A DNA stretch of 64,000 nt from a virus: the IMG/VR virus record IMGVR_UViG_3300045988_131126. One strand, given 5' to 3'. Each line of letters opens with the position of its first letter. Position 1 is the first letter of the stretch. Positions 1 through 64,000 of this stretch are shown here, one piece after another. A program made the translations under genes and the position numbers. The notes below the pieces were generated by a model. The model was not told the origin of the DNA. It made no database searches and saw only the letters and a list, made by a program, of their open reading frames with translations.

Positions 1-333
1 TCCAGATTCTTGTATTTTTACTTCTTCTGCAAGAGTAAGCGGACAGAAAAAACTACGGTCTAAATGATACATATAATCGTAATGTACTAATTTACCATTA
101 TTAAATATCTTTCTAGCGCCTGCAGCAAAATTTTTCACATCATCTTCATCTATAGCAGGCAATTTTATTTTCCATCTGTCATCATCTACTAGATAGAATG
201 GTTTTATTCTACTATCGTCTAATTCATATGATTCTATATAATGAACCTTTGTACATTCGTATAGTGTTTTAATATCTGCTACCATAGCATATATTGGTTC
301 ACATTTGAAGGCTAATTCGGTCAATGTTTTCAT
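1..333 (-). CDS. hypothetical protein, N-terminal part (gene runs off the window start)
   Basis: ATG at 333-331 preceded by AGAGGTG SD (rc of 341-347). I translated the minus strand to position 1 without a stop (MKTLTELAFKCEPIYAMVADIK...). ATGA overlap with the stop of ORF 330..683. Confidence 0.7.
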   Translation of the reverse strand, partial: MKTLTELAFKCEPIYAMVADIKTLYECTKVHYIESYELDDSRIKPFYLVDDDRWKIKLPAIDEDDVKNFAAGARKIFNNGKLVHYDYMYHLDRSFFCPLTLAEEVKIQESG

Positions 334-683
334 GTATTATCACCTCTAAATTTTATAGTTTTTTGTTTATTAGATAATATGCTTATAGGTAATATAGTTT
401 TATTGTCCTTCAAAAGTCCGCCTAAAAATACTTTATTAGCACAATATTCTCCCTTATTCCTAAATGAACACTTATAAGGTAATAAATGTATAGGTTGAAA
501 TATTTTAAATTCAGAAATAGGCATAGGACGACCATATCCTATACCATCATCAAATGTAGTATAATAAGCTTCTTGTACGCTGCATTTATATCTAGATTTA
601 TATATTAAAGGCCATAGTTTATAAGTTAGATTTTTTATAGTATCTGTATTGTTACATTCTGCTAACTTTTTTAGTGTTTTCAT
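330..683 (-). CDS. small hypothetical protein (117 aa), NNTD-motif family
   Basis: ORF track. AGGAGGT SD lies inside the last codons of the upstream ORF (rc of 691-697). N-terminal ECNNTDT motif is shared with ORFs 687..980 and 8514..8804. Confidence 0.75.
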   Translation of the reverse strand: MKTLKKLAECNNTDTIKNLTYKLWPLIYKSRYKCSVQEAYYTTFDDGIGYGRPMPISEFKIFQPIHLLPYKCSFRNKGEYCANKVFLGGLLKDNKTILPISILSNKQKTIKFRGDNT

Positions 684-686
684 ATG

Positions 687-980
687 TCAATACCTCCTTC
701 CAAACACTTTACGCTTTAAAGGAATTTGATAATGAACAGCTTTATCTATCAGTCTCATATAGATTTTTGTAACTGCTTTTCTCTCTAATGAACGCTGCCG
801 ATGTATTTTTCTTTTGGCAAACCGCATCCCGACAAGAAGCAAAAAGATGTCATCTGTACTATTGTATTTTTCAAACATAGCTAAAGTAAATAACGAATTC
901 GGTTTCTCTGTTTCTTTTAATTTTTTCGGTTTAATACTCAATTTAAACATAGATGAGTAGTCCTTTAAATTTATTGACAT
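687..980 (-). CDS. small basic protein (97 aa), NNTD-motif family
   Basis: ORF track. GGAGGA SD (rc of 981-995 = ttttggaggatagat). K/R-rich. KYNSTDD motif. Confidence 0.75.
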   Translation of the reverse strand: MSINLKDYSSMFKLSIKPKKLKETEKPNSLFTLAMFEKYNSTDDIFLLLVGMRFAKRKIHRQRSLERKAVTKIYMRLIDKAVHYQIPLKRKVFGRRY

Positions 981-995
981 ATCTATCCTCCAAAA

Positions 996-1025
996 TAAGA
1001 GAGTATCTTTAAAGATACTCTCTTA
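996..1025 (-). terminator. intrinsic terminator after dcd
   Basis: Perfect 30-bp palindrome TAAGAGAGTATCTTT/AAAGATACTCTCTTA, with TTTT following on the minus strand. Confidence 0.7.
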
Positions 1026-1030
1026 TATAA

Positions 1031-1546
1031 TTATAACTCTTCATAAAGTTTACTAGTCTGTATACCAGAATTGTTTAAGTATTTACCTTCATAATTAATC
1101 GGATCTCCATCTATAGTATGATAATATAACTGCCCAATTTCTACATCCGGATAGATAACGAGTGGTTGAATTACATAGATTTCTAATGTCCAGAAACCTT
1201 TAAATCCACAATCTCCAAATCCAGCAGTTACATGTATACCCATGCCTAATCTTCCAATAGAAGATCTTCCTTCAAGCATTGGTACATAATTAAACGTTTC
1301 CGTATATTCATTAGTTCTACCAAGATATAATTTTCCAGGTTCTAATACTAATCCAGATTTAGGAATAATTATTTTCTTAGCAGTATTATGTGCTTTCATG
1401 TCCAATACGTAAGAATCATAAACCATTAATTCTTTATGTAAAGATACATTATAAGAATTAGGATTTAATCTATCTTCTTTAAAAGGAGTGATTACAATAT
1501 CTCCTTTTCTTATTGCTTCTTCTATTTTATTTTTACCTAAAATCAT
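1031..1546 (-). CDS. dcd: dCTP deaminase
   Basis: 171 aa with EGRSSIGRLGMGIHVTAGFGDCGFKGFWTLEI and a C-terminal GKY..Q motif, colinear with bacterial Dcd (GRSSLARLG..HVTA...G..G..LE). ATGA-type overlap with the upstream DHH gene. Confidence 0.9.
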   Translation of the reverse strand: MILGKNKIEEAIRKGDIVITPFKEDRLNPNSYNVSLHKELMVYDSYVLDMKAHNTAKKIIIPKSGLVLEPGKLYLGRTNEYTETFNYVPMLEGRSSIGRLGMGIHVTAGFGDCGFKGFWTLEIYVIQPLVIYPDVEIGQLYYHTIDGDPINYEGKYLNNSGIQTSKLYEEL

Positions 1547-2577
1547 TTTATTACTGTATCCTTTCCTTTAATAAATATTGGTGTTATATCATGTACTTGG
1601 AAACCAGATGCTCCTGGATGTCCACCACCTCCCATAAATTCAGAAATTGGAAGTGTGTCAATCTTTGCAGAATATAATGAATTAATCCAAGTATCACCGA
1701 TAAAATACATCATAGCACAAATATCATATTTATTAATATTATCTCCAAATGTTATACTATTTCCTCTGCCATTAAATACTAAACAAGAGTATATTTTATT
1801 TTCAAATTTAATATTTACTTCAAAAGCCATCTCAATCATTTGCTGTTTATTTAATGATTCATTAAATTTCAAAATATTTTTACCGGCAGTTATGCATTTC
1901 TCAGTATAAGCAGTTATAAAAGACAAAGTAGCATCCATGAATGGATCAGCTAAATTACAAAATGCAGTATTTGTAGGGTCGTTAAGAAGTGCTATGCATC
2001 CTAAATTAAATTCTGTATCATATTCTTTATCATGCTTCCACGTATCCCAAGAATCTACATATTCGATAAACTCGTTTCTAATAGATTCCTTGTCGAATTT
2101 ATAAACACCATCATTTATAAGTTTTACTAAAGTAGATAATTTGTCATAATATTCTTCTAATGTATACACGTAACTCATTTTATAGAAAGCTTTACAGAAT
2201 AAATATGATATGGCTGCTCCGCAAATATCTGTATTAATAACCTTACTAATTTTATTTAATGGATATTGATCGATAAACTTATAAGAAGTTTTGTGATGGT
2301 CTAACCAAAATACATGTTTATCTTCTTCATCTTTCCATAAATCTAAGCATAATCCTCTAAGTCTAGCAATATTGTCTTTATTAGATAAAGAATAATCTAC
2401 TAAGAAGATAATGTCATCTTCTTCTACTTTATGAAAATCCAATGGAGTTTCATAATTATATAATCTGTAGCATAATCTAGTATGAAATAATAATGGAGCA
2501 CACAACCCATGAAATATACAAGCTCCTGCTGTGATACCGTCAGTATCTCCGTGATGATAGATGTGAATTGTTGGCAT
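1543..2577 (-). CDS. DHH/DHHA1-family phosphoesterase (RecJ/NrnA-like)
   Basis: HHGDTDG near the N-terminus, DHH in WLDHHKT, C-terminal GGGHPGASG (DHHA1 signature). AAGGAGGAC SD upstream of 2577. Confidence 0.85.
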   Translation of the reverse strand: MPTIHIYHHGDTDGITAGACIFHGLCAPLLFHTRLCYRLYNYETPLDFHKVEEDDIIFLVDYSLSNKDNIARLRGLCLDLWKDEEDKHVFWLDHHKTSYKFIDQYPLNKISKVINTDICGAAISYLFCKAFYKMSYVYTLEEYYDKLSTLVKLINDGVYKFDKESIRNEFIEYVDSWDTWKHDKEYDTEFNLGCIALLNDPTNTAFCNLADPFMDATLSFITAYTEKCITAGKNILKFNESLNKQQMIEMAFEVNIKFENKIYSCLVFNGRGNSITFGDNINKYDICAMMYFIGDTWINSLYSAKIDTLPISEFMGGGGHPGASGFQVHDITPIFIKGKDTVIK

Positions 2578-2623
2578 ATAAAAGTCCTCCTTAAATATAT
2601 TATAATAAAGTATTAAATTAAAT

Positions 2624-2659
2624 AAAAACGGATATACTTGATCAAGTATATCCGTTTTT
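2624..2659 (-). terminator. intrinsic terminator after ORF 2665..2982
   Basis: AAAAACGGATATACTTGAT/ATCAAGTATATCCGTTTTT palindrome with T-runs on both strands. Confidence 0.75.
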
Positions 2660-2664
2660 ATTTT

Positions 2665-2982
2665 TTAATGATAAACACACGTAGATTTATACTTATATAA
2701 GCTAGACATAGGGGTCACATGCTTTCCTAGTCTATAGCTTTCAGTACGCAAATCGTATGCATCGTTCAAATCACACAATTCAGGAATAGAAAGTTTTCTT
2801 TTCCCAAACATCTTTATATATTTGATGTCATGCGTTTTCCCATAGTATTTTACTTGAGGGTCAAATCCAGTAATATTACTTCTAGCTCTTTTTATATAAG
2901 AAAATACTGAATTATGATGAACTTTACATGACGCTAAAGTTTTCCTACTCTTTTTATATTTTAAAAGTTTAAGTCTAGGCAT
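2665..2982 (-). CDS. small basic protein (105 aa)
   Basis: ATG at 2982 has AGAGGAGA SD (rc of 2983-2999). The longer track ORF (to 3009) has no SD. K/R-rich. Confidence 0.7.
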   Translation of the reverse strand: MPRLKLLKYKKSRKTLASCKVHHNSVFSYIKRARSNITGFDPQVKYYGKTHDIKYIKMFGKRKLSIPELCDLNDAYDLRTESYRLGKHVTPMSSLYKYKSTCVYH

Positions 2983-3325
2983 TATATCTCCTCTTTGCGT
3001 TATGTACATAAATTCCTAAGTGTTTTATAAATTTCATGGGTGGTATTTTAGATCTACTTGCAACATATTTTAATTTGTATAAGTGAGCAAATGATGTAAG
3101 AGTAATATCATCATCATCTTTTCCGCAATCATTGCCTTTTCTACCGATTGGTGGAATAATACGCATGTATCCGTCTTGATATATTACTCTCTTGTGGTCT
3201 TCGTTCATATTAGTTAGATTCTTAGCCATTGCAAATACATGTAGCCGTTTACAATGATCAAAATATGACAAATCAAGTTTTCGTTTTCTTGATAATTCAG
3301 CATTATGCTTTAATGTATTTCTCAT
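2975..3325 (-). CDS. small basic protein (116 aa)
   Basis: ATG at 3325 (MRNTLKHN...) lies immediately after the stop of ORF 3327..3731, with a GGGGA SD. The track start at 3388 would overlap the upstream gene by 62 nt. Confidence 0.7.
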   Translation of the reverse strand: MRNTLKHNAELSRKRKLDLSYFDHCKRLHVFAMAKNLTNMNEDHKRVIYQDGYMRIIPPIGRKGNDCGKDDDDITLTSFAHLYKLKYVASRSKIPPMKFIKHLGIYVHNAKRRYNA

Positions 3326-3326
3326 A

Positions 3327-3731
3327 TTATTCCCCGTATGTATGATCAGGATCCAATTCCTGATCTGGATCTGGTTTAGTAGCTTCATCAGACATAGATA
3401 TCTTTTCTATGTCTAATATATCCCTTAATAAAATGCTTATCACTTCACTATTAAAATCTTTAGACGAATCTAATATAATCATTCCAGTAGCAGTACAAGA
3501 ACTACAACTGCAGCATCCATATGTACAACTTCCATTAGTATCGTAAGCTTTTACAGGAAGAATGTCTTTGATAGTTCCATTCTTTGTAAGTTTCTCTCCA
3601 TTGCTTCTGTATGTAACTATTACATTATCATCTTTAGATAAAGTCATGTGTTTCTCTGATTTATCATCAAAATATAAATTTATTTCTGTGGTATAAATAA
3701 CTTTAGAATCGTTTTGAACTAATAAAGCCAT
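3327..3731 (-). CDS. hypothetical protein with central Cys cluster and acidic tail
   Basis: 134 aa. AAGGAGGTTATTAATT SD upstream of 3731. Contains GSCTYGCCSCSSCTATG and a D/E/P-rich C-terminus. Confidence 0.8.
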   Translation of the reverse strand: MALLVQNDSKVIYTTEINLYFDDKSEKHMTLSKDDNVIVTYRSNGEKLTKNGTIKDILPVKAYDTNGSCTYGCCSCSSCTATGMIILDSSKDFNSEVISILLRDILDIEKISMSDEATKPDPDQELDPDHTYGE

Positions 3732-3764
3732 AATTAATAACCTCCTTAAGATTTTATAATTTAG

Positions 3765-4115
3765 TTACCAAAACGTATTATTAGCACGCTTCGACAAATT
3801 AACTACTTTTTTTCTTCTACCTAGTTCAATTAAATTTGTTCGATTTCTCCTTTTCTTTGATTTAAGACTCGCAGCATTTACGGATATAAAAATATCATAT
3901 GGTATAACATAACAATCTGTTTTAATATTACCATTTTCATGCTTTGTACTTATACTTGTTTTAAATCTAGTCCTTCTATTTATTTGAAAAGATTTACCTT
4001 TCTCGAAATTTGTAATTAAAAGACGTACATAATTGAATTTAAAAATCGGTAAATTCCTGGATGGGATACTTTCCAAAGACATAGTATGTCTTGTTATATA
4101 TTTTAAACTTCTCAT
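3765..4115 (-). CDS. small basic protein (116 aa)
   Basis: ORF track. AGAAGGT SD. Start abuts the stop of ORF 4116..4508. K/R-rich (KSKKRRNRTN, GRRKK). Confidence 0.75.
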   Translation of the reverse strand: MRSLKYITRHTMSLESIPSRNLPIFKFNYVRLLITNFEKGKSFQINRRTRFKTSISTKHENGNIKTDCYVIPYDIFISVNAASLKSKKRRNRTNLIELGRRKKVVNLSKRANNTFW

Positions 4116-4508
4116 TTATTTTACCTTCTGATTGGATATATGCTTTAAAGAGTGCATACATTTATGCCATCTACGCCTATTTTCACCTAATAAAGATATA
4201 CACTTCGCTTTTTTATTTTTATCACTGGTAATCAACCTTAAATTTTTTATTATAGTACAATTTATATCAACACAAGAAAATTCATGCCATCTTTTCCTTT
4301 TGCCATATTTGTCTTTATATTTAGATTGGTATCTATGGTATTCATTGTTTGGACTTATTGTAAAAGAATAGTGGATTGGATTTTTGGATTTCCAAAATCT
4401 TATCTCACTTTTAGGCACTAATCTCAAATAAGGTAATTGCTTAGTCTTATTTTTAAATACAATATACCTTAAAATATTTCTTTTTGAATTCCTATAAAAT
4501 TCTCTCAT
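4116..4508 (-). CDS. small basic protein (130 aa), Cys/His-containing
   Basis: ORF track. GAGGTGAAAC SD upstream of 4508. KRKRWHEFSC...C...RRRWHKCMHSLKH suggests possible metal binding. Confidence 0.75.
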   Translation of the reverse strand: MREFYRNSKRNILRYIVFKNKTKQLPYLRLVPKSEIRFWKSKNPIHYSFTISPNNEYHRYQSKYKDKYGKRKRWHEFSCVDINCTIIKNLRLITSDKNKKAKCISLLGENRRRWHKCMHSLKHISNQKVK

Positions 4509-4530
4509 AGTTTCACCTCATTTCATAAAA

Positions 4531-4561
4531 ATACTGATATACCAATTCGGTATATCAGTAT
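4531..4561 (-). terminator. intrinsic terminator after dut
   Basis: ATACTGATATACC-AATTC-GGTATATCAGTAT, with TTTTATG following on the minus strand. Confidence 0.75.
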
Positions 4562-4574
4562 TATAATATATAAA

Positions 4575-5111
4575 TTATTTTGAGGTTGAACCTATTCCAC
4601 CAATTCTTTCACCATCCGCTTTATCATCTTCTGTTGTTTCATATTTCATAAAGATACCTTGCGCTACAGCTTTATGAGATTCTGTTACATAATGATACAC
4701 CCCATTATTTGTTAAAGATATAATGATATCTCCTTCATTATTAGTATTATTATAATAGTCAGAATCTATAATTCCAGTAGTATTAGTTATGCATAAATCA
4801 TGTTTAATGCCTAAACTACTTCTAATATGTACTTGGAGTACAACTCCTTCTGGCATTTTAGCTTTAATACCTGTAGGGAATTTCACTTTCTTCTCTGGAT
4901 CAATATTAATTTCAAACGGACAATTAAAATCGTATCCAGCAGATCCTTTTGTTTTTCTTGTTGGTACTTCAATTCTATTATAAATATTTTTTAAATAATC
5001 ACTAAAACTAGGGTAATCAGTATCCCATACAACTCTCTGATCTATATCGCATGATAATGTGTCTTTTAAAAATGTCCCAAATGATACTTTCTCGAATTTA
5101 ATGTCTTTCAT
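4575..5111 (-). CDS. dut: dUTP diphosphatase (trimeric dUTPase)
   Basis: All five dUTPase motifs in order: GSAGYDF, IRSSLG, GIIDSDYY, AQG, RIGGIGST. AAAGGAGAAAG SD. Confidence 0.92.
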   Translation of the reverse strand: MKDIKFEKVSFGTFLKDTLSCDIDQRVVWDTDYPSFSDYLKNIYNRIEVPTRKTKGSAGYDFNCPFEINIDPEKKVKFPTGIKAKMPEGVVLQVHIRSSLGIKHDLCITNTTGIIDSDYYNNTNNEGDIIISLTNNGVYHYVTESHKAVAQGIFMKYETTEDDKADGERIGGIGSTSK

Positions 5112-5160
5112 AATTACTTTCTCCTTTTATTATTTTATCTAAATGTCTTACTAAAGATAA

Positions 5161-5202
5161 AAATATATCCCATATATCTTAAATGATATATGGGATATAT
5201 TT
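5161..5202 (-). terminator. intrinsic terminator after ORF 5285..5848
   Basis: 18-bp stem AAATATATCCCATATATC-TTAAAT-GATATATGGGATATATTT. Confidence 0.7.
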
Positions 5203-5284
5203 TGTGTTGACTAACAGGACTTAATAATATTTTTCGCAGAAATCAGTTTATCTTCTACTGATTATAAAAAAGTTATATAGTTTA

Positions 5285-5848
5285 TTATTTTTTACATAAA
5301 TATTGTAAATTATTGAATATATAATCGTTGCTACCAATATTTCCTTTTTCATCTAATATATAGGTTTTTATAAATCCTGATATATATTGTGCTTCACAAG
5401 CATTAGCGCACTTGGTTATATCATTAAAATCTGGATCCGTCTCAAGAGTACCGATCCATTTATCATAATTATCGTATATAGTTTTTATAAGTTTATTATC
5501 AGATCCTCTTTCATAATATCTTTCGATCATTATGGGCTTATTATCCATAGGAGGATATAATAAGAAAAAGTATATATTGTTTTCTATTAATGCTCTTAAT
5601 ACTGGTTCATGTGTAGATACAAAAATAAAATCTACTTTACCAATAAGACTTTTAATATGCTCTATGTAGTTATTTGGAAACTCTGGATTTCTAATCTTGT
5701 TTCCTTCTCCATCAATAGTCCAACTAAATTGACTACTATCCGAATCTGATACAGTAAATCCATTACAATTATTCTTGTAAAAGGTCTTTCCCATTCCTGG
5801 AAATGCTGCTATTACAATAGTTTTGTTTTTAAGTTTAACTTCTAACAT
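5285..5848 (-). CDS. P-loop NTPase, possible (deoxy)nucleotide kinase
   Basis: 187 aa. Walker A AFPGMGKT at residues 15-22. AAAGGAGGAAAAT SD. The size and N-terminal P-loop fit small kinases, but specificity is not determinable by eye. Confidence 0.6.
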   Translation of the reverse strand: MLEVKLKNKTIVIAAFPGMGKTFYKNNCNGFTVSDSDSSQFSWTIDGEGNKIRNPEFPNNYIEHIKSLIGKVDFIFVSTHEPVLRALIENNIYFFLLYPPMDNKPIMIERYYERGSDNKLIKTIYDNYDKWIGTLETDPDFNDITKCANACEAQYISGFIKTYILDEKGNIGSNDYIFNNLQYLCKK

Positions 5849-5876
5849 TTTATTTTCCTCCTTTTATTAAAAAAAT

Positions 5877-5903
5877 AAAGAGGGGGTTTAAATCCCCCTC
5901 TTT
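5877..5903 (-). terminator. intrinsic terminator after AAA+ ATPase gene
   Basis: AAAGAGGGGG-TTTAAAT-CCCCCTCTTT, followed on the minus strand by ATTTTTTTAAT. Confidence 0.8.
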
Positions 5904-5905
5904 AT

Positions 5906-7432
5906 TTATTCTTTATCAGTAGTATCGGTAGCTTCAGATTCATTATTGAAAAGAGCATTTTCGATTCTTTCTAACCTATCTTCAATACCATTAGAAGTCT
6001 TTATTTTATTATGTGCATTATAAGCTCTCGCTTCAAATACAGCTTGCTGCATTTCATCTACTACTGAAACTGCATTATTGTATAATTTATTCAATACATT
6101 ACCTTCATCGTTATTGATAGCTTCAGATACTTCTACATCCTGTACAACTTCTTCTTTTGGTTCTTCTTCTTTAATTTGAGTCTCTTCTGGAATATCAGAT
6201 TTATTCTCAATTTTCTTAAGAATAAGATTCTGTAATCTAGACTGATTAATAGTCTGAAGACCAAGCTTATTTACTACTGTATCTCTGATATCTTCAATAT
6301 CTTTCTGATTTAAATCGAAAGATTTACACATAGCATCAATACGTTTTGCAGATAATTCTTTGACTTCTACTCTAAGATCGAATCTTCCGTCTCTCTTAAC
6401 AGCTTCATCGAGATTATCTACATAGTTTGTTGTAGCTACGAAGATAACGTTTGTTGGTGATGATGTAGAATCAAGGAACTGTAATAATTTATTGATAATT
6501 TTCTTATCTTCTTTATCACTATCCTTTCTATCTCTTGATTTAACTACAGCATCAATATCTTCCATAAGTACTACGTACTTTTCTTTATCTGCATTGATAG
6601 ATTCTACTAATGCATTTACGTCAAGCGTAGCAAATGATGCCATATCAATTGATACTACATCATAATTGTAATAAGTGGCAATCGCTGTTACTAATGACGA
6701 TTTGCCAGTTCCAGGTGCCCCATATAATAAGATACCTGTTTTATATAACAGAGATCTATCTTTATATACAGGCTCATTTGATAAGAATTTATCAAGATGA
6801 TTCGTAATCTGTTCTGCTACATTATCATCAAAGAATAAAGTTTCTAATGGTCTTATATGAAGATCAGATGACATTACATTGAAATACAACGCATCTTTAT
6901 CATCTCTACTATATCCACCACCTGTTCCAGAAACTTTGTAATTCGTTAAGTATTTTGACCCAGTATCATTGATTTCATGAGCCAATCTTCTTGCATATTT
7001 CAGCATATGTTTTCCAAAGACATAAATGTATAAGAATTTAGGCTGTTGTTCCTGATTTCTGCTATCTCCATTACCGGTCCCTTCATATCTTGATGGACCT
7101 GCGTTTACATAGAAGAATGTATCTTTCTCAATTTTGCATACAAATTTCTTATCAATGATATATCTCTGTGAAGGCATAGATTTATTATCCTTATTTCTGT
7201 CTAATAAGGACTGCGGATTGGAGACATGTTTATCAAACTTCTTATCATATTTCTCAATCCATTTAAACGCTTTATCAAATTCTGCAGAAGTGAGATTGAA
7301 TTCAATACCGAATTTGTTCTTCACCCATTCCATTCCACCACCAATAATATATTCACTGGCTAAGTTTCTCAGTGAATACGGATTGGTGAACTGTCTAAAT
7401 ATTCTTTCATATTCTTTCTTGCTGTTACTCAT
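5906..7432 (-). CDS. AAA+ ATPase (BCS1-like layout) with acidic C-terminal region
   Basis: 508 aa. Walker A LLYGAPGTGKSS, Walker B VVLMEDIDA, ATTNY sensor-1 region. E/D-rich tail. TAGGAGGAAAC SD. Confidence 0.88.
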   Translation of the reverse strand: MSNSKKEYERIFRQFTNPYSLRNLASEYIIGGGMEWVKNKFGIEFNLTSAEFDKAFKWIEKYDKKFDKHVSNPQSLLDRNKDNKSMPSQRYIIDKKFVCKIEKDTFFYVNAGPSRYEGTGNGDSRNQEQQPKFLYIYVFGKHMLKYARRLAHEINDTGSKYLTNYKVSGTGGGYSRDDKDALYFNVMSSDLHIRPLETLFFDDNVAEQITNHLDKFLSNEPVYKDRSLLYKTGILLYGAPGTGKSSLVTAIATYYNYDVVSIDMASFATLDVNALVESINADKEKYVVLMEDIDAVVKSRDRKDSDKEDKKIINKLLQFLDSTSSPTNVIFVATTNYVDNLDEAVKRDGRFDLRVEVKELSAKRIDAMCKSFDLNQKDIEDIRDTVVNKLGLQTINQSRLQNLILKKIENKSDIPEETQIKEEEPKEEVVQDVEVSEAINNDEGNVLNKLYNNAVSVVDEMQQAVFEARAYNAHNKIKTSNGIEDRLERIENALFNNESEATDTTDKE

Positions 7433-7467
7433 TTAAGTTTCCTCCTAAAATTTATATATTGTATTGT

Positions 7468-7493
7468 AACTTACACGTTAATAATATACCATT
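7468..7493 (-). promoter_or_regulatory. conserved promoter-like element (extended -10 TGGTATATT plus downstream AACGT..AAGTT)
   Basis: The minus strand reads AATGGTATATTATTAACGTGTAAGTT, about 40-60 nt upstream of the ATG at 7432. It is near-identical to the element at 35921..35948. Confidence 0.4.
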
Positions 7494-7509
7494 AAATGTA
7501 ATTTTATTC

Positions 7510-7830
7510 TTAATCATACGGATGATCATTTGAATAATCTATAAGAGCTTTTATTTTAGATATCGATGGCATATCAATATCTTTGCATTCTTCTTTCAAA
7601 GTATAACTTTTTAATTTCATTTTAAGACTAACCTCGTTTCCTACAATAGATCGTTCTTTAAGCGTGCGTGACGAATATCTATTTCCATAGGTCAATCTCG
7701 ATAGATTTCTTGTTCTAAATCCTTTGAAAAACGCTAAACAAGAATCAAACTTATCAAATATTTCACATTTCAATCTTATTCTAAATTCACTATTGTTCTG
7801 TCTTATTCCATATGACAATGCTTTTTTCAT
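7510..7830 (-). CDS. small basic protein (106 aa), MKKxL family
   Basis: AAGGAGATAAA SD. N-terminus MKKALSYGIRQNN and C-terminal KSYTLKEECKDID...HPYD align with ORFs 7840..8166 and 8179..8517. Confidence 0.8.
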   Translation of the reverse strand: MKKALSYGIRQNNSEFRIRLKCEIFDKFDSCLAFFKGFRTRNLSRLTYGNRYSSRTLKERSIVGNEVSLKMKLKSYTLKEECKDIDMPSISKIKALIDYSNDHPYD

Positions 7831-7839
7831 TTTATCTCC

Positions 7840-8166
7840 TTATCTATAATCTTCGATACTAGCATTTTCTATTATTCTACGTATTCCAGATAGTCCTATT
7901 GATTTTTTATATAAAGATCTCCCCTTTAAAGAAATTGATCTTTTAATCGCTCTGTATCTTAGTGGACCAGCACATCTTCTAACATATCTCTTTCTAGCAA
8001 AATGATCAATGGTACGTATTCCAGAAGTATCGTGATCGTATATAGGATAATATTTTATGCATTCTTTATAATAACTAATTGGGAGTGCAATTTTTTCTAT
8101 CTCTATATGTTTTATAGTCAACTCGTGGTCTTTACGTTTAACTGAGGAACATAATCCTTTCTTCAT
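7840..8166 (-). CDS. small basic protein (108 aa), MKKxL family
   Basis: AAGGAGAAAAT SD. N-terminus MKKGLCSSVKRKD. Very K/R-rich (ARKRYVRRCAGPLRYRAIKR). Confidence 0.8.
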   Translation of the reverse strand: MKKGLCSSVKRKDHELTIKHIEIEKIALPISYYKECIKYYPIYDHDTSGIRTIDHFARKRYVRRCAGPLRYRAIKRSISLKGRSLYKKSIGLSGIRRIIENASIEDYR

Positions 8167-8178
8167 TTTATTTTCTCC

Positions 8179-8517
8179 TTAACAAAAATAATCAGGATTT
8201 ATTTTGGCTTCACGATCGACTTGCCTAATAAATTTAAAAGGCGGAACATCGTGAGCTTCTTCTTTTAATGAATATATTTTATATTGATCTTTAACGCATC
8301 TTTCTTGTTTTGATAACGGCCATGCCGTTATCGCATTCATTTTCTTTAAAGGACTTACAAATTTGCGGCTATTTTCTTTTATATTTATAGATAATTTATA
8401 AATATTTTTTCTTAAAGTTCTTTCATTCTGTTCAAAATCATCATCTACTGTAAATTTATACCTAACAATAACTCCCCCGTTTCTCTTTATAAATAATTGT
8501 GGTAATCCCTTGATCAT
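8179..8517 (-). CDS. small basic protein (112 aa), MKKxL family
   Basis: TAGGAGGTACAA SD. N-terminus MIKGLPQLFIKRNG. C-terminal KIYSLKEEAHDV...NPDY matches ORF 7510..7830. ATGA overlap with the upstream ORF. Confidence 0.8.
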   Translation of the reverse strand: MIKGLPQLFIKRNGGVIVRYKFTVDDDFEQNERTLRKNIYKLSINIKENSRKFVSPLKKMNAITAWPLSKQERCVKDQYKIYSLKEEAHDVPPFKFIRQVDREAKINPDYFC

Positions 8518-8804
8518 TTATTGTACCTCCTATTATAATCTCTAGCAAGTTTAAAATATTTGGAATAATTTGATAAATTGAGTGATCCTGATTTAGAAAT
8601 CTTGCTAAATGGGCATATTTTTATTATTTCCGATAAGGATATTTTGATACCTTTAAAACTTTTAAATTGACGTATAATCGGTAACCCCATACATTGTCTT
8701 CGAATATCTGTTGAAAAACAACGCATTGTCTTAGCTTCTTCCAATATACAGATCATGATCAGCCTTTTATCATCTGTATTATTATATTTTAAATACTCTT
8801 TCAT
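8514..8804 (-). CDS. small basic protein (96 aa), NNTD-motif family
   Basis: AAAGGAGGTGAAAAT SD. KYNNTDD motif shared with ORFs 330..683 and 687..980. Confidence 0.8.
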   Translation of the reverse strand: MKEYLKYNNTDDKRLIMICILEEAKTMRCFSTDIRRQCMGLPIIRQFKSFKGIKISLSEIIKICPFSKISKSGSLNLSNYSKYFKLARDYNRRYNK

Positions 8805-8811
8805 CTTATTT

Positions 8812-9105
8812 TCACCTCCTTTTATTCTGGACTATACTAATGCGAGTCATATGTATCATCTCGCGTAATGTCGGAATTTCAAAATCTTCATTAAAATAAG
8901 CTATTGCGGCTAATCTTGTACGTTCTATTCTTCTTGCTATAGCTCTAATATTACGGCGGTGATTGCATTTATATGCAATACTATTTACAATAGAACATTT
9001 CCATATATTATTGGATCTTGCTTTCAAAGTTTGTTTTTTCTTTTGGTACATGCGCATATTCTGATTAAATGATTTATGAGAACTCATTGATCTAACAGAC
9101 AGCAT
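8812..9105 (-). CDS. small, extremely basic protein (97 aa)
   Basis: AAAGGAGGGAAT SD. I counted 22 K+R versus 5 D+E in 97 residues. Confidence 0.8.
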   Translation of the reverse strand: MLSVRSMSSHKSFNQNMRMYQKKKQTLKARSNNIWKCSIVNSIAYKCNHRRNIRAIARRIERTRLAAIAYFNEDFEIPTLREMIHMTRISIVQNKRR

Positions 9106-9138
9106 TATTAATTCCCTCCTTTCATCAATAGAATAATA

Positions 9139-9170
9139 TACATCTATACGAAATATTTCGTATAGATGTA
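9139..9170 (-). terminator. hairpin terminator after ORF 9177..10349
   Basis: Perfect palindrome TACATCTATACGAAAT/ATTTCGTATAGATGTA. Confidence 0.65.
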
Positions 9171-9176
9171 TAAAAA

Positions 9177-10349
9177 TTATTTATTTGCTAAACTTATTGT
9201 CAATGCATAATATTTTAATATAGATTTAAAATAAGATATCTTAGTAGCTAATCTAGATTTTCTCTTTCTATAATTTGGAGAATTTTCATCTAGCCATTTC
9301 TCTATAATCTCTTTCTCTCTAATAATATTTGGGTTCTTAGTATTAGGCTTAGGAGTTATAGATTTGGCTATAAACTCAAGCCCAGTTACAGATTTATTCT
9401 CTGAATTAGCCATATACTCAGAAACCATAATTCTTAACAATTCTTTCACTTCCATTAAGTTCTGAGGATCATCTTGTATTCCTTCTATTATACTCTTTAT
9501 TTCATCTGTCTTTACATTAGCATCTTTGCATTTCTTACAAATGGACAAGTCTACTCCATGAGTAGTAATCTTATTCATAGCATTTTCTACATATCCTTCA
9601 GCCTTAATAGAATCATTCTCTGCTAATCTAAAATTATCCTGTTCGTAAGAATCACTATCATAAGATAAATAAGCATCACTATTCTGATATACATCTTTAA
9701 ATACTGCTACTATATTACCTAAGAATGATTTAATTCTTCCATGTAACTGCTGTACAATATCCGCTATATCTTCATCATCAGCGCCATCATTGCATAATTT
9801 CTTTTCATATGTATCTAACCATGTTCTACATATACTTTTTATAGCTCCGAATACAGTACCTTCTCTTTTTAAATCAAATTTTTGAGATAATACATTATTT
9901 ACTACATATTCAAGTATATGTCTTTTTGGCGGATAAATAAATTTTTGCGAATGAATAGACGGATAAAAGTTACCACTAAATGCTAAATATATAGAAGATA
10001 TTTCAGCACGTTTTCTATCGTTATGTTTTAAAAAATGTCTTATTACCATCATCTGTGTTGGTACTAATGGTACTTTCATACATCTTGGATTAAAGTTCAT
10101 ATCCCAATAATAAGTTTTACTTAATATACTTTCTACATCTTTAGGATTTATATTTAAAGTCAAAAAATAATTATTGGTGTCTTCTGCAGTAAATAATATC
10201 CTTGCTTGAGGAATTGTATCGTAAATATCTGCAGATCTTGTTTGAAAGAATTTAGACAAAAAATTAATATATTTGGTTTGATTTTTTGAAATAGCACTAG
10301 ATACTATTGGATATAGTTCTGGTACTATAATTGACGTAATTTTGGACAT
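9177..10349 (-). CDS. hypothetical protein (390 aa) immediately downstream of the tandem array
   Basis: ORF track. AAAGGTGGT SD lies inside the 3' arm of the 10354..10405 hairpin. No motif recognised. Followed by terminator 9139..9170. Confidence 0.8.
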   Translation of the reverse strand: MSKITSIIVPELYPIVSSAISKNQTKYINFLSKFFQTRSADIYDTIPQARILFTAEDTNNYFLTLNINPKDVESILSKTYYWDMNFNPRCMKVPLVPTQMMVIRHFLKHNDRKRAEISSIYLAFSGNFYPSIHSQKFIYPPKRHILEYVVNNVLSQKFDLKREGTVFGAIKSICRTWLDTYEKKLCNDGADDEDIADIVQQLHGRIKSFLGNIVAVFKDVYQNSDAYLSYDSDSYEQDNFRLAENDSIKAEGYVENAMNKITTHGVDLSICKKCKDANVKTDEIKSIIEGIQDDPQNLMEVKELLRIMVSEYMANSENKSVTGLEFIAKSITPKPNTKNPNIIREKEIIEKWLDENSPNYRKRKSRLATKISYFKSILKYYALTISLANK

Positions 10350-10353
10350 AATG

Positions 10354-10405
10354 TCTCTACCACCTTTAATGAAGTTTATTACTCCATTGTTTTCGGTGGT
10401 AGAGA
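10354..10405 (-). promoter_or_regulatory. 11-bp stem hairpin whose 3' arm (on the mRNA) contains the SD of ORF 9177..10349
   Basis: TCTCTACCACC (10354-10364) is the exact reverse complement of GGTGGTAGAGA (10395-10405), with a 30-nt loop. On the minus strand the arm GGTGGTAGAGA sits 4 nt before the ATG and includes AAAGGTGGT. Confidence 0.5.
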
Positions 10406-11543
10406 ATTTTTATTTTGAAATTATGATATTTTTATATTCTCGATTTTATTTAAACCTTGTGATATTTTTATAATTTCTGATTTTATTTTGCGACTATGAT
10501 ATTTAAATCAAAATGATTTTATTTAATTTTCCTGATGTTTTGCCCTTTTTAATTTTATTTAATCTTTATGATATATTTCCAAAAATAATTTTATTTAACT
10601 GCTACGATATTTTATAATTTCTGATTTTTATTTCTGCTTATTGATCTTTTACCAACTGTGAATCACTTAGCATATTATGATATTTATGTGTTTCTGGTTT
10701 ATTTAACTTGTTTGATGTTTTCAGTTGTCTGATTTTACTTTGATAATATGATATTTAATCTCTCTCGGTTTATTTTTAAACTATGATGTTTTTATCTATG
10801 TGATTTTATTTGAATAATATGATATATTTCGGAGATTAATTTATTCACGAAGCATGATATTTATATTAATTTGATTTATTGTTTCTACTTGATACTTTTG
10901 AGCCTTCGATTTATTCTTGTTTTATGATATTTTCAATATGATGATTTTACTTTCATCAAATGATATTTAAGTGTAATTGGTTTATTTGTATTACATGATA
11001 TTTTCGCTCAAATGAATTATTCTTTTGGAAATGATATTTTTCCGACTGTGAATCACTTTGTAAGTATGATATTTATGTGTTTCTGGTTTATTATTAAAGA
11101 ATGATGTTTATACTTTTTTAATTTTACTTCAGTAATATGATATATATACTTTGATGGTTTATTTGTATCATACGATATTTTCACCTATTTGATTTTATTT
11201 AAATCCTATGATATATTTTATTTGTTAATTTATTTTGTCGGTATGATATTTCGAGATTTCTAATTTTTTCACTATAATTGATGATTTTATAATTTATGAA
11301 TTGCTTACATTCTCTGATATTTTTATCAATATGGGTTACTCCATAAATATGATATTTAGGAATATATGGTTTATTATTGAATCGTGATGTTTAAGCTTTT
11401 TTGATTTTACTCTAACAATGTGATATTTATACGCTTTGGGTTTAATTATGTCCACTTGATATTTTGAGGTATTTAATTTGCTTAAGGACAATGATACTTT
11501 TTCGTTTTCGGCTTATTATTACCCTACGATATATCTATTTCAA

Positions 11544-11668
11544 TAATTTATTAGCGTTAGATGATATATTAGATACGCTAATTTATTGGTGTTATATGAT
11601 ACTTTTTTAAGCATAATTTTACTTTTACGATTTGATATTTAAAATCACTTGGTTTATTAAATTCTTTT
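11544..11668 (+). repeat. segmental duplication inside the array (copy 1; copy 2 lies 282 bp downstream)
   Basis: TAATTTATTAGCGTTAGATGATATATTAGATAC and TTTTAAGCATAATTTTACTTTT recur at about 11826-11951 with an offset of 282 bp (8 units). Confidence 0.8.
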
Positions 11669-11825
11669 GATATTTTTGTCGAAATAATTTACTCACTCTT
11701 TTAGATATTTATTAATATTTGGTTTATTATTATATATTGATATTTTCACAGCGATAATTTTACTTTCTTGATATGATATTTAAAATTTTATGGTTTATTT
11801 ATCCTATATGATATTTTTTACATAT

Positions 11826-11951
11826 TAATTTATTAGCGTTAGATGATATATTAGATACATTAATTTATTAGTGGAAAGTGATCCCTTTTTAAGCATAATT
11901 TTACTTTTTCGTTCTGATATTAAAAATTTCTTGGTTTTATTAAAACTATAT
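11826..11951 (+). repeat. segmental duplication inside the array (copy 2)
   Basis: See copy 1 at 11544..11668. Confidence 0.8.
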
Positions 11952-12152
11952 AATATTTTATTGTAAATAATTTATTTGGTTTCATTGATAGCTTTATTTA
12001 TTTGATTTACTTACTCTTTTAGATATTTATTAATATTTGATTTATTATCATATTTTGATATTTTTAACATGAATAATTTTACTTTTTCATTCTGATATTT
12101 AATATCTTCTGGTTTATTTATATCATATGATATTTCTTCAAGTGTAATTTAA

Positions 12153-12183
12153 ATCAGAGATAGGTAACTTACCTATCTCTGAT
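12153..12183 (-). terminator. hairpin terminator after ORF 12193..13923, at the upstream edge of the array
   Basis: ATCAGAGATAGGTA-ACT-TACCTATCTCTGAT, 9 nt after the stop codon. Confidence 0.65.
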
Positions 12184-12192
12184 ATATTTTAT

Positions 12193-13923
12193 TTATCCAT
12201 TATATTTTGGATATTCCGCTCTCTTATCTGGTTTAAATGTAAGTTCTGTTTCAAACGGTACTTCTGGTTTGATATAGTCTACATGACCGAGTCTAGAGAT
12301 TGGGAATACCATTGGCGGAAGTTCTCCATTTTCATAAATATACATTGCTTCAAATACATGCTCTACAAAAATCTTTACTGTCCATCTCTTCGCTCTTGCT
12401 GCAATCTGAGCCGGTGGAAGCATTCCTTTAATGTAGTAGCTATACGCAATGCTATTCTTGCTATAGTTTTTAGCTCTAAGAGCTTTTGCAGCCTGGTCTT
12501 TATATTCCAGGTTTTCGTTTTTACGTGTTTCATATTCCTTCCTTTCTTTATATAACTCTCCATACATAGAACCTCTATTAGATACTTTAACGAAAGACTC
12601 TCCAATCTTCCACATAAGAACTTTCAGTTTAATATTGTATGGAGGCTTAGATAAATAAGAAATTAAGGATTTCTTAGTAATAAATCCATCGTATTTATCT
12701 TCCTCTTTATTAATAGTAGCTGATTTAATCATATTATTGATCTTTCTTCTACCATTAAGTTTTGTGTACAGGTTGCTCATGATTACATGGGTGATAATAT
12801 TCTTATCGGATAAATTGATAATATAGTCAACAAAATGATCTATACTAAACGGTTCCTCCATATTAATTACACCGAGATATGTTTCGTATGTATCCATATG
12901 AAGAATTTCATCTTCAATAGATTCATATTCTACTTCTGTATCATCAATCTCTTCTCTCTGATTAAGCTGTTTATAGGAACGTAAATCTTCATCGACAATT
13001 TTTCTAGCTAATAATATAAGCTTAGATAATTCTTTATTAGGCATTTTACTGATTACATATTCCTTGATTGCATTTTCATTATATAATAGATTTTCTGCTA
13101 AAGATTTATCAATATCAATATCAAGTTCTTCGCAAGCTGCGGCGAATCCTTTGTTTCTAATATCTCTAATAGCCATTAAATCTTTAACAATATTGGTTGC
13201 TTTCTCTTTGCCTAACCATGGATTATTATTGTCATTTAATCCTGCATATGACCAGAAGTTACCTGCAGAATTAACTCCATCTACATTAAAATATGCATAT
13301 AAGCAAGAACTGATTACTGGCCCAATACCTTTGTTTCGTTTTAACCATCTAGTTACTGGATTAGTATCAGAATATGCTTCAAGCATAGCTTTGGTATTAT
13401 CTTCAATATTTCTAAGCTGTAATAAGTTCCATTTCATAATAGATACATTGTCAGGATTATCATTATTATCGTATCCCTGATTTAATGATCTTACCTGATT
13501 CTCTGTACCAATTCTGAAATCCTGAATCTGATAATAAAAATCTACTAATGATTTGACCTCGTTATAATTAAGTGTCACTACAGTTTTCTTAAGGTCTTTA
13601 GACATTTTTCCAAGACCTATAACATTCTGCTTAAGTACACCATCTTCCATTTCCGCATCAGGCTCAAACTCTTCGATATCTTCTTCTGTCGCTTTTTCAA
13701 ACTTTAACACTTTCTTTTCTTTCTTAGACTCTTCATTCTTTTCCTCTTTATCATTCTTTTTAGTAGTTCCGGAAGTCTTTGTATTCTTTTCGTTAATAAT
13801 TTCTTCAACAATTTTCAAAGATTCTAAATCTCCCATACCTATAAAATATGACCTAGCCTCCTCTAAAGTTTTCATTCTACTTCTTGTTGATAATTCTTTT
13901 CCTCTGAATAATAATTTTGTCAT
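12193..13923 (-). CDS. helix-hairpin-helix DNA-binding protein with IS110/Transposase_20-like segment
   Basis: 576 aa. AAGGAGAAAGAG SD. Acidic/K-rich N-terminal region. WLKRNKGIGPVISSCLYAYF-x13-FWSYAGL resembles the ipGIGp..A..l.aei...F.s...l.sYaGL.P signature of the IS110-family C-terminal domain. The Ser-Gly that normally follows was not seen. Confidence 0.55.
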   Translation of the reverse strand: MTKLLFRGKELSTRSRMKTLEEARSYFIGMGDLESLKIVEEIINEKNTKTSGTTKKNDKEEKNEESKKEKKVLKFEKATEEDIEEFEPDAEMEDGVLKQNVIGLGKMSKDLKKTVVTLNYNEVKSLVDFYYQIQDFRIGTENQVRSLNQGYDNNDNPDNVSIMKWNLLQLRNIEDNTKAMLEAYSDTNPVTRWLKRNKGIGPVISSCLYAYFNVDGVNSAGNFWSYAGLNDNNNPWLGKEKATNIVKDLMAIRDIRNKGFAAACEELDIDIDKSLAENLLYNENAIKEYVISKMPNKELSKLILLARKIVDEDLRSYKQLNQREEIDDTEVEYESIEDEILHMDTYETYLGVINMEEPFSIDHFVDYIINLSDKNIITHVIMSNLYTKLNGRRKINNMIKSATINKEEDKYDGFITKKSLISYLSKPPYNIKLKVLMWKIGESFVKVSNRGSMYGELYKERKEYETRKNENLEYKDQAAKALRAKNYSKNSIAYSYYIKGMLPPAQIAARAKRWTVKIFVEHVFEAMYIYENGELPPMVFPISRLGHVDYIKPEVPFETELTFKPDKRAEYPKYNG

Positions 13924-13945
13924 AACTCTTTCTCCTTAAGTATTT

Positions 13946-14155
13946 TTATTTTTTATCGTATTCGTGATATATTGGATTATACATCTTTGATTTGTCTAAT
14001 ACTTCTTGAATTCTGTCTTCAAGGTATCCATAGTCTGTTCCGTAAATTATGGCGACATTGTCTTCATCTCCCTCCTTTTCTGGATTGTCAATATTTATTT
14101 CCTTTTCTTCTAAGAAGTCCTCAAATATATCGATTATTATTTGGGCTGTATTCAT
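13946..14155 (-). CDS. small acidic protein (69 aa) ending in YNPIYHEY motif
   Basis: ATG at 14155 with AAAGGAGAAAAT SD. The longer track ORF starts at a GTG that contains that SD. Sequence is D/E-rich. Confidence 0.75.
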   Translation of the reverse strand: MNTAQIIIDIFEDFLEEKEINIDNPEKEGDEDNVAIIYGTDYGYLEDRIQEVLDKSKMYNPIYHEYDKK

Positions 14156-14272
14156 TTTATTTTCTCCTTTCTTCACATCTATAATATATATTTAAAAATG
14201 TATTTAACAATATCATAATCCGGTGTGGATCATGGTTTCTTTTTCATTTTTTGTCCTAATTCTTTTGTGAAG

Positions 14273-14304
14273 ATACCCTGTATAGGATTTCCTATACAGG
14301 GTAT
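14273..14304 (-). terminator. hairpin terminator after topoisomerase A gene
   Basis: ATACCCTGTATAGG-ATTT-CCTATACAGGGTAT. The U-tract is weak. Confidence 0.6.
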
Positions 14305-14310
14305 TCTTTC

Positions 14311-16713
14311 TTACATTTTCTTAGTATAACAATTTAAAACTTTAGCACCTCTTGTAGGAATTATCTTCTGACCTCCAGATATACTAGAAGATACCTTTAT
14401 ATCCTTTACAGGTATATCTAAAGTCTGAACAGTTGTAATTACATGTAATATCTCATTATCATTTGATCCTAATACTTTAAGTATAGAATCTGTTTTTCCA
14501 AGATTAATTACATTATTACCAGCTTTTCCTCTTTCAGATTTTGGTATAGCAGATAAATCTATTTTATTTACTTTACCACCAGTGGTTACAGTAATAATAC
14601 AATCTGCATCTGAATATATAGGAGAAATACCATCTATAGGATTCTTTGTATTCATAGCCATAACGCCTATAGCATTTCTCTTATAATGATTGATACTCTT
14701 GCATGGAATTCTTAATGCTTTCTTTCCACTATAGATTAATACGTCACATTTCTGCGGAATTACATCTATAGCAGTTACAATATCTCCATCATTTAATTTA
14801 GTATATATGATACCTGATGGAGGTGTATTGACAATATCATCTAGATCTATATTCTTAATATAATTTCCTTTTGTAACAACTGTAAGGAAATACTTATTTG
14901 TTTTTCTAGATGCTTGTTTAGCAATAGATTCAAATACAACACCTACTACATTGGAAGTTAATCCTTTTACAATACTACTTAAATCATATCCTATACTATT
15001 CTTTGCAGTATTCGGTATCTTATACACTGGTAACTTATATACCCTTCCATGTTCTGTAAAGAGTAATAAGTTTTCGGTATTAGATACTTTAAATGCAAAC
15101 TTAGGTACGCTATTCTTATTAGTATCGTTATCTTCTGGATTAATCTTCTTAATATAATTATCCTCAGTAATAATAACCTTGAATGTACCTTCTGGAATAT
15201 CATTAATCTGAGATAATTTAACTATTTTACATTTTCTAGGAGCATTATATTTAGCTTTAAATTCTAATAGCTCCTGTTCGATTTCTGCTAATAAAAGTCT
15301 TTCATCAGTAATCATATCAATATAATGATTTGATAAAGCTTTTAATTCTTTAGCTTCTTTCTTATACTTATCAAGATAAGCTACAGATAAAGTTTTAAGA
15401 TTACTATTAATAATAAACTTAGCCTGTAAATCTGTAATTTTAACTTTCTTAACAAGATATTCGATGATCTCGGTATCATCGGTAGTTTTTTGTTTCTTCA
15501 TCATATCAATAACGTTATCAATCTCTCCAGATTCTAATAACTTGATATAAGTTTCTTTTTCATGAAGCTTAGTACTAGCATTCTGATACTTGATATTATA
15601 GTATCTGAACTTGACTAATTTTCTGAAATTGATGAAATATTCTAAATAAGATTTATAACTAAATCTCTTTAATTCTACCCCCTCTAATACGTGGAAGTTT
15701 ATATGGAAAGATTTCTGCATATCTGTATTCTTATAGATTACATCTCTTACATAAGATGGATTAGATCCTTTCTTTAAAAGGATAACTATATTCATATTAT
15801 CTCCTTGAGATTTATCTATAATATCTGCTATTTGCGGAAGCTTTCCTTCTTTAGCAAGATTTTCAATTTTTACTTGAACGCATGTATCATATTTATTAGA
15901 AAAGTTTACCCCATCTGGAGTAGACTTTATAACTAATGCATGCTGATCTACTACATTAGAATTCAAGCCATACTCTTTCTTTAATTCTTCTGGAGTTAAT
16001 TCTTCTTCTTTTATAACTCCTCTTGCTACATATTTACCATTACCAGAATTACAGATCTTTTTCCAATTTGTATCTATAATTTCACATGGCATACATTGAT
16101 CTGGTACTAATACTACATCAGCTTTTGGATCGTGTATAAGCTTAATTGTGGCATCTATAACTTCGCCAATATTGTGCGGTGGAATTCCAGCTTTAATTCC
16201 AAAGCCGATTCCTAATGTACCATTAATAAGTAAGATCGGAACTTTAGCAGGTAAGTATTCCGGTTCATCTCCAGAATAATCAAATGTTGGTAACCAATCT
16301 ACTATTTCTTTACTTTGTTTTAATTCTGAAACCATAGCATCATATCCAAAATTAGATAATGATACTTCTGTGTATCTTGTAGCAGCTGCACCATCACCTT
16401 GCATAGATCCAAAGTTTGATTTGGATGCTGCTAAAGGCATTTTAGTATCCCACCAATCTACAAGAATCTTTATAGAATCTGCTATACTGCTATCTCCATG
16501 TGGATGATATTTCATAACTTCACCAACTACACGAGCAGTTTTAACTCTACTTGTTGGACACATATATGACATTACATATATATCTCTTCGTTGTACTAAT
16601 TTCAAACCATCTCTAACGTCTGGAAGCATTCTACGTCTATTAACCTCGGTTCCATATACTAAACCATGGTCTTTGTATAACTCCATGACATTTCTTTGTA
16701 TTATATTCTCCAT
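14311..16713 (-). CDS. type IIA DNA topoisomerase, subunit A (GyrA/ParC-like)
   Basis: 800 aa. RRMLPDVRDGLKLVQRRDIYVM matches the GyrA N-terminal signature. AATRYTEVSL contains the catalytic Tyr context (AMRYTE). Confidence 0.92.
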   Translation of the reverse strand: MENIIQRNVMELYKDHGLVYGTEVNRRRMLPDVRDGLKLVQRRDIYVMSYMCPTSRVKTARVVGEVMKYHPHGDSSIADSIKILVDWWDTKMPLAASKSNFGSMQGDGAAATRYTEVSLSNFGYDAMVSELKQSKEIVDWLPTFDYSGDEPEYLPAKVPILLINGTLGIGFGIKAGIPPHNIGEVIDATIKLIHDPKADVVLVPDQCMPCEIIDTNWKKICNSGNGKYVARGVIKEEELTPEELKKEYGLNSNVVDQHALVIKSTPDGVNFSNKYDTCVQVKIENLAKEGKLPQIADIIDKSQGDNMNIVILLKKGSNPSYVRDVIYKNTDMQKSFHINFHVLEGVELKRFSYKSYLEYFINFRKLVKFRYYNIKYQNASTKLHEKETYIKLLESGEIDNVIDMMKKQKTTDDTEIIEYLVKKVKITDLQAKFIINSNLKTLSVAYLDKYKKEAKELKALSNHYIDMITDERLLLAEIEQELLEFKAKYNAPRKCKIVKLSQINDIPEGTFKVIITEDNYIKKINPEDNDTNKNSVPKFAFKVSNTENLLLFTEHGRVYKLPVYKIPNTAKNSIGYDLSSIVKGLTSNVVGVVFESIAKQASRKTNKYFLTVVTKGNYIKNIDLDDIVNTPPSGIIYTKLNDGDIVTAIDVIPQKCDVLIYSGKKALRIPCKSINHYKRNAIGVMAMNTKNPIDGISPIYSDADCIITVTTGGKVNKIDLSAIPKSERGKAGNNVINLGKTDSILKVLGSNDNEILHVITTVQTLDIPVKDIKVSSSISGGQKIIPTRGAKVLNCYTKKM

Positions 16714-16779
16714 TTTACTTTATCCTCCAGAATAAGCTTGATTACAAAGAAGTTATAACAAGATTATTCTTCAATAGTA

Positions 16780-17424
16780 TTAAAACTCCAAGTATCTACT
16801 TCTATATGGATCATATGGATAAAATCCAGTACCCATACAATAATAATATTTAGCATTTAATTCAAATTTGTATTTGATTCCGATTATATCTCCAGGAGAT
16901 ATTGATCTCCCTTTATAATTTTTTGGAATATTCTTTGATATTCCGTGCTGAAACATATTGAATATAAATTCAGCTTCCGGAATATACACAAATTCTTCTA
17001 CGCAGATAGATGTAGATAGATTTATTTCTTTTAATTCATACATCACATCCCCATTATAAACTTTCTTATAATCTTTAAAGTGATTATAAGCTTCGATATC
17101 TGCATCGCCTGCTGTATGACAGCCAAAATTATTTTCTTTCTGAAATATTGATACATTCATAATTACAAGAGTAGAATCATAGTCTTCGGATCTATCATTA
17201 TAAGTGGCAACATATTTGATACCAGCTTCATCTAATATGTGCTGAAAATAATCTCCATAGCATGTATCTTCGTTTTCTTCATCAAACCAATCTTCTACAG
17301 CGTTTTCAAGTATTTTACAAGCTTTATTAAATTTTCTTTTTCCTCCTTTGATTTCAAATGTTACGTCTATGAAATCATTCGTAAGACTAAAAACATTAAT
17401 TTTATTACCTTCTGTAGTTATCAT
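16780..17424 (-). CDS. hypothetical protein (214 aa)
   Basis: ATG at 17424 (MITTEG...) with TAAGGAGGATATACTT SD. The track start at 17475 lacks an SD. Confidence 0.75.
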   Translation of the reverse strand: MITTEGNKINVFSLTNDFIDVTFEIKGGKRKFNKACKILENAVEDWFDEENEDTCYGDYFQHILDEAGIKYVATYNDRSEDYDSTLVIMNVSIFQKENNFGCHTAGDADIEAYNHFKDYKKVYNGDVMYELKEINLSTSICVEEFVYIPEAEFIFNMFQHGISKNIPKNYKGRSISPGDIIGIKYKFELNAKYYYCMGTGFYPYDPYRSRYLEF

Positions 17425-17480
17425 AAGTATATCCTCCTTATATTTATTCATACTTATAATATATAAGCCAAGCAAAAAAT

Positions 17481-17513
17481 AAAAGGAAGGGTTTTAATCT
17501 AACCCTTCCTTTT
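17481..17513 (-). terminator. intrinsic terminator overlapping the 3' end of ORF 17494..17877
   Basis: AAAAGGAAGGGTT-TTAATCT-AACCCTTCCTTTT, with TTATTTTTT following on the minus strand. Confidence 0.75.
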
Positions 17514-17877
17514 TATATGCACTTATACTATCAACTATATCTTTATTGTACTCGAAATATTTAAGAATTTCCGATAATTTTATAATGCATTTTCCTAAAG
17601 ATTTAGCATAAAGATACTCTTCATGCGTACTTTCTCCAACAGAATAATCTATTATAAGCACATAGTCAGATATTTTTATAAGATTTTTATGCCTATTATT
17701 CAGATTTTTTATTTCTATATCACCAATATCTGATTTGTTGCATCCTAAAGTACCGTTAACCATATCTGGTATATAAAACATACAATCCTCTATATTACTC
17801 ATAAATTCTTTTGATAATAGGCACATCAACTTTCTATGTTTCATGCTTCCTATACAAGTTATAATCATACTATCCAA
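17494..17877 (-). CDS. hypothetical protein (127 aa)
   Basis: ORF track. Its 3' end overlaps terminator 17481..17513. There is a weak resemblance to nucleoside deoxyribosyltransferase-like folds (GESTHEEYLYAKSLGK), which I am not claiming. Confidence 0.7.
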   Translation of the reverse strand: MDSMIITCIGSMKHRKLMCLLSKEFMSNIEDCMFYIPDMVNGTLGCNKSDIGDIEIKNLNNRHKNLIKISDYVLIIDYSVGESTHEEYLYAKSLGKCIIKLSEILKYFEYNKDIVDSISAYKKEGLD

Positions 17878-18092
17878 AATCCTTCCATTAAATCATATAC
17901 CTTTAATATAGCGACAACACGTAATAAAGTTAGAACCACAACGATTTCAATAAATACTGCTAATATTCTTATTATTACCGAATAAATCATGCATTTATCT
18001 TTTTTAGGTTTTAGAAGTGTATCTACTGCACAAAATATATTTTTAATCATAAATGCTATTACAGAGGCTATTATAAAAGTTAGCATAAACAT
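17865..18092 (-). CDS. small membrane protein (75 aa, two hydrophobic helices)
   Basis: AAAGGGGATAAG SD upstream of 18092. Two long hydrophobic stretches separated by KPKKDK. Confidence 0.65.
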   Translation of the reverse strand: MFMLTFIIASVIAFMIKNIFCAVDTLLKPKKDKCMIYSVIIRILAVFIEIVVVLTLLRVVAILKVYDLMEGFWIV

Positions 18093-18153
18093 GGTGACTT
18101 ATCCCCTTTCTATAAAAATTTTTAATTATATTATAGTAAAGAAGCTTATTGAT

Positions 18154-18453
18154 TTAATATTTGCATTCTCTTAATATAGGATTATAGTAATTGTATTTCT
18201 CTATAAGAGAATCACATAGCTGTTTAACTTCAGAATTAATAGGGTTTACTATCCATCTAGCACTTCCTTCATAATGTGCACACATTTGAAGGTCTGGAAA
18301 AGAATTGTTCATATCAATTACTTTTAGCATCCATATGAGACCATTATTAAGTGCGAAATCCATGCTATGATTATCGCCACCTCTTTGAATTTCGCAATGA
18401 TACCATTTATCCCCTATCATATAGTCTTCTACTATAAATTCAGATATTTTCAC
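18154..18453 (-). CDS. hypothetical protein, paralog of 18440..18739
   Basis: GTG at 18453 lies 9 nt after GGAGGT (rc of 18463-18468). The track ATG at 18474 has no SD. C-terminal YNYYNPILRE is shared with its neighbour. Confidence 0.65.
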   Translation of the reverse strand: MKISEFIVEDYMIGDKWYHCEIQRGGDNHSMDFALNNGLIWMLKVIDMNNSFPDLQMCAHYEGSARWIVNPINSEVKQLCDSLIEKYNYYNPILRECKY

Positions 18454-18739
18454 AATAAGGATACCTCCAATCATTTTCGTGAATAATAGGATTGAAATAA
18501 TTGTGCTCTCTTAATACATAATTATATGCTTCCATAAGATTTTTGTTTTTAGGATCTGGTTTTATATCCCATCCTCTATCATAATTTAATAAAAAAGATC
18601 CGTCAGATTCATCTATAATAGTTAACTTAGATATTCTTCCACCGTTAATACCATAATCACTTCCTGCAAATGGATAGAATTTCATTTCTATTCTAAGTTC
18701 TGTTCCATCTTCGCATATATAATATATCGTGTACCACAT
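18440..18739 (-). CDS. hypothetical protein, paralog of 18154..18453
   Basis: AAAGGAGGATAAATTT SD. C-terminal HNYFNPIIHE. Confidence 0.75.
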   Translation of the reverse strand: MWYTIYYICEDGTELRIEMKFYPFAGSDYGINGGRISKLTIIDESDGSFLLNYDRGWDIKPDPKNKNLMEAYNYVLREHNYFNPIIHENDWRYPYCENI

Positions 18740-18765
18740 AAATTTATCCTCCTTTTTAAAATGGT

Positions 18766-18794
18766 AAGGATAGAGTTCTTAGAACTCTATCCTT
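18766..18794 (-). terminator. hairpin terminator after topoisomerase B gene
   Basis: AAGGATAGAGTTCT-T-AGAACTCTATCCTT palindrome. Confidence 0.65.
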
Positions 18795-18798
18795 TTTG

Positions 18799-21150
18799 TT
18801 AGTTAATAATATCAAATCTTGATAACTTAGCATGAGCTATAAGTTCATATTTATTAGACTCATAATATTTGATCTGCTCATACTCTTTCTTCCAGTCTTC
18901 TATAGTATACTGAAGTAAAGTTCTATTCTCAGGATCCAATGTAGATTCAAAGAATCTAGGTCCATCCATTTCACCAAGACCTTTATATCTCTCAATCTTA
19001 GATGGTTTACTAGCATCAAATGTACTCATTAATGAATATAATGATACCACTTCACCATTAAGTTTATATACTAATGAAGCATTCTTATTCATCATAGAAA
19101 TGATATTCTTAGAATCTTCAATAAGGCTATCGTTCATAAATACCGTATGAACTTTTCCGTTATAGGTTACCTCTAATACCGGAATACCCTTTTTTGTACT
19201 AGATTTTACAAATCTAAATAACTTTTTCAGATTCTTCTCGATTTCTTTTAACGGCTTATCTCTTAAAGTTATTACAGACTCTAATATCAACGGATCTATA
19301 CATAATCTATTTGCAATTCTATTGACTTCATACGTATAGTCATTATTATCATATAATAAGTGAGATAATTCATCTTTAGAAAGAACTTTTCCATTTATAT
19401 ATTCTACTTTATTAGTCTTACTAAATATACTCTGGACATATTTAATATAATCGATCTTGTACTTAAAATAATTATATTTCTTTCCAACCTGCATACCGTA
19501 TAATGGTGGTACAGCTTTATATACATATCCAGCTTTTATTAAATCTGGCATATACATCATAAAGAATCTTATAAATAATGAACTAATATGATCACCATCT
19601 GCATCAGCATCTGTTGCTAATACTATCTTTATAAATTTAACTTTTGAAACATCGAAGTTCTTTCCGTATCCAGCACCTATTAATGTAATAATACCAGATA
19701 TCTCTTCATTACTTAAGAACTTTGCTGGAGCTGTATTAAACGCATTCGGAATTTTACCTCTAATCGGAAAATATCCTTGATGTTTAGTATCTCTACTGTT
19801 TCTCATAACTCCAGCTGCAGAATCACCCTCGCATATCCATAATTCCAAATCATGTTTTAATGAAGGTTTTACATATTTAGCTGGTAAACCTTGTCCGAAT
19901 GCTGACGCCTTGAAGTTCTTAGAGATTTTGATTTTCTCCGTATCTGCTTTCATTCTAGCATCTGCAATATCTTTAAAGTACTTACAAAGCCTATTAAGAT
20001 CATTTGGATTAGCTTTGATCCATTCAGATAATCCATTATAAATTGTATCATTAACGAATTTATCCATTTCTCTTACTTCCAAGATCTCTTTGGCTTGACC
20101 ATTGAATACTGGTTCAAGATGAAAACCAGATATTACTGCTATTAATCCTGTTTTAATATCTGCATTAGTTACAGTTGTTTTGTTTCTAGGATTACTAGAC
20201 AAATATACTTTATTCATATAATTGGTAAAGAACTTACATATTCCTTTCATAAATCCATTTATATGATCTCCTTGACTTGTCGGACAAGTATTACAAAAAG
20301 ATATAATTCTTTCTCCAGATGTAGTATTATCCATATCATAAGTAAATGCTAAATCCACTTTCATAATACCAGTATCTGCTGTAATGAATACTGGAGTTAT
20401 CAGAGGATTGGTACAATTCTGATAAAAGTATGTCATAATACCGTCTTCATTTACAAGTGTTTCTGACACCTTTTCTCCATTAGCTCTAATACCATTAAAT
20501 ATAATCTTAGCTCCAATTTTATTTAATGGTAAAATAAGCTTAACCAAATTTAATACATTATCTACTGTAACATATCCATCACCAGATTTCTGAAACTCTA
20601 ATGCTTCTTCTGCAGGTTTAAATACTACAATAGTACCCTGTTTATTTGTTTTATTTTGGATTTTCTTTTCTCCTTGTTTCCAAGGCTCTCCATTATTAAA
20701 TTCTACTCTTCTTCCCTCACCCAATACATAAGAATCTACATAGAAGAATTCTGATAACGCATTTGTTACTTTTGCTCCACATCCATGTAGACCAGATGAA
20801 TACTCTCCTTTTTTCTTATTATAGTTTGAAGATGTATTCATATCCGTAAAAGCTCTAATGATAGATCCAAACGGAATACCTCTACCATTATCTTCTACAA
20901 TAATCGTTTTACTATTTTCATCATATGAAATAATTACAGTATCACACGGAGAACTGTCTTTCATTATTTCATCTAATGCGTTCTGGATAATTTCTCTGAT
21001 CATATTTAAATGACCTTTAAATCCTCTAGAACCAATCCACATACCAATATTCTGTCTGACCTGAGCTACCCAATTATCAATTGTAATAAGCTCATCACCA
21101 TAATTCTTGATATTGTCAATCATTTCTTGGGATAATTCTTTTTTAGCCAT
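18799..21150 (-). CDS. type IIA DNA topoisomerase, ATPase/Toprim subunit B (GyrB/ParE-like)
   Basis: 783 aa. GHKL ATPase motifs (IIQNALDE, EDNGRGIP, GLHGCGAKV), Toprim ELWICEGDSAAG and ATDADADGDHI, and a C-terminal RYKGLGEM motif. Confidence 0.93.
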   Translation of the reverse strand: MAKKELSQEMIDNIKNYGDELITIDNWVAQVRQNIGMWIGSRGFKGHLNMIREIIQNALDEIMKDSSPCDTVIISYDENSKTIIVEDNGRGIPFGSIIRAFTDMNTSSNYNKKKGEYSSGLHGCGAKVTNALSEFFYVDSYVLGEGRRVEFNNGEPWKQGEKKIQNKTNKQGTIVVFKPAEEALEFQKSGDGYVTVDNVLNLVKLILPLNKIGAKIIFNGIRANGEKVSETLVNEDGIMTYFYQNCTNPLITPVFITADTGIMKVDLAFTYDMDNTTSGERIISFCNTCPTSQGDHINGFMKGICKFFTNYMNKVYLSSNPRNKTTVTNADIKTGLIAVISGFHLEPVFNGQAKEILEVREMDKFVNDTIYNGLSEWIKANPNDLNRLCKYFKDIADARMKADTEKIKISKNFKASAFGQGLPAKYVKPSLKHDLELWICEGDSAAGVMRNSRDTKHQGYFPIRGKIPNAFNTAPAKFLSNEEISGIITLIGAGYGKNFDVSKVKFIKIVLATDADADGDHISSLFIRFFMMYMPDLIKAGYVYKAVPPLYGMQVGKKYNYFKYKIDYIKYVQSIFSKTNKVEYINGKVLSKDELSHLLYDNNDYTYEVNRIANRLCIDPLILESVITLRDKPLKEIEKNLKKLFRFVKSSTKKGIPVLEVTYNGKVHTVFMNDSLIEDSKNIISMMNKNASLVYKLNGEVVSLYSLMSTFDASKPSKIERYKGLGEMDGPRFFESTLDPENRTLLQYTIEDWKKEYEQIKYYESNKYELIAHAKLSRFDIIN

Positions 21151-21186
21151 TATGATTATTCCCCTTTACGTATATTTAAAAAATAA

Positions 21187-21220
21187 AAAAGTGTAGAAGA
21201 GAATTCTCTTCTACACTTTT
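21187..21220 (-). terminator. intrinsic terminator at the low-coordinate edge of the G+C-rich island
   Basis: AAAAGTGTAGAAGAGAA/TTCTCTTCTACACTTTT. On the minus strand it is followed by TTTTTTATTTTTT. Confidence 0.8.
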
Positions 21221-21606
21221 GTTATTCTCTATTTTCAGCATAAATATATGAAATTAATTTTAATTGCGTTCTGAGATTGACCGAGTGCTCCGACTGAATG
21301 ATCTCCCTTAACGATTCAACCTTGCAGGGGCTTCTATACGCGCGCTTAAGCCCGTTGTAGCAAAGTAACCGCATTTCCATATTCATTCCCAATTGCCGAA
21401 GTCTTATCCTTCAAACAACGATCGATCTCAGAACTCACATATGTTAAAATAGACAGATGTTTGGCGTATCCTAATATCAACTTAGCTCGCAGCGGACTCT
21501 TGCATATTAAACGCATCATCATGTCCGACTACGACCACTCTCGTGACTACAAGGATAATGCAGAGATAATATCTCATCTTTTCTTGTCTACTTTAATAAT
21601 ATGTTT
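21221..21606. ncRNA. candidate structured non-coding RNA (G+C-rich ORF-free island), family and strand unknown
   Basis: No ORF of 60 aa or more, and stops in all frames. I counted 31/60 G+C at 21301-21360 and 30/60 at 21481-21540, in a genome that is otherwise visibly AT-rich. Long-range pairing GTTCTGAGATTG (21268-21279) with CGATCTCAGAAC (21422-21433). Nested helices 21328-21333/21348-21353, 21353-21358/21415-21420 and 21493-21497/21523-21527. Bracketed by hairpins 21187..21220 and 21607..21636. Confidence 0.5.
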
Positions 21607-21636
21607 AGAGAGATTGTAAATTAATACAATCTCTCT
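21607..21636. terminator. hairpin after ORF 21643..22578, at the high-coordinate edge of the G+C-rich island
   Basis: AGAGAGATTGTA-AATTAA-TACAATCTCTCT. T-rich only on the plus side (TTTAAATTT). Confidence 0.55.
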
Positions 21637-21642
21637 TTAAAT

Positions 21643-22578
21643 TTATGCTTCAAGTGTTCCAGTTGCATTTACTCTTTCTACTGCTCCATTTGCAGGAACT
21701 GTTGTCTGCTGATCTGGAGTTGCTGGCTGAGCTGGTGCAGGAGCTGGCTGAGCCATCTGCTGATTCTGTGCTCCATATACCGGATAGTTCTGCTGAGGCT
21801 GTGTAGGCGCAGAATAAGTCTGCGGCATACCCATTGGCGGTACAGGCGCATTAACAATAGGAGCTGGTGCTACTCCATTAGCATAAAATGGATTTGCGTT
21901 CATATCTGGTGCTCCATATGTCATTCCACCCTGATTATTCATCATTGGTGATACAGGCTGCTGATATCCATATCCAGGATATGCTGGCTGCTGTGGCACA
22001 CCACCCATATTATACATTGGATATCCCATAGTACCACCATTTGTGATTTCTCTAAAGCTGTTGAATAATCCATTATTCTGCATATATACATCCTGTGTTG
22101 AACTTGCACTTGGAGCGAATCTGGAATAATTCTCTACAGCGATATCATAGAGTTTCGGAATCTTATCAACGAATGGTAAGATTGTGAATAACTGTCTTAC
22201 AACTGTTTCTGGAATATTTACATACATAAGTTTGCAGCATTCCATAACATTTTTAAAATCTTTTACAATCTGTTCTACTTTCTCATGAGTAAGATCATCT
22301 GGATTTAATCTTGCTCCACAGATTGTACACACCACGTCACCGGTGCCATCTTTAGTTTCTGCAATAGAGAACTTGTTTGTCCCAGGATATTTATGAGTAC
22401 AAAGACCTCTATTAATTTCCTGGCTAGTTACTTTCAGTGAGAACATAGCATCAGATTTAGTTAATTCTGCAGCTTCATCTTTTGTAAGCGGCTGAGTAAA
22501 TTTGATGTTCTGTGGCTGTACTCCATTGAAAGTCTGGCCTGCTACTGGGTTAACAAAAGTGTTGTAAAAATTAGACAT
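21643..22578 (-). CDS. hypothetical protein with Cys motif and P/Q/G/Y/M-rich low-complexity C-terminus
   Basis: ATG at 22578 (MSNFYNT...) with AAGGAGGACAAACTT SD. CTHK...CTICG pair. The last ~140 aa are Pro/Gln/Gly/Tyr/Met/Ala-rich. Confidence 0.8.
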   Translation of the reverse strand: MSNFYNTFVNPVAGQTFNGVQPQNIKFTQPLTKDEAAELTKSDAMFSLKVTSQEINRGLCTHKYPGTNKFSIAETKDGTGDVVCTICGARLNPDDLTHEKVEQIVKDFKNVMECCKLMYVNIPETVVRQLFTILPFVDKIPKLYDIAVENYSRFAPSASSTQDVYMQNNGLFNSFREITNGGTMGYPMYNMGGVPQQPAYPGYGYQQPVSPMMNNQGGMTYGAPDMNANPFYANGVAPAPIVNAPVPPMGMPQTYSAPTQPQQNYPVYGAQNQQMAQPAPAPAQPATPDQQTTVPANGAVERVNATGTLEA

Positions 22579-22689
22579 AAGTTTGTCCTCCTTAAATTTA
22601 TTATTCTTTTTTGTGAAACTACAATTATGAATTAGTTTCATCTTTTTTATTTTATTACGTCTACTACCTTTGTAGTTGGCGTAATACGT

Positions 22690-22720
22690 ACAAGCACTAA
22701 CTTGACTTATTAGTGCTTGT
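22690..22720 (-). terminator. hairpin after ORF 22753..23148
   Basis: ACAAGCACTAA-CTTGACTTA-TTAGTGCTTGT. A second, imperfect hairpin lies at about 22655-22684. Confidence 0.55.
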
Positions 22721-22752
22721 AAATATTCATTGATTTGTTTTAAATTTTTATT

Positions 22753-23148
22753 TTACTTTTTAGCGTATCCTAATCCTACTCCAGCGTAGGTTCTAGAATA
22801 TCTGGTCTTATAAGCTTCTTTAGATACTTCACGAGCATATTTATACTCGTCATCAGTCATCTTACTCCTAAGACTCTCAATATAATCTGTGTAGGTAGCT
22901 TTGTCTGGATATAATGTGATTTCTTGAATCGTATCATACTCAATAAACAAAACTTCTATTGGTGCCAAGTCTGCTCCATTTGGTTCTATATTTACTCTGT
23001 GAATCTCTAACAATTCTTCATCGTCATTCCAAATAAGAGTATTTCTTTCTCGACAACCACCATAGTATAACCTCTGATTATCAGCTGTTACCATTATCGG
23101 GAACCCTTTGAACTTCTCCCGAATCATTATAACGTGTTCTTTTGTCAT
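22753..23148 (-). CDS. hypothetical protein (131 aa)
   Basis: ATG at 23148 (MTKEHV...) with CAGGAGGAATAATA SD. Confidence 0.75.
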   Translation of the reverse strand: MTKEHVIMIREKFKGFPIMVTADNQRLYYGGCRERNTLIWNDDEELLEIHRVNIEPNGADLAPIEVLFIEYDTIQEITLYPDKATYTDYIESLRSKMTDDEYKYAREVSKEAYKTRYSRTYAGVGLGYAKK

Positions 23149-23602
23149 TATTATTCCTCCTGGCATTATCGACCACAATGAAGGTATAATTCATACCTTT
23201 ATTATATTGTAATACCTTTTGAGTCATAATAAACAAAGTATCAATAATAGGCTGTGCTATTATTTTACCAGGTTCACATCTATTGACATAATTAAATACA
23301 TTATATAATCCTTCATATAATATATTGTATGCAATCTGAGCCTGATTATGAATCTGATATACATTTAAATATTCAACTGGTGGAGCTTCTGTTAAAGTTG
23401 AGAAATAATTATTCAAGCCTACGGCTGTCATATTATTATATACCCAATTTTCATAACAAGCATTCATCAATTGAGATACAAACATTGGATCTGCATAATA
23501 TCGTAAATACTTAAGATTTGTATAATCGATATTAGCATATGCCATATCCTTGAGAATTCTTCCAGCTTCTTTTTTGATATCTTCAATCGTCATTTTACTC
23601 AT
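23081..23602 (-). CDS. hypothetical protein (173 aa)
   Basis: ATG at 23602 (MSKMTIED...) with TGGAGAAG SD. The track start at 23698 is a GTG with poor spacing. The 3' end overlaps the next gene by 68 nt. Confidence 0.65.
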   Translation of the reverse strand: MSKMTIEDIKKEAGRILKDMAYANIDYTNLKYLRYYADPMFVSQLMNACYENWVYNNMTAVGLNNYFSTLTEAPPVEYLNVYQIHNQAQIAYNILYEGLYNVFNYVNRCEPGKIIAQPIIDTLFIMTQKVLQYNKGMNYTFIVVDNARRNNNDKRTRYNDSGEVQRVPDNGNS

Positions 23603-23704
23603 GAAGTCTTCTCCAAATTGCTGAAGTCTAAGATCAAACCAATTAGGTCTTTTCTTTTTGTTGTTTTTTGAGTTATTGTGTTTTCCCAATGACCTCACCC
23701 TTTC

Positions 23705-24190
23705 TTACACTTCACCGCCATCTACAGCGTTTGTTTGATCATATGGAATATTCTGTTCACCCTGTCCATATCTTACTTCTTCGGAGTCTGATGTATTAGA
23801 TTCTGGAGATTCAATAGAGATATAATCATCAATATTAAATCCTGATTTATCTATAATCTGACCTCTTGCGATTACATCTTTCATAAACTTATGAATAGGT
23901 TTAGAATCTGTAATCTTCATTTTCATTGTATCTACAGCAATGAAACTTTCTTCAATGATCAATGGATGATTTGTTTCAAAAGAATCGATTATTAAATCTT
24001 TGATACGATTATATACTGCTTCTCTTCCTTTGATAAATTCCCATTTCTGATTGAAATCGCCATCGTCCTCTGACACATCATATGTGAGTAAGAGTAGATA
24101 GATTTTTGCTGCACCAGAGTCGGCTTCCTTAACACTGGTTCCTTCCGGTACATGATACATTGGTGATGATGAATTAATAGTTACATCCAT
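23705..24190 (-). CDS. acidic hypothetical protein (161 aa)
   Basis: ATG at 24190 (MDVTINS...) with AAAAGGAGGAACAAAAG SD. Confidence 0.75.
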   Translation of the reverse strand: MDVTINSSSPMYHVPEGTSVKEADSGAAKIYLLLLTYDVSEDDGDFNQKWEFIKGREAVYNRIKDLIIDSFETNHPLIIEESFIAVDTMKMKITDSKPIHKFMKDVIARGQIIDKSGFNIDDYISIESPESNTSDSEEVRYGQGEQNIPYDQTNAVDGGEV

Positions 24191-24276
24191 CTTTTGTTCC
24201 TCCTTTTTATTTTTTTTATATTTGTACATCCTTTCTACCTTGGATGCACAAATATAATATACAATAATACTAAATA

Positions 24277-25482
24277 TTAAAAGAAACTTTTTCTATTAGG
24301 AATGACAAATATTAACTGTTTAGAGAATCTAGTAGCCCCTGTATAATCGAGGTTTTTCTGTAATTGTCTATCAGGGAACATGTCTTGAATATAAATACCT
24401 ACTGGATATTGTGCCCCTTGAGCTAAATGTGAAGTTATAGCGTATGCATATTCAAACTTTTCTCCTCGACTATATTTAGAACTCTTTAAGAAGTTTCTTT
24501 GATCGTACGGAGCAGTAAAATATTCATAGTCGCATTTTAATCCGCCAAAATAAGCATCCAATAGATCTGGTTTAAAATCTATATCAAATGTTTTTCCATC
24601 AAATTGAGATGGATCTAATTTATTTATTACAGTACCGATTAATCCATTTGCTAAACTTATACCAGCAACTTCTGTGTACCAATTATTTTTTCTACATATA
24701 AGTTTTTCTCCAAGAAGCGGTAACCTCGAATGAATACCTAGAATATTATGTCTAACGTAATTATTATAATATTCTCTGGTTCTATTAGTACCACATACTA
24801 TTATATTAGAATATCTTATCATGTCATCTGTAAGATCTTTTCGTTCTACTACAATAGCATCTCCATAATACCCTGCAGACAATGGAAGACCTTCAGAAAC
24901 TAGATCAGCTATCTGTAAAATAGCTGATCCTTTTCCTTGCCTAACTATCTCTGTTAATAGGTCTATATTATTAATATCTTCGTCTCTTATATATGCTGGT
25001 TCATCTTTTACAGGTGGTAATTGTCTCCAATCTCCACATGCTATTATCTTTTTATTAGTTTTTTCTATATCAAATTTCATAGATAAAGGCGTAGTTCTAG
25101 CTTCATCTATAATAATAAGATCTATATCGGATAAGTCTCTTGGTATAAAAGTTATATCTACTTCTGGTACATTATATATAGGATTTATTACCGGTTTTCC
25201 ATCCAACCCAATTCTAGGTCTTTCTAGTCTTTCATACATAGTCGAATGTATAGTCCTAGCACTATACAACCCTCTTGTTCTTAATACAATAGCTGCTTGA
25301 CCTATATATGTCATTATAGCTATTCTACTTAAAGGTATATTAGATTCTCTAATAATCTCTTTTAAAACTTCAGTTTTGCCAGTACCTGCTTTACCAGCAA
25401 ATTGATAAACTTGATTGCTACTACCATGAATATGATAATAAGCATTATTTAATACATTTCTCTGCTGTCTATTAAAGTCCAT
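24277..25482 (-). CDS. SF1 DNA helicase (Dda/RecD/PIF1-like)
   Basis: Walker A GKAGTGKTE, Walker B IIIDEARTT, motif III CGDWRQLPPV, late motif ITSHLAQGAQYPV. Confidence 0.88.
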   Translation of the reverse strand: MDFNRQQRNVLNNAYYHIHGSSNQVYQFAGKAGTGKTEVLKEIIRESNIPLSRIAIMTYIGQAAIVLRTRGLYSARTIHSTMYERLERPRIGLDGKPVINPIYNVPEVDITFIPRDLSDIDLIIIDEARTTPLSMKFDIEKTNKKIIACGDWRQLPPVKDEPAYIRDEDINNIDLLTEIVRQGKGSAILQIADLVSEGLPLSAGYYGDAIVVERKDLTDDMIRYSNIIVCGTNRTREYYNNYVRHNILGIHSRLPLLGEKLICRKNNWYTEVAGISLANGLIGTVINKLDPSQFDGKTFDIDFKPDLLDAYFGGLKCDYEYFTAPYDQRNFLKSSKYSRGEKFEYAYAITSHLAQGAQYPVGIYIQDMFPDRQLQKNLDYTGATRFSKQLIFVIPNRKSFF

Positions 25483-25494
25483 TGTTATTTCACC

Positions 25495-25992
25495 TTATCT
25501 TATATTTTTAAACTCAGGATAATCTAATCTTCTCAAAGCTTCAACTGATTGATCATTATTAGCAACTCTAAACATAGCTTCTATATATTTATATGAGTCA
25601 TTATTATAATAATCAGTTATAATATCAGCATTAGAATTTCCTATAGTTAAATTGCTCTTTATTAAATTAGTGGTTTTATCTATCACTTGTCTATCTTCGT
25701 GATATAATCTATAATAAATACCATCTTCTATAGTACTTCTATTTAATACAAAATTTAATAAATTTTGCATCAAACGAACGTTGAAGATATCAAATTCGAT
25801 ATCTCCGTGGTGGATCATTGGATTTCCATGTAGAGTACTTCTTATATATCTTCCATTAAATTCAAATCTATTACAGGTATCTCCATTAATTAAATATCCG
25901 TCTTTTTCGACAGAAAATCCGATCGCCAACAACAAAAGGTCGGTGATCTCTAATTTTGATTCTTTAAATAATTTTTCCATTTTTTTAGTCAT
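25495..25992 (-). CDS. hypothetical protein (165 aa)
   Basis: ORF track. GGGAGGAATTATAAGTT SD. Confidence 0.75.
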   Translation of the reverse strand: MTKKMEKLFKESKLEITDLLLLAIGFSVEKDGYLINGDTCNRFEFNGRYIRSTLHGNPMIHHGDIEFDIFNVRLMQNLLNFVLNRSTIEDGIYYRLYHEDRQVIDKTTNLIKSNLTIGNSNADIITDYYNNDSYKYIEAMFRVANNDQSVEALRRLDYPEFKNIR

Positions 25993-26056
25993 AACTTATA
26001 ATTCCTCCCATTTATAACTTTACTATAATTACAATATAGTTAGAGGAGATGTAGAA

Positions 26057-26428
26057 ATGAACGAAGTATCTAACTTTTACGACCAAACAGATTATAGATA
26101 TACAGAAATCGCAGTATGCCTTGAAGAGACTAGTGGACCAACTGGGAAATTTGCGATACCGATTCTAACTCCTTTTATGAATACAGATTATGCGTCTAGT
26201 AATACAGAATATAATAGTTCTACAAAAAGTTTATTATCAGGTACACGTAAAGAATTAGAAATAAAAAACTGTAGTATATCTAATTACTTAGAATTAAGAT
26301 TACCTGATATAGTTTTACACGAGATAGAATATCATAATCCGAATATTACAGTTAAAAAAGGAGAAAAATTCATAGCAGTATTTGTTGGTGGAGATGTAAA
26401 CAAATGTAGACTGATATCGAGGTACTAA
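26057..26428 (+). CDS. hypothetical protein (123 aa), plus-strand island
   Basis: ORF track. AGAGGAGATGTAGAA SD. Confidence 0.75.
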   Translation: MNEVSNFYDQTDYRYTEIAVCLEETSGPTGKFAIPILTPFMNTDYASSNTEYNSSTKSLLSGTRKELEIKNCSISNYLELRLPDIVLHEIEYHNPNITVKKGEKFIAVFVGGDVNKCRLISRY

Positions 26429-26431
26429 ATT

Positions 26432-26884
26432 ATGTTTAATGGAATAGATAAGCCGGAACGTACATATACTCTAGAAGATTTTATTGGTTTTAAAGCACAA
26501 GATAATATGACTTATTATAATTTTTCTATATTATCTAAATCAATATTAAAAGATGGAATTATGTATAGTAAAGATAATGTGATATATAATTATATTGATA
26601 TACTCAGAGGAAAATCAAAAAAATTAAAATTAAGCGATAGTGAATATAATAAATATAGATTCAAACCAAAATTATTAGCATATGATTTATATGGATCTTC
26701 TGAATTATTTTTTGTAATAATGGCTATAAATGGAATATGTGATATAAAAGATTTTGATATGAAAAAATTTAGGATGCTTACCCCTAAGGACCTTAATTCG
26801 TTATTATCACAAATATATTCCGCTGAAATTAATTATATCGAATATAATAGACAAGAGGTAGGAGAAAAAAATATAGTTATATAA
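26432..26884 (+). CDS. hypothetical protein (150 aa), plus-strand island
   Basis: ORF track. GAGGT SD 9 nt upstream. Followed by bidirectional terminator 26892..26920. Confidence 0.75.
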   Translation: MFNGIDKPERTYTLEDFIGFKAQDNMTYYNFSILSKSILKDGIMYSKDNVIYNYIDILRGKSKKLKLSDSEYNKYRFKPKLLAYDLYGSSELFFVIMAINGICDIKDFDMKKFRMLTPKDLNSLLSQIYSAEINYIEYNRQEVGEKNIVI

Positions 26885-26891
26885 AAATAAA

Positions 26892-26920
26892 ACCAGTAAG
26901 TGCATTACGCACTTACTGGT
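26892..26920. terminator. bidirectional terminator between convergent genes
   Basis: ACCAGTAAGTGC-ATTAC-GCACTTACTGGT. It contains the stop codon of the DnaB-like gene. An A-run lies upstream. Confidence 0.7.
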
Positions 26921-28635
26921 ACACTTTCATCATGATAAATCAATTGCTTCAATTCTGGTACAACATGTATTTCCTTTTTATACTCAGGATGCATTGCCAT
27001 ATAGAAACAGTTACTTGGATCTTCATCTGCTGGCTGAGCACCATATACCGTCTCAGATTCTTCTGCATATTGTTGTAACTCTTGTTGCCTATTCTTAGCT
27101 ACGTTCGTTCCAGGTATTATAGTAGGAGTTGCCTGTAAAGTTTCTTTATAAGCAGGAACTGGCGAATATAAATCTTCTACAAGTTTTATTCTACCCTGCA
27201 TATATGGTATGCATACATATTCTAATTCTGTATATACTCTTCGTTTAATAATTTTAAATACCATATGTTCTTGCTCTTGATTTAATATTATCCCTAAATC
27301 TACATTATCCAACATAAGCATTGATTCGCCTATATTAGATTTTCCTAATAATCTCGTTAAATCTGAATTTGTCGTTCCAGCTTTACTATCAATAATTCTT
27401 GCACCATCTCTGTTAAGATGAGAGTCTGTTATAACTGGAATATCTTTAATAATTGCAAATGTCTTCATTTCATTTGCTACGTTTCCTAATTCCAGACGTA
27501 CATCTGGCTGATTCTCTATTGATCTTAATCTCTTAATATGGTCTTGAAGTAATGCTATTACTTCATAACCCTCATCCTCTAAATCCTCAGTTAAAGTATA
27601 AAGATAAGATGTATCTTCTGATCTATTTGGTTTATACTTAACTATTATATCTATCGGAGAATCATCACTCAAATATAATTCTCCCTCTCTCTTTAACTTC
27701 TCTTCAACCTCTTCTACTGTGAAGTTCTTCATGGATTCTCCAGTACATAACTCAAACATACGCTGAATTGTTTCAGTTACACTGTTTTCCATTGTCAAAT
27801 ATACAATACACGGAATCTTGGTTGGATCCTTAGCTTTAAAATTTCTATTATATTTCTTCATCTGAATCGCTATATCCAACATAGACATGGATTTACCACC
27901 ACCGGTAATTCCTAATAATAAATATAATCTTGTATTCTCAAAACCTCCACCAATCAACTTATTAAAACCTTGCATTCCAGTACATAGATACCTATAACTG
28001 CTGGTTATCTCTTCATGTATTTCTCTGATGGAGTTATCAAATAAATCTGGTCTTAAACTAAAAGTCTTCTCTAAAGACGAATCTCTTCTAGCTTGTCTAA
28101 ACTTATTACAAAGATCAAAATTTTCAGCTTGTATCTGTGCTGATAATTCTGATATACGTGTAGAATCTGCTGTTAAAAATTGTGTATACAATTCTATCAT
28201 TCTTTGAGCTGAATCGTATATAAACGTAGACGATAATGTATTGGATATGGTTTCATTGATCCATTCCATCTCCGGATTAGACAAATCCGTAAAATTTTCC
28301 ATATCTATAATATCATCATCAATAATACCACCATTTATGTATTTTACTATTGCTATAGGATTAGATAGTCCTTTTACAATCTTTGCTTCCAATCCTCTCT
28401 TAATAAACGTAATCCTTTTTAACTTTTCTGGATCATTTGCATATTTAGACATGTCCAACATGTCCATTACATTTCTTAGATTTATATAATGTCCTCTTCT
28501 AATATTTCTATTTTCCGAAAGGACATAAGCACACATTAAATTTAAACTATGTATATCAAAAGATATAGGTAATTTTGTCTTGGTTTTGACATTTTTATGA
28601 CTACCATTATATCTAACTCTATTTTTTAACTCCAT
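26905..28635 (-). CDS. DnaB-family replicative DNA helicase
   Basis: 576 aa. Walker A LLLGITGGGKSMS, a DnaB-like SHLNRDG (SQLNR) motif, and LLQDHIKRL in the Walker B region. Confidence 0.8.
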   Translation of the reverse strand: MELKNRVRYNGSHKNVKTKTKLPISFDIHSLNLMCAYVLSENRNIRRGHYINLRNVMDMLDMSKYANDPEKLKRITFIKRGLEAKIVKGLSNPIAIVKYINGGIIDDDIIDMENFTDLSNPEMEWINETISNTLSSTFIYDSAQRMIELYTQFLTADSTRISELSAQIQAENFDLCNKFRQARRDSSLEKTFSLRPDLFDNSIREIHEEITSSYRYLCTGMQGFNKLIGGGFENTRLYLLLGITGGGKSMSMLDIAIQMKKYNRNFKAKDPTKIPCIVYLTMENSVTETIQRMFELCTGESMKNFTVEEVEEKLKREGELYLSDDSPIDIIVKYKPNRSEDTSYLYTLTEDLEDEGYEVIALLQDHIKRLRSIENQPDVRLELGNVANEMKTFAIIKDIPVITDSHLNRDGARIIDSKAGTTNSDLTRLLGKSNIGESMLMLDNVDLGIILNQEQEHMVFKIIKRRVYTELEYVCIPYMQGRIKLVEDLYSPVPAYKETLQATPTIIPGTNVAKNRQQELQQYAEESETVYGAQPADEDPSNCFYMAMHPEYKKEIHVVPELKQLIYHDESVPVSA

Positions 28636-28712
28636 ATTATCTCGACCTTTTCTTTCTCTTAGATTGATTAATATATAGTTATACTATCAATCTTTTTATA
28701 AAAGATAATGCT

Positions 28713-28744
28713 TCCCAGATACACGTAAAAGTGTGTATCTGGGA
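28713..28744 (-). terminator. hairpin terminator after ORF 28755..29489
   Basis: TCCCAGATACAC-GTAAAAGT-GTGTATCTGGGA. Confidence 0.65.
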
Positions 28745-28754
28745 TAAAATTCTA

Positions 28755-29489
28755 TCATCGACGAAAATATCTACGCCGTACATTCATCAAATAATTATTC
28801 AAGATTAATTCCGTTCGAGAATTTCTATATCTTGCAAAATTATAAACTTCTCCTGTATATTCAGGCTTAACTATTATGGTAGGACCATAATCTGCAATTA
28901 TATTCATGAATATATAGATATCATAATTTTTGTAAGTTAACTCAAAATATTTAGTCCCATGAGAACTATTGAAGAATTCATAAAGACTTCTTTTATCAGA
29001 TCCGATCAATACTAATTTTATATTATTATTTGAAGTAAAATCAAAAATATTGTTTATTGCTGCATGTACAAATGCATTTGTAATTACTTCATCATTTATA
29101 TAAGATAAATTGAATAATGACCTATCTTTTCTATCTATATTAGAGTACGATATATTGTGTTTCTTACTTGGTAAATGCGCACCAAGTAAATATACTGTCT
29201 TAAAATTAGTATGGCTAGAAAGATACGATTTTAATTTATCAAAATCAATATTGTTTACTGGAACTAACGAGTATAATGTATTACCAAATGATAAAAACTG
29301 GGATTTGCTATATCTAATAGTCAATGATTCTGGACATCTTTCATTAATGGCATTTTTCTTATATATATCCTCTTCTTCCATCTTCCACGAAAATCTATTA
29401 TACATAATACTCATAAATCGCGAAGGATCTGTTGCTTTAAGAGCAGTTTTTATTATGGTTTCCAAGCTTGCAACAAAATAATCTCCCAT
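28755..29489 (-). CDS. hypothetical protein (244 aa)
   Basis: ORF track. AAGGGGTGATTTT SD. Confidence 0.75.
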   Translation of the reverse strand: MGDYFVASLETIIKTALKATDPSRFMSIMYNRFSWKMEEEDIYKKNAINERCPESLTIRYSKSQFLSFGNTLYSLVPVNNIDFDKLKSYLSSHTNFKTVYLLGAHLPSKKHNISYSNIDRKDRSLFNLSYINDEVITNAFVHAAINNIFDFTSNNNIKLVLIGSDKRSLYEFFNSSHGTKYFELTYKNYDIYIFMNIIADYGPTIIVKPEYTGEVYNFARYRNSRTELILNNYLMNVRRRYFRR

Positions 29490-29507
29490 AAAATCACCCC
29501 TTATATA

Positions 29508-29969
29508 TTAATGAAAAAACTCTACAAAATTAACACAATCTTTCCTAAAGCGATACTGCTCTTCACCATTTACAAATTTAACTCCATCAGGATCAGACTG
29601 AAATTGAATAGCATCATATTTTCTTAATTCTGGATTATCTAATACTATTTTCTTTAATGAATTCTTTTGATTTGTATCTATATGAAGAATAAGTCTTTTA
29701 TTACAATGATTATAAATTATATTAGCATAAAAATTAAGGATTGGGATCAAGTCTACGATATCTACATGATACCCAATAACATGGACTTTCGTAATATTTG
29801 TCAACTTATTTAAACTATATAAATATTCTCCTAATTTTGAAACATTATTGTATTTCCAAATTAATTCAGTTTTAGAATTATCCTTGGTATATCTTCTCAC
29901 TACATATTTAAGAGGAAATACAAAATCGTTTTTTAAAAAATATCTTTCCATTTCGGCATGATGCATCAT
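29508..29969 (-). CDS. hypothetical protein (153 aa)
   Basis: ORF track. AAAGGAGAAAATAAATT SD. Confidence 0.75.
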   Translation of the reverse strand: MMHHAEMERYFLKNDFVFPLKYVVRRYTKDNSKTELIWKYNNVSKLGEYLYSLNKLTNITKVHVIGYHVDIVDLIPILNFYANIIYNHCNKRLILHIDTNQKNSLKKIVLDNPELRKYDAIQFQSDPDGVKFVNGEEQYRFRKDCVNFVEFFH

Positions 29970-29972
29970 AAT

Positions 29973-30425
29973 TTATTTTCTCCTTTTATTATTCTTTTTA
30001 TTCATACTGATTTTCTTTTTCACATGTCTGCTTCCATAATTGTCAGTAACGATATCATATGGATAGATTGTAACCTTTCCAGAATCATCAACTAATTCGT
30101 ACTGTTCTCTATTTTTATGAAAATCGTATCTGAAGTATACTTTAGGTGTATTAGTAGCAATAAAAGTATTTAAGCATTTACATAAAGTTTCTGTGCAGGT
30201 ATGTACAATAATCATAGCTTTAGATTTTACTGCTATTTCATTAAGCATGTCAAAAAGCTTAAATGTACATGTAGTAAAATCTAAGAATATATGGATCTTA
30301 TTAATATTACCACCATTTAAAACTGTCTTGTTTCCTTTCAGAAACAAAGACAGATAATCGTATCCCTTACTTACGAAAATTAAGTTATGTGCTGATGTAT
30401 AAATTCCTTCGTCTATTCTTTTCAT
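29973..30425 (-). CDS. hypothetical protein (150 aa), basic C-terminus
   Basis: ORF track. AAAGGAGATCAATGCA SD. Confidence 0.75.
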   Translation of the reverse strand: MKRIDEGIYTSAHNLIFVSKGYDYLSLFLKGNKTVLNGGNINKIHIFLDFTTCTFKLFDMLNEIAVKSKAMIIVHTCTETLCKCLNTFIATNTPKVYFRYDFHKNREQYELVDDSGKVTIYPYDIVTDNYGSRHVKKKISMNKKNNKRRK

Positions 30426-30449
30426 TGCATTGATCTCCTTTTTATTGTA

Positions 30450-31118
30450 TTATAAATTAACTGATTTGATTGTATAGTCTCTTTTTAAGATATTATCAGA
30501 TCCTATAATTTCTGATGGATGCGTGTATGCAGTAATTGTAACTTTTTTGCTGCTATTGATAGAGAAATATCTATGTGTATCAAATCCGTTGGTTTCATGA
30601 ACAAGTTTGATGAGATGATCTTTATCAATCTCATCTACGCATTTTTCAAGTTTCCAATATTCTATATGATCATACACAACAATTGTTGGAATTGATGAAT
30701 AGATATTGGGATTGTGAAGTTTTTCAGATTCTTTATTTCTATATACAGCTTTTAAAGCTTCTTCAAAATCGTAAACATTTTCTTCTGATTTTACACGATT
30801 ATGTCTTACAATCCAATGAATCTTATTAAAATTGGATCTAAATTCTCTCATTGTAAATAGAGCTAACCATTCTTCTCTACTCGGATAATGATCATTAACG
30901 ATGATAGCATTACTTGTAAATAAATACGGTCTTTCTGTTATACTATCATCTTTCGTAATCTGAATATTGATCGGATATAATCTATCTCCATTTGCAGAAT
31001 ATTCTGCTTTAACTCTATTATCTTTATAGAAAACCACTGATTTGCTTTTGGTTTTCAATCTAGAATTAATAGTCTTTCCATAAATTAAATTGTGTTTTGG
31101 TACATCTGTTGTTCTCAT
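30450..31118 (-). CDS. hypothetical protein (222 aa)
   Basis: ORF track. AAAGGAGAAAATTT SD. Confidence 0.75.
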   Translation of the reverse strand: MRTTDVPKHNLIYGKTINSRLKTKSKSVVFYKDNRVKAEYSANGDRLYPINIQITKDDSITERPYLFTSNAIIVNDHYPSREEWLALFTMREFRSNFNKIHWIVRHNRVKSEENVYDFEEALKAVYRNKESEKLHNPNIYSSIPTIVVYDHIEYWKLEKCVDEIDKDHLIKLVHETNGFDTHRYFSINSSKKVTITAYTHPSEIIGSDNILKRDYTIKSVNL

Positions 31119-31154
31119 AAATTTTCTCCTTTATTTTAAATTTATATAAAAATT

Positions 31155-31676
31155 TCATCTTTTTCTTTTTATCGCGTATTGTATCATTTGATCTGATATT
31201 ATATTGCTTCTGTTTCTTTCTAAAAAAGCACAATATATAGATATAAGTTCATGAGGTCTAATATAATAATTGAGTATTCTTTTATGATAATTATAATATC
31301 TTATATTATGATTTCTGATAAAATCCTCGCTTAAAGAACTAATATCAATATTATCAGGTTCGTCTATTATCATTCTAATTTTTCTGTTTATTGTAGCGAA
31401 AAAATTAGATTGCTCTAATTTAAACACAAATTGATTTATACTCCTTGGTAATATATATGGAAACAAAACTTTTGATATATGCGGATGGTCCGATATATAT
31501 AATGCCAACTCTACAAGATCCGGAATTGATATAGAATATATCGGGTTAGCAATTATAGCAGCATGTTTGTAGAGATATACTGTAGGCTCTTCGCGACGCA
31601 TTTTTATTTTTGCGTTATCATAATCTGCCAATGACAATGCTTTATCTGCTTCCTTTCTTAAACTTACGAATTTCAT
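31155..31676 (-). CDS. hypothetical protein (173 aa)
   Basis: ORF track. AAAGGAGGATAATTT SD lies inside the end of the SbcD-like gene. 4-nt overlap. Confidence 0.75.
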   Translation of the reverse strand: MKFVSLRKEADKALSLADYDNAKIKMRREEPTVYLYKHAAIIANPIYSISIPDLVELALYISDHPHISKVLFPYILPRSINQFVFKLEQSNFFATINRKIRMIIDEPDNIDISSLSEDFIRNHNIRYYNYHKRILNYYIRPHELISIYCAFLERNRSNIISDQMIQYAIKRKR

Positions 31677-32851
31677 AAATTATCCTCCTTTAATAAATCT
31701 ATAATATCTTTACCAGATATATAAATACAGTTCAATTCACTATTAATGAATTGAGCTAATTTATCGTACGGTGTAGAAGTATTATCCAATATAAAATCAT
31801 ACTTCTCTATCAGCTTTTCATTCTCTAAAGCTTTTTGTCTTTCTATAGATTTCTTAATATCTATAAGAAAAGTTATATTACTATTTCCTCTATAATAAGA
31901 TCTAATAACTTCTAGTTTAGTCTTATCTATATCATCTCTTATATCAACTCTAAGAAAATCTATATTTTCTTTTTCCTTTAATTCATTAATATAATTAATA
32001 ATATCCTTAGGATCATTCTGTAATATAGTATCAATATCAATAGTTTTATATCTAAAAGAAACTATTTCTTGTAAATGAACGTAATAATTTCTTTTATCCA
32101 TATCATATAATACTAATAAGAATCCTTTAGTTCCTTCTTCTCCATGCTTATATCTTAAAGCACTTCCAGTATAATAGAAGTCTGTATGAAAACATCCGCC
32201 AGTATGGACATGACCACTTATAATAGGTCCTAAGCAATATTGGAAATCTTCCATTGTAAATAATCTTCCTTGTCCTACTCTATCTCCATATACAGCTCCT
32301 TGTATAGTACCATGCATAAAACACATATCATACCACCCAGATTCAAATAGATACTGCCTATAAGTTTCTTCTGGCACTCCGTATAATTCTGGTATACATA
32401 ATATACGTGCTCCTTTTACATATTGAAATTGAATAGTTTCTGCTATTCTGATATCAATATCCGGATCTTTCAAGTAATGATAAAACAATCTTAACTGATC
32501 GGCTTCATGTCCATCAGTTCCTTTTATTAATAATAAAGTGATTTTGTTATCTTTACATAATTGAACCAAATCTCCAATAAACATACTAGCATATAATATA
32601 GCATCTGTATTTGACATAAATTTTCTATCAAATATGTCACCATCTACAGATACGAGATCTAATGGAAGATCTCGTATTTTATCTATAAATTGCTCTCTTA
32701 ATATTTCATAATGAGTTTTAGCAGGTATATTTTTTACAGTAAAATGTAAATCTGCTATATGTGCTTGTTTCAATATACCCCTAGAAGTTTTTCTTTCAAG
32801 TAATTCAAAATATTGTGTTTCTTCTTCATATTCATGATATATTGGGTTCAT
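31673..32851 (-). CDS. sbcD: SbcD/Mre11-family metallophosphoesterase nuclease
   Basis: Calcineurin-like motifs in order: IADLHF, VDGDIFD, KGTDGHE, MHGT, SGHVHTG. ATG at 32851 (MNPIYHEY...) with GGAGGAATAAA SD. Confidence 0.85.
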   Translation of the reverse strand: MNPIYHEYEEETQYFELLERKTSRGILKQAHIADLHFTVKNIPAKTHYEILREQFIDKIRDLPLDLVSVDGDIFDRKFMSNTDAILYASMFIGDLVQLCKDNKITLLLIKGTDGHEADQLRLFYHYLKDPDIDIRIAETIQFQYVKGARILCIPELYGVPEETYRQYLFESGWYDMCFMHGTIQGAVYGDRVGQGRLFTMEDFQYCLGPIISGHVHTGGCFHTDFYYTGSALRYKHGEEGTKGFLLVLYDMDKRNYYVHLQEIVSFRYKTIDIDTILQNDPKDIINYINELKEKENIDFLRVDIRDDIDKTKLEVIRSYYRGNSNITFLIDIKKSIERQKALENEKLIEKYDFILDNTSTPYDKLAQFINSELNCIYISGKDIIDLLKEDNL

Positions 32852-32852
32852 T

Positions 32853-33458
32853 TTATTCCTCCAATTCAAATATTTTGTATATTAATCCTTTCATTATTGT
32901 ATGTAACGGAATATAATAGAACGCATTTACCGGATTTATTTTAGCACCATATAAATGATTTTCCGGTTTCCATCGTCTCAAGTACTGCATGAAATAATCA
33001 GTGTCTGGTTCAAATACTGGTATATTGGATAATGCACCTTCATATAATTTATATCCAGTATTTAATTTAATACGTATTTCTCCATTAATATGCTTATCTG
33101 GTACAGAAAACGTTATTTGTTCTTTTACATCAGTGAGGTCCAATTTCTGCTTGTATAGATTATACTCGTATTTTTCAATTGCTAATATATACAATCCATC
33201 ATTATTATTTATACGACAGTCATACTGATTTAATCCAGTATTTATATGAATAATATTGGATTTTCCTTTTTCTGAAAGCTTATCTAAAATCCATTGATAA
33301 TCTATAAAAGCCATCTTATGAAATACAAGTTTATCTCTAATCACTCTCTTTAATCTCATTTTATAAAATGGTAATTTAATCTTAGAAATGAATGTGTCTT
33401 TCATTTCTAATAATACGTAATTCTTATATAATTCTGCAAGTGTATTGGTCTCTTTCAT
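32853..33458 (-). CDS. hypothetical protein (201 aa)
   Basis: ORF track. CGGAGGGTATAAAA SD. Confidence 0.75.
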   Translation of the reverse strand: MKETNTLAELYKNYVLLEMKDTFISKIKLPFYKMRLKRVIRDKLVFHKMAFIDYQWILDKLSEKGKSNIIHINTGLNQYDCRINNNDGLYILAIEKYEYNLYKQKLDLTDVKEQITFSVPDKHINGEIRIKLNTGYKLYEGALSNIPVFEPDTDYFMQYLRRWKPENHLYGAKINPVNAFYYIPLHTIMKGLIYKIFELEE

Positions 33459-33483
33459 TTTTATACCCTCCGATCTAATACTA

Positions 33484-33741
33484 TCATCTCCAATATTTCA
33501 AACTCATTACCAAGTCATATATTGCATATATTATTATTAAAATTATTGCTTTTATTTCTAAGTAATAAATATCTTTAAAAGTAATTATTGTATAAGCTTT
33601 TGATAATAAATGCATAAGAATAATACCAGCTGCGATTTTCGTAATAAATTTCGCAATAGGCTTATTTATAAACAGATTGGGTATTTTGTGAATCAAATAT
33701 AATATATCCATAGCACCTATCACGAATAATAAATTGACCAT
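33484..33741 (-). CDS. small multi-pass membrane protein (85 aa)
   Basis: ATG at 33741 (MVNLLF...) with AAAGGAGGACAGACAATA SD. Three hydrophobic segments. Confidence 0.75.
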   Translation of the reverse strand: MVNLLFVIGAMDILYLIHKIPNLFINKPIAKFITKIAAGIILMHLLSKAYTIITFKDIYYLEIKAIILIIIYAIYDLVMSLKYWR

Positions 33742-34010
33742 TATTGTCTGTCCTCCTTTTTGATCCATAAAATAATATGAATGCTACCCATTATCATTAC
33801 TAATAAATATATCACAAGTAAGACTAATTCTATGGAACTCATATCCATAGAATTAGTCCAATATAATAAAGTTATAATTATGAATGATAATACGCAAAAT
33901 AAACTACTTCTTACATAAATTCTCCTAAGTTTATTATGATCGCTGTTATATAAAACGTCCATAATCAATAATCCAAGTATAGCAATACTAATAATAAACC
34001 AGTTATTCAT
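33741..34010 (-). CDS. small multi-pass membrane protein (89 aa)
   Basis: AAAGGAGTTAAATTATC SD. Three hydrophobic segments. Confidence 0.75.
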   Translation of the reverse strand: MNNWFIISIAILGLLIMDVLYNSDHNKLRRIYVRSSLFCVLSFIIITLLYWTNSMDMSSIELVLLVIYLLVMIMGSIHIILWIKKEDRQ

Positions 34011-34034
34011 GATAATTTAACTCCTTTTATAAAA

Positions 34035-34304
34035 TTATTTTAAAATATCCATAATAATACGTAATAATATATACGTTGGTATTGTGATATTCTGAAACAG
34101 ATCTATATCATCTATATTAATTAATGTGTATAATACGCTAAGTATAGATATTGTAGCCACTATACAACATGTGCTATATTTAATCGAAACTCTGAAAGGT
34201 TCAGTAGATATTTTGTGTAGTATGGCGATATATGTAATTATACATCCTACCAATACTATTATGAATAATGGATGTAATTGACATAATTTATCGTAAATAA
34301 ACAT
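34035..34304 (-). CDS. small multi-pass membrane protein (89 aa)
   Basis: TAAGGAGATAAAT SD. Three hydrophobic segments. Confidence 0.75.
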   Translation of the reverse strand: MFIYDKLCQLHPLFIIVLVGCIITYIAILHKISTEPFRVSIKYSTCCIVATISILSVLYTLINIDDIDLFQNITIPTYILLRIIMDILK

Positions 34305-34314
34305 ATTTATCTCC

Positions 34315-34587
34315 TTATTCTTTCAATCCAAATTTTATAGTATACACGTATATCGTATACATCACAATAGATATCATATACTCTTTATCACCACTAAGTA
34401 TATCATATGCTGTGACTATAAGTATGAATAATCCGAATACAAGAAATATATCTAATAGTACTATCGGTTCTTTTTTGGTTCTACGGGCACATTTGATATC
34501 TTCGGCAACACAATACTTATAGATATAAAGATCCCAACCAAATATAAAACAAGCTATTATTTTTATAATCTCTTCATTCATATTCAA
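34315..34587 (-). CDS. small multi-pass membrane protein (90 aa)
   Basis: TGAGGAATTGAA SD. Hydrophobic segments separated by CARRTKKE. Confidence 0.7.
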   Translation of the reverse strand: MNMNEEIIKIIACFIFGWDLYIYKYCVAEDIKCARRTKKEPIVLLDIFLVFGLFILIVTAYDILSGDKEYMISIVMYTIYVYTIKFGLKE

Positions 34588-34669
34588 TTCCTCAACGCAA
34601 ACATAATTAATTTTATAGTCATATTTACTACAAAATAAATTGTTAGATATTTTAATGTATTTTTCATAT

Positions 34670-35404
34670 TTACTCCTTTAGACTTATATGATCGAAAGTA
34701 TATTGTACTCTCATCACATAGTAATATGTATGGACCAATGATAAGAAAGCTTCTTCGCATTGATCTATAAATTCTACAGCTTCTTCTTTATTGAAATAAA
34801 ATCCTATTTCTTTAAAGTCTGATGTATTCTTGTCAAGCATTAATATAATGCAACCACCATCTATATCAATTCCTTCTACTTCTTTAAGAAGATACTTATA
34901 TGCTGATAATTGCATAAAATGCTTGTAGTTAGACATTTTGCTAGTCTTAAAATCTACTAAATAAACTTTACCGTTTATCTTTATAAGTAGATCTAATGTA
35001 CCGCCAAAATATTTACATACTAACGACTTCTCAGCCATTAATATTTCTATATCTTGCGATGATATTATTTCCCACCATCTTAAGAATGCTTGAAAAGCAT
35101 TCTTAGTTTTATTTCTTATATTAGTATCTAATAAAGTATTAAAATCAGGTAATGTACCATACATAATATAATTATGAATAAAATCATGTACGTATGTACC
35201 TATCGCTAATGCTTCATCTTGATATACTGTATGACTTTTTCTTTGAAATCTTCCTACTTTATTGGCCCATTCTAATAAGTATGGAGAACTTATCATATCC
35301 AATATATCATTCACCCTAGGTATAGGATGATCTTCGTACAAATAAGTTACTTTTGATGGGTCTATTACTAGACCCATATCAAAAGGTATTACATCATTTA
35401 CCAT
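34670..35404 (-). CDS. PD-(D/E)XK nuclease (RecB/Cas4/lambda-exonuclease-like fold)
   Basis: GTYVHDFIH, then GGTLDLL...YLVDFKTSK (the D...D/ExK core), then QLSAYKYLL (the QxxxY motif of this family). Confidence 0.75.
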   Translation of the reverse strand: MVNDVIPFDMGLVIDPSKVTYLYEDHPIPRVNDILDMISSPYLLEWANKVGRFQRKSHTVYQDEALAIGTYVHDFIHNYIMYGTLPDFNTLLDTNIRNKTKNAFQAFLRWWEIISSQDIEILMAEKSLVCKYFGGTLDLLIKINGKVYLVDFKTSKMSNYKHFMQLSAYKYLLKEVEGIDIDGGCIILMLDKNTSDFKEIGFYFNKEEAVEFIDQCEEAFLSLVHTYYYVMRVQYTFDHISLKE

Positions 35405-35888
35405 ATCGTTTCTCCTTATAATCTAAATACTTTATACAAATAATTTTCTTTAATCTAGAATTATAATCTGGATTATTCAAAACTATGTTTCCAAAGCGTT
35501 TATACTTAATAGCTTCAAATTGCTTCTTGAATTCTCTAAGAGTATGTGTATCTAATTCAATAGTAAAATGTACGATATCCCGTGAGTTAATCTTTTGCTC
35601 TGGTGATAAATCTCCACCATGCTCGAATATATCTAGCATCTCTTTTTCTGATTTAGAGGTAATACAAGTGTCTCCGTTATTATAAACTTCAATTATTTGC
35701 CATTTGGTTTTGAATTCTGTATCGCGTTTTTCGTTTAAACCTAAAACTTCAGGTAAGCATTTCTCACAATAATACTCTGGTGCCGCGTCGCTTCTTCTTT
35801 TTATGGTTATAGGTTGACTGTCTAAGCATTTTTCCTTTTTGCATTTATCACAAATGCATCTAAATTTCACTACTGATGTTACTCCCAT
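35394..35888 (-). CDS. hypothetical zinc-ribbon protein (164 aa)
   Basis: CICDKCKKEKC ... YYCEKC Cys pairs near the N-terminus. AAGGAGGAAAACAAA SD. Confidence 0.75.
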   Translation of the reverse strand: MGVTSVVKFRCICDKCKKEKCLDSQPITIKRRSDAAPEYYCEKCLPEVLGLNEKRDTEFKTKWQIIEVYNNGDTCITSKSEKEMLDIFEHGGDLSPEQKINSRDIVHFTIELDTHTLREFKKQFEAIKYKRFGNIVLNNPDYNSRLKKIICIKYLDYKEKRYGK

Positions 35889-35920
35889 TTTGTTTTCCTC
35901 CTTAAAATGTATTATAAGTT

Positions 35921-35948
35921 AACTTTTACGTTATTATAATATACCATT
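35921..35948 (-). promoter_or_regulatory. conserved promoter-like element (extended -10 TGGTATATT plus downstream AACGT..AAGTT)
   Basis: The minus strand reads AATGGTATATTATAATAACGTAAAAGTT, about 35-60 nt upstream of the ATG at 35888. A weaker second copy (AATGGTATGTTA) lies at about 35985-35996. Confidence 0.4.
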
Positions 35949-36029
35949 TATATCAAAGTTAAAATCCATGTATATTTATAACCCGTAACATACCATTAAA
36001 ATGAGCCTAATAAGGAGGGTTAAGACCAT

Positions 36030-36971
36030 ATGGGTGCTGAAACTAGAAATTATGGCAACACTTATTTTTACTCAAAAGGTAAATATGAAGAGGCCGTTTA
36101 TAAGTTTATTATGTCCGCAGAACGTGTTGATAAAAACGACAAATCATTTGAAGATATTAGATATGAGGTAAAAAGGCGTCAGATTTATAAATCAATCGTA
36201 AACGTACTCGACAATCAAAATATATTATTATTATACAATGAGAATGGTCCATTACCAAGATCTTTCAAAATATTCACTTGTAAAGATCCTAAATCTGGTG
36301 ATGGCAAAAAGAAAGTATTTATTGATGTAACTGGTATTATCTCACAAGTAGATGGTGCATATACTATCAAGTCTAGATCTGTAGATACTTTTATAGCTTA
36401 TCTTATCGCTGCTATGATAGAGGCGATATATTATACAGATCCAAATAAATTAGTTAATAAGAATGATATCATTGTATCTGGTGGAAAATGTTTTGCTAAA
36501 TTAGTATTCTATATTATTGATTATTTAAGAATTGGTAACGTAGAAAAAGTTAGAGAAAAAACTTTATATTTAGCATCTAGATATTATGAAGAATGCTTAT
36601 TAGGAAAATCAGGAGAAACAGTAGAAAATAGAGCAAAGAATTTGTCTGGATTAACTAAAAGAGAAATCGATGTATTAAATCTTTACATCGATCCCGATTC
36701 TTTTAAGAATATTGATACATTTATATGCACATTATCTAAAGCCTTAAAAGATGATAGATTAAATACAACTATCTTCTTCGAAAAATGGAGATGGTTATTC
36801 GGAGCATCTACGGCATTTGCTACAGAATTATTTACCGTATTTGCTAAAATGATTACTGATGTTTATGTAGCTACTTACATTAATAATCAGAAGACTATTG
36901 AAAATGTAACTAAACCGACATATATCGAATTTAGTAAAGCTTTATTGCAGATAGGGAGTGAGTTATTTTGA
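36030..36971 (+). CDS. hypothetical protein (313 aa)
   Basis: ORF track. TAAGGAGGGTTAAGACCAT SD. First gene of a plus-strand island. Confidence 0.8.
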   Translation: MGAETRNYGNTYFYSKGKYEEAVYKFIMSAERVDKNDKSFEDIRYEVKRRQIYKSIVNVLDNQNILLLYNENGPLPRSFKIFTCKDPKSGDGKKKVFIDVTGIISQVDGAYTIKSRSVDTFIAYLIAAMIEAIYYTDPNKLVNKNDIIVSGGKCFAKLVFYIIDYLRIGNVEKVREKTLYLASRYYEECLLGKSGETVENRAKNLSGLTKREIDVLNLYIDPDSFKNIDTFICTLSKALKDDRLNTTIFFEKWRWLFGASTAFATELFTVFAKMITDVYVATYINNQKTIENVTKPTYIEFSKALLQIGSELF

Positions 36972-39900
36972 TTAATGTAAAAGACATAAAGTCTCTTAAG
37001 AATCAATCTTTATATCCTACCAGTAATGAAAAATATGTTTTGACTAAAAGATCAGAGAGAATAGTAAGAAGCCCAGAGTATAAAATTCTGGGCTTTTTGC
37101 ATAATTTTTGTTATTCTTTTTCTAATTACTATGTGACTAGAAGCAATTTAGATGGTGTAATATTATCCAAAGCTTATATAGGCGATATAGAATATGGAGC
37201 TTTTAATGAAAACGTAGATTTCTTTTATTTATATAAAAATAAAAAATTTTATAAAGTTGATAAGAATCTTAATATAGAATGGGAAATAGAAACAGATGAC
37301 TATATAAGAAATATTACAGAAGATTCAAATGGACATGCTTTTATAGTATATAAAAATAGCCGTATTATTCATGAATATCTTCCCGATAGTTCTAGATTAA
37401 GATCATTCAGAGATAGTGATGATGTCACTAATAAAACAAGAATATTTAAAGCCTTTGTAAATAAAGGTAGAACCGAGATGTATACTATAGGTTCTATATT
37501 TGTAAAAACAGATAAACCTTTTGTATCATCCACAAAGCAGTCTTTACTCATTACAGAAGAAGGCAAATTCCTTATGGATGAGAAAGATAATCCTATAATT
37601 ATATCTGTATTAGTTAATCAGATTAATACTGACTATATGGCTCAGTATGCTGAAACTTTTATAGATACTTATGATCTAATTACAGGATTGAGATCTTCGC
37701 ATAAAATATTATCTAAAGATTATGGTGTTAAATCTACCGATCCTTATTATAATTTCGATAATATTTATGTAAACGGAAATAATATTTATATATACTCTAA
37801 TGAGTATATACAAAAAGTCAATAAATCAATGGTTAATATATGGAAGCATTATTTTGGTTATAATGCTGCTACTAAAAGATATAATCAATTAGGTCATATA
37901 GAATATGATGATAACGATTACAATGAATCATTATATTTCTTAGAAGACTTATACGAAACAGATGGACACGCCTTTGGTAAATTAACTACTAAAGGCGATC
38001 TTATTTGGAAAATAGGTTTTGATAAGAGTATAGTAGACTCTAAATTTTCTTTTGGTATATATAAAGGGAATATGTTTACTTCTCATAAATCCATCATAAA
38101 TGTAGTAGATAACTATTATCTCGCAGTAAATAACTATAATACTGTATTTGAAACTAGAGATAATAAGCTTATAAAAATTATAAGAAATAATGAAGATGAA
38201 ATATATTCTAATGAATATTATGACAGTTATACATTATTAGCAGATGTAATTAAAAATACTGTACCTGAATATATTTCTAGACCATTATATATTAGAGGTA
38301 ATGAGCCTCTTCTAAATGAAGATGGCGAACCTATACTCGTAGACGAGTATAATACTCATTATCTTGATCCAGAAAATTTTGATACTTTTGTATTAAAAGG
38401 ATTAGAGGTTAGAGACACTCCTTATCCTAATGGAGCTATCGTAACTAAGCAGAATGGTTATATTATTCAAACTTTAAAGAAAAAAATAATTAGTACTCTT
38501 AAAGCAGTAAAACCGCCCAAAATAAACGAACCATCATCTTCTATTGCTATAGGACAAGCAAGAATAGGTTTAGCTAAAATGGGAGGATCTACAGAAAACG
38601 CTGTTAAAGATATAATATACTTTGCTGGTATAGGTATAGGTCGTATAGGTAAAGCCAAAATACTTAAAGATTATATTCCGCCAGAAGAGTATTTTGAATA
38701 TACTTTTAATCTTTGTGGAGATAGACATATATTCAGAAATAATATTATCACAAAGAAAAAAGGATTGACTATATTAACTAAACGTACTGGAGCTTCTATA
38801 ATGAAGAAAGTAAAGAATTATTACAAATTCATATTTAGAAGATTCCAAGATTTAGATATAGTATTAGAATTTATTAAGCAAAGTGGTATATTAAATACTA
38901 AATTACCTAAATTTGCAGATAAACTTATTCATCATACAAGACATATGATAGAAGATATGCAGACAGCCCATGTGCCAGTTTCATATGATTTGAAAGCACA
39001 AAAAATGTTTTCATATTATTTCGATTCTTGGGAAATGCCTATTAGAACTTTAAAAACCCAAGTGTATCTTTGTCACAATTTACCTTGGATGAGAAAGAGA
39101 GATTCAGATAGTATTTTCATTGATAGTATGGCTAATGTAATTAATAGTGAAATTATGAAACCATTTATCATGTTTATCGATGGAAAAGCTATCAAATGGT
39201 CTAATATGACTATAGTTCATAACTGGGAATATGATTATATTATTATTTCTAATATAGATCATGATATCTCATATAAATATGAAGTAAATAGCATTCTATT
39301 ACCATGTCTTATTAGATATGGAGAGGATGAAAATGTACTTCCTATTGAATGTGAAAAATTCTTATTTGATACGAATGGTAGATACGTAAATAATCCAGAA
39401 GCAGATGGAATACGTGTAGAAATTATAGATCCTAATATTTCTGGAAATACTTATAAGTACGATATAAATACTAATTATATTCAATTAGAAGCTGATTATA
39501 ATCAGATTTCTTCTGATAAGAATATATTGATATTCGAGGATAATAAATTTAATCCTACTAATATTGATTATCTTACATATCATGGAAAGAATATTTATAC
39601 TTATAATAAAGATACATTTGCTTATATGAAAACTTTCTATTACATTAAAGCAAATGATACTAAGAATATATTAAATAAATTACCACATCAAACTCAGGTT
39701 GATAAAGATATTCAAACTAATATATTTGATGATAATAGCAATGGTTATCTTGATAATTTCCGTAATAACAATTTTGATTATTCTTATAATAAGAGATATT
39801 CTTATAACGAGAATGTATCAAGAGCTATTGAATATATTATGGGATATGATATGTCTTTACTTAATAAATACTACACAGATGAAGCTAATATCTGTTGTAT

Positions 39901-41224
39901 GTGTTTCAGTGGTAAAGATATATTAGACAGAGTAAATGGTAATTACTTAGAAATGCCAAGAGATAGAAAATACGGATTAGATGATTATGTTGTAGTATAT
40001 AAGAACGGTAAATTATATGAAAGATTTAGAGAGATAGAATATAAAGCTAGTATGTTTAAGATACCAGTGAACGGTTCTATTAATGAATCAGATACTATAG
40101 AAATCGTTCATTATAAACACGTAGAAAATATGTCTTATCCTACAAGATTAACTCATATGTCTCCAGAAGAGCAAAAAATATTAGGAAAGATTCCTGCTAT
40201 AGATTATGCAAAATTAGATTTTGCTCAATTATACGAGAATAATTGGTATTATAGTAGAATTACTTCCGATGGATTACCTGTATATGATTATAAAAATTAT
40301 CTTACAAGACATCTTAGATATGGAGATTTACTTATATTCGGAAATAATAAATCTGGATCTGAAAAGTATGACGATTTTATTAAAGATGATAATTATATAC
40401 AATATCCTGTAAAATTTGTTTATAGGAATAATAAAGATGAGTATAATAGATATCAAGATACAGAGATAATAATAGAAGATAGATATTATAAATACAAAAT
40501 GCTGAACTTTACTTCTAGCAGACAGTTTAGGCAAATGTATTATAACGTTTTCGAAGAACAATCTATATTTGATCTTGATCAATCTTTTAGATTCTGTCAG
40601 AATAAAAAGCAATACTTAGTATTCGTCAATGGAAAGAAATTAAACTTTAATGAGTTTGATTTATTGATTCCTAGAATGGATAAGTATACTATTTATACTA
40701 TAAGAGCATTGACTGATTCAAATGGTAATGTAATACTTGTGAATGATAAACCATTAGAAGTATTAAATACTGAAGCAGAAGATATATATACAGAAACAGA
40801 TAGAATGTCTATCAGAACAAATATTCCTTTAAACCAAGGGGATATTATAGATATATTATACGTACCAGATCCTTACGATGAAATTATTTTAAATAATTAT
40901 ATTCCTAATGAAAATGGCGTAGTAGAATTAGATAGAGAAATATTACAATATCCATTTAGTAAGGATTTATTCCTTATATATATGAATGGAAAGAAAGTAT
41001 CTAACGATCTAATTGAAGATATATCAAAAAATAAAATCAGAATCAAATCTATATCAGACGATGATAAGATTAATATGAAAAATATCACTATATGTAAATA
41101 TATAATTCCGGATAAAGTATTAAAAGAATTGTATAGTTATGGTGATGATTGGTCTGACTCTGTCGATAAATTAAATGATTCTGATTTCCATAAATTATTT
41201 GTAGATCTTAAGAAACTAGTATAA
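36968..41224 (+). CDS. very large hypothetical protein (1418 aa), possibly virion-associated
   Basis: An uninterrupted 4.25 kb frame. TTG start at 36968 overlaps the upstream stop (TTGA) and is preceded by GGGAGTGAG. N/Y/D/K-rich, no catalytic motif recognised. The structural role is inferred only from size and strand context. Confidence 0.8.
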   Translation: MINVKDIKSLKNQSLYPTSNEKYVLTKRSERIVRSPEYKILGFLHNFCYSFSNYYVTRSNLDGVILSKAYIGDIEYGAFNENVDFFYLYKNKKFYKVDKNLNIEWEIETDDYIRNITEDSNGHAFIVYKNSRIIHEYLPDSSRLRSFRDSDDVTNKTRIFKAFVNKGRTEMYTIGSIFVKTDKPFVSSTKQSLLITEEGKFLMDEKDNPIIISVLVNQINTDYMAQYAETFIDTYDLITGLRSSHKILSKDYGVKSTDPYYNFDNIYVNGNNIYIYSNEYIQKVNKSMVNIWKHYFGYNAATKRYNQLGHIEYDDNDYNESLYFLEDLYETDGHAFGKLTTKGDLIWKIGFDKSIVDSKFSFGIYKGNMFTSHKSIINVVDNYYLAVNNYNTVFETRDNKLIKIIRNNEDEIYSNEYYDSYTLLADVIKNTVPEYISRPLYIRGNEPLLNEDGEPILVDEYNTHYLDPENFDTFVLKGLEVRDTPYPNGAIVTKQNGYIIQTLKKKIISTLKAVKPPKINEPSSSIAIGQARIGLAKMGGSTENAVKDIIYFAGIGIGRIGKAKILKDYIPPEEYFEYTFNLCGDRHIFRNNIITKKKGLTILTKRTGASIMKKVKNYYKFIFRRFQDLDIVLEFIKQSGILNTKLPKFADKLIHHTRHMIEDMQTAHVPVSYDLKAQKMFSYYFDSWEMPIRTLKTQVYLCHNLPWMRKRDSDSIFIDSMANVINSEIMKPFIMFIDGKAIKWSNMTIVHNWEYDYIIISNIDHDISYKYEVNSILLPCLIRYGEDENVLPIECEKFLFDTNGRYVNNPEADGIRVEIIDPNISGNTYKYDINTNYIQLEADYNQISSDKNILIFEDNKFNPTNIDYLTYHGKNIYTYNKDTFAYMKTFYYIKANDTKNILNKLPHQTQVDKDIQTNIFDDNSNGYLDNFRNNNFDYSYNKRYSYNENVSRAIEYIMGYDMSLLNKYYTDEANICCMCFSGKDILDRVNGNYLEMPRDRKYGLDDYVVVYKNGKLYERFREIEYKASMFKIPVNGSINESDTIEIVHYKHVENMSYPTRLTHMSPEEQKILGKIPAIDYAKLDFAQLYENNWYYSRITSDGLPVYDYKNYLTRHLRYGDLLIFGNNKSGSEKYDDFIKDDNYIQYPVKFVYRNNKDEYNRYQDTEIIIEDRYYKYKMLNFTSSRQFRQMYYNVFEEQSIFDLDQSFRFCQNKKQYLVFVNGKKLNFNEFDLLIPRMDKYTIYTIRALTDSNGNVILVNDKPLEVLNTEAEDIYTETDRMSIRTNIPLNQGDIIDILYVPDPYDEIILNNYIPNENGVVELDREILQYPFSKDLFLIYMNGKKVSNDLIEDISKNKIRIKSISDDDKINMKNITICKYIIPDKVLKELYSYGDDWSDSVDKLNDSDFHKLFVDLKKLV

Positions 41225-41229
41225 AAAAT

Positions 41230-41261
41230 AAAGGAGTATATCTTTTTAGATATACTCCTTT
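41230..41261. terminator. bidirectional terminator between convergent genes
   Basis: AAAGGAGTATATCT-TTTT-AGATATACTCCTTT, with an A-run before it and T-rich sequence after it. Confidence 0.8.
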
Positions 41262-41270
41262 ATTATTAAT

Positions 41271-41837
41271 TCACAGCGTCGTTTTGTAAAATGATTTAAG
41301 ATCGCTCATCATTCTTGATAAAAGTTCAGATGTAAGCTTATCAGATAATTTGAACTTGAGTTTTGTCAATGTAGGTAAAGTATTTATTTGTAGTAATGCA
41401 TCCATGTTGATACCATATTCATTAAGCTTATTTACGCAGTAATTTATATCGGTACTTTGTATTCTAATTACTTTTTTGCTATTTAAATCTATATGAATAA
41501 TTAATGATACCATAGTATCTTCTAATGATGAAAATATCATAGTAACTCTAGATTGTTTCTCTGCAAATTCGTGATATGCAAATTTTTTATCATTAGATAT
41601 AAATAAATATGTTTCAGTTTCATCTGTATTAGTTTTATAAAATTTGAAATTATTATTTTTCTTAAAAGCATCATCAACATCTACTATCTGTTCTAATATT
41701 TTAAGCCTGCATTTAGATTCATCTAAAAATATTTGCAAAAGTTCAACTATAATACTGGTTACAAAGAATATTATAAATAAAATATCAATAGCCATAATTA
41801 AAGCATATGTGTTATTATCAAAATAATTAGTCATCAT
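41271..41837 (-). CDS. N-terminally membrane-anchored hypothetical protein
   Basis: First ATG at 41837 lies downstream of AAGGAGA. Hydrophobic segment ALIMAIDILFIIFFVTSIIV. Confidence 0.7.
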   Translation of the reverse strand: MMTNYFDNNTYALIMAIDILFIIFFVTSIIVELLQIFLDESKCRLKILEQIVDVDDAFKKNNNFKFYKTNTDETETYLFISNDKKFAYHEFAEKQSRVTMIFSSLEDTMVSLIIHIDLNSKKVIRIQSTDINYCVNKLNEYGINMDALLQINTLPTLTKLKFKLSDKLTSELLSRMMSDLKSFYKTTL

Positions 41838-42441
41838 AATTTTCAAAATCTCCTTTTGAATAATAGTCTAAAATAGATATCGCTTTAAATAATTCATCAT
41901 CTTCAGATTGTTCGGCATCTTCTGCTATTAACGATGATATTGTTTTTACTATATCTTTTCCAAAACGAACTATGTATGTATACATCATAATCTCACCAGA
42001 ATATGGATATCCGTTAATACTATTGTTTTTACATGTTAATATCTCTTGATCTCTTGTATTTATAACTACATCATATACATTTTTGATAATTCTATCAGCA
42101 TTCAATATTACGTGCAATTCTGTAAATGTTTCAGATTCGATCGGTATATGTCGCGATGCTGAATAAATATGTACAGTTTTGGTGTTTAAATATATCTCCA
42201 AACTACAACTATTATCACTTTTAATATATTTACCGTCTTTTCCGTATGTATTTACTAAATATATAAAGATATAAGTTATATATAAATACACCATATAATA
42301 TTGAAAATCTTTTGGATAGTTATTTTGCCTATCGCATGAGATAGTTTTAACTGTATTAAACATTTCTAATTTATCTATCTTATTTCCAAATAAGCATATA
42401 GTACCTAAAAATACCCCCAGAATTATAATAATACGCATCAT
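41827..42441 (-). CDS. N-terminally membrane-anchored hypothetical protein
   Basis: ATG at 42441 lies 6 nt after GAGGTG. MMRIIIILGVFLGTICLF anchor. ATGA overlap with the upstream ORF. Confidence 0.7.
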   Translation of the reverse strand: MMRIIIILGVFLGTICLFGNKIDKLEMFNTVKTISCDRQNNYPKDFQYYMVYLYITYIFIYLVNTYGKDGKYIKSDNSCSLEIYLNTKTVHIYSASRHIPIESETFTELHVILNADRIIKNVYDVVINTRDQEILTCKNNSINGYPYSGEIMMYTYIVRFGKDIVKTISSLIAEDAEQSEDDELFKAISILDYYSKGDFENYDD

Positions 42442-43034
42442 CACATACACCTCATATCATGTTCTATATCTAACAACTCTTTTCTAAGCTTACTTAAATT
42501 ATTTCTAATTAATATTAAATAGCATGTATTGCTAGTATTACCCTTGGTTGCATTCCAAGCACATGTAAATTTATCTATCGCATCTATATAATATTTTATA
42601 TGATTTTCCTGAAAACTGATAGATTTATTAAATGTGCACCAATGGTATAATCCATCTACCCCTTTAAATCTAAAAGTATTATGATCTTCTGATATTTTCA
42701 ATAAAGACTTATCAAGTGAAATCCCATTATCTCTCTCCATAAGATAAAAGCCATAGAATTCGTCTTTCGTTTTATTTAAAGTATCATATATGCATTCTTT
42801 TGTTTTGTAATATTTTTCGTTTATCTCTTTACTTTTCTTATATTTTTGAACATATACAATCGGTAATGTTACTAACCACCCTATTTCTACAAGTAATGAA
42901 AATATAGAAAATGCTAAATACACATTATTAGATACACTTCCTCTTTGATACTTACATACTATACAAATTAGATCTCCGAAAAAAGCTACGAACGAACACA
43001 TTAAACCGAAAAATAATATGCCATCTTTATCCAT
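42441..43034 (-). CDS. membrane protein (two N-terminal hydrophobic helices)
   Basis: ATG at 43034 (MDKDGILFF...) with AGAAAGGAAG SD. The track start at 43082 would lie inside terminator 43061..43092. Confidence 0.7.
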   Translation of the reverse strand: MDKDGILFFGLMCSFVAFFGDLICIVCKYQRGSVSNNVYLAFSIFSLLVEIGWLVTLPIVYVQKYKKSKEINEKYYKTKECIYDTLNKTKDEFYGFYLMERDNGISLDKSLLKISEDHNTFRFKGVDGLYHWCTFNKSISFQENHIKYYIDAIDKFTCAWNATKGNTSNTCYLILIRNNLSKLRKELLDIEHDMRCM

Positions 43035-43060
43035 TTTATAATCTTCCTTTCTTGAAAATA

Positions 43061-43092
43061 ATAATCCGGTATGAATTACCATACCGGATTAT
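43061..43092 (-). terminator. hairpin terminator after ORF 43096..44058
   Basis: ATAATCCGGTATG-AATTAC-CATACCGGATTAT. Confidence 0.7.
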
Positions 43093-43095
43093 ATA

Positions 43096-44058
43096 TTATT
43101 CTTCATCTACGCTTTCAAATTCTTTAATACTATTAAATATTGCTTCGTAGTCTCCCTCAATAATACAAATAGGAGAGTCTTTTACTTTAGCTTTATCAAG
43201 TACACTTTTATATGAAGCTATAAGCGTATCTCTTGTGTATTTAGTGGATCCAAAGTATGTTTCAAATAATGGATTATTACCTTTAGTTCTAGCTTCACAA
43301 ATATACTCTTTAGAAATACATCTATTATTAGATACAAGATTATTGACGTTTTTGTAAGATATTGCAAATGTTTTGTATCTATTTCGAATAACGTTTCTAA
43401 ATATGTAACCTGCATTATCAATATCTTCTAAGCATAATACGGCATCTTGCATTCTTAAATAATCGCCTAATAATAGATGATACATATTATCAGATTCCAT
43501 ACAGATATTTACAAAATTAAGAGCATCTAATACGGATTTCTGATAGTCATCATTTTCTGATATATAAATTAATCTAGGTATAATAATATTATCATTATAT
43601 AAAGATTTTACATTAGTTACATAAGTTCCATTTACAAATTCCGTATTAAAGAAATAATACGGATATTTATTGGCAAACATTTTCGGAGTAATATCTGAAT
43701 GATTTACAATGTTTACTGTATATATATTGCACATTGCTAATCTTTCTTCTGATATCATTTTATGTTTTTCTTTCATAGTTTCTATGATATCATCAGGAAG
43801 ATTATATATTCTTTTCAATACTACAAACTGGTTTGATGGATTGAATTGCACAAAGCAAGAAGAATTCTCGAATGTAATGATTCCCTCTTCTTCATTAAAT
43901 TCATATCTCTTAACTTTATCTACATCTCCACCGCCAATACAAATATATGTATTTAAAATTCTTTCATCTGGGTTTAAAAATTCTGATCCTCCAATTGGGT
44001 CTTCTAAACATAAGTACTGCTTATTTTCGATTGCTTTAATAATATCTTTATTATTCAT
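43096..44058 (-). CDS. hypothetical protein (320 aa)
   Basis: ORF track. GGAGGTTGAATC SD. 4-nt overlap with the upstream ORF. Confidence 0.78.
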   Translation of the reverse strand: MNNKDIIKAIENKQYLCLEDPIGGSEFLNPDERILNTYICIGGGDVDKVKRYEFNEEEGIITFENSSCFVQFNPSNQFVVLKRIYNLPDDIIETMKEKHKMISEERLAMCNIYTVNIVNHSDITPKMFANKYPYYFFNTEFVNGTYVTNVKSLYNDNIIIPRLIYISENDDYQKSVLDALNFVNICMESDNMYHLLLGDYLRMQDAVLCLEDIDNAGYIFRNVIRNRYKTFAISYKNVNNLVSNNRCISKEYICEARTKGNNPLFETYFGSTKYTRDTLIASYKSVLDKAKVKDSPICIIEGDYEAIFNSIKEFESVDEE

Positions 44059-44348
44059 GATTCAACCTCCATTGATGTATATACAACTCTTGGTCCTAAT
44101 GGTATACAGCGTTCATATAATTCTGGTTTATCTATATCAATTCCAAAAGTTTCTCCCCATTTACCAAAATTAGCTCTTGCTTTTATTTTTACATACTTTT
44201 TGGTATACCATTTGATAGCTTCATTTTCATTTAAAAATAATTTTGCTCCCGATATTTCGGTACTGACAGATTCGACCCCTCTCGCATAATATATCGCTCC
44301 ACTATTACCGACATAACCGATAACGTATCTTTTGTCAACTGTACACAT
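44055..44348 (-). CDS. small hypothetical protein, YVI-strand family
   Basis: ATG at 44348 (MCTVDKRYVIGY...) with AAAAGGAGGATTAAT SD. Paralog of 44350..44598 (shared KAR.N...W...FGI.(I/V)DKP). Confidence 0.75.
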   Translation of the reverse strand: MCTVDKRYVIGYVGNSGAIYYARGVESVSTEISGAKLFLNENEAIKWYTKKYVKIKARANFGKWGETFGIDIDKPELYERCIPLGPRVVYTSMEVES

Positions 44349-44349
44349 A

Positions 44350-44598
44350 TTAATCCTCCTTTTCAATTTCGATGAAATATGGTTTATCTACATTTATTCC
44401 AAACTCCTTTTTCCATCTATAAATATTAGATCTAGCTTTTAATTCTGGATAGCGCATTGTATAATACTCTGTAGCTTCTCGCATATTCCCGAAACTCATA
44501 GCATGATCAGTAGTTATAGTGCACGGGCTTGAATAATCTCTTGTGGTTAAGTAATTGCTTTTTCCACTAATTTTGTTCTTAAATGCTATTACTATCAT
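44350..44598 (-). CDS. small hypothetical protein, YVI-strand family
   Basis: AAAGGAGAAAACTT SD. Paralog of 44055..44348. Confidence 0.75.
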   Translation of the reverse strand: MIVIAFKNKISGKSNYLTTRDYSSPCTITTDHAMSFGNMREATEYYTMRYPELKARSNIYRWKKEFGINVDKPYFIEIEKED

Positions 44599-44644
44599 AA
44601 GTTTTCTCCTTTTTAATTATTTTTTCATAATTATAATATATAAC

Positions 44645-45922
44645 TTATTTAGTTATTCGATCTTTAGAATCCATCAATAATAATTGATTATTGAAATACT
44701 CTAAATCCATGTAAATAGTTATATTTACCTTATTCTCTATAACTGGAGAATTTATTATAATCTTGTATTTTTCCCAATCTATTTTTATATCAGATTCCTT
44801 ATGTACGTTATAAATTTTTATATTTAAAAATATAGAAGGAGATAATCCACTTTCGACATGGTTATGTAATACTTTTAATAGTTTACTTTCTGACAATAAT
44901 TCTTCAAATTCTATTACCTTCTCTTCATCTTTATCGAAGTAATAATCTGTAGTTATATATTGTCTCCAATTATGTTCATCTACATCTGGCGGATCTATAT
45001 TATCAAAGTCAAAACTATATAATCTTAATAAAGAATTTCTTTCTTCGAATTCTTTCTTTAAAGTTTTATTGGTATAATAGTAATAAAATGCTGGTGCCGG
45101 AAAGTGTAATGTACATTGCATTTCTAAATGAAAGTTTTCATTATTCATTCCAACTTGTTCACCATCATCCTTCTCTATATTCTCCAAATTGTATATTCTC
45201 ACGAACGTATCTTTCATTCTAATGAAAAATTCACTATTACCGTTAGCACTCCTAAACTTATAAAGAAATGGTATATGTGAATGAGAATTTAAGTATTTCA
45301 TAAATCCACATATATTTACTATTCTAGGTCTATTATGACAATCATTAACAATTTCGAATCCTGTATCTTTGGCAATATTCAGCATTATTTCGTATGGTAC
45401 ATGAATATCCATATTAATGTATTTACCAGTAGTACATCCAGATCTAAATGCTAATCTCATATACTCTAATAAATCTAATTGTAATGATCTCGTATCTACT
45501 CTTATTTTAAATACAAAATTCATCTCTATCTGTTTCATTCTTATTCCTAAGAATTGATTATTCTCATAATCTTGTAAAAATCCAGTATTGAAAAATTTAG
45601 TTCTTCTTGTAAGAACCTCTCTACCACCTTCAAATAAATCTACATGATCTCTATCATATTCAGTATTTATTGTAGGTTGTATAGCAAGCATAGGTGTTTC
45701 TTTTACTATAGGCATATTCTGATTAAATTCTTTAAAATCATCAAATATATATTTTCCATCTACATATACCGATTTAAAGAATCCTTCTTCAAATTGAGAT
45801 AAAAACCAATATCTCATAAATTCTACAGCTAATCCATAACTATGAGCTATAGAAGGAATAGATATGTTTCTTTTTAAGGCAATATCATTAAAATAAGTAT
45901 TGTCATCTGTTCTTAATATCAT
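44645..45922 (-). CDS. hypothetical protein (425 aa)
   Basis: ATG at 45922 (MILRTDD...) with AAAGGGTGAGATT SD. The track start at 45943 is a TTG without an SD. Confidence 0.75.
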   Translation of the reverse strand: MILRTDDNTYFNDIALKRNISIPSIAHSYGLAVEFMRYWFLSQFEEGFFKSVYVDGKYIFDDFKEFNQNMPIVKETPMLAIQPTINTEYDRDHVDLFEGGREVLTRRTKFFNTGFLQDYENNQFLGIRMKQIEMNFVFKIRVDTRSLQLDLLEYMRLAFRSGCTTGKYINMDIHVPYEIMLNIAKDTGFEIVNDCHNRPRIVNICGFMKYLNSHSHIPFLYKFRSANGNSEFFIRMKDTFVRIYNLENIEKDDGEQVGMNNENFHLEMQCTLHFPAPAFYYYYTNKTLKKEFEERNSLLRLYSFDFDNIDPPDVDEHNWRQYITTDYYFDKDEEKVIEFEELLSESKLLKVLHNHVESGLSPSIFLNIKIYNVHKESDIKIDWEKYKIIINSPVIENKVNITIYMDLEYFNNQLLLMDSKDRITK

Positions 45923-45972
45923 AATCTCACCCTTTCTGGTCAATTACATAATTGTTTCAGAAGGCAAAAAAT

Positions 45973-46002
45973 AAAGGACTAGAGTCATCGCTCTAGTCCT
46001 TT
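45973..46002 (-). terminator. intrinsic terminator after DHFR gene
   Basis: AAAGGACTAGAG-TCATCG-CTCTAGTCCTTT, with ATTTTTTGCC following on the minus strand. Confidence 0.78.
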
Positions 46003-46007
46003 TATAA

Positions 46008-46631
46008 TTATTTTGATTTGAGTATTGGAGAATCCAAAGGTAATGGTTTCTCTGTTGTAAAATCTGCAGGATAAAATTCTTGAGAAGTAATATATTGATT
46101 ATTCCTTCTATATTCATGTATACTGTATTTTAATTTTCTTCCGCTAATTTTATCATTTTCATTAAATTCTATACGAGTAATTTCCCTATACGTTTCATCT
46201 ATTAATTCAGTATATGGGAAAATTGTATAGTCTCCATCTGTAATATCAGGATCTTCTACCGCCGTGATTATCCAGTTATCAATACAGAATGATAATGCTT
46301 CATATGTAGATAATCCTCCTATTACACAAAATGTAGCTGCAGGATTTCCGATTATAATCTGTTTAATTTGATCAAGATTATAGTATGCTACATTTGGTAC
46401 TATATATGGACAATGTGTTTTATCATTAGTTAATACCAAATGAAATCTATTATCCAATGGAAAATATTCTTCATCAAATGTTTTTCTTCCTATAATCATA
46501 TTTGGATATAATGTAGTAATTGTTTTAAACCTGTGCATATCTGATGGTAAATTATACATAAGCTTACCATCTTTAGACATTTCGCCATTTGGTCCGATAC
46601 ATACTAATGCTATTACTGTCGCTCTTTCCAT
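46008..46631 (-). CDS. folA: dihydrofolate reductase with C-terminal extension
   Basis: VIALVCIGPNG...LMYNLPSDMHRFKTITT..NMIIGRKTFDE and VIGGLSTYE match the DHFR signatures (LPW..p.D...Fk..T, MGRKT, GG..iY). Confidence 0.85.
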   Translation of the reverse strand: MERATVIALVCIGPNGEMSKDGKLMYNLPSDMHRFKTITTLYPNMIIGRKTFDEEYFPLDNRFHLVLTNDKTHCPYIVPNVAYYNLDQIKQIIIGNPAATFCVIGGLSTYEALSFCIDNWIITAVEDPDITDGDYTIFPYTELIDETYREITRIEFNENDKISGRKLKYSIHEYRRNNQYITSQEFYPADFTTEKPLPLDSPILKSK

Positions 46632-46646
46632 AATTAATTTCTCCTT

Positions 46647-47387
46647 TTATTCTATATTATCTATGTCAAAAACTACTGTCGAATTTTTATATTTTTCTGG
46701 ATAATGAAGATAGCTCTTAGTATTCAGATAATTTATGCATTTATCTTTGTCTTCGGTTAAAAACCTATATACTCTAGAAAATACAATTAGATCTGGATCT
46801 GGTTGAGAGTTTGGAGTAGGGATTGCACCAAAAAACATTAGCTGATTAATTAATGTGTCGTTGTATGTAGTTGTGAGTAATTTTAATATATTAGTTGTAA
46901 AATCAGCGTAATAATCGTAGAAATCAAATCTTCTATCATCTGTCAGTACAGTATCATATGTTAATTTTCTGAGCATCATATCAGGTCTAGGAGTATAAAT
47001 ATTATTAATATTTGAAAAAGAAGATATATTAAGATATAATAATTCTCCTCTTCTTGTCTCAAATTCGAAAATTAAACTTTTATACATCTCTGGAACCCAA
47101 CGTATTCGATCTAATTGTTCTGTTTTTGGTGAGCTTAAGTAATAATCAAAATCATAGCGTCTGCGAACTTCGTCTAAATCAAAATAGTTCACACATTGTA
47201 TATATAATTCGAAAAGTTTATTTATATTTTCGAATTTAATAGCATTTAACGGGTTATTTGTTAAAACCGGAATAGGCTTACCATTTATCAATATTGTCTC
47301 ATTGCCAAAATATACAGGAAATACATCTGTATTGTCTTTATTTGCTTTTCCTTCAAAATACATTACATATTCTTTTTTATCGCTCAT
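46647..47387 (-). CDS. hypothetical protein (246 aa)
   Basis: ORF track. AAAGGAGAAAATAAAT SD. Confidence 0.78.
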   Translation of the reverse strand: MSDKKEYVMYFEGKANKDNTDVFPVYFGNETILINGKPIPVLTNNPLNAIKFENINKLFELYIQCVNYFDLDEVRRRYDFDYYLSSPKTEQLDRIRWVPEMYKSLIFEFETRRGELLYLNISSFSNINNIYTPRPDMMLRKLTYDTVLTDDRRFDFYDYYADFTTNILKLLTTTYNDTLINQLMFFGAIPTPNSQPDPDLIVFSRVYRFLTEDKDKCINYLNTKSYLHYPEKYKNSTVVFDIDNIE

Positions 47388-47411
47388 ATTTATTTTCTCC
47401 TTTATAAAAGA

Positions 47412-47441
47412 AGAGTCTATAGATATATAACTATAGACTCT
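47412..47441 (-). terminator. hairpin terminator after RNAP beta-prime N fragment
   Basis: AGAGTCTATAG-ATATATAA-CTATAGACTCT. Confidence 0.7.
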
Positions 47442-47447
47442 AAATTA

Positions 47448-48992
47448 TTAGTTACTTTTACTCATTTTCTGTAACTGCACTAATTCATCTGCAGTATATA
47501 ATTTTCTTCCTAACGATACAAATGTATTAGTATTAATTATGACATCTCGCTGATGATTCAACCTATTATCAAACGATCCATCATTCCTACTAATATACAT
47601 ACTCTTCGCAGGATTAAATACTCTATTTGCTGCACGATAAAATTCATCATTTATAATATACCAAATATTCAATGTATCACCGTCAAAGTCAGCACCCAAT
47701 GATACAAGGACACCGAGAGGTAATTCCATAGTATAGGAATATGTTATACCTACACAATACATCTGTAATATAGATCCATAGTTAATGGTTGGGTTTCTAT
47801 TAATAATAATAGGAATACCTTTCCCGCTCTTATGTTTCTTGATCATACTTTCAATGATTCTTACGATTAATGGATCTGTATTTATCTTTGCTGCATACCA
47901 TCTATTGTATGCATCCTGAGAAGATAAATTATATGATTTCTTAAGAATATTGATAATGGAAGCATGTAATAATTCCACTAAAGAATTATAGCTAAGTAAT
48001 ACTTGATCGTTTCTTAATTTCGGATTAGATACAATTACACATCTACCTGTAAAGTTATATCTACCAGCAAATAAAGATCTAATTGTACCTTTCTTACCTT
48101 CACAAATTGTAACGATATTATCATATAATTTCATGAATTCTACTTGAATATCGTATAATAATTGTGCTGTAGGTTTAATCTTCTTATTAGAATTAAACTT
48201 AGATTTGGCAAAGTTTAATTCAGATACTAACTTATTAATCTTAGTATAAATAGCATTAGATTCTTCAAAATAGAATGATTCTTTATCTTCATTGAATGGT
48301 CTAAGCATTGTACTGAATACAGGAATAGATTGAGTAAATACTTTATCTCTATTCTCCATAATATTCTTATAATACTCGATTTTATTTGGAAATTTTGCTT
48401 TATAATAATCCATAATCTCATCAAACCTATTATGGAATTCTACCATACCAATTCCATAGAATGGTTGATCTTCGTTCTCGATTATATGGATATGTCCATC
48501 TTCATCAATCTGAGCATCATATTTGATAATACTATCTAATTCTGTTTTACCTATTAAGAATTCAATAGATTTAAATAGATTACAATGTATAACAAAAAAA
48601 TCGTCAGATTGGATTACTATCCAACCTGTGTATCTGGGATTTGTTTCTACATTCTCTACTTTCTGTCCGCAGAATTTACATTTTAATCCAAGATTAATCT
48701 TGGATCTTGTCATTCCACATTTACATCTAAATGTATTCTGGAATTGATCTTGATCAGAAAGATTGTTTCCATATTTAGATGAAAATATAGAATGATCATC
48801 TTTAAGATCTTTTTTGATTCCATTTGTGGGAGATACAATAAATCCGTTACCAGATCTAATGTCTTGCACTCTCTCTTCGTCGAAATTGATTCTTTCCAAT
48901 TCCGTTGTGAATATCCAGTCTGGATTATGCGGATATGAATAAGTAAAATCCAATCCAACCCTTCCATCTGGAAGTTTCTTTAGACATTTCAT
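47448..48992 (-). CDS. multisubunit RNA polymerase beta-prime, N-terminal fragment (through the catalytic NADFDGD loop)
   Basis: Zn-ribbon CKCG...CKFCG, IPVFSTMLRP (LPV.PP.LRP), GKKGTIRSLFAGRYNFTGRCVIV ([23 protein letters not shown]), INRNPTINYGSI (LNRAPTLHR), GADFDGD encoded at 47676-47696. Confidence 0.9.
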   Translation of the reverse strand: MKCLKKLPDGRVGLDFTYSYPHNPDWIFTTELERINFDEERVQDIRSGNGFIVSPTNGIKKDLKDDHSIFSSKYGNNLSDQDQFQNTFRCKCGMTRSKINLGLKCKFCGQKVENVETNPRYTGWIVIQSDDFFVIHCNLFKSIEFLIGKTELDSIIKYDAQIDEDGHIHIIENEDQPFYGIGMVEFHNRFDEIMDYYKAKFPNKIEYYKNIMENRDKVFTQSIPVFSTMLRPFNEDKESFYFEESNAIYTKINKLVSELNFAKSKFNSNKKIKPTAQLLYDIQVEFMKLYDNIVTICEGKKGTIRSLFAGRYNFTGRCVIVSNPKLRNDQVLLSYNSLVELLHASIINILKKSYNLSSQDAYNRWYAAKINTDPLIVRIIESMIKKHKSGKGIPIIINRNPTINYGSILQMYCVGITYSYTMELPLGVLVSLGADFDGDTLNIWYIINDEFYRAANRVFNPAKSMYISRNDGSFDNRLNHQRDVIINTNTFVSLGRKLYTADELVQLQKMSKSN

Positions 48993-49065
48993 AATTATCT
49001 AACTCCTTTCTGTATAACGCTATAATAATATATCGTTATTTAAGTGTTTCAGATATAGTAAAAAT

Positions 49066-49092
49066 GGACATATAGGATACCCCTATATGTCC
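49066..49092 (-). terminator. hairpin terminator after HNH-like ORF
   Basis: GGACATATAGG-ATACC-CCTATATGTCC, with ATTTTTAC following on the minus strand. Confidence 0.7.
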
Positions 49093-49102
49093 GCATATTG
49101 CT

Positions 49103-49693
49103 CTAATGCATGTCTACATTATTTTTCTCTTTCCATACTTCAGCTCTTAATTTATTTACTATTTTCATTATATATCTTTCTTTAAAGAATCTTTTATTTA
49201 TTTCTTTAATATATCCAGATTCTTTTAATAAATAAATAATCTGAGTATTGGAAATATAATGTTTAATACAATATCTTATATACTTTTCTAAAGCATCTTG
49301 TTTAGCATTTCTAAAAGTAAGTAAAGCGTTAGTTTCATCAGAGTTAGCCCACATTAAATTTTCTGGTCTGAAATTGCTGTAATCTCTATCCTTGATATAT
49401 ACTTGATTTCTCTCAAAAAACTTATCTGATCCATTTCTAGGAATATATGTAGTAGCAACTAATCTTGAAATCTTATATTCTTTTTCTATCGCGTATTTAT
49501 CGTAATATACAATACCATCTATCATATTATATTTACAAACTTTTAGTTTTACGACTTTACCTTTATCAGAGTTGTACGATTTTAAAGGAGTATTACTTCC
49601 TTTCATATATACAACCCCATTAACCGTTATAGAATATGATTCAGCCAACGTATATTTGTCTGAATCTAAAACTAAAGGCATTTTTTGCATCAT
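49103..49693 (-). CDS. HNH_3/homing-endonuclease-like protein, catalytic His apparently substituted
   Basis: 196 aa. RLVATTYIP...VYIKDRDYSNFRPENLMWAN aligns with the RLV..aF...V.H.DGd..NN...NL.W pattern of phage HNH endonucleases, but Ile/Tyr sits where His is expected. GGGAGGATAAATAATT SD. Confidence 0.5.
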   Translation of the reverse strand: MMQKMPLVLDSDKYTLAESYSITVNGVVYMKGSNTPLKSYNSDKGKVVKLKVCKYNMIDGIVYYDKYAIEKEYKISRLVATTYIPRNGSDKFFERNQVYIKDRDYSNFRPENLMWANSDETNALLTFRNAKQDALEKYIRYCIKHYISNTQIIYLLKESGYIKEINKRFFKERYIMKIVNKLRAEVWKEKNNVDMH

Positions 49694-49695
49694 AA

Positions 49696-50940
49696 TTATT
49701 TATCCTCCCATTCTCCGAATACTGTATCAAGTGGTATTTCAGTTAACTGCTCTGTGGAATCGTGGAAAGACTTCATTGATATATTTTTCAAAGTAGAAGG
49801 AATTTTAGATTCTGTTATACCAGCATTCTTTATACCTATTCTGTATAACATATTACCTGCACACTTATTACATATACCTGTCTTAGATTCACACATAGAA
49901 GCAAATCTGAACTTGACAACTTTATTTAAATAGTTATCTACATTTTCAGATGTCAATTCTACAAGCTTGCCTTTATCGACTATATAAGAATACATCCAAA
50001 ATGATACATTCTTTTTGGTTAAATGAACTTCTACTGTATCTTTTGTATGACAATCTGATCCAGGAGCATCTAACGTGACATGCTGTAGTGTATATACAAA
50101 TAACTTTTCCCAATAACCACCATCGGCAGTTTTTCTTGCTCGTTTAAATGGACCAGCAGCTAATGAGTTAGCTATCAATGAATATTCATCTGCTTTGATT
50201 CCGTCTATATAGTTGGATGTAGCAAATTTGTATTTCTGTTTAGCATAAGGATCAGGATCTTTAATAACTCCTTTTACAACGAATATATTCTTAAAGTTAT
50301 TACCTACAGATCCTCTAGCACCAGAATTATATACATCCATAGACGGATCGTCTCCCATATAATCTAATGCATACTGTAATAATTCCTTCTCGACTTTATT
50401 ACCTACAACTTCATCCCCTCTGTCTAATGCTTCTTTATTTTTTGCTAAAAGTTCTTCTTTCTTTTTCTTAATAGCATCACTACAAGTAAGCATTTTATCA
50501 GTATAATTAGGAGCAAGTATAGTTACATAAGGCATTATCTTTTGTGTCTTATTTAAATAATGCTTTAAATAATCAAGCTGTATTTTATCTTCCAATAAAG
50601 CATAAGATAATTTCTTATTAATATCTCCAAATAAATCATCATCTACAGACTTATTTATATAATGAAATAAATCGAATAATTCATTTTCAAAAAAGAATTT
50701 ATTATATATAAATAAACCTACTGTAGTAGTAAATGAATTTTTGTTTTTCTTTTGCGGATTTGGACCGTAAGAATTTGCAGGAATAGTGACTATATCATAC
50801 GGATTATATTTTCTTTTTCCATCAAATTCTCCAAAAGTCTCCATTATAAAAGATAGAGTTATATCTTCTTCTTTTAAATCAACCAGGGCTTTTATTTCAT
50901 CTGGATTAGTGATCATTTTTGATTTACGTTTACTAGCCAT
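49696..50940 (-). CDS. multisubunit RNA polymerase beta-prime, middle fragment (region F/bridge helix to start of trigger loop)
   Basis: TTTVGLFIYN (TTVGR.I.N), NSGARGSVGN (DSGARGS), the bridge-helix-like segment NSLAAGPFKRARKTADGGYWEKLF, GSDCHT (DDCGT), and CESKTGICNKCAG (C....G.C..CYG). Confidence 0.88.
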   Translation of the reverse strand: MASKRKSKMITNPDEIKALVDLKEEDITLSFIMETFGEFDGKRKYNPYDIVTIPANSYGPNPQKKNKNSFTTTVGLFIYNKFFFENELFDLFHYINKSVDDDLFGDINKKLSYALLEDKIQLDYLKHYLNKTQKIMPYVTILAPNYTDKMLTCSDAIKKKKEELLAKNKEALDRGDEVVGNKVEKELLQYALDYMGDDPSMDVYNSGARGSVGNNFKNIFVVKGVIKDPDPYAKQKYKFATSNYIDGIKADEYSLIANSLAAGPFKRARKTADGGYWEKLFVYTLQHVTLDAPGSDCHTKDTVEVHLTKKNVSFWMYSYIVDKGKLVELTSENVDNYLNKVVKFRFASMCESKTGICNKCAGNMLYRIGIKNAGITESKIPSTLKNISMKSFHDSTEQLTEIPLDTVFGEWEDK

Positions 50941-51030
50941 ATAATTATTTCCTTTCTTATAATACTAGTCTTAGATTACAGTATTGTTGAACTTAGGAAG
51001 AATTATAGAAAAAATAAAAAATAAATTAAT

Positions 51031-51067
51031 CAGGCTTAGCCTGGACCCCTAGCTAATGCTAGAGGTC
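51031..51067 (-). terminator. tandem hairpin terminator after ORF 51078..51419
   Basis: CAGGC-TTA-GCCTG plus GACCCCTAGC-TAAT-GCTAG(A)GGTC, with a long T-run following on the minus strand. Confidence 0.75.
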
Positions 51068-51077
51068 TTGGTTCTTC

Positions 51078-51419
51078 TTACTTACGAATTTTATTCATAA
51101 GCTTGAAGAACAATTTTTGGCCTGCCAGTGCTCCTCCGATGGAGCATGTATAAGTTCCTATAACACACATAAGAGTCTTGAAATTTTCATTGCAAGACTC
51201 TCTTCTTTTCTTTCTCTGATCTTTAGCTACGAGTTTATTGGTAAACTCATTCGCGAGATCAATCATGTCTTCACGAGTAAATGTTTCCTCGCGGAGAACA
51301 TTGTCGTAACCGTCACTGACTGTTATAGTGACAGAATTATCACTATTGTTTTTGTATGTATTCTTTCTAGTTACGACTTTTGCTCTTGCGTTTTTAAGTT
51401 CTGCGTTATTGTTCATCAT
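51078..51419 (-). CDS. tail-anchored small membrane protein (113 aa)
   Basis: AAAGAGGTAACTT SD. C-terminal hydrophobic LMCVIGTYTCSIGGALAG followed by a basic tail. Confidence 0.75.
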   Translation of the reverse strand: MMNNNAELKNARAKVVTRKNTYKNNSDNSVTITVSDGYDNVLREETFTREDMIDLANEFTNKLVAKDQRKKRRESCNENFKTLMCVIGTYTCSIGGALAGQKLFFKLMNKIRK

Positions 51420-51518
51420 AAGTTACCTCTTTCTACCTAGTTGATGAGACTAGGATTTATTAGATTATTATTGTTTATCACTATAATATTATATAATCAA
51501 AAAATAAAGATATTACAA

Positions 51519-51552
51519 ATACCCCATAGTGTAATATTACACTATGGGGTAT
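51519..51552 (-). terminator. hairpin terminator after ORF 51558..52289
   Basis: Perfect 34-bp palindrome ATACCCCATAGTGTAAT/ATTACACTATGGGGTAT. Confidence 0.7.
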
Positions 51553-51557
51553 ATATT

Positions 51558-52289
51558 TCATTTGAATGTATAGATATTGTCTAATCTTTTAGCACATTCT
51601 TCTAAATTGCCATAGGCTCTCTGTCCTTCAAACTGAGATTTAAATATAGTCAAGAATTCATTTATTCTTCTTCTTGTACCTGCTACTTTGTTCCAGAAAT
51701 TATCTCTTTCTTTATCATCGATCATCCATTTTTCTGGACTTTTAACATAAGCAAATCTCATCGCAATATGCTCATTTTCTATATCGTATACTTTCTGGCA
51801 ATATTCTTTTACTATCTTCAGGAAATCGTTTACATCTGCATATTGACAATCATATTGATACACTTTGTCGAATATATCATCATCTACAACGAATAAATAA
51901 TCATATACTTTTGTAAGCATAGTATCGTAGTCTTTATCTCTATTTCCTTTTACTTTGTATCTATAACTTGTTCTCCAGAGATTGTTTCTTGTAGATATAA
52001 TACCAATAGCAATATTTCTATTCTCGTATTTTACATATACAAGTTTATCTAACTCTCTATTATATTCTCTATCGAATAATTCATGTACTCTTCTAATCTC
52101 TGTTTCAGGTGATCTGTATTTATCTTCTACAATCATCTTATCCATCACAGATACAATTTCTCTATCTACAAATTCTTTGCTAAGTTCAAATGTATAATAG
52201 TTAGACATTTTCACTACTCTGGCGAAGTCTTTATCAGACTCCGCCTTTTTTGTATAGAATACTTTAGTTTCTTTCTTGCCTGTTTTCAT
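51558..52289 (-). CDS. hypothetical protein (243 aa)
   Basis: ORF track. AAAAGGAGAACAAGAA SD. Confidence 0.78.
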   Translation of the reverse strand: MKTGKKETKVFYTKKAESDKDFARVVKMSNYYTFELSKEFVDREIVSVMDKMIVEDKYRSPETEIRRVHELFDREYNRELDKLVYVKYENRNIAIGIISTRNNLWRTSYRYKVKGNRDKDYDTMLTKVYDYLFVVDDDIFDKVYQYDCQYADVNDFLKIVKEYCQKVYDIENEHIAMRFAYVKSPEKWMIDDKERDNFWNKVAGTRRRINEFLTIFKSQFEGQRAYGNLEECAKRLDNIYTFK

Positions 52290-52304
52290 TTCTTGTTCTC
52301 CTTT

Positions 52305-52976
52305 TTAATTCTCACTTAATGGTATTAATATTTCACTACTTACAGATTTGGTATATAATTTATCGTTTCCTGGTTTCTTTATACTGATATCATATACAAC
52401 TGCTAATTTTTCTGCATATGTACCAAGATTTAATATATTCTTTTCTGTAAGTCTTTTATAAGTTGAATCAACAACTCCAAAATCGCTAAATGCATATCCC
52501 CATAATTGGTAAAATTGATCAGTATATCCTTCTATACTGAATATATTGTAATATGAGTTATTGTCATCAATCCAAAATCCATCTTGATTAAGTCCATGAT
52601 AAGTATCGTCCATAGTATCTTGTGTAATGCCATTAATCTGCGGACTAGTAGATTTTAATAATATATCGGCATGTACGTGATCAATGTATACCTGATATCC
52701 ATCAGGTAGACCAAGAGTTTGAACTTCCATACCAATATTTTTGGAATCTGTAACTCTCCATTTACTAATATTATAACCTTTTACAGTATAATTACATTTT
52801 AATTTAAAATCTTCACCATTGATTTCTAATTCCTGCTCTAGTTTAGGTTTTTCTACATTGACGTTTATAGAATCCGTAGTAGTATCTTTTTCTATAGTTT
52901 CGGATTCACATCCGCTTAATGATAGTATTAATACTATCATTAAACACATCATAATTTTATTCAGTTTTTTCTTCAA
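52305..52976 (-). CDS. lipoprotein
   Basis: TTG start 8 nt after GGAGGT. MKKKLNKIMMCLMIVLILSLSGC is a basic n-region, a hydrophobic core and an L-S-G-C lipobox. Confidence 0.8.
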   Translation of the reverse strand: MKKKLNKIMMCLMIVLILSLSGCESETIEKDTTTDSINVNVEKPKLEQELEINGEDFKLKCNYTVKGYNISKWRVTDSKNIGMEVQTLGLPDGYQVYIDHVHADILLKSTSPQINGITQDTMDDTYHGLNQDGFWIDDNNSYYNIFSIEGYTDQFYQLWGYAFSDFGVVDSTYKRLTEKNILNLGTYAEKLAVVYDISIKKPGNDKLYTKSVSSEILIPLSEN

Positions 52977-53256
52977 TTTTTGGTACCTCCAATTTATTAA
53001 TAGAATTTAATTGTAAAGTAATTTTTACAATTTCTAATGTGTTGATATCTAAAACTTTATTTATTTTACGTGCCATTAATTCTTCAAAATTATCACCAAA
53101 CCATTCTCTCGCATCTTCAATGCAACTGAATAGTTTAGCACACATTGGATTAGAGTGTAATATCATGCTGGTTATATATACATATTCACCAGTATCTTTT
53201 CTTTTACCCCTTATGACATATCTAGTTTCTCCTAAATTTATTCTACCCAATCTCAT
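52957..53256 (-). CDS. small hypothetical protein, YVI-strand family
   Basis: GAGGGGGTAAT SD. TRYVIRGKRK and AKLF..IEDAREWF resemble ORFs 44055..44348 and 53666..53998. Confidence 0.72.
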   Translation of the reverse strand: MRLGRINLGETRYVIRGKRKDTGEYVYITSMILHSNPMCAKLFSCIEDAREWFGDNFEELMARKINKVLDINTLEIVKITLQLNSINKLEVPKIEEKTE

Positions 53257-53265
53257 ATTACCCCC

Positions 53266-53664
53266 TCAAATATTTAAATAATCGTAATGTATATCAAATT
53301 TAATATATCCTTCTTCACCAATATTATCAATTGAAAGTACATAATCATCTGCAGTTATTAAAGTTTTCTCTTGTTTCCCGGTGTGTATATAATGTCCAAA
53401 GACAATATCAGTTTCTCCGTCTATATCAGATAATACTTTTTCTATATCTAATAAACGATTTATACTTGCACTATAAGATGGATTAGTATCATCATTAGAA
53501 AATGTAATTATCTTTTCTTCTTCTGAGTATCTATAATCGTTTATAGGAGCAACTATAGAAGAATTGTATTCACCATTAAATTTAAGAGAATACATTACAC
53601 TGTAATGTATTCTATCGTGTGTATCTAACGCTTTTATAATAGGTAATAACTCTTTTGCTTTCAT
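53266..53664 (-). CDS. hypothetical protein (132 aa)
   Basis: ATG at 53664 (MKAKELL...) with TGGAGGAAATTTAAT SD, directly after the upstream stop at 53666. Confidence 0.75.
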   Translation of the reverse strand: MKAKELLPIIKALDTHDRIHYSVMYSLKFNGEYNSSIVAPINDYRYSEEEKIITFSNDDTNPSYSASINRLLDIEKVLSDIDGETDIVFGHYIHTGKQEKTLITADDYVLSIDNIGEEGYIKFDIHYDYLNI

Positions 53665-53665
53665 A

Positions 53666-53998
53666 TTAAATTTCCTCCAAAAATTCTTCAGTCTCTTCAA
53701 GTTTCATTTTACATATTTCAGGATGCTCGGTATCGAAGAAATGAATGAATGGTCTTTCTTTTTCATATTCTTTACTATACATCCAACCATATGTTTTCCA
53801 ATATCTTTTTATATCATTTATGGTTTCCCATTTGGAATCTGATGAGTAAATACTAAAAAATCCATATTTTGCCGGATTTATAAAAACATATTCTTTCCCT
53901 ATAATTTTATTTCCAATCTCGAAATAATCATCTTCTATTAGAACATTTGGTCTTCTTTTTACTCTTATTACATATCCTTCTTTTAATGTAGTACTCAT
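53666..53998 (-). CDS. small hypothetical protein, paralog of 54000..54341
   Basis: TGGAGGAAATTTAAT SD. GYVIRVKRR...F.NPAKYG...FFDTEHPEI..MKLEETEEFLEEI is colinear with its neighbour. Confidence 0.78.
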   Translation of the reverse strand: MSTTLKEGYVIRVKRRPNVLIEDDYFEIGNKIIGKEYVFINPAKYGFFSIYSSDSKWETINDIKRYWKTYGWMYSKEYEKERPFIHFFDTEHPEICKMKLEETEEFLEEI

Positions 53999-53999
53999 A

Positions 54000-54341
54000 T
54001 TAAATTTCCTCCATAATCTCTGTTGTTCTAGTAATTTGTATCTTTACAATTTGCGGATGATCGATATCAAAATACGTTCCTATTTCCTTCATAATCATAG
54101 AATATTGATCATCTTCAATCATAAAAGATTTCTTACAAAAATTCCATAAGTTTTTCAATTCATTTATAGACAAATTTTGGCAATCTGGTATATATGGATA
54201 TTGTCCGAATTTGCCTAATCCTCGACGTGTAGGATTAAAATATAAATAATCTCCTTTCATTTCAAAATTGTCTTTTGGTAGTAAACATGCTCCTTTCTTT
54301 TTGAATCTTATAGCATAAGATTCAATAGTTGCTTTATCCAT
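54000..54341 (-). CDS. small hypothetical protein, paralog of 53666..53998
   Basis: AAGGAGGAATTACTT SD. SYAIRFKKK...YFNPTRRG...YFDIDHPQI..IQITRTTEIMEEI. Confidence 0.78.
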   Translation of the reverse strand: MDKATIESYAIRFKKKGACLLPKDNFEMKGDYLYFNPTRRGLGKFGQYPYIPDCQNLSINELKNLWNFCKKSFMIEDDQYSMIMKEIGTYFDIDHPQIVKIQITRTTEIMEEI

Positions 54342-54389
54342 AAGTAATTCCTCCTTGTATTTTATTCACGATTATAATATACAAAAGAA

Positions 54390-54416
54390 ATCCCATTTAC
54401 CATTGGTAAATGGGAT
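54390..54416 (-). terminator. hairpin terminator after ORF 54423..55244
   Basis: ATCCCATTTACC-ATT-GGTAAATGGGAT. Confidence 0.7.
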
Positions 54417-54422
54417 ATAATT

Positions 54423-55244
54423 TTAATAATAAATTTGATATGTAATATCAATACCTTTAGTTAAATCTCTTAAAGATTCATTACTAAAGTTTAATTTAGT
54501 TAATGGTTGGATATCTTGATATACTGTATATCCATCAATAGTTTTCGGATATGCTGTAAGTAAGGATATTGTATTAACTTCGCAATTATTAATACCTGTA
54601 GTAGCTTCATAATAATCTCTAAAATCATATTTATTTACAGACATAGTAAGCTCTACATATGTTCTAACTTTCTGTTTATTTTCGGATGTATATACATTTT
54701 CATCTACTGGAGTTCCATCCATATATATAGACTTACATATAGGATCAGCGTCGAACGCTTTAAAGAAGTAGGCAACTCTGTCTAATTCTTTTAATTCTTT
54801 TCTACCAAAATATTTCCCTCTTAATTCATCATTAAGATCATTATCAGAAATACAATATCTAAATGGAATTAAATGATCTTTATCAATCCATTTAGTATAG
54901 TCTACATCATAAATTTGAGAACCTTCTGGTCCACAACCATCCGTACCCATAGCGAATAATATTACTATTTCATTCAATTTTTCTTCCGGAGTTAATGCTA
55001 CAGTATTGTCAAGGTCTAATTCTTTATTGTAATTAGGTAGTTGTACAGGTAATTTAATACCAGGGAAATGCTTTTGTAATGTATAAAAAGATCCTGGTAA
55101 TATTACTTTGTTCCATTTTTCGAATATAACGGTATTAGTAATAGGATCTCTGGCTATAACTCGACCTTCATGTTGTGCGAAATGTACTTCATCTTCATTT
55201 ATTTGATAGCGAGGGATATCCTGAAACACTTTCTTTTTAATCAT
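54423..55244 (-). CDS. hypothetical protein (273 aa)
   Basis: ORF track. TGGAGGTTTAATATA SD. Confidence 0.78.
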   Translation of the reverse strand: MIKKKVFQDIPRYQINEDEVHFAQHEGRVIARDPITNTVIFEKWNKVILPGSFYTLQKHFPGIKLPVQLPNYNKELDLDNTVALTPEEKLNEIVILFAMGTDGCGPEGSQIYDVDYTKWIDKDHLIPFRYCISDNDLNDELRGKYFGRKELKELDRVAYFFKAFDADPICKSIYMDGTPVDENVYTSENKQKVRTYVELTMSVNKYDFRDYYEATTGINNCEVNTISLLTAYPKTIDGYTVYQDIQPLTKLNFSNESLRDLTKGIDITYQIYY

Positions 55245-55323
55245 TATATTAAACCTCCATTTATTCGTGTCTACAATTATAATTATGTTTCAGGCTATAA
55301 ATTCCTAGTATCGTAGAAAAAAT

Positions 55324-55353
55324 AAAGATGGGTGAAATATTTCACCCATCTTT
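55324..55353 (-). terminator. intrinsic terminator after ORF 55364..55960
   Basis: AAAGATGGGTGAAAT/ATTTCACCCATCTTT palindrome, with an A-run upstream on the plus strand. Confidence 0.75.
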
Positions 55354-55363
55354 ATACTACATT

Positions 55364-55960
55364 TTATTTTCTTTCAGGATGCATCATAGCATACTCATAA
55401 TTTCTATTATATAATCTCACATTATCATATACAGAATTTGTCAACGTATCTATCTGTTTCTTTATTGGAGAAAATTTATAGAGCTTATACGTATTACGGT
55501 TTTTCTCCTGATATTCTCCATATTTTATAATAATTAAATTTACAGCAGCATTGAAGTCTTCTAATAATTTATCGACTTCATATTTATAAACACCTTCAAG
55601 ATATTTTCTATCCGAATTATATAACGATAATCTTGTATTCATATAAACCAGATAAGAAAACTTTGAATTTGTCTCAATGGATAAGCTGTAGGATGTTGTT
55701 AAATCATCCTGTACAAATTCAACTCCAAATGTTTTATAAAAATTTGTTCTAAGAGTTGTTCTATAATTGATCTTTCTATTGATAGATCTTCTGTCATCGT
55801 CGGACAGATATTCTTCGTATTTATCAAGAAGCGGCTTAACTTTAGATAAGTCGTTATCGTTTACACTGTCAATAGTACAGATAATAGTGTCAACTACTTC
55901 TTTAATTTCTTTTTCTGTTGCTGGTACTTTTCCTTTTGATAAGATCTTCTGTTCACCCAT
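55364..55960 (-). CDS. hypothetical protein (198 aa)
   Basis: ORF track. AAGGAGGAAAGAAACA SD. 8-nt overlap with the upstream ORF. Confidence 0.78.
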   Translation of the reverse strand: MGEQKILSKGKVPATEKEIKEVVDTIICTIDSVNDNDLSKVKPLLDKYEEYLSDDDRRSINRKINYRTTLRTNFYKTFGVEFVQDDLTTSYSLSIETNSKFSYLVYMNTRLSLYNSDRKYLEGVYKYEVDKLLEDFNAAVNLIIIKYGEYQEKNRNTYKLYKFSPIKKQIDTLTNSVYDNVRLYNRNYEYAMMHPERK

Positions 55961-56420
55961 TGTTTCTTTCCTCCTTAAATTTCCCTGTTTCGATGTAATA
56001 TTTTACAATTTCAAAATCTCTTTCGTTTAAGATATTTCCTAAACAAGTAGATTTATCAAATTGCATTCCTGCTAATCCTACTAATTTTTTAATGGAATGG
56101 CATACTGTTATCACCTGCCATGTAGGTAGCTTAGTAAAACAAATTTCTTCATAGTCATTTATTATATTCAATAAAGTGCTACTATGAATAGAAATTTGTT
56201 TGATGGTACACATATCTGTCTTAGTTTCGATATGTTTTGACAGTATCTTTAATGTAAAAGATATATGTGTCATCAAATTAATATAAGCTACACAATTTTC
56301 TTTATATAATGAATTTAATTCATTATAATACTTATTGTACAACTTATCACAGATCTCTTTTATTTTGTTTGTATCGTTTGTCCATGCTAGATCTGCAAGA
56401 AGCATTATGTCATTTGACAT
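55953..56420 (-). CDS. hypothetical protein (155 aa)
   Basis: ORF track. AAAGGAGAATATAA SD. Confidence 0.78.
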   Translation of the reverse strand: MSNDIMLLADLAWTNDTNKIKEICDKLYNKYYNELNSLYKENCVAYINLMTHISFTLKILSKHIETKTDMCTIKQISIHSSTLLNIINDYEEICFTKLPTWQVITVCHSIKKLVGLAGMQFDKSTCLGNILNERDFEIVKYYIETGKFKEERNNG

Positions 56421-56531
56421 TTATATTCTCCTTTCTTTTGTATTTTAATAGATATTCTTAATCATTCTGAATACTATCAATATTATAATATATTATTTTA
56501 ATAATTTATTATTACATTCTGAGCTATTAAG

Positions 56532-56561
56532 AACCCCATATATCTATAGATATATGGGGTT
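56532..56561 (-). terminator. hairpin terminator after ORF 56566..59124
   Basis: AACCCCATATATCTA/TAGATATATGGGGTT palindrome. Confidence 0.65.
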
Positions 56562-56565
56562 TATT

Positions 56566-59124
56566 TTAATCTAAATATACATAGTCTTCTATCAAACAGC
56601 TATCTTTAAACGTAATTTTTGTATTGCTTCTCATATTATCAGCATTTCTTATATACTCTTCCCATTCGTATGTATGAATAAATGATTCTAATTTATCCTC
56701 TATACTTATAGTATCATCATATACGATGGTTATTAATAGATTAACTATCTTGTCAAATACAGGAATAAATTCGTTTGGTATAAACGGTTTGAACCAATAG
56801 ATATCCATATACATTTTATCTTTAGGTACGCATTTACTCATATAAGTAATATGATTTAAGAAATGTTTAAAATCATCAGATTTAATATACTCAGGGAATT
56901 CTTCTGATACATTATAAATCATATCATCTATTACAGGTATTCTATTTTCATATATATCATCGAATATATACATATTATTTGTATGGATCAGATCTACTTT
57001 GTGGGACTTAAAAAACATTATTACTTCAAATAAGTATTCTTTAATATAATCTAATGACACAGTAGGTATATTCTGGAATATATATTTAAACTCATCTCTA
57101 TCTATATATAAATATATATTTTCTGTAATATAATTTATATATTTAGATATCTCCAATTGTCTTTCACTTTTCTTAGTAATAGATTCACATTTCTTTATTA
57201 TTGTATATAATGGAGCGCACTTATCTCCTAATACTTCTCTATAAGTTTTAGGAGGTTTTCCATTGTTTCCATATTTATTAAAGTATCCAAAATTGCATTT
57301 AGTTATGAATAATGCTTCATATAAATCGTGATATATATCCCACTCTCTTCTATTATTAGCATTATACATAGCTTCTTGTAAATATTTGTACACTTTCTTA
57401 TTGGATCTATATACTTCTACTAATTGATCAAAAGATAATATAGTATTAGGATTTTTAAATCCACTTATTCCTACATCTTCTGGTGTTAATCCTTTATTAG
57501 CTAAATCAGAAGTTATTAATTCCATATTAGCTTCAAAATTAAAGCCTTTTATAGCTAACGCTTGCACTGGATCGTAGATAATATTATCTTGTGTTTCGTT
57601 ATATAAATACATCAGACTATATAAGCATATCATTAAATCTACTAATTCAAATTCTGTTTTACTATTTAATTCTGGTACTTGTAGTTTTACCATAGTTAAA
57701 TCTATATCAGAATACAGAATCATATTAATGAAATATGCTAATTGGAATGACATTTCTGCTACAGAATATATTGCTGATACTGATATATATTTAGTAATTC
57801 TAGCATTAAATATTCTTTCGGATATAGTATGCTTTACAAATTCTTTAGTATAAAATCCTTGCCAATATATATCTTCTCCAGCAATATCGTCATATTTCTT
57901 CCAATTTCTTTTATCTCTTACACATTCATCAAAACTACTATTCTCAAATGGCACTTTTAAGAAAGTTAATTCATAATTATTATCAACGTCATCTATATCA
58001 TCTCCTGTTTTAGGATCTTCTATGACGTCATTTCTATATTCTCCATTTTCATCAAATAATGGTACTTTCATTAACCAATATTTGAATAATTGGATATTAT
58101 CAAAACCGAATAATTTAGATATATCTATCAGGTTCTTATCACATGATTTATATTTAATTAATCTATTTAAATTCTTTACTAATCTTTTCTGATATTTTAA
58201 TGGTATATCAGGGAAGAATTCTACACCACATGAATCGAATATATATTGTATAGTACGTAAATCAAATACATCTCTTCTTATGATATATTCTGGTGCTCTT
58301 ATAATCATATCATCAAAAGCCTGTACTATAATCATTATCATCATTATTCTATCATAGTATTTATTTCTATATTTATATGCATCAGAATAAGAAGTTTGCA
58401 AAAAATAAACTCTATTTATTTCGAGTCTTTCCACAAACTTATTGTATACTTCAGTAGTTTCTACTGGAGGAATATATAATACTGAAAACTTTTGTGCTCT
58501 TCTAGCAAAATTAGGATCTATTTTCTTTTCTCCTAAATGCCATAAATACTTACATTTTAAATCACCGTTATCATCTAACGTATCTTTATACATTGATTTA
58601 TATTTATCTATTATACCAAATGCTTCTAATATAAGTATTTGATCATTAGTCATTTTATGTATTGGATTTCCATCATTCTCAAAATTTACTGTTATAGTAT
58701 CTAGATCTTCTCTAGTTAAATATATACCAGGATCTCCTACATTAGGTAATCCATTAAGCATTCTATAATAATTATTTAATTCTTCATAATTCTCTAAAAA
58801 TCGATTTTTAGCTAACTCAGTCAATTGAGGTTTGATACTATCAGGAATAAGAGAATTGTCACGAGCATATGTAAGACAATCTCTACGGGATAGTGTTGGT
58901 ATTCTTTTTAATAGTAATATGTCATATTTAAACATGGTAAAATTATAAGTACCTCTTATAATATTAGCATATATATCAGACTGTCTTAAAGATTCTACTG
59001 TTTCATTTTCATCAGCTCTTGTTTCATCCTTTAATATCAATCCATTCATCATTATCTGACATTGATATATGATCTCGTCTAATAGAGGATATTCAGACGC
59101 CTGTTTGCGAATTTCTTTGTCCAT
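56566..59124 (-). CDS. large hypothetical protein (852 aa)
   Basis: An uninterrupted 2.56 kb frame. AGAGGAGAATAATGCA SD. No motif recognised. Confidence 0.8.
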   Translation of the reverse strand: MDKEIRKQASEYPLLDEIIYQCQIMMNGLILKDETRADENETVESLRQSDIYANIIRGTYNFTMFKYDILLLKRIPTLSRRDCLTYARDNSLIPDSIKPQLTELAKNRFLENYEELNNYYRMLNGLPNVGDPGIYLTREDLDTITVNFENDGNPIHKMTNDQILILEAFGIIDKYKSMYKDTLDDNGDLKCKYLWHLGEKKIDPNFARRAQKFSVLYIPPVETTEVYNKFVERLEINRVYFLQTSYSDAYKYRNKYYDRIMMIMIIVQAFDDMIIRAPEYIIRRDVFDLRTIQYIFDSCGVEFFPDIPLKYQKRLVKNLNRLIKYKSCDKNLIDISKLFGFDNIQLFKYWLMKVPLFDENGEYRNDVIEDPKTGDDIDDVDNNYELTFLKVPFENSSFDECVRDKRNWKKYDDIAGEDIYWQGFYTKEFVKHTISERIFNARITKYISVSAIYSVAEMSFQLAYFINMILYSDIDLTMVKLQVPELNSKTEFELVDLMICLYSLMYLYNETQDNIIYDPVQALAIKGFNFEANMELITSDLANKGLTPEDVGISGFKNPNTILSFDQLVEVYRSNKKVYKYLQEAMYNANNRREWDIYHDLYEALFITKCNFGYFNKYGNNGKPPKTYREVLGDKCAPLYTIIKKCESITKKSERQLEISKYINYITENIYLYIDRDEFKYIFQNIPTVSLDYIKEYLFEVIMFFKSHKVDLIHTNNMYIFDDIYENRIPVIDDMIYNVSEEFPEYIKSDDFKHFLNHITYMSKCVPKDKMYMDIYWFKPFIPNEFIPVFDKIVNLLITIVYDDTISIEDKLESFIHTYEWEEYIRNADNMRSNTKITFKDSCLIEDYVYLD

Positions 59125-59178
59125 TGCATTATTCTCCTCTTCTCATAATATTACATAAATGTGCTAATCATATAAAAG

Positions 59179-59207
59179 AATCCACTATATCTAAGATATA
59201 GTGGATT
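59179..59207 (-). terminator. hairpin terminator after ORF 59215..60150
   Basis: AATCCACTATATCT-A-AGATATAGTGGATT. Confidence 0.7.
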
Positions 59208-59214
59208 AAAATAT

Positions 59215-60150
59215 TTATAAATTAATGTAATGTGGCTCATTACGATTTAATTCCGTTTTGTTTACTTTATTAATATTTACGCCTTGTAAAGGTCTTAAGT
59301 TTCCCACATATTTTTCTATTATTGAAATATTTTTATTACAAAGAGCTATTTGTTTTGATACTAATTCAACAGGTTTAAGTGCATAAAATTTTATATTACT
59401 GGAAATATTAGTTATACTCATAGCGGCATTGATACGATTATTAGCTTTAGAATCTTCGCTATTTTTTTCATCCTCTTTTTCCCATTTTTTACATAACTTT
59501 TCCGCATTCTCCAATGTAGATAACACATTATCGTAATTTGATTTCGCCAATTTCAAAAGTTTTTCTGCTTCGTCTAAGTCTTTTTCTATATTTTCGAAAT
59601 GTTTTTTATCAATATAATTGAGATCTACTGCTCTGTAATAATCTTTTTCATCAAAAGTTCTTTTACCTGGAACTAAGTTTTCAAAATTACCAATACCACT
59701 AAATTTAATTTTAAATTTTTTATGGTCTTCTTCAAATTCCTCATTAGAATTATAATTGTATTTGTCAACTTTATTTACAAACTCTGCAAATATACTTAAA
59801 GTATTTTTTGTTGTGTTTACCATTTCTTTACATAATCCTATGCCTCTTGGAGTTATATATTCATATGTAACGTCGACTTTAATTTTTTTACCTTTATCGA
59901 ATCTCTTTCTTAAACGGGTATTTTTTATTTTCCCATTTTTGATTTTATTAAATAATTCTGGAATTTTCTTTGTAAATAAATCTTTAATAAATTCTATTAT
60001 TTCTTTTAATTTACTAATCGCAAAACCCCATGCTTTTTTTGCAACAGATTTTACATCTTCTTGCACATATTGTGCTGATTCGAGAGCTATACTCAATATC
60101 TCTATTTGTCCTTGATCGTAGAGATAATCACTTTCTAATAAATAATCCAT
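59215..60150 (-). CDS. K/E-rich hypothetical protein, MDY(L/I)xE family
   Basis: AAAGGAGAATATAGAA SD. N-terminus MDYLLESDYLYDQGQIEILS is shared with ORFs 61188..62033 and 62106..63044. Confidence 0.78.
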   Translation of the reverse strand: MDYLLESDYLYDQGQIEILSIALESAQYVQEDVKSVAKKAWGFAISKLKEIIEFIKDLFTKKIPELFNKIKNGKIKNTRLRKRFDKGKKIKVDVTYEYITPRGIGLCKEMVNTTKNTLSIFAEFVNKVDKYNYNSNEEFEEDHKKFKIKFSGIGNFENLVPGKRTFDEKDYYRAVDLNYIDKKHFENIEKDLDEAEKLLKLAKSNYDNVLSTLENAEKLCKKWEKEDEKNSEDSKANNRINAAMSITNISSNIKFYALKPVELVSKQIALCNKNISIIEKYVGNLRPLQGVNINKVNKTELNRNEPHYINL

Positions 60151-60220
60151 TTCTATATTCTCCTTTACAATAATCTATTAATTGATTGTGAAAAAATAAA
60201 ATTATTTAATTATTAAAAAT

Positions 60221-60248
60221 AAGGGGTAGAGAATATTCTCTACCCCTT
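60221..60248 (-). terminator. intrinsic terminator after ORF 60254..60553
   Basis: AAGGGGTAGAGAAT/ATTCTCTACCCCTT palindrome, with ATTTTTAATA following on the minus strand. Confidence 0.75.
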
Positions 60249-60253
60249 ATATA

Positions 60254-60553
60254 TTATAGTCCTATTTTATTCATGGCCAATATAGCCATTTTGTTATATT
60301 TAGTACCGCCTTGATCTCTTCCTAAATAAGGAATGCCATCCATAGGTACATCGTATCTCAATGAGAAATAATCCATTATGTCTTTCTCGTTATTGTAGTT
60401 TTTGTCATTCTCACATCTAGCAACGTAAGAATTGACTACACCCACCTTCTCAGGTGTGTTCATTTGATCATAGTTGTCTTCGAGATTTATTTGTGAATCC
60501 CATAAATCTCCTATAGTTTTAATATTATTATTTTTAAATGAATAATTAGACAT
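60254..60553 (-). CDS. hypothetical protein (99 aa)
   Basis: ATG at 60553 (MSNYSFKNN...) with AAAGGAGGACATTATT SD. The track's N-terminal extension lacks an SD. Confidence 0.75.
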   Translation of the reverse strand: MSNYSFKNNNIKTIGDLWDSQINLEDNYDQMNTPEKVGVVNSYVARCENDKNYNNEKDIMDYFSLRYDVPMDGIPYLGRDQGGTKYNKMAILAMNKIGL

Positions 60554-60657
60554 AATAATGTCCTCCTTTGTAATAATATTAATATAGCTATTCAACCATA
60601 TCAATATAATAATATACAATTATATATTTCTTATTGTACACTTTTAGGGAGGATAAA

Positions 60658-60687
60658 AGCATCATAACCCAATATGGTTATGATGCT
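60658..60687 (-). terminator. hairpin overlapping the 3' end of ORF 60678..61115
   Basis: AGCATCATAACC-CAATAT-GGTTATGATGCT. Confidence 0.6.
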
Positions 60688-61115
60688 TCGTTCTGATTTG
60701 GCGTAGTGTTTATTTCGGTAGCATAAGATATTACTGCTAGTTGTATTTTTTCATATATTATGTCTTCTAATTTCTGATCATTATAAATATATTTTAGCTT
60801 CTGTAATTGCAATTGAGATATATTATTAAGAATTTTAGTTAATATATATTTTTCCATATTAGAAATATTTTCATCAGACATATATTGAATACCATTAGGT
60901 TCATTTACTATAATATGATATTTGCTGACTTCTTCAGTTATCATTAAATCTATAATATCAAAATCTTCTTTTTTAGGTTCTATAGTCATTTCTAATTTTA
61001 ATAATTCTAAATCATTTTTCTGATGTAAAGAATTCGTTATGCTTACCATTAATATTAAAATTGTTATAGAAAAGCATAATATTATTGATAAAATTATAAG
61101 ATATATGTAATCCAT
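60678..61115 (-). CDS. N-terminally membrane-anchored protein (145 aa)
   Basis: CGGGAGGGTAGAAT SD. MDYIYLIILSIILCFSITILILMV anchor. Confidence 0.75.
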   Translation of the reverse strand: MDYIYLIILSIILCFSITILILMVSITNSLHQKNDLELLKLEMTIEPKKEDFDIIDLMITEEVSKYHIIVNEPNGIQYMSDENISNMEKYILTKILNNISQLQLQKLKYIYNDQKLEDIIYEKIQLAVISYATEINTTPNQNEAS

Positions 61116-61142
61116 ATTCTACCCTCCCGATTTATCGTATTT

Positions 61143-61187
61143 ACAAATAATTAATATATTAATATGTAAAGTGAGGTTATAAAATAT
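61143..61187 (+). promoter_or_regulatory. duplicated upstream leader/promoter region of MDY-family gene
   Basis: TACAAATAATTAATATA ... GTAAAGTGAGGTTATAAAATAT. The same blocks recur at 62063..62105, upstream of the next paralog. Confidence 0.4.
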
Positions 61188-62033
61188 ATGGACTACTTAA
61201 TGGAAGCAGATATATACCGATATAATTGCGAAATAAATATATTAAGTGAAACTGCAATTTGCTATATAAACGAAGATAATAAACTTGAAAAAGTAGCACA
61301 TATTATTGCAGAAAATCTAAAAAAGATCATAGAAAAAATAAAGGAATTTATTCGTGATGTGATAAAACCGAAAATAAAGAAAATCAAAGATAAAATAACA
61401 GAAATAAAGACTAAAAATATTGCTAAAAAATTTGAAAATAATAAAGAAATAAAAATAAGAAATATTGCTAATGCGTCATTCCGTGAATTAGATCCTAAAT
61501 TAGAACCAGCTGTAACAGAATTATTAGAGAATGCTGATAATATAAGTAATACAATGGAACTATTTGTGAAAAAATTTACTTTTGCTAAAGATGAAAGTAA
61601 TTTGCAAGAATATTTTACGAAATACCAAAATGACACACAAAAATTTCTCGAATTAAAGCATATAGATAAAAATGATGTAGAAAGCAATCCTTTTCCAATA
61701 GAAAAGTATAATAAAATAATAAAAATAAAATCTTTCAGTAAAACTGATTATGAAAAATATACTAAAGATCTCGAATCTATGAGTAAATTTTATGATAATA
61801 TAAATAAAAAATATGATACATTTACAGAAAGATTAGATAACGTATATGGTATTATTCTCAAAAATAATAATAATACGGTACTTCCGACTAATATAGTAAA
61901 TTTGATTATGGAACATATTAATATTAGTCGTAGATATATGGGAGTTGCAAGAAATATAATAGATAACAGAATATCGTGCGATGCAAATAATATTAAACTT
62001 ATGGAATTATGTTTGGGAAAAGATGAAGCATAG
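61188..62033 (+). CDS. K/E-rich hypothetical protein, MDY(L/I)xE family
   Basis: GTGAGGTTATAAAATAT SD region. N-terminus MDYLMEADIYRYNCEINILS. Confidence 0.78.
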   Translation: MDYLMEADIYRYNCEINILSETAICYINEDNKLEKVAHIIAENLKKIIEKIKEFIRDVIKPKIKKIKDKITEIKTKNIAKKFENNKEIKIRNIANASFRELDPKLEPAVTELLENADNISNTMELFVKKFTFAKDESNLQEYFTKYQNDTQKFLELKHIDKNDVESNPFPIEKYNKIIKIKSFSKTDYEKYTKDLESMSKFYDNINKKYDTFTERLDNVYGIILKNNNNTVLPTNIVNLIMEHINISRRYMGVARNIIDNRISCDANNIKLMELCLGKDEA

Positions 62034-62049
62034 ATACTTAGTATCTATC
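62031..62049 (+). terminator. short hairpin at the stop of ORF 61188..62033
   Basis: ATAGATAC-TTA-GTATCTAT. The T-tract is weak. Confidence 0.4.
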
Positions 62050-62062
62050 TCAATTTATCATC

Positions 62063-62105
62063 TACAAATAATTAATATACAAAGTAAGTGAGGTTATAAA
62101 ATATT
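62063..62105 (+). promoter_or_regulatory. duplicated upstream leader/promoter region of MDY-family gene
   Basis: TACAAATAATTAATATA ... GTAAGTGAGGTTATAAAATAT, matching 61143..61187. Confidence 0.4.
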
Positions 62106-63044
62106 ATGGATTATATAATGGAAACAGAATTGCTTAATTATGAAACGCAAATAAATATGCTCAAAGAAGCAGCTTATAGTACTCGCATAGACGAATCTTT
62201 GATTACTGAGGAATTTTCTATCAAGAAAGCATGGGACTCTTTTGTAAAATGGCTTAAAGAAAAAGTAGGTCCGATAATTAAAAAATTATTCAATTGGGGT
62301 AAAGAAGTGGTATCTTCTGAAGAAAAGAAAGATGAAAAAGCAAAAGAAGATATAGATTTTATATTAAAATATCAAAACCAAATGAAAAATGCTTATGCCG
62401 GAAATGCCATAGAAAAGAAAAAAATATGTCTGTATGCGCTTGATGCGAACTCTGAAGAACCGGTAGTGGATATTGTAGTGAGAAATGATACTTCTCCAAT
62501 AGATGTCCACATATTCGGACTTAAACGAAGTTCTTTCATATTGAAAACAATACTTGGAATGAGTAATGAAAAATTTGAAGAAGAAAAAAAAGAGCATATG
62601 AAAAAACAAGAAGAAATAAATAAATTGAAAATAAACGATATTGAAAAATGTTTTTACAAAAAAGAAATTAGGGATGACTGGTTGATCAACGATGCCTACT
62701 ATATCACAAATTCTATGAAACGTATAGTCGAAGATAAAAATGGTATTAAAGACGCAGAGAAAAATCTCAGTGCAATAAATGATATATATTACTCCATGCA
62801 GAAAGAGGTAAATGATTTTGATAAAAAATATGGAGGCAGTCCAGATGAAGGGGTTAAAAATACTATAGCTTATGGAAATATGGTTGTTAAAGAAATTATC
62901 GATACGGGAACTGTTATTAGAACTTGTATCCAATTATACAAAAAAGATAAAGATCATCAATATATGTTTTTAAAACAAGTTAAAGCTTTAATGAAAGAAG
63001 CACTCGATAGAGGAGAATCTGTAGCTGTTCCTGATTTTGCATAA
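62106..63044 (+). CDS. K/E-rich hypothetical protein, MDY(L/I)xE family
   Basis: Same GTGAGGTTATAAAATAT leader as the previous gene. N-terminus MDYIMETELLNYETQINMLK. Confidence 0.78.
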   Translation: MDYIMETELLNYETQINMLKEAAYSTRIDESLITEEFSIKKAWDSFVKWLKEKVGPIIKKLFNWGKEVVSSEEKKDEKAKEDIDFILKYQNQMKNAYAGNAIEKKKICLYALDANSEEPVVDIVVRNDTSPIDVHIFGLKRSSFILKTILGMSNEKFEEEKKEHMKKQEEINKLKINDIEKCFYKKEIRDDWLINDAYYITNSMKRIVEDKNGIKDAEKNLSAINDIYYSMQKEVNDFDKKYGGSPDEGVKNTIAYGNMVVKEIIDTGTVIRTCIQLYKKDKDHQYMFLKQVKALMKEALDRGESVAVPDFA

Positions 63045-63049
63045 TTTAT

Positions 63050-63081
63050 ACTCCTAACCTCTAATTAAGGAGGTTAGGAGT
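63050..63081 (+). promoter_or_regulatory. 12-bp stem hairpin between ORFs 62106..63044 and 63085..63810, overlapping the downstream SD
   Basis: ACTCCTAACCTC (63050-63061) pairs with GAGGTTAGGAGT (63070-63081), loop TAATTAAG. AAGGAGGT is partly in the 3' arm. No T-run follows. Confidence 0.5.
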
Positions 63082-63084
63082 TCT

Positions 63085-63810
63085 ATGGACGAAAATAAAG
63101 TAAATGAAATACCTGATATATATTTTGAATTTGACGAAACGCAAAACCCTATAGTATCTTCTCCTAATAGTGAATTTTCTATACAGTTTGAACAAACCAA
63201 AGAATCTTTGCTAGAGATAGATACTTATAAGAATTTTATATCAAATGCTGTTGCTCAGTTTAGGCATTCTAGATTCTATAAGCAATATAAATCATATTTA
63301 ATAGATCTAGGTCTAAATAGATGTCAATACTTTCCTAATATTACAGTAGATTTATTAGGAGCTAATGGTATAGAAATGCATCATAATTTTTTAACTATTT
63401 ATGATATAGCGCTTATGATATGTGAGCATGTATTAAATACAGAAGGCCATATTACTACATTTAAATTAATTCATCTATTGAAAGAAGAGCATTCTGAAAA
63501 TAGAATACCCATAGTAATGCTTTCTAAAACAGTACATCAAATGTATCATAATAATGAAGAATTTGTTATACCTGCAAGTCAATGCTTTGGATTCTGGATG
63601 GAGTTATTATATAAGTATAGAAATGGTATTACTATCAATATAGCAAATAAAGTAATAAATTTCTTACAAGCTAGTCTAGAAGAAATAAAAGGTATAAATA
63701 GTTCTTCTAATTATGCTAATACTCTGTTACAATTAAGAGATCATGTATACAATTGGTCTATATATAATGAATATCTAGATAGAGCTAAAATAGGACAAAT
63801 AGTATATTAA
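63085..63810 (+). CDS. hypothetical protein (241 aa)
   Basis: AAGGAGGTTAGGAGTTCT SD region (partly inside hairpin 63050..63081). Followed by terminator 63815..63843. Confidence 0.78.
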   Translation: MDENKVNEIPDIYFEFDETQNPIVSSPNSEFSIQFEQTKESLLEIDTYKNFISNAVAQFRHSRFYKQYKSYLIDLGLNRCQYFPNITVDLLGANGIEMHHNFLTIYDIALMICEHVLNTEGHITTFKLIHLLKEEHSENRIPIVMLSKTVHQMYHNNEEFVIPASQCFGFWMELLYKYRNGITINIANKVINFLQASLEEIKGINSSSNYANTLLQLRDHVYNWSIYNEYLDRAKIGQIVY

Positions 63811-63814
63811 AAAT

Positions 63815-63843
63815 ATCCCATATACCAATTCGGTATATGGGAT
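63815..63843. terminator. bidirectional terminator between convergent genes
   Basis: ATCCCATATACC-AATTC-GGTATATGGGAT. It shares its 19-nt apical part with hairpin 4531..4561. Confidence 0.72.
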
Positions 63844-63848
63844 AAAAT

Positions 63849-64000
63849 TTATGCGGCTTCAGAAGAAGATCCTGCTGCAATAGCTGACAAATATCCAGCT
63901 AAAGTGACTTTATACTTAATCACGAATTGAGCTGATGTGTTTATTATTTCGTTGCTTCTAGTAACATGCTTTCTGAAAAATTGCATATCGCTACCGAAAG
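63849..64000 (-). CDS. hypothetical protein, C-terminal part (gene runs off the window end)
   Basis: TAA at 63851-63849. I translated 50 codons upstream without a stop (...QFVIKYKVTLAGYLSAIAAGSSSEAA*). It converges on terminator 63815..63843. Confidence 0.5.
   Translation of the reverse strand, partial: FGSDMQFFRKHVTRSNEIINTSAQFVIKYKVTLAGYLSAIAAGSSSEAA

Follow-up and report, generated by a model that had tools for sequence, protein, structure and literature searches.

Organization of the locus

The window analysed here is a stretch of 64,000 nucleotides from a virus (IMG/VR record IMGVR_UViG_3300045988_131126), a large AT-rich phage. The locus lies in its replication module, adjoining gyrA and gyrB, and consists of the following features.

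9177..10349, minus strand: 390-aa gene (phrog_2921), syntenic neighbour downstream of the array
10354..10404, minus strand: nested stem-loop directly following the array on its 3' side (folding energy -25.7 kcal/mol, z -6.9)
10405..12154, minus strand: array of 49 units of 35-36 bp, assigned to the dual-repeat TIGR class (autocorrelation, logos, parses, comparison with published arrays and tigRNAs)
12135..12128 (unit 1) through 10431..10424 (unit 49), minus strand: loop repeats of the array
12153..12183, minus strand: perfectly paired hairpin of 12-14 bp that separates the stop codon of tas from the first repeat of the array (folding energy -20.1 kcal/mol, z -5.5)
12193..13923, minus strand: tas, 576 aa, assigned as a TIGR-associated Nop-domain protein of the TasA type (NCBIfam, PDB, AF2/Foldseek)

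Structure of the array

The ORF-free gap between the two minus-strand genes is 1843 bp long and its longest internal ORF is 51 aa, in agreement with the first-pass annotation, which had reported a 1.84-kb gap without ORFs of 60 aa or more. Autocorrelation of 10406..12152 gave peaks at lags 35, 71, 106 and 141/142, with z scores of 10.1, 9.4, 8.2 and 6.3 against 200 shuffles, so that the proposed 35-36 bp period stands clear of shuffled sequence. Tandem Repeats Finder returned periods of 35/36, 71 and 141. Using a regular expression and manual placement, 49 positions of the first conserved block (box A) were located from 10425 to 12129 at intervals of 35-37 bp, and an independent automated parse of the other strand again gave 49 units. 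The original count of 49 head-to-tail phased bipartite units with a period of about 35.5 bp was thus reproduced.

The box A/box B description of the unit was likewise accurate, and position logos refine its lengths to 8 + 9 + 9/10 + 9 nt. On the + strand the unit reads TGATATTT (8 nt), N9, T[G/A][A/G]TTT(T)A[T/C]T (9 or 10 nt), N9; the alternation of 35 and 36 bp in unit spacing arises because the second repeat is either 9 or 10 nt long. On the minus strand it comprises an edge repeat A[A/G]UAAA(A)[U/C][U/C]A (9-10 nt), spacer A (9 nt), a loop repeat AAAUAUCA (8 nt) and spacer B (9 nt). Degenerate edge-type repeats bound the array at its start (12154..12145) and end (10414..10405, minus strand), and degenerate terminal edge repeats are a trait of published TIGR arrays (PMC12045711). 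The loop repeat deviates from consensus by at least 1 nt in 25 of the 49 units and by at least 2 nt in four of the 49; strongly degenerate units include + strand units 7, 18, 25, 26 and 42.

An assembly artefact, which had been considered at first pass, is contradicted by an independent metagenome contig (L001; ENA ERZ1673741) that carries the same 1843-bp gap with two mismatches. No Rfam family matched anywhere in the window at gathering thresholds. A series of tandem sigma-70-like promoters, formed by the minus-strand units with TATCAT as the -10 element, was considered and dropped, because the upstream box is unlike a -35 element and the array was then explained by the Tas match described below.

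The Tas protein

The gene at 12193..13923, which had been treated as anonymous, encodes a Tas protein according to NCBIfam, PDB and Foldseek comparisons. Its product matched NCBIfam NF052498.1 (TIGR_Tas_endo) with an E value of 8.7e-39 and 133.7 bits, the curated cut-off being 100 bits, and the same model was matched by 38/38 members of its clade. A PDB sequence match was obtained with 9mty_A (331-residue chain, E 1.2e-6), which from its chain length is apparently the TasR of PMC12045711. The AF2 model had a pLDDT of 85. Its best Foldseek matches were the TasH-tigRNA complexes 9w04, 21kl and 9w03 (probability 1.00, target TM-scores 0.58-0.69, covering only the Nop part), followed by IS621 and ISCro4; some clade members also match Pfam Transposase_20 and NCBIfam transpos_IS110.

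After a small N-terminal domain (residues 1-50) and a disordered Lys/Glu-rich linker (51-104) comes the Nop core, which holds a helical insertion of about 188 residues (about 237-428); the C-terminal part has an LGHVDYI loop. Pfam gave no HNH or RuvC match for Tas or for any of the 38 clade members. Since these matches are missing, residues 1-50 contain neither His nor Cys and the fold matches cover the Nop part only, the protein was filed as TasA type rather than TasH or TasR. The N-terminal 50-residue domain or the insertion of about 188 residues may nevertheless harbour a cryptic enzymatic activity.

The processing His is kept: H547 of the LGH motif aligns with H296 of SpTasH and is invariant in the clade. 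The position of the catalytic SpTasH Y289 is occupied in this lineage by Phe540, seven residues before His547, where 36/38 clade members have Tyr, so the protein may process its own array less well or in another way. The near-invariant Tyr550 close by could stand in for the lost Tyr.

A megablast search of 9000..14000 against GenBank phages gave no match, and tblastn of Tas gave only weak matches to S-TIM5-like cyanophages (27% identity over a quarter of the protein). The ORF at 26905..28635, also of 576 aa, is unrelated to Tas and looks like a DnaB/RecA-type helicase.

Assignment as a TIGR-Tas locus

TIGR-Tas systems were first described in 2025; TIGR stands for tandem interspaced guide RNA, and the dual-repeat systems are those of Faure et al. 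(Science, 2025; PMC12045711). They are defined there by two alternating repeats of 8-12 nt, 9-nt spacers and units and tigRNAs of 36 nt. The present array has repeats of 8 nt and 9-10 nt, two 9-nt variable segments and 49 units of 35-37 bp. We therefore assign the array at 10405..12154 and the adjoining gene at 12193..13923, with high confidence, to a TIGR-Tas locus of the dual-repeat class. It represents a known kind of system, of which it is a very long example, rather than a new kind, and the first-pass view that the array belonged to no known type is refuted by its architecture and by its Tas neighbour. Peptide and repeat strings of the locus did not occur in the searched part of the supplementary files of Faure et al., an absence that carries little weight.

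No Cas families were found among the scanned neighbours; this has no bearing on the assignment, since the proteins of TIGR systems are Tas and not Cas. The array itself has two kinds of repeat of 8-10 nt and 9-nt spacers, unlike CRISPR-Cas arrays with identical 25-36-nt direct repeats, spacers of similar size and cas genes.

The first-pass annotation had also offered a long repetitive RNA acting as a protein sponge. It pointed the right way in naming the minus strand, a repetitive RNA and protein-binding AAAUAUCA and AAAUAAAAUC motifs; the array RNA is best read as guide RNAs rather than as a sponge.

Its other proposals, a DNA-level multi-copy protein platform (centromere, origin or packaging organiser) or a T5-like injection pause, were weighed against the same data. 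A non-coding block carrying numerous short, phased motifs that all point the same way would suit them, as would the position in a replication module by gyrA and gyrB, and some TasA loci are operonic with ParB-like genes (Faure et al., PMC12045711). The adjoining gene, however, encodes an RNA-binding Nop-domain protein, the 8 + 9 + 9/10 + 9 nt architecture equals that of guide arrays unit for unit, no iteron-type or dyad-symmetric site is prominent in the unit, and no ParA, ParB, Rep or terminase-like gene was present among the scanned neighbours. No evidence supporting either proposal was found, and we regard a role of this kind as highly improbable.

Strand assignment and flanking structures

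Both minus-strand repeats open with A-A or A-G and close with UCA, CCA or UUA. These box motifs are AU-rich variants that parallel the UG/AG and CCA/CCN motifs but are not canonical, and by sequence resemblance the repeat ends are box D-like and box C-like; the strand assignment consequently rests on this resemblance and on the related loci. The characterised arrays have the repeats AGUGUACC / AGUAACCC (FpTasA), AAGACAACCA / AAGCGAGCCA (SpTasH) and UG...CCA (TaTasR). The gap between the boxes is 3 nt in the 8-nt loop repeat, against about 4 in published arrays. Edge repeats were assigned with the TIGRFinder rule, under which the bases at the two ends of the edge gap pair with each other: these are U...A in the UAAA(A) gap, against A...A in the loop gap.

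The hairpin at 12153..12183 is probably a gene-end or attenuator element. An equivalent hairpin of different sequence occupies the same position in the related loci L002, L005 and L009, and in the published TasH locus of the Salicola phage the tas stop codon is likewise separated from the array by a hairpin. A similar hairpin, without a U-tract, lies at the gyrA stop (14272..14305).

At the opposite end of the array, the 3' arm GGUGGUAGAGA of the 10354..10404 stem-loop covers the Shine-Dalgarno sequence of the next gene. A G-U pair of the inner stem on the minus strand becomes an A-C mismatch on the + strand, and the outer stem is preserved in L002, L005 and L009 despite sequence changes and U-G pairs. 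The hairpin is not followed by a U-tract on the minus strand; the array ends of L007 and L008 consist of a hairpin and then T6-T9 runs. The stem-loop may be an array-end structure, a translational control element or both.

The same TIGR array could instead be transcribed from the + strand, convergently with tas, with the repeats UGAUAUUU and U[G/A][A/G]UUU(U)A[U/C]U and with the 12153..12183 hairpin as terminator. Both repeats would then open with UG(A), like the 'UG' box D of TaTasR; the terminator scan calls this hairpin a + strand terminator with the tail ATATTTTATT; and the GC skew of the array is positive on the + strand, unlike that of the surrounding minus-strand genes. The + strand repeats, however, end in AUU or UUU, nothing resembling CCA or CCN, whereas those of the minus strand end in UCA, CCA or UUA. 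Since the same scan reports a + strand terminator for the hairpin downstream of the minus-strand gyrA stop as well, such calls reflect the T-rich + strand rather than function. In the Table S1 entries for FpTasA and SpTasH the array continues from the tas 3' end on the same strand, and the TaTasR array likewise lies downstream of its ORF. There are also relatives with tas-sense arrays that end in hairpins with T6-T9 runs, and the 10354..10404 structure pairs better on the minus strand. Transcription from the + strand is thus very unlikely, and the minus strand is used below.

Related loci and array variation

L009, whose Tas is 46% identical to that of the window, has the tas-sense units AAATATCA / AATAAATCA, and tas-sense arrays are also present in L007 and L008. 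The number of units is about 7 in L005, about 14 in L009, roughly 30 in L002 (estimated from gap length), 40 in L011 and 49 in the window. Strain variants differ by insertions and deletions of whole units at the tas-proximal end of the array.

The product of the 9177..10349 gene is 75% identical between the window and L009, whereas the Tas proteins of the two share only 46% identity. Its homologue does not adjoin tas in L007 or L008, and the product had no Pfam, NCBIfam or PDB match; the gene probably belongs to the phage core and not to the TIGR-Tas system.

Relative to L011, the array of the window has diverged by 1.4%, mainly in the spacers of its proximal part: 22 of the 28 differences fall in spacers, which make up half of the positions (one-sided binomial p of about 0.002). 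Spacers have thus changed faster than repeats. The comparison with L001 gave 2 mismatches in the 1843 positions of the array gap and 76 in the 5307 of the flanks. Purifying selection on spacers was considered from these figures and set aside, L011 showing an ordinary and spacer-biased divergence; because of this, the low divergence from L001 more likely reflects recent shared ancestry or recombination.

These comparisons also bear on a decaying or non-canonical state of the system, in which the array would be transcribed but poorly or not at all processed by its own Tas, would act as a long RNA that binds Tas multivalently or would require a host RNase, and would contain some dead units. Such a state is suggested by the replacement of the Tyr of the SpTasH Y289/H296 dyad, by the imperfect loop repeats and by the strongly degenerate units noted above. 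Phe540 is, however, fixed across relatives of 86-99% identity that retain long arrays, the repeats vary less than the spacers between strains, and Tyr550 could replace the lost Tyr. We consider such a state unlikely.

Proposed mechanism and target search

By analogy with the characterised systems, we infer how the locus would be transcribed and processed, what it would target and what role it would have. The array would be transcribed from the minus strand, together with tas or just downstream of it, into a long A-rich precursor. Tas dimers would bind each unit through the short box D-like (5' A-R) and box C-like (Y-Y-A 3') motifs that flank both repeats, and the precursor would be cut within the 9-10-nt edge repeats to give up to 49 tigRNAs of 35-36 nt. 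Each tigRNA would run from the 3' half of one edge repeat through spacer A (9 nt), AAAUAUCA and spacer B (9 nt) to the 5' half of the next edge repeat. Spacer A would pair with one strand of the DNA, and spacer B with the other strand over the neighbouring 9 bp, so that the tigRNA-guided Tas dimer would bind an 18-bp site of the form 5'-[spacer A][reverse complement of spacer B]-3'. Two spacer pairs for which targets would take this form are given below.

Unit 32: CAGTCGGAA + TTTTGGAAA
Unit 43: CAGTTGGTA + TCTGCTTAT

The most likely outcome, again by analogy, would be sequence-specific DNA binding that blocks transcription or replication. Binding or repression is likelier than cleavage because no nuclease domain was detected in Tas, and another TasA has been shown experimentally to be an RNA-guided repressor (preprint 10.64898/2026.09.09.750476).

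Targets were searched for with the 18-mers of all 49 units, in the part of the window outside the array (both strands) and in 61 kb of related loci. Targets with at most two mismatches did not exceed those of control geometries in the 64 kb of phage sequence and the 61 kb of related loci, and matches with 2-4 mismatches were no commoner there than in three control geometries. The reverse test, with the guides of the relatives against the window, was negative as well. Possible targets are host DNA, competing mobile elements and phage sequence beyond the window. Matches of 18-mers in hundreds of gigabases would be uninterpretable because many are expected by chance.

Comparison with known systems

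The closest known systems are the dual-repeat TIGR-Tas loci, above all nuclease-free TasA loci such as that of Flavonifractor plautii (FpTasA) and phage loci such as that of Salicola phage CGphi29 (SpTasH). The locus shares with them a Nop-domain Tas beside a two-repeat array, two 9-nt spacers per 35-36-nt unit and an array downstream of tas on the same strand. Further likenesses at the level of sequence are degenerate terminal edge repeats, a purine-rich 5' dinucleotide and a YYA 3' trinucleotide at the repeat ends, and the LGH His; like the SpTasH locus it is phage-borne, with a hairpin separating the stop codon of tas from the array. It differs in its length, 49 units where 5 to 15 are commonest in published arrays (PMC12045711) and dual-repeat arrays average about 16 units (65,635 / 4,126), and in its AU-rich box motifs, its 8-nt loop repeat and the Phe at the catalytic Tyr position. 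The published dual-repeat Tas proteins are described as compact with minimal variation, whereas the present one has 576 aa, an N-terminal extension and the insertion of about 188 residues in the Nop core. The 3' end of its array is a structure that sequesters a Shine-Dalgarno sequence rather than a U-tract terminator.

CRISPR arrays have in common with it the tandem repeat-spacer order, strain variation at one array end and, by analogy, a precursor that would be cut into guides. TIGR systems differ from them in having two short repeats and two 9-nt spacers per unit, which pair with opposite DNA strands, and in lacking cas genes, a PAM and a known adaptation module. The variation of the present array looks like whole-unit duplication and deletion with point changes, not acquisition of foreign spacers.

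The return of the IS110-family recombinases IS621 and ISCro4 by the fold search is a likeness to the IS110 bridge-RNA systems, from which the locus differs in having no DEDD/RuvC transposase domain and no transposon ends. Compared with the box C/D s(no)RNAs (Nop5/Nop56/58), it has no K-turn or L7Ae module and no fibrillarin partner. Unlike the RNAs of both these groups, its guides lie in a long regular array, and characterised TIGR guides target DNA.

Implications

For annotation, a long AT-rich repeat desert with a period of 35-36 bp should be checked for a Nop-domain (Tas) neighbour before it is called novel. The locus offers a natural case study, with an unusually long array in a large phage and near-identical as well as distant variants in public assemblies; these variants differ by whole-unit insertions and deletions at one end and by spacer-biased substitutions. 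A joint reading of these observations, which we put forward as speculative and fairly unlikely, is that this jumbo-phage lineage shows how TIGR arrays diversify without adaptation machinery, tas-proximal multi-unit duplication and deletion being accompanied by spacer-focused point changes and gene conversion that would retarget the guides. An enlarged, Tyr-less TasA with an insertion of about 188 residues would then use some 49 guides as a multi-site programme of DNA binding or repression against host or rival DNA, perhaps aided by the neighbouring phage gyrase.

Array structure and assignment

9177..10349, minus strand, gene for a 390-aa protein
10405..12154, array of 49 head-to-tail units
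12193..13923, minus strand, tas, a 576-aa ORF

The gap between the two genes is 1843 bp long and its longest ORF is 51 aa. Autocorrelation of base identity over 10406..12152 gave peaks at lags of 35/36, 71, 106 and 141/142 only (z of 6 to 10 against 200 shuffles), and Tandem Repeats Finder reported periods of 35/36, 71 and 141. On the + strand the first repeat (box A of the first-pass annotation) was located in 49 copies from 10425 to 12129, 35-37 bp apart; an automated parse of the opposite strand recovered 49 units independently. The annotation had described a long ORF-poor gap filled with 49 phased bipartite units of ~35.5 bp, and this description is accurate, the lag 35/36 peak lying well above the shuffles. 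It had also raised the worry of an assembly artefact. In L001, an independent ENA metagenome contig (ERZ1673741), the gap has the same length with 2 mismatches; the array is therefore not an artefact.

Parts of the + strand unit, from position logos
Part 1: TGATATTT, 8 nt
Part 2: 9 variable nt
Part 3: T[G/A][A/G]TTT(T)A[T/C]T, 9 or 10 nt
Part 4: 9 variable nt

Because the second repeat is 9 or 10 nt long, unit lengths alternate between 35 and 36 and a higher-order period of 71 bp appears. Faure et al. (Science 2025, PMC12045711) define TIGR (tandem interspaced guide RNA) arrays by two different repeats of 8-12 nt, edge and loop, that alternate with 9-nt spacers between them, and the array fits this description unit for unit. 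With a TIGR-associated Nop-domain protein (Tas) encoded by the adjoining ORF, the new array type proposed in the annotation is not supported: the locus is a TIGR-Tas locus, a known kind of system with several unusual quantitative features.

The Tas protein

The product of 12193..13923 has no Pfam match. It matches the NCBIfam model NF052498.1 ('TIGR-Tas system RNA-guided endonuclease') with an E-value of 8.7e-39 and 133.7 bits, above the curated cutoff of 100 bits; all 38 clade members also match the model. Its PDB sequence match is chain 9mty_A (331 residues, equal in length to the TasR of PMC12045711), and the match contains the motifs ...GIGPV...YAG... and GHVDYIKP. An AlphaFold2 model built with 38 homologues (pLDDT 85) was closest in the PDB to the TasH-tigRNA cryo-EM complexes 9w04, 21kl and 9w03, followed by the IS110-family recombinases IS621 and ISCro4.

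No HNH or RuvC Pfam match was found in the clade (0/38), and the N-terminal 50 residues of Tas contain neither His nor Cys. By its sequence the protein is therefore of the nuclease-less TasA type, despite the word 'endonuclease' in the family name. Relative to the 9mty_A sequence, ~188 residues are inserted between the PWLG and PPYN motifs; the length of this segment ranges from 69 to 244 residues within the clade, against about 14 in the TasR chain. At its N terminus the protein is extended as well, with a disordered Lys/Glu-rich linker.

The processing His of SpTasH (H296) corresponds to H547, which is invariant in the clade. The position of the catalytic Tyr of SpTasH (Y289), seven residues upstream of the His, is occupied by Tyr in 36 of the 38 members of the clade and by Phe (Phe540) in the window Tas. 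Phe540 is also present in all relatives 86-99% identical to this Tas and is limited to this lineage (P0001-P0007). Among the loci compared, the same lineage has the longest arrays (40-49 units).

Orientation of the array

On the minus strand, which is that of tas, one repeat is AAAUAUCA and the other A[A/G]UAAA(A)[U/C][U/C]A; each starts with A-purine and ends with pyrimidine-pyrimidine-A. The same pattern is seen in the experimentally verified sense of FpTasA (AGUGUACC(N) / AGUAACCC(N)), SpTasH (AAGACAACCA / AAGCGAGCCA) and TaTasR (UGCG|AGCCA / UGAAACCCA), each with box D (AG or UG) 5' and box C (CCA or CCN) 3'. Read on the + strand, the window repeats would have AUU or UUU at their 3' ends and nothing that corresponds to box C. 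In the related locus L009 (Tas 46% identical), AAATATCA / AATAAATCA units lie downstream of tas in tas sense, and in L007 and L008 tas-sense arrays flank tas on both sides and end in hairpins followed by T6-T9 runs; these loci support the same orientation here. Minus-strand sense is thus very probable.

The hairpin at 12153..12183 was also called as a + strand terminator. The call was set aside as uninformative, the scan saying the same of the hairpin after the minus-strand gyrA stop; a hairpin likewise separates the tas stop from the array in the published SpTasH locus.

The longer repeat is the edge repeat, because degenerate copies of it stand at both ends of the array and because the terminal bases of its inter-box gap, UAAA(A), are complementary, which is the TIGRFinder criterion for an edge repeat. 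In minus-strand spacer B, position 1 is U in 29/49 units and position 2 is A in 33/49, which accounts for the variable part 'often ending in AT' of the annotation. The loop-repeat box C may reach into what is counted here as spacer B, or the targets may have this U-A dinucleotide in common; semi-conserved spacer positions were also noted in the SpTasH array.

Phage context

The phage has a GC content of 28% and encodes GyrA and GyrB. Its genes for the beta' subunit of a multisubunit RNA polymerase are split (47448..48992 and 49696..50940, minus strand) and share ~28% identity with their counterparts in phiR1-37, AR9/PBS1 and Staphylococcus jumbo phages. This places the window in an undescribed jumbo phage that encodes its own multisubunit RNA polymerase; no close relative was found among GenBank phages.

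10354..10404, minus strand, nested stem-loop directly after the last array repeat
12153..12183, long perfect hairpin after the tas stop
14272..14305, long perfect hairpin after the gyrA stop
21180..21600, minus strand, ~400-nt non-coding stretch between ORF 21643..22641(-) and gyrB

The 390-aa gene, whose start codon is at 10349, has its Shine-Dalgarno sequence covered by the 3' arm of the stem-loop, and the outer stem is preserved despite sequence changes, with U-G pairs, in L002, L005 and L009. Judged from sequence, it may couple translation of this gene to transcription or processing of the array, or mark the array 3' end. The two hairpins follow minus-strand genes with no coding-strand U-tract downstream, which suggests that gene ends in this phage are marked by unconventional elements. 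The stretch at 21180..21600 (40-45% GC in the 28% GC genome) ends with a strong hairpin and T-run terminator near 21186..21225 and has a predicted fold of -127.9 kcal/mol (z -5.7). It had no Rfam match at the gathering score, its E-value matches being at chance level, and is a candidate structured phage ncRNA.

In every retrieved related contig extending beyond tas, the gene lies directly beside gyrA and/or gyrB (L001, L002, L006-L012 and the window, 12193..21150; L005 begins at tas, its upstream neighbour falling outside the contig). This may be plain synteny within a phage family. More speculatively, the link may be functional, negative supercoiling favouring the PAM-less melting of both strands for TIGR targeting.

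Predicted mechanism and target search

By analogy with characterised systems, Tas dimers would bind the minus-strand precursor, which would be cut within the edge repeats to give 35-36-nt guide RNAs (tigRNAs). Spacer A would pair with one strand of a 9-bp half-site and spacer B with the opposite strand of the adjacent 9-bp half-site. As Tas has no detectable nuclease domain, the RNP would most likely bind and block its target, as shown for one TasA and catalytically dead TasR proteins (2026 preprint).

The target geometry, 5'-[spacer A][rc spacer B]-3', follows that published for TaTasR tigRNA1 and its target. All 49 predicted targets were searched against the non-array part of the window, together with 61 kb from related loci, and compared with three control geometries. 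Near-matches in this DNA were no commoner than for the controls; the targets would therefore lie elsewhere, whether in host DNA, rival elements or the part of the phage genome beyond the window.

Array variation among relatives

Copy number varies among relatives within the conserved synteny gyrA - tas - array - 390-aa gene.

Units per array
L005: about 7
L009: about 14
L002: roughly 30, estimated from gap length
L011: 40
L012: contig ends after about 2; array starts at unit 10 of the window
Window and L001: 49

None of the spacer pairs of the window recurs in loci with a Tas identity of about 50%. In L011 (Tas 99% identical), exactly units 1-9 (319 bp) are absent from the tas-proximal end, and the short L012 tail is consistent with the same deletion. 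A 3-unit indel near this end separates L002 from L003/L004, which have identical Tas. Of the 28 differences between the window and L011, 22 are in spacers and 27 in the tas-proximal 560 nt; thus change is polar, and the repeats are constrained while the spacers undergo drift or retargeting. Against L001, 2/1843 positions mismatch in the array gap and 76/5307 in the flanking genes. In the light of the L011 comparison, recent shared ancestry accounts for this near-identity better than selection on spacers does.

Within the window array, paralogous unit blocks at offsets of 4, 8, 9 and 11 units (74-84% identity) are old segmental duplications, and 10 unit pairs have <=6/18 spacer mismatches (2.7 expected). 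Duplication and divergence are suggested, rather than proved, as the source of new guides. The locus may serve as a natural model of how TIGR arrays evolve and what they target.

What the first reader, a model, noticed from the sequence alone, without database searches (positions are those of the whole stretch)
12193..13923. Long HhH protein with an IS110/Transposase_20-like signature next to non-coding DNA
- **What is seen:** Residues around WLKRNKGIGPVISSCLYAYFNVDGVNSAGNFWSYAGLND match, by eye, the core of the IS110-family C-terminal domain (ipGIGp..aa.l.aei.d...F.s...l.sYaGL.P).
- **What is missing:** The Ser-Gly normally found a few residues after YAGL.P is not evident, and I could not recognise an N-terminal DEDD/RuvC-like acidic set. 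The nearest look-alike, VIGLGKMSKDL, has Gly where the first Asp would be.
- **Size:** At 576 aa the protein is much longer than typical IS110 transposases. It has an acidic/K-rich N-terminal region and a large insertion after the HhH segment.
- **Why it matters:** IS110-family recombinases are known to be guided by a structured non-coding bridge RNA encoded beside the recombinase gene. A diverged, possibly catalytically dead relative sitting directly upstream of a 1.75 kb non-coding array is therefore notable. It could be a domesticated DNA- or RNA-binding factor for the array.
Basis: partly seen in the sequence, partly recalled or inferred. Interest (0 to 1): 0.65.

Follow-up and report, generated by a model that had tools for sequence, protein, structure and literature searches.

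The report
Phage TIGR-TasA RNA-guided system
The 576-aa protein is not a transposase but a nuclease-free TIGR-associated (TasA-type) protein of an uncultured jumbo phage, and the 1.75 kb of "non-coding" DNA next to it is its array of 49 short dual-spacer guide RNAs, a kind of RNA-guided DNA-binding system first described in 2025.

Summary
ORF 12193-13923 (-) is real, and its GIGP helix-hairpin-helix segment is homologous to the IS110 C-terminal domain. There is no DEDD domain and no Ser-Gly.

The protein belongs to the TIGR-Tas family, not to IS110:
- It passes NCBI's curated TIGR-Tas model at 133.7 bits (cut-off 100).
- The closest solved proteins are TaTasR (9MTY) and SpTasH; IS621 is far weaker.
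- The AlphaFold model (pLDDT 86) best matches TasH-tigRNA structures.

The neighbouring DNA, 12153-10405 (-), is a dual-repeat TIGR array. It holds 49 loop repeats (AAATATCA) alternating with 50 edge repeats (A[A/G]TAAA(A)YYA), separated by 9-nt spacers, with a 35-36 nt period.

In all 49 units, box C of one edge repeat can pair with box D of the next: 33 U-A, 14 C-G and 2 U.G (Fisher p = 3.5e-10). This is an RNA-level constraint.

No nuclease domain was found, so the most likely function is RNA-guided DNA binding or repression. Natural targets were not found.

Unusual features:
- the array length;
- a 190-aa helical insertion with no known fold;
- spacers diverging about 5-fold faster than repeats between strains.

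Verdict: a new member of a known kind, of modest interest.

The parts
12193..13923 (-). tasA-type gene (576 aa): a TIGR-associated Nop-domain protein with no nuclease domain
   Evidence: ORF. NCBIfam NF052498.1 TIGR_Tas_endo scores 133.7 bits against a cut-off of 100. PDB matches: 9MTY TaTasR at E 1.2e-6 for the single sequence and 1.4e-19 for the profile, SpTasH at 5.3e-10. Foldseek top hits are TasH-tigRNA complexes.
13774..13923 (-). aa 1-50: small folded N-terminal domain (two short strands plus two helices), function unknown
   Evidence: AF2 model, pLDDT 86-97 over this block. No Pfam hit.
13630..13767 (-). aa 53-98: disordered acidic/Lys-rich linker
   Evidence: pLDDT below 50. Low-complexity sequence.
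13363..13599 (-). aa 109-187: antiparallel coiled-coil hairpin, the likely dimerisation domain
   Evidence: Helices 120-148 and 159-187. This region aligns to the coiled coil of SpTasH and TaTasR. Q134, R137 and Q143 are invariant.
   Evidence: Alignments to TaTasR, SpTasH and IS621. G199, G201, G228 and N230 are invariant.
12646..13212 (-). aa 238-426: roughly 190-aa all-helical insertion between NPWLGKEK and PPYN; no known fold
   Evidence: The whole-protein model and the insertion-only model (pLDDT 90.8) are both confident. There is no PDB structural match (best E 1.3, TM <= 0.23). Insertion length varies from 60 to 256 aa across the family.
12319..12645 (-). aa 427-535: C-terminal helices of the Nop domain
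   Evidence: Collinear matches to TaTasR residues 232-268 and 269-318.
12256..12318 (-). aa 536-556: C-terminal loop with Y540, H547, D549 and Y550 (YPISRLGHVDYIKPEVP), the candidate Tyr/His dyad for pre-tigRNA processing
   Evidence: H547 is invariant; Y540, D549 and Y550 are at least 90% conserved. GHVDYIKP is shared with TaTasR. A Y/H dyad on a C-terminal loop is reported for dual-repeat Tas proteins, as Y289/H296 in SpTasH, with the same 7-residue spacing as Y540/H547. The assignment here is an inference.
12153..12183 (-). Stable hairpin between the tas stop codon and the array (terminator, attenuator or 3'-end structure)
   Evidence: dG -20.1 kcal/mol, z -6.05. Flagged by the terminator scan. 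There is a compensatory T-A to C-G change in the 99%-identical locus L006. An equivalent hairpin of different sequence is present in L001 and L004.
10405..12153 (-). Dual-repeat TIGR array with 49 tigRNA units of 35-36 nt. Each unit reads: edge repeat A(A/G)UAAA(A)YYA, 9-nt spacer A, loop repeat AAAUAUCA, 9-nt spacer B, next edge repeat. The first edge repeat is 5'-degenerate and the last is 3'-degenerate.
   Evidence: Unit parsing and column conservation. TRF finds periods of 35, 36, 71 and 141. Cross-edge box C/box D pairing holds in 49 of 49 units. This is the only such array in the window.
10354..10405 (-). Two-tier hairpin at the distal end of the array; it encloses the Shine-Dalgarno sequence of the next gene
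   Evidence: dG -25.7 kcal/mol, z -7.55. The inner hairpin is conserved in L001 and L004.

Best explanation
This is a TIGR-Tas system of the nuclease-free (TasA) type, carried by an uncultured jumbo phage.

**Shown**
- The protein is a Tas-family Nop-domain protein. It has a coiled-coil hairpin, an HhH RNA-binding core and a conserved C-terminal Tyr/His loop.
- The DNA downstream of it is a dual-repeat TIGR array of 49 units.

**Inferred, by analogy with characterised TasA, TasR and TasH**
- The array is transcribed in the same sense as tas.
- The protein dimer binds the precursor RNA and cuts it within the edge repeats, probably using Y540/H547. This yields 35-36 nt tigRNAs.
- The ends of each tigRNA are held together by a Y-R pair (box C of the 5' half-edge with box D of the 3' half-edge) plus an adjacent A-U pair.
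- Each tigRNA presents two 9-nt spacers that pair with opposite strands of an 18-bp DNA site. The target top strand would read spacer A followed by the reverse complement of spacer B.
- With no nuclease domain, the complex would bind, unwind and bend the target. It would block transcription or replication rather than cut.

What the 49 guides target (host, competing elements or the phage itself) is unknown.
For: **Protein membership**
- NCBIfam TIGR_Tas_endo scores 133.7 bits against a cut-off of 100.
- TaTasR (PDB 9MTY; identified as TasR in PMC12045711) matches in three collinear stretches. E is 1.2e-6 for the single sequence and 1.4e-19 for the family profile.
- SpTasH matches at 5.3e-10 and IS621 only at 4.3e-5.
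- The AF2 model has pLDDT 86. Its best PDB matches are TasH-tigRNA complexes, with TM-score normalised to the target of 0.59-0.69.
- H547, Y540 and Y550 are conserved in the C-terminal loop.

**Array**
- Two alternating repeats of 8 and 9-11 nt are separated by 9-nt spacers, with a period of 35-36 nt. This fits the published definition of 8-12-nt repeats, 9-nt spacers and 36-nt tigRNAs.
- The array begins with a 5'-degenerate edge repeat and ends with a 3'-degenerate one, here and in L001 and L004.
- The first base of box C in edge i pairs with the second base of box D in edge i+1 in 49 of 49 units.
- All 14 C's are followed by G in the next edge. Fisher p is 3.5e-10 at offset +1 and not in that direction at offsets -1, 0 or +2. 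In 20,000 shuffles of edge order, none reached the observed value.
- A second pair is A-U in 43 of 49 units, with one G-C double change.

**Orientation**
- Wobble pairs are U.G on the tas-sense strand (2 here, plus 1 in L006); none would read as G.U on the other strand.
- Arrays of distant relatives end in a hairpin followed by a long T-run on the tas-sense strand.

**Selection**
- Between the window and L006, repeats differ at about 1% and spacers at 6.0%.

**No nuclease**
- There is no Pfam hit.
- The insertion has no fold match.
- No conserved acidic or His cluster lies outside the processing loop.

**Function of nuclease-free Tas**
- TasA proteins have been shown to act as RNA-guided repressors (bioRxiv 10.64898/2026.09.09.750476).
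Against: - There is no expression or processing data for this locus.
- Box D here is AA/AG (WA in the loop repeat) rather than the UG of TasR arrays, and box C is YYA/UCA rather than CCA. The motifs are diverged.
- The window array is not followed by a T-run terminator on the tas-sense strand. The distal hairpin has its T-run on the opposite strand.
- Strand assignment rests on three wobble pairs and on the relatives.
- No targets were found. Self-matches in the 64-kb window are no more frequent than in scrambled controls. Two 18-mer scans of viral contigs gave chance-level results.
- Spacers drift at about the rate of third codon positions, so some may not be under selection.
- The 190-aa insertion and the N-terminal domain have unknown roles and could add an activity that sequence does not reveal.
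Confidence: 0.92

Rival explanations
1. A domesticated or degenerate IS110-family transposase whose neighbouring non-coding DNA encodes bridge-RNA-like molecules.
For: The HhH segment is homologous to PF02371 in 28 of 54 homologs. The family profile hits IS621 and ISCro4 at about 1e-4. PHROGs labels the family 'transposase' (phrog_4285, 2e-34).
Against: - There is no DEDD domain, no catalytic Ser-Gly and no hit to the NCBIfam IS110 model. Homologs score 21-32 bits against a cut-off of 140.
- Tas proteins are far closer.
- The gene sits at a fixed syntenic position in related phages, next to the topoisomerase II genes, rather than at variable sites.
- The RNA element is a 49-unit array of 35-36 nt units, not a single two-loop bridge RNA of roughly 180 nt.
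Confidence: 0.02
2. The repeat region works as DNA (iterons of a replication origin, a partition site or a packaging site). The HhH protein would bind the repeats directly, with no RNA guide.
For: The region is AT-rich (21-24% GC) and lies among replication genes: topoisomerase II, helicases and a clamp-loader-like ATPase.
Against: - The compensatory C-G / U-A / U.G relation between successive edge repeats about 36 nt apart has no explanation at the level of double-stranded DNA. It matches the pairing seen in processed tigRNAs.
- The 9-nt inter-repeat segments vary freely while the repeats are conserved.
- The protein carries the RNA-processing loop and passes the Tas model.
Confidence: 0.03
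3. The RNP targets RNA rather than DNA, working like a box C/D snoRNP. It would either guide a modification enzyme recruited by the 190-aa insertion or N-terminal domain, or block mRNAs.
For: - The Nop domain and the dual-guide layout are shared with box C/D snoRNPs.
- The insertion and the N-terminal domain are of unknown function.
- No DNA targets were found.
Against: - Every characterised TIGR-Tas system binds DNA, and TasR showed no activity on RNA substrates.
- Rfam gave no snoRNA or k-turn match.
- No fibrillarin or L7Ae homolog was noticed among the genes examined, although only part of the window was searched.
Confidence: 0.04

Closest known systems
TIGR-TasA systems with dual-repeat arrays (e.g. 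Flavonifractor plautii FpTasA; Faure et al., Science 2025, PMC12045711)
   Same: - A Nop-domain protein with no nuclease domain, a coiled-coil dimerisation hairpin and a C-terminal Tyr/His loop.
- The array lies downstream on the same strand.
- Two alternating short repeats with 9-nt spacers, and units of about 36 nt.
- Truncated edge repeats at both ends of the array.
- Carried by a phage.
   Different: - 49 units, against 'most often 5 to 15'.
- Box D is AR/WA and box C is YYA/UCA, instead of UG/CCA.
- The loop repeat is 8 nt.
- A roughly 190-aa helical insertion interrupts the Nop domain, although dual-repeat Tas proteins are described as having a compact core.
- There is an extra folded N-terminal mini-domain plus a disordered linker.
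TaTasR (PDB 9MTY) and SpTasH (PDB 9W03/9W04), the structurally solved dual-repeat Tas nucleases
   Same: - Best sequence and structure matches.
- The GHVDYIKP motif is shared with TaTasR.
- The same pairing logic applies between box C and box D of successive edge repeats.
   Different: There is no RuvC or HNH domain, so cleavage is not expected. The protein is much larger because of the insertion and the N-terminal extension.
IS110-family RNA-guided recombinases (IS621, ISCro4) with bridge RNA
   Same: A homologous HhH/Nop-like RNA-binding domain (PF02371). Guide RNA with two segments that pair to opposite DNA strands.
   Different: No DEDD/RuvC-like domain, no catalytic Ser and no mobile-element ends. 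The RNA is a multi-unit array rather than a single bridge RNA. The sequence relationship is distant (E about 1e-4 to 1e-5 with a profile).
Archaeal/eukaryotic box C/D snoRNPs (Nop5/Nop56/58 with fibrillarin and L7Ae)
   Same: The Nop fold, a coiled-coil dimer, and a dual-guide RNA flanked by box C/D-type anchors.
   Different: The structural match is weak (1nt2_B, E 5). There are no k-turn boxes, no fibrillarin or L7Ae partner was seen, and the expected target is DNA.
CRISPR arrays with nuclease-free effectors (type IV, type V-M, dCas-like repression)
   Same: An array of repeats and variable spacers next to the effector gene. The likely outcome is binding without cutting.
   Different: Two alternating repeats of 8-11 nt and split 9+9-nt spacers. 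There are no cas genes and no adaptation module. The protein fold is unrelated.

Membership tests
TIGR-Tas (Tas protein) | Protein matches the curated Tas family model above its cut-off | tested here: met
   NCBIfam NF052498.1 TIGR_Tas_endo: 133.7 bits against a cut-off of 100, E 8.7e-39.
TIGR-Tas (Tas protein) | Nop-domain fold with a coiled-coil dimerisation hairpin, closest to solved Tas structures | tested here: met
   AF2 model with pLDDT 86. Foldseek top hits are TasH-tigRNA complexes 9w04, 21kl and 9w03 (TM-score normalised to the target 0.59-0.69), then IS110 recombinases. The family profile hits 9MTY at 1.4e-19. Dimer formation itself was not modelled.
TIGR-Tas (dual-repeat type) | Adjacent array of two distinct alternating 8-12-nt repeats, with roughly 9-nt spacers and roughly 36-nt units | tested here: met
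   49 loop repeats (8 nt), 50 edge repeats (9-11 nt), 9-nt spacers and a period of 35-36 nt. Definition taken.
TIGR-Tas (dual-repeat type) | Box C / box D anchors flank each spacer, with a base pair between box C and box D of consecutive edge repeats | tested here: met
   49 of 49 units can form the pair (33 U-A, 14 C-G, 2 U.G), Fisher p 3.5e-10. The motif letters differ from the canonical CCA/UG.
TIGR-Tas (dual-repeat type) | Conserved Tyr/His processing dyad on an extended C-terminal loop | tested here: inconclusive
   H547 is invariant, and Y540 and Y550 are at least 90% conserved in a C-terminal loop. GHVDYIKP is shared with TaTasR. The Y540-H547 spacing equals that of SpTasH Y289-H296, but no direct alignment to SpTasH in this region was obtained.
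TIGR-Tas | Array is transcribed and processed into roughly 36-nt tigRNAs bound by the protein | not testable with these tools
   Needs small-RNA sequencing or an RNP pull-down.
TIGR-Tas | RNP binds DNA through tandem spacers that pair to opposite strands | not testable with these tools
   No natural target was found. Needs EMSA or a reporter assay.
TasA subtype (no nuclease) | No HNH or RuvC domain | tested here: met
   No Pfam hit at E<=10. The N-terminus is a 50-aa mini-domain plus a disordered linker. The insertion has no structural match to any nuclease.
IS110-family transposase | N-terminal DEDD (RuvC-like) catalytic domain (PF01548) | tested here: not met
   No Pfam hit. No such fold is present in the model.
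IS110-family transposase | Match to the curated IS110 model, and a catalytic Ser after the YAGL motif | tested here: not met
   The window protein does not hit NF033542. Homologs score 21-32 bits against a cut-off of 140. The sequence after YAGLND is NNNPWLGKEK, with no Ser-Gly.
Box C/D snoRNP | k-turn box C (RUGAUGA) and box D (CUGA) RNAs, with fibrillarin and L7Ae partners | tested here: not met
   No Rfam match in 9000-14500 at E<=1. Nop5 is only a weak structural match. Partner proteins were not searched for exhaustively.
CRISPR-Cas | A single repeat of 25-36 nt with spacers of similar size, plus cas genes | tested here: not met
   The array has two alternating repeats of 8-11 nt and 9-nt spacers. 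Neighbouring genes are topoisomerase II and phage proteins of unknown function.

The most novel reading that the evidence does not exclude
In a lineage of jumbo phages, a TasA enlarged by a helical insertion of unknown fold is kept beside the topoisomerase II genes. With an unusually long array of 49 guides, it serves as a multiplexed RNA-guided DNA-binding device for host take-over, or for excluding competing phages.

On this reading, the array grows by tandem duplication of 2- to 4-unit blocks, followed by point-mutational drift of the spacers, with no CRISPR-like acquisition from targets. That would address the open question of how TIGR arrays expand.
Probability: 0.25. Interest if true: 0.6.

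Novelty: new member of a known kind. Interest (0 to 1): 0.35.

Why it matters
TIGR-Tas systems were described only in 2025. Their natural targets, the role of nuclease-free TasA in phages, and how their arrays grow are all stated open questions.

This locus offers three things:
- A clean natural example with many units. The pairing between consecutive edge repeats is visible as covariation within a single array.
- Near-identical strains that show how the array changes: block insertions and deletions of 4 and 12 units, repeats differing at about 1%, and spacers at about 6%.
- A dual-repeat TasA with a large insertion domain of unknown fold. This runs against the reported compactness of dual-repeat Tas cores.

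It does not reveal a new kind of system.

Tried and rejected
1. **Pfam on the protein itself** gave nothing. Homology appeared only through homologs, profiles, NCBIfam and PHROGs.
2. **Phage database searches.** Megablast and tblastn against 50,697 deposited phage genomes gave no match. The phage has no cultured relative in that set.
3. **Rfam** over 9000-14500 gave no family.
4. **First self-target search** paired spacers across the edge repeat, which was the wrong frame. It was redone with spacers flanking the loop repeat and with the geometry deduced from the published 8-nt 3' overhang. There was no excess over scrambled controls.
5. **Exact 18-mer scans of viral contigs.** The unit 20 target gave 0 hits. 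The unit 26 target gave 6 hits, which reduce to 2 independent sequences in unrelated contigs of 40-59% GC. This is chance level, so further scans were not spent.
6. **Strand assignment from terminators** in the window was uninformative. Hairpins after - strand genes in this phage generally carry their T-runs on the + strand. Sigma-70 promoter scans are irrelevant for a phage with its own RNA polymerase.
7. **First assignment of edge and loop repeats.** I initially took AAATATCA as the edge repeat. The array ends and the covariation between successive copies of the other repeat reversed that.
8. **Direct alignment of the C-terminal loop to SpTasH** was not obtained.
9. **The 390-aa downstream gene as an accessory factor.** It is syntenic only in close relatives and absent beside tas in distant ones, so no link is claimed.
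Full report
**1. The observation**

The ORF at 12193-13923 on the - strand is real and encodes 576 aa.

The protein on its own has no Pfam hit, even at E<=10. The resemblance to the IS110 C-terminal domain is nevertheless genuine homology:
- PHROGs places aa 106-234 in phrog_4285, labelled 'transposase', at 2e-34.
- 28 of 54 aligned homologs hit PF02371 Transposase_20.
- A family profile reaches the IS621 and ISCro4 recombinases at 4e-5 and 9e-5.

There is no DEDD domain and no Ser-Gly after YAGLND. The N-terminal stretch is acidic and Lys-rich, and there is a large insertion after the HhH.

The 1,843-bp intergenic stretch at 10350-12192 is the only tandem-repeat region in the window.

**2. 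What the protein is**

The best match among solved structures is 9MTY chain A, at E 1.2e-6 in three collinear stretches: the HhH, aa 432-470, and aa 510-565 including GHVDYIKP. 9MTY is the cryo-EM structure of TaTasR from the paper that defined TIGR-Tas systems (PMC12045711).

Further evidence points the same way:
- A profile of 54 homologs improves the TaTasR match to 1.4e-19. SpTasH follows at 5.3e-10, and the IS110 recombinases are four or more orders of magnitude weaker.
- NCBI's curated model NF052498.1 (TIGR-Tas system RNA-guided endonuclease) is passed at 133.7 bits against a cut-off of 100. The IS110 model is not hit.
- An AlphaFold2 model built on the alignment is confident, with mean pLDDT 86 and pTM 0.74.

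The model shows these parts in order:

| Residues | Feature |
|---|---|
| 1-50 | small folded domain |
| 53-98 | disordered linker |
| 120-148 and 159-187 | antiparallel coiled-coil hairpin |
| 189-236 | HhH region |
| 238-426 | all-helical insertion |
| 427-535 | C-terminal helices |
| 536-556 | terminal loop |

The model's best PDB matches are TasH-tigRNA complexes, then ISCro4 and IS621, with Nop5 far behind.

There is no nuclease domain. Nothing in Pfam matches. An insertion-only model (pLDDT 90.8) has no structural neighbour in the PDB, with best E 1.3. The insertion contains almost no invariant residues. The protein is therefore of the TasA (nuclease-free) type.

H547 is invariant, and Y540, D549 and Y550 are nearly invariant, within the C-terminal loop. 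Dual-repeat Tas proteins are reported to process their own precursor RNA with a Tyr/His dyad on such a loop: Y289/H296 in SpTasH, the same 7-residue spacing as Y540/H547. That assignment is an inference here, because I could not align the loop directly to SpTasH.

The family is large. It has 1,986 clusters at 50% identity with E<=1e-3, and 791 with E<=1e-30.

**3. What the 'non-coding array' is**

Read in the sense of the tas gene, the region from 12153 down to 10405 is built from two alternating repeats:
- 49 copies of an 8-nt repeat, AAATATCA;
- 48 internal copies plus two degenerate terminal copies of a 9-11-nt repeat, A(A/G)TAAA(A)YYA.

The repeats are separated by 9-nt variable segments, giving a period of 35-36 nt. 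This matches the published definition of a dual-repeat TIGR array: two distinct alternating 8-12-nt repeats, 9-nt spacers and 36-nt tigRNAs.

The longer repeat is the edge repeat and AAATATCA is the loop repeat, for two reasons.

First, the arrays in the window and in the related loci L001 and L004 begin and end with degenerate copies of the longer repeat. The first copy has lost its 5' part and the last has lost its 3' part, as described for TIGR arrays.

Second, there is a striking relation between successive copies. The first base of the terminal YYA ('box C') of edge i can pair with the second base of the initial AR ('box D') of edge i+1 in all 49 units:

| Pair | Units |
|---|---|
| U-A | 33 |
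| C-G | 14 |
| U.G | 2 |

- Every one of the 14 edges ending in CCN is followed by an edge starting with AG (Fisher p = 3.5e-10).
- Within the same edge the association is reversed. At offsets -1 and +2 it is absent.
- None of 20,000 shuffles of edge order reached the observed value.
- The 14 C-G junctions carry different spacers and several repeat variants, so they are not simple copies of one block.
- A neighbouring second pair is A-U in 43 of 49 units and G-C once, as a double change.

This is the pairing seen in the TasR structure, where box C and box D of different edge repeats come together at the ends of a processed tigRNA. In TasR arrays it is accompanied by a second covarying pair. 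It is hard to explain for an element that acts as double-stranded DNA.

*Strand.* The wobble pairs are U.G on the tas-sense strand: two here, plus one created by a C-to-T change in L006. None would be G.U on the other strand. In more distant relatives (L008, L009, L010) short arrays with related repeats end in a hairpin followed by a long T-run on the tas-sense strand. I therefore take the array to be transcribed in the same direction as tas. The window's own flanking hairpins do not settle this.

**4. Genomic setting and relatives**

The window looks like part of a jumbo phage. It has 28% GC, split multisubunit RNA polymerase beta-like genes, DnaB-like and Dda-like helicases, both topoisomerase II subunits and a large virion protein. 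It has no relative among 50,697 deposited phage genomes.

Loci encoding Tas proteins at 99%, 51-52% and 40% identity share one layout: gyrA-like gene, small ORF, tas, hairpin, array, hairpin with SD, then a 390-aa gene. Their arrays hold roughly 49, 37, 33 and 6 units.

More distant homologs on 155-198-kb contigs place tas between or beside the topoisomerase II subunit genes, with short arrays on either side. This fixed position argues against mobility.

The insertion between NPWLGKEK and PPYN is 60-73 aa in the short forms of the family, 129-201 aa in an intermediate group and up to 256 aa in some members. The window protein has 188 aa at this position. A recent survey describes dual-repeat Tas proteins as having a compact Nop core, so this clade is somewhat atypical.

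**5. Array change between strains**

L007 carries the same array as the window, with two substitutions.

L006 encodes a 99%-identical Tas, and its flanking genes are 97.4-99.3% identical at the nucleotide level (third codon positions 93.4-98.1%). Its array differs from the window's in several ways:
- It lacks one block of 141 nt (4 units) and one of about 430 nt (12 units).
- Its first six units are identical to the window's.
- Its spacers in the last seven or so units are unrelated to the window's.

In the parts that are clearly orthologous, divergence is as follows:

| Element | Substitutions | Rate |
|---|---|---|
| Spacers | 30 of 500 | 6.0% |
| Loop repeats | 2 of 228 | 0.9% |
| Edge repeats | 3 of 248 | 1.2% |

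Within the window array there are paralogous units. Units 4 and 13 differ at 1 of 18 spacer positions, units 9 and 17 at 2, and units 8 and 16 at 5. TRF also finds periods of 71 and 141 nt.

The repeats are therefore under purifying selection, while the spacers change at about the rate of silent sites. Part of the array's growth is by tandem duplication of multi-unit blocks. This bears on the stated open question of how TIGR arrays expand, but it is a two-strain comparison, not a proof.

**6. Mechanism**

*Shown:* family membership of the protein, the architecture of the array, and the RNA-level pairing constraint.

*Inferred from characterised TasA, TasR and TasH:*
- The array is transcribed with or just after tas. 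There is no room for a separate promoter between the hairpin and the first edge repeat.
- A protein dimer binds the precursor and cuts it within the edge repeats, releasing 35-36 nt tigRNAs.
- Each tigRNA guides the dimer to an 18-bp DNA site.
- The published 8-nt 3' overhang of TasR cuts implies that each spacer pairs with the 3' half of its strand. A target therefore reads spacer A followed by the reverse complement of spacer B.
- Without a nuclease, the outcome is binding, unwinding and bending. Transcriptional repression has been demonstrated for another TasA.

*Targets:* none were found. Matches inside the 64-kb window are no more frequent than for scrambled arrangements. Two database scans gave chance-level results. 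The literature reports the same difficulty.

**7. Comparison and verdict**

The locus works like, and by every testable criterion is, a dual-repeat TIGR-TasA system. It is not an IS110 element, a box C/D snoRNP or a CRISPR array; the defining features of each were tested and not met.

It departs from described examples in several ways:
- diverged box letters (AR/YYA instead of UG/CCA);
- an 8-nt loop repeat;
- a very long array;
- a large insertion of unknown fold, plus an N-terminal mini-domain;
- its setting beside topoisomerase II genes in a jumbo-phage lineage. No paper in the searchable library mentions both TIGR-Tas and jumbo phages.

These make it a new member, and arguably a minor variant, of a known kind.

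Noticed in passing
window 10354-10405 (-): A very stable two-tier hairpin (dG -25.7 kcal/mol, z -7.6) lies between the end of the array and the 390-aa gene. Its 3' arm contains that gene's Shine-Dalgarno sequence (AAAGGUGG), 4 nt before the ATG. The inner hairpin CAATGRAGTAAT...ACTTCATTG is conserved in L001 and L004. It may couple array read-through or processing to translation of the next gene.
   Followed up: partly
window 12153-12183 (-); L006: The hairpin right after the tas stop codon (z -6.05) shows a compensatory T-A to C-G change in the 99%-identical locus L006. L001 and L004 have a hairpin of different sequence at the same position.
   Followed up: partly
window 13946-14176, 18154-18474, 18440-18739 (all -): Three small ORFs (76, 106 and 99 aa) share a C-terminal motif, Y(Y/F)NPI(Y/L/I)(H/R)E, and some acidic positions. 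The copy in L007 carries a DUF7678 hit. One of them sits immediately upstream of tas. This looks like a small paralogous family of unknown function.
   Followed up: partly
window 47448-48992 and 49696-50940 (-): Two genes match phage multisubunit RNA polymerase beta-subunit families (phrog_2987 at 9e-56, phrog_2962 at 1e-64). This indicates a jumbo phage with its own RNA polymerase, so sigma-70 promoter scans say little here.
   Followed up: no
window 36968-41224 (+): A 1,418-aa ORF in a + strand block (36-41 kb, opposite to most genes) has no PHROG match at 1e-5.
   Followed up: no
window 9177-10349 (-): The 390-aa protein downstream of the array (phrog_2921, unknown function) keeps this position in close relatives (L001, L004, L006, L007). 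It is absent next to tas in distant relatives.
   Followed up: partly
L008, L009, L010 (contigs of 55-198 kb): In distant relatives the tas gene lies between or next to the gyrB-like and gyrA-like topoisomerase II genes. The gyrA-like gene of L010 contains an intein (PF14890).
   Followed up: no
L001 vs L002/L003 (identical Tas protein): Contigs encoding the same 569-aa Tas protein differ in the first few units of the array, on the tas-proximal side, and then share the following units. In the window/L006 pair it is the distal end that differs.
   Followed up: partly
window 21001-22000: A local GC rise to 39.5% against a background of about 28%, just downstream of the gyrB-like gene. No tRNA was found anywhere in the window.
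   Followed up: no

Follow-up and report, generated by a model that had tools for sequence, protein, structure and literature searches.

A probable noncoding RNA gene with two rod-shaped domains beside the topoisomerase gene of an uncultured AR9/PBS1-like jumbo phage

Phages of the AR9/PBS1-like group transcribe their genomes with their own multisubunit polymerases. To our knowledge, very few structured noncoding RNAs (ncRNAs) have come from jumbo phages, and we know of none from this group. The phage-encoded phi29 pRNA is a two-domain molecule of ~170 nt, located at the end of a small podophage genome near the packaging genes, with a shape conserved over its sequence, and it multimerizes by loop–loop pairing through two different complementary loops. 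GOLLD and ROOL RNAs are often associated with phages or prophages. The HIV-1 dimerization initiation site (DIS) is a kissing-loop hairpin with a self-complementary G+C hexamer in its apical loop, which is GCGCGC in subtype B. OLE, ROOL, and GOLLD form RNA-only homo-oligomers, partly by kissing loops, as recently shown (PMC12286853). For AR9, the late-promoter consensus is A(-11)ACA-N6-U-A/G(+1) on the non-template strand (PMC7598289, PMC9209446).

Here we describe an intergenic island (21221-21606) in a 64,000-nt stretch of viral DNA (IMG/VR record IMGVR_UViG_3300045988_131126), the whole of which is referred to as the window. The source of the window is an uncultured jumbo phage, AR9/PBS1-like and with its genes on the minus strand. 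Judged by the topoisomerase, its closest cultured relatives are AR9 and PBS1, and the window encodes split RNA polymerase beta-like subunits. The island occupies an ORF-free gap (21151-21642) between a gyrB-like topoisomerase gene and ORF 21643-22641, surrounded by replication genes for a Dda-like helicase, a DnaB-like helicase, and both topoisomerase II subunits. An iteron-like array of ~35-nt repeats, 1.8 kb in extent (10350-12192), was noted elsewhere in the window and is a far better origin candidate than the island. The island is probably a stand-alone phage ncRNA gene on the minus strand, ~415 nt long, with a product folded into two rods that may dimerize. The features of the locus are the following.

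18799-21150, minus strand: gyrB-like topoisomerase gene, the 3' neighbor of the island, with its ATG at 21150
21174-21220, minus strand: predicted intrinsic terminator (perfect 17-bp stem at 21187-21220, then UUUUUUAUUUUUU)
21179-21594, minus strand: predicted ncRNA of about 416 nt, including terminator hairpin and U-run
21212-21223, minus strand: AACA-AAAGTG-T-A, a further AACA-N6-TA motif at the base of the terminator's 5' arm, kept in all lineages
21225-21263, minus strand: A+U-rich 3' linker, largely unpaired by prediction
21264-21438, minus strand: rod B, six nested helices (B1-B6) from the covariance model and covariation
21339-21345, minus strand: CGCGCGC in the B6 apical loop, self-complementary, candidate kissing-loop site
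21446-21594, minus strand: rod A, a long irregular hairpin from the consensus fold, closing helix AAAGUAGACA/UGUCUAUUUU
21594-21607, minus strand: promoter-like motif CT-AAACA-N6-T-A, with AACA at 21602-21605 and the predicted +1 at A21594
21607-21636, minus strand: hairpin 1, a 12-bp perfect stem 6 nt past the stop codon of ORF 21643-22641
21643-22641, minus strand: ORF, the 5' neighbor of the predicted RNA

A sequence-only reading, made without database searches, had described the island as ORF-free and G+C-rich, and both observations hold. Stop codons occur in 6/6 frames across 21151-21642, and G+C reaches 0.40-0.44 in 200-nt windows compared with about 0.28-0.32 in the surroundings. Among the 27 intergenic gaps of at least 60 nt in the window, this one ranks first in G+C (0.36 overall vs 0.18-0.31 for the other gaps) and second in length; genes are densely packed, and gaps typically measure 60-170 nt. 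Nearly every gap of at least 60 nt contains one terminal hairpin. As every gene in the window has its own trailing hairpin, the island unit occupies a gene-like slot.

None of the 4227 models of Rfam 15 matched the window at gathering threshold, and relaxing E to as much as 10 over 21000-21800 gave matches to the terminal hairpins only. The same database searched at E up to 1 in five relatives gave one chance match, outside the RNA. The earlier reading had found no match to tRNA or tmRNA signatures, in agreement with ARAGORN (0 genes in the window). The earlier reading had also seen no obvious group I intron, in agreement with the completeness of both flanking ORFs; these stay separate, adjacent genes in relatives lacking the island, and the group I P3-P8 core (RF00028) went unmatched when E was relaxed to 10. 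When the island and the 6 kb surrounding it were compared by BLASTN with 50,697 phage records, nothing matched, and the island matched no PHROG family. Indels among close relatives are 1, 2, 5, and 10 nt, i.e., not multiples of three. The largest ORF, of 58 aa, was rejected as a gene based on non-codon-like substitutions and a frameshift in lineage L008, and its homologues among 5.8 billion proteins are found only at the same locus in near-identical phages. A decayed foreign gene, raised earlier as the reading that would undo the RNA proposal, finds no backing, there being no protein homologue beyond the island's own locus. The island is noncoding. The original proposal of a structured RNA outside the classical families is supported by these searches and by the fold comparison below, and the ncRNA is most likely previously undescribed.

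An IMG/VR scan with the terminator motif returned just two contigs already known, and one with the promoter-plus-A1 pattern returned only chance A+T-rich matches; the five matches in a scan of GTDB genomes were all unrelated. A metagenome scan added four further near-identical relatives. The same scan showed an unrelated phage group with the terminator stem alone in common. The neighboring ORF 21643-22641 had no Pfam, PHROG, or PDB sequence match and no homologue in cultured phages. Its AlphaFold model is confident only at residues about 50-155, for which a CxH...CxxC zinc-ribbon-like unit plus helices is predicted, and comparison of the fold with PDB gave nothing significant. Lacking matches, this ORF gives no clue to the RNA's partner.

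Our comparative set comprises seven lineages, all of which keep a noncoding gap of 361-525 nt between the same two genes, with a neighboring protein 45-99% identical to that of the window. Relatives with a ~38% identical topoisomerase, and AR9 itself, have a gap of only 157-222 nt from which the element is absent. The element is limited to one clade and in this respect resembles an accessory gene. The promoter-like motif, rod B, and the intrinsic terminator are common to 7/7 lineages on the minus strand, and the corresponding unit in relatives is 281-439 nt long. Helix sequences differ among lineages while complementarity persists; the helices that close rods A and B change completely in sequence and still pair. 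R1, a covariance model built for rod B, matches the minus strand of the window alone (214 bits). It also detects L014 and L010 in the syntenic position (E = 2e-5 and 8e-5, respectively), in both cases on the plus strand of the locus only (for L010, 25 bits on one strand vs 5 on the other). Neither R1 nor a second model, R2, built including L010 and L014, recovered rod B of L015, L016, L017, or L058, so homology in these four lineages rests on position and architecture.

The sequence-only reading had named absence of covariation in homologs as evidence against itself; the helices do covary across lineages. Alignment A5 of rod B was fitted by the model to the structure and is therefore biased toward pairing; in it, 97% of cells are paired and 20 pairs are doubly changed. 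Shuffles gave 4.7 ± 1.7 such pairs (0/500), and the slid controls gave 1-5. L015 and L016 differ by 22 doubly changed pairs. Covariation is weak in the close clade alone (3 doubly changed pairs vs 1.9), where variable columns make up 18% of paired and 33% of unpaired positions; stem substitutions there preserve pairing in 13 of 16 cases (0.47 expected, P = 0.005) and in 14 of 20 (0.42 expected, P = 0.01), more often than expected. In the reading favored below, rod shape, rather than sequence, is under selection. The strand, formerly left ambiguous, can be assigned as minus from comparative evidence. Sense minimum free energy (MFE) is below antisense by 12-43 kcal/mol in 9/9 sequences, and G-U pairs account for about 11% of paired cells on the minus strand (87/796), which would be A-C mismatches on the opposite strand. 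Folding of single sequences gives a modest signal, with z-scores of -1 to -5 and, for 21221-21606, an MFE z of -2.9 on the minus strand and -2.0 on the plus strand; it is the comparative evidence that makes the structure convincing.

All helices named from the sequence exist, two of them displaced by one position. The long-range pairing is present with ATCTCAGAAC at 21425-21434 rather than 21424-21433, and the GAGAT-AAT-ATCTC hairpin lies at 21563-21575 rather than 21562-21574. The long-range pairing reaches 19 nt at 84% complementarity and corresponds to helix B1 (21425-21436 paired with 21266-21277), and GGGCUU/AAGCCC (21328-21333 paired with 21348-21353) is helix B6, closing a 14-nt apical loop. 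CGTTGT/ACAACG, also proposed as a helix, is present as sequence and falls outside the consensus structure. Rod B has the conserved internal-loop boxes AUAAG, GGAAAU, and GGAGCAC. Rod A has a small side hairpin, GAGAUAUUAUCUC, and a tip UGCGU-UUAAU-AUGCA; the sequence of its closing helix is different in each lineage, and in L010 the rod is reduced to a 50-nt hairpin. A junction core joining several helices is absent from the consensus structure. The 3' linker and the terminator are the most conserved parts: three close relatives compared with the window have zero substitutions in the linker (divergence 0.000 vs 0.06-0.20 in the rods), and the linker is still partly alignable in L010. Divergence in the rods is roughly as fast as at four-fold degenerate sites.

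Both hairpins that had been said to bracket the island, 21187-21220 (17 bp) and 21607-21636 (12 bp), are real and perfect. As boundaries they fare differently, the latter lying outside the unit and the former belonging inside it. Hairpin 21607-21636 is the terminal hairpin of ORF 21643-22641, upstream of the predicted RNA start, and its stem covaries among lineages (AGAGAGATTGTA, TAGTAGAGTTGTA, TAGTAGTGTAGTA, and TAGTAAGTAGGTA). Hairpin 21187-21220 was correctly recognized as a minus-strand terminator, since on that strand a T-run comes after its perfect 17-bp palindrome. The terminator is conserved at 80-95% identity in 7/7 lineages and lies 23 nt ahead of the ribosome-binding site and ATG (21150) of the topoisomerase gene. 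At the other end, CTAAACA and TA are invariant in 7/7 lineages while the six intervening bases vary, such that the AR9-type late-promoter pattern is present throughout and the variable bases fall exactly at N6. In 6/7 lineages, pairing in rod A begins at the predicted +1 (21594), MFE folds begun there placing nucleotide 1 in the closing helix. We infer that CTAAACA-N6-TA acts as a promoter of the AR9 non-virion RNA polymerase type. The bare AACA-N6-T[AG] motif is not significantly enriched in intergenic DNA (11 occurrences vs 7.9 ± 2.7 in composition-matched shuffles), so the promoter call derives from conservation and position only. If the assignment is true, AR9-type promoter grammar would extend to uncultured gut phages. 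It is possible that the second motif, at 21212-21223, is a nested promoter for the topoisomerase gene, a call made tentative by its overlap with the conserved terminator stem. The unit thus has a clear terminator of its own and a putative promoter of its own marked by the conserved AR9-type motif, from which its transcription and exact ends are predicted.

Each lineage has a palindrome at the rod B tip (GCGCGC, CCCGGG, GAGCGCTC, GCGCGCGC, TTATAA, and TTTATAAA), so that palindromy survives sequence change. Palindromic hexamers made of G+C only are found solely at this site in the 64-kb window, and nowhere else in L010, L014, or L016. We speculate that the RNA could form a homodimer through loop–loop pairing of GCGCGC. 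The palindrome makes loop-dependent dimerization testable and ties the locus to the RNA-only assemblies of large bacterial and phage RNAs.

In the reading we favor, a stand-alone RNA gene, transcription would start at A21594 under the CTAAACA-N6-TA element, whose type is served in AR9 by a uracil-dependent non-virion RNA polymerase, and would end at the intrinsic terminator (21187-21220) and U-run. The RNA would fold as two long irregular hairpin rods, A and B. The apical loop of rod B would expose GCGCGC for pairing with its counterpart in another molecule, and a kissing-loop homodimer would result. Dimerization and action in trans are read from the sequence; the RNA may serve as a shaped protein scaffold or decoy, rather than as antisense, and this is the weakest step. 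More ambitious, and in our estimate improbable, is a new class of jumbo-phage RNA with the island RNA as its founding member. Such RNAs, made by the phage's own polymerase, would work as homodimers or higher assemblies held together by a G+C palindromic kissing loop, and their shape would decoy or scaffold some protein of the host or of the phage itself, e.g., a defense sensor or a polymerase.

The same promoter could instead produce a ~440-nt structured 5' untranslated region controlling topoisomerase expression in cis, with hairpin 21187-21220 as a regulated attenuator or with the rods rendering the polymerase termination-resistant. The element always lies directly upstream of the topoisomerase gene, its highest conservation is in the 3' linker and terminator, and the 23 nt between terminator and ribosome-binding site are too short for a conventional promoter. 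However, similar hairpins trail almost every gene in the window, so that read-through or nested promoters must be general there and not peculiar to the island, and the second AACA-N6-TA motif in the terminator foot could serve the topoisomerase gene. The terminator is also a 17-bp perfect palindrome for which no conserved alternative pairing was found; the only antiterminator candidate, in which GUAUAGAAG from the rod B tip would pair with the terminator's 3' arm, was rejected as limited to the close clade, the pairing being absent from L010 and L014. Moreover, AR9 and more distant relatives express the gene without the element, and riboswitch, T-box, and leader families gave no Rfam match. 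We regard a cis-acting leader as rather unlikely.

Two further explanations do without a functional RNA, and we consider both very improbable. The long imperfect inverted repeats and G+C palindrome could work at the DNA level, in double-stranded or extruded form; the region might, for instance, be an origin of replication, bind a dimeric protein, or signal recombination or packaging within the replication module. Replication genes do surround the island, and palindromes such as GCGCGC and CCCGGG are typical of sites for dimeric DNA-binding proteins, but the pairing is strongly one-stranded (G-U pairs, sense vs antisense MFE, and R1 strand scores). Nor does the locus look like an origin, being the most G+C-rich gap with no A+T-rich unwinding region and without a strand switch or skew inflection, while the 10350-12192 array is better suited to that role. 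Alternatively, the island could be nonfunctional, either spacer or what is left of a lost gene, with hairpins that persist only through short divergence or the ready folding of A+T-rich phage DNA. The near-synonymous divergence of the rods, the weak covariation within the close clade, and the modest z-scores are what this would predict. Against it, 360-525 nt have been kept in a dense genome though the neighboring protein is down to 45% identity; two rods, promoter-like motif, terminator, and tip palindrome recur on unrelated primary sequence; compensatory changes exceed controls; and no protein homologue exists among those searched. That an RNA gene of ~400 nt would persist while proteins diverged to 45% identity makes its function worth finding.

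The stand-alone RNA gene can be compared with several described systems. As in AR9 late units, A(-11)ACA-N6-T-A(+1) stands immediately upstream and is conserved at its consensus positions only, its use here being predicted, and split RNA polymerase beta-like genes are present in the window phage as well. AR9 differs in having no RNA gene at the corresponding position and an annotated early promoter for its topoisomerase gene. 6S RNA, a decoy of RNA polymerase, is similarly rod-like, a few hundred nucleotides long, and conserved in shape over sequence, but it consists of one rod rather than two, no conserved central bubble is definable in the island RNA, and the 6S, 6S-Flavo, and Bacteroidales-1 models did not match the island. 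The rod B internal loop was also inspected by eye for mimicry, in the manner of 6S RNA, of the AR9 template-strand promoter (YA-N6-UGUU); this reading was rejected, as the spacing is wrong and L008 and L011 do not retain the segment.

The phi29 pRNA is likewise a two-domain phage RNA with conserved shape and without conserved sequence, its loop–loop pairing having a proposed counterpart here. The island RNA differs from it in size (~415 nt), in its position in the replication module, in its self-complementary loop, and in having no Rfam match. With the HIV-1 DIS it shares a self-complementary G+C hexamer in an apical loop, which in both cases varies among lineages with the palindrome retained. 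There is no homology between the two, one being a phage ncRNA and the other part of a retroviral genome; the DIS loop is 9 nt rather than 14 nt, and the dimer proposed here comes from sequence alone. GOLLD, ROOL, and OLE, whose Rfam models did not match the island, are like the island RNA structured ncRNAs without assigned function. The island RNA is smaller, with two simple rods and no multi-way junctions, and is so far confined to one clade of gut jumbo phages. If the new-class reading were true, it would be a small rod-shaped counterpart of the RNA-only assemblies formed by OLE, ROOL, and GOLLD.

The gap between the gyrB-like topoisomerase gene and the next ORF upstream (21151-21642) contains stop codons in all six frames, in agreement with the sequence-only reading, which had described an ORF-free, G+C-rich island here. 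G+C content peaks at 0.40-0.44 against about 0.30 nearby, and the overall value of 0.36 is the highest among the 27 intergenic gaps of at least 60 nt in the window (remaining gaps 0.18-0.31), of which the island is the second longest. When the single sequence is folded, its advantage over shuffles is moderate (minus-strand z = -2.9, plus-strand z = -2.0). All helices listed in that reading exist, although two were numbered one base off (ATCTCAGAAC lies at 21425-21434 and GAGAT-AAT-ATCTC at 21563-21575), and both perfect hairpins said to flank the island are real, with a T-run on the minus strand after that at 21187-21220 only.

Features of the island and its surroundings in the window
18799-21150, minus strand, gyrB-like topoisomerase II large-subunit gene (Pfam DNA_gyraseB, Toprim, HATPase_c)
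21187-21220, minus strand, terminator hairpin
21264-21438, minus strand, rod B (helices B1-B6), predicted hairpin domain
21446-21594, minus strand, rod A, predicted hairpin domain
21607-21636, hairpin 1
21643-22641, minus strand, ORF upstream of the island, no family
47448-48992 and 49696-50940, split RNA polymerase beta-like subunits, jumbo-phage type
995-1026, 2620-2663, 5160-5203, 9137-9172, 14272-14305, 18766-18794, 41227-41264, 51519-51552 and 60219-60250, examples of intergenic hairpins

All genes neighboring the island are on the minus strand, and the surrounding replication module comprises topoisomerase II subunits A and B, a Dda-like helicase, and a DnaB-like helicase. The phage has no nucleotide match to deposited phages; by topoisomerase protein its nearest cultured relatives are Bacillus AR9/PBS1 and Staphylococcus and Listeria jumbo phages (~30% identity), and most of the related metagenomic contigs (148-284 kb) derive from the human or pig gut. 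An invariant CTHK...CxIC zinc-ribbon-like motif marks the upstream ORF, which also has a predicted helical core (pLDDT 70-88, residues about 50-155 of the 311-residue form) and a tail of ~150 disordered residues with abundant Q, P, G, Y, and M, and is without family, fold match, or cultured-phage homologue.

Contigs sharing the gene order were reached through homologues of the upstream protein (P0001-P0022, 28-99% identity), and IMG/VR and a metagenome scan supplied further near-identical island copies. A long noncoding gap of 361-525 nt precedes the topoisomerase gene in the seven lineages that form the comparative sample, namely the window clade (eight different sequences with 87-96% identity) and contigs L010, L014, L015, L016, L017, and L058. 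In contigs L003-L005 (topoisomerase ~38% identical) the same two genes are just 157 nt apart, and AR9 has 222 nt at the corresponding position, with an annotated early promoter there, indicating that the element is clade-specific, like an accessory gene. Between lineages, BLASTN aligns the gap at its two ends only, the core being alignable within the window clade only, and homology of the rods of four lineages was judged from position and architecture.

Both ends of the element carry conserved signals. Hairpin 1 lies directly 3' of the upstream stop codon in all seven lineages, and its stem covaries. A promoter-like motif on the minus strand, also in all seven, reads CTAAACA, six variable bases, TA; its conserved bases are exactly the positions of the AR9 late-promoter consensus for the non-virion RNA polymerase, 5'-A(-11)ACA-N6-U-A/G(+1), and its variable bases exactly the N6 (PMC7598289, PMC9209446). 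The predicted +1 is 21594, and in folds begun there, six of the seven lineages pair nucleotide 1 in the helix that closes the first domain. Rod A closing helices in six lineages are AAAGUAGACA/UGUCUAUUUU, AAAUAAACCA/UGGUUUGUUU, AAAUGAAUG/CAUUCAUUU, AAAUGGAU/AUCCAUUU, AAAUGAGAU/AUCUUAUUU, and AAAUAAGAUUA/UGAUCUUAUUU; AAAAUAAACC/GGUUUAUUUU is possible in L010. An intrinsic terminator conserved in all seven lineages stands just ahead of the topoisomerase ribosome-binding site. The RNA predicted in the window measures 416 nt (from 21594 to about 21179), and its counterparts in relatives measure 281-439 nt. The bare AACA-N6-T[AG] motif is not significantly enriched on the coding strand of minus-strand gaps (11 vs 7.9 +/- 2.7 in shuffles); its strand bias in gaps (11 vs 2) and a recurrent extended form in the window, C(T/A)GAAACA, are suggestive only as promoter support.

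The extended form with N6-TA occurs upstream of genes at 45945, 49037, and 55278 (minus strand) and also at 10681 and 11070, preceding the RNA polymerase beta-like gene 47448-48992 among others, and these sites may be AR9-type late promoters. A second recurrent box, TATATTAT(T/A)A, in gaps 7433-7509, 48993-49102, 54342-54422, and 56421-56565, resembles the annotated AR9 early promoter TTTATATTAT. Another AACA-N6-TA (AACA-AAAGTG-TA, 21212-21223, minus strand), kept in all relatives, overlaps the 5' foot of the terminator; a transcript from its +1 at 21212 would retain only a 7-bp hairpin remnant, and the motif could be a route for topoisomerase expression directly behind a strong terminator. 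The terminator stem GTGTAGAAGAGG...CCTCTTCTACA is the only part of the element shared with an unrelated group of large phages (L032, L041, L043, L049, L051, L053, and L055; contigs of up to 260 kb), where it lies between convergent genes and not beside a topoisomerase gene.

Between these ends the predicted RNA comprises rod A (111-177 nt in six lineages, the L010 MFE fold being a 51-nt hairpin only), rod B (90-199 nt, with a lineage-specific closing helix in all seven), and an A+U-rich linker 3' of rod B, again in all seven. Of the helices in the sequence-only reading, B1, B6, the rod A stem CGGAC/GUCCG, and the GAGAU hairpin persist in the consensus, and CGTTGT/ACAACG does not. A covariance model of rod B built from the window clade only, R1, finds rod B in the syntenic place in L014 (27 bits, E = 2e-5) and L010 (25 bits, E = 8e-5; reverse strand 5 bits), in both on one strand only. 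In the nine-sequence rod B alignment that results, fitted by R1 and hence biased towards pairing, 97% of cells are paired and 20 of 52 pairs show both-sided changes; shuffles give 4.7 +/- 1.7 such pairs (0/500), and sliding the partners by one to three columns leaves 1-5. Read from the sequences, helix B1 is GUUCUGAGAU/AUCUCAGAAC in the window and GUUCUAAGAU/AUCUUAGAAC in L010, and B3 is CUUCGGC/GUCGGAG in the window, CUCUGGU/AUUGGAG in L010, and CUCUGAA/UUCGGAG in L014, with an invariant box GCAC after B3 in all three. Pairwise, L015 and L016 have 22 of 81 predicted pairs doubly changed and none broken. The window clade taken by itself gives a weak signal (3 doubly changed pairs vs 1.9). Even there, fewer paired than unpaired columns vary (18% vs 33%), and stem substitutions kept pairing more often than under random placement, in 13/16 cases vs 0.47 (P = 0.005) and in 14/20 vs 0.42 (P = 0.01).

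The strand, previously left ambiguous, is minus: the sense fold surpasses the antisense fold by 12-43 kcal/mol in each of the nine sequences tested, G-U makes up ~11% of paired cells on that strand (our tally from the per-pair table), and R1 matches are one-stranded. In L015 (2398-2836) and L016 (3383-3803) the rod A apical loop box ACCACGAT is identical and rod B has conserved boxes ACGACUAUUAAAA and AUGAGAAUAGAAU; the window clade shows none of the three.

The apical loop of rod B, AAGCGCGCGUAUAG (helix GGGCUU/AAGCCC), contains the overlapping GCGCGC and CGCGCG, the sole G+C-only palindromic hexamers in the 64-kb window, and this palindrome explains much of the G+C island. A tip palindrome is present in all seven lineages with differing sequence: GCGCGC in the window clade and L014, GCGCGCGC in L016, GAGCGCTC in L015, CCCGGG in L010, TTATAA in L017, and TTTATAAA in L058. 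In the fetched contigs of L010, L014, and L016, as in the window, no other G+C-only palindromic hexamers occur; L017 and L058 provide weak evidence by themselves, since A+T palindromes such as theirs are frequent in A+T-rich DNA. Self-complementarity preserved in a loop whose sequence changes is the signature expected of a kissing contact between identical molecules, which we predict here.

Compared with the window, the rods of related contigs L001, L008, and L011 differ by 6%, 13-16%, and 15-20%, and topoisomerase four-fold degenerate sites by 7%, 12%, and 22%, respectively. The 3' linker has no substitutions in these comparisons, and the terminator, promoter region, and hairpin 1 are identical in alignment with L001/L002. 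Diverging rods with invariant ends indicate that the rods are selected for shape and the two ends for sequence, which argues against a classical antisense RNA whose seed lies within the rods. As for the invariant linker, it might serve as a seed or as a promoter region for the next gene.

Rfam 15 gave no match in the whole window at gathering thresholds, noise on the terminal hairpins only at relaxed thresholds, and nothing on five relatives; ARAGORN found no tRNA or tmRNA. The possibility of a decayed foreign gene, raised in the sequence-only reading, does not apply, and a protein remnant is ruled out: indels of 1, 2, 5, and 10 nt separate island copies of close relatives, substitutions in the longest ORF (58 aa) lack a codon pattern, and that ORF has no PHROG family and no homologue among 5.8 billion proteins except at the same locus in near-identical phages. 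The predicted island RNA is outside every described family, and we rate it a new family of phage-encoded structured ncRNA.

The sequences show the shared architecture, the covariation, the strand, the conservation of the end signals, and the tip palindrome; from these we infer, with moderate confidence, that the island is a stand-alone ncRNA gene with the exact ends predicted here. The phage's own polymerase would transcribe the RNA from the AR9-type motif, the intrinsic terminator would end it, and the product would fold into two rods, homodimerise through the rod B tip, and probably act in trans as a shaped scaffold or decoy. Its position favours a leader or attenuator acting in cis on the topoisomerase gene, a reading that we consider unlikely. 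Nearly all window intergenic gaps of at least 60 nt hold one perfect 12-20-bp palindromic hairpin, with a T-run behind some and none behind others, so that genes appear to be punctuated individually, and the island, with its own terminal hairpin and U-run, occupies a gene-like slot. The nested AACA-N6-TA (+1 at 21212) in the terminator foot also speaks against a leader, and a conserved antiterminator was not found.

A DNA-level element is highly improbable given the one-strand specificity and a much better origin candidate at 10350-12192. This 1.84-kb stretch (G+C 0.21, no ORF of at least 70 aa) holds ~50 degenerate tandem units of ~35 nt with TTTTATTT and ATGATATTT boxes spaced at multiples of ~35 nt, adjoins a transposase-like ORF (12193-13923, phrog_4285), and has two identical promoter-like sites, AAACCAGAAACACATAAATATCATA, with predicted +1 at 10681 and 11070 (minus strand); possible identities of the stretch are an iteron array or a replication origin. 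We give equally little credence to a nonfunctional spacer, which retention and covariation across deep lineages contradict.

Among known systems, retroviral dimerisation hairpins, which share a palindromic G+C loop, would be closest in mechanism to the predicted dimer. Phi29 pRNA is likewise a phage RNA of two domains with conserved shape and drifting sequence, and its loop-loop multimerisation resembles the contact proposed for rod B. A putative assembly of the island RNA would also recall OLE, ROOL, and GOLLD, recently described as RNA-only assemblies (PMC12286853). From all of these the island RNA differs in sequence, size, fold, and genomic context.
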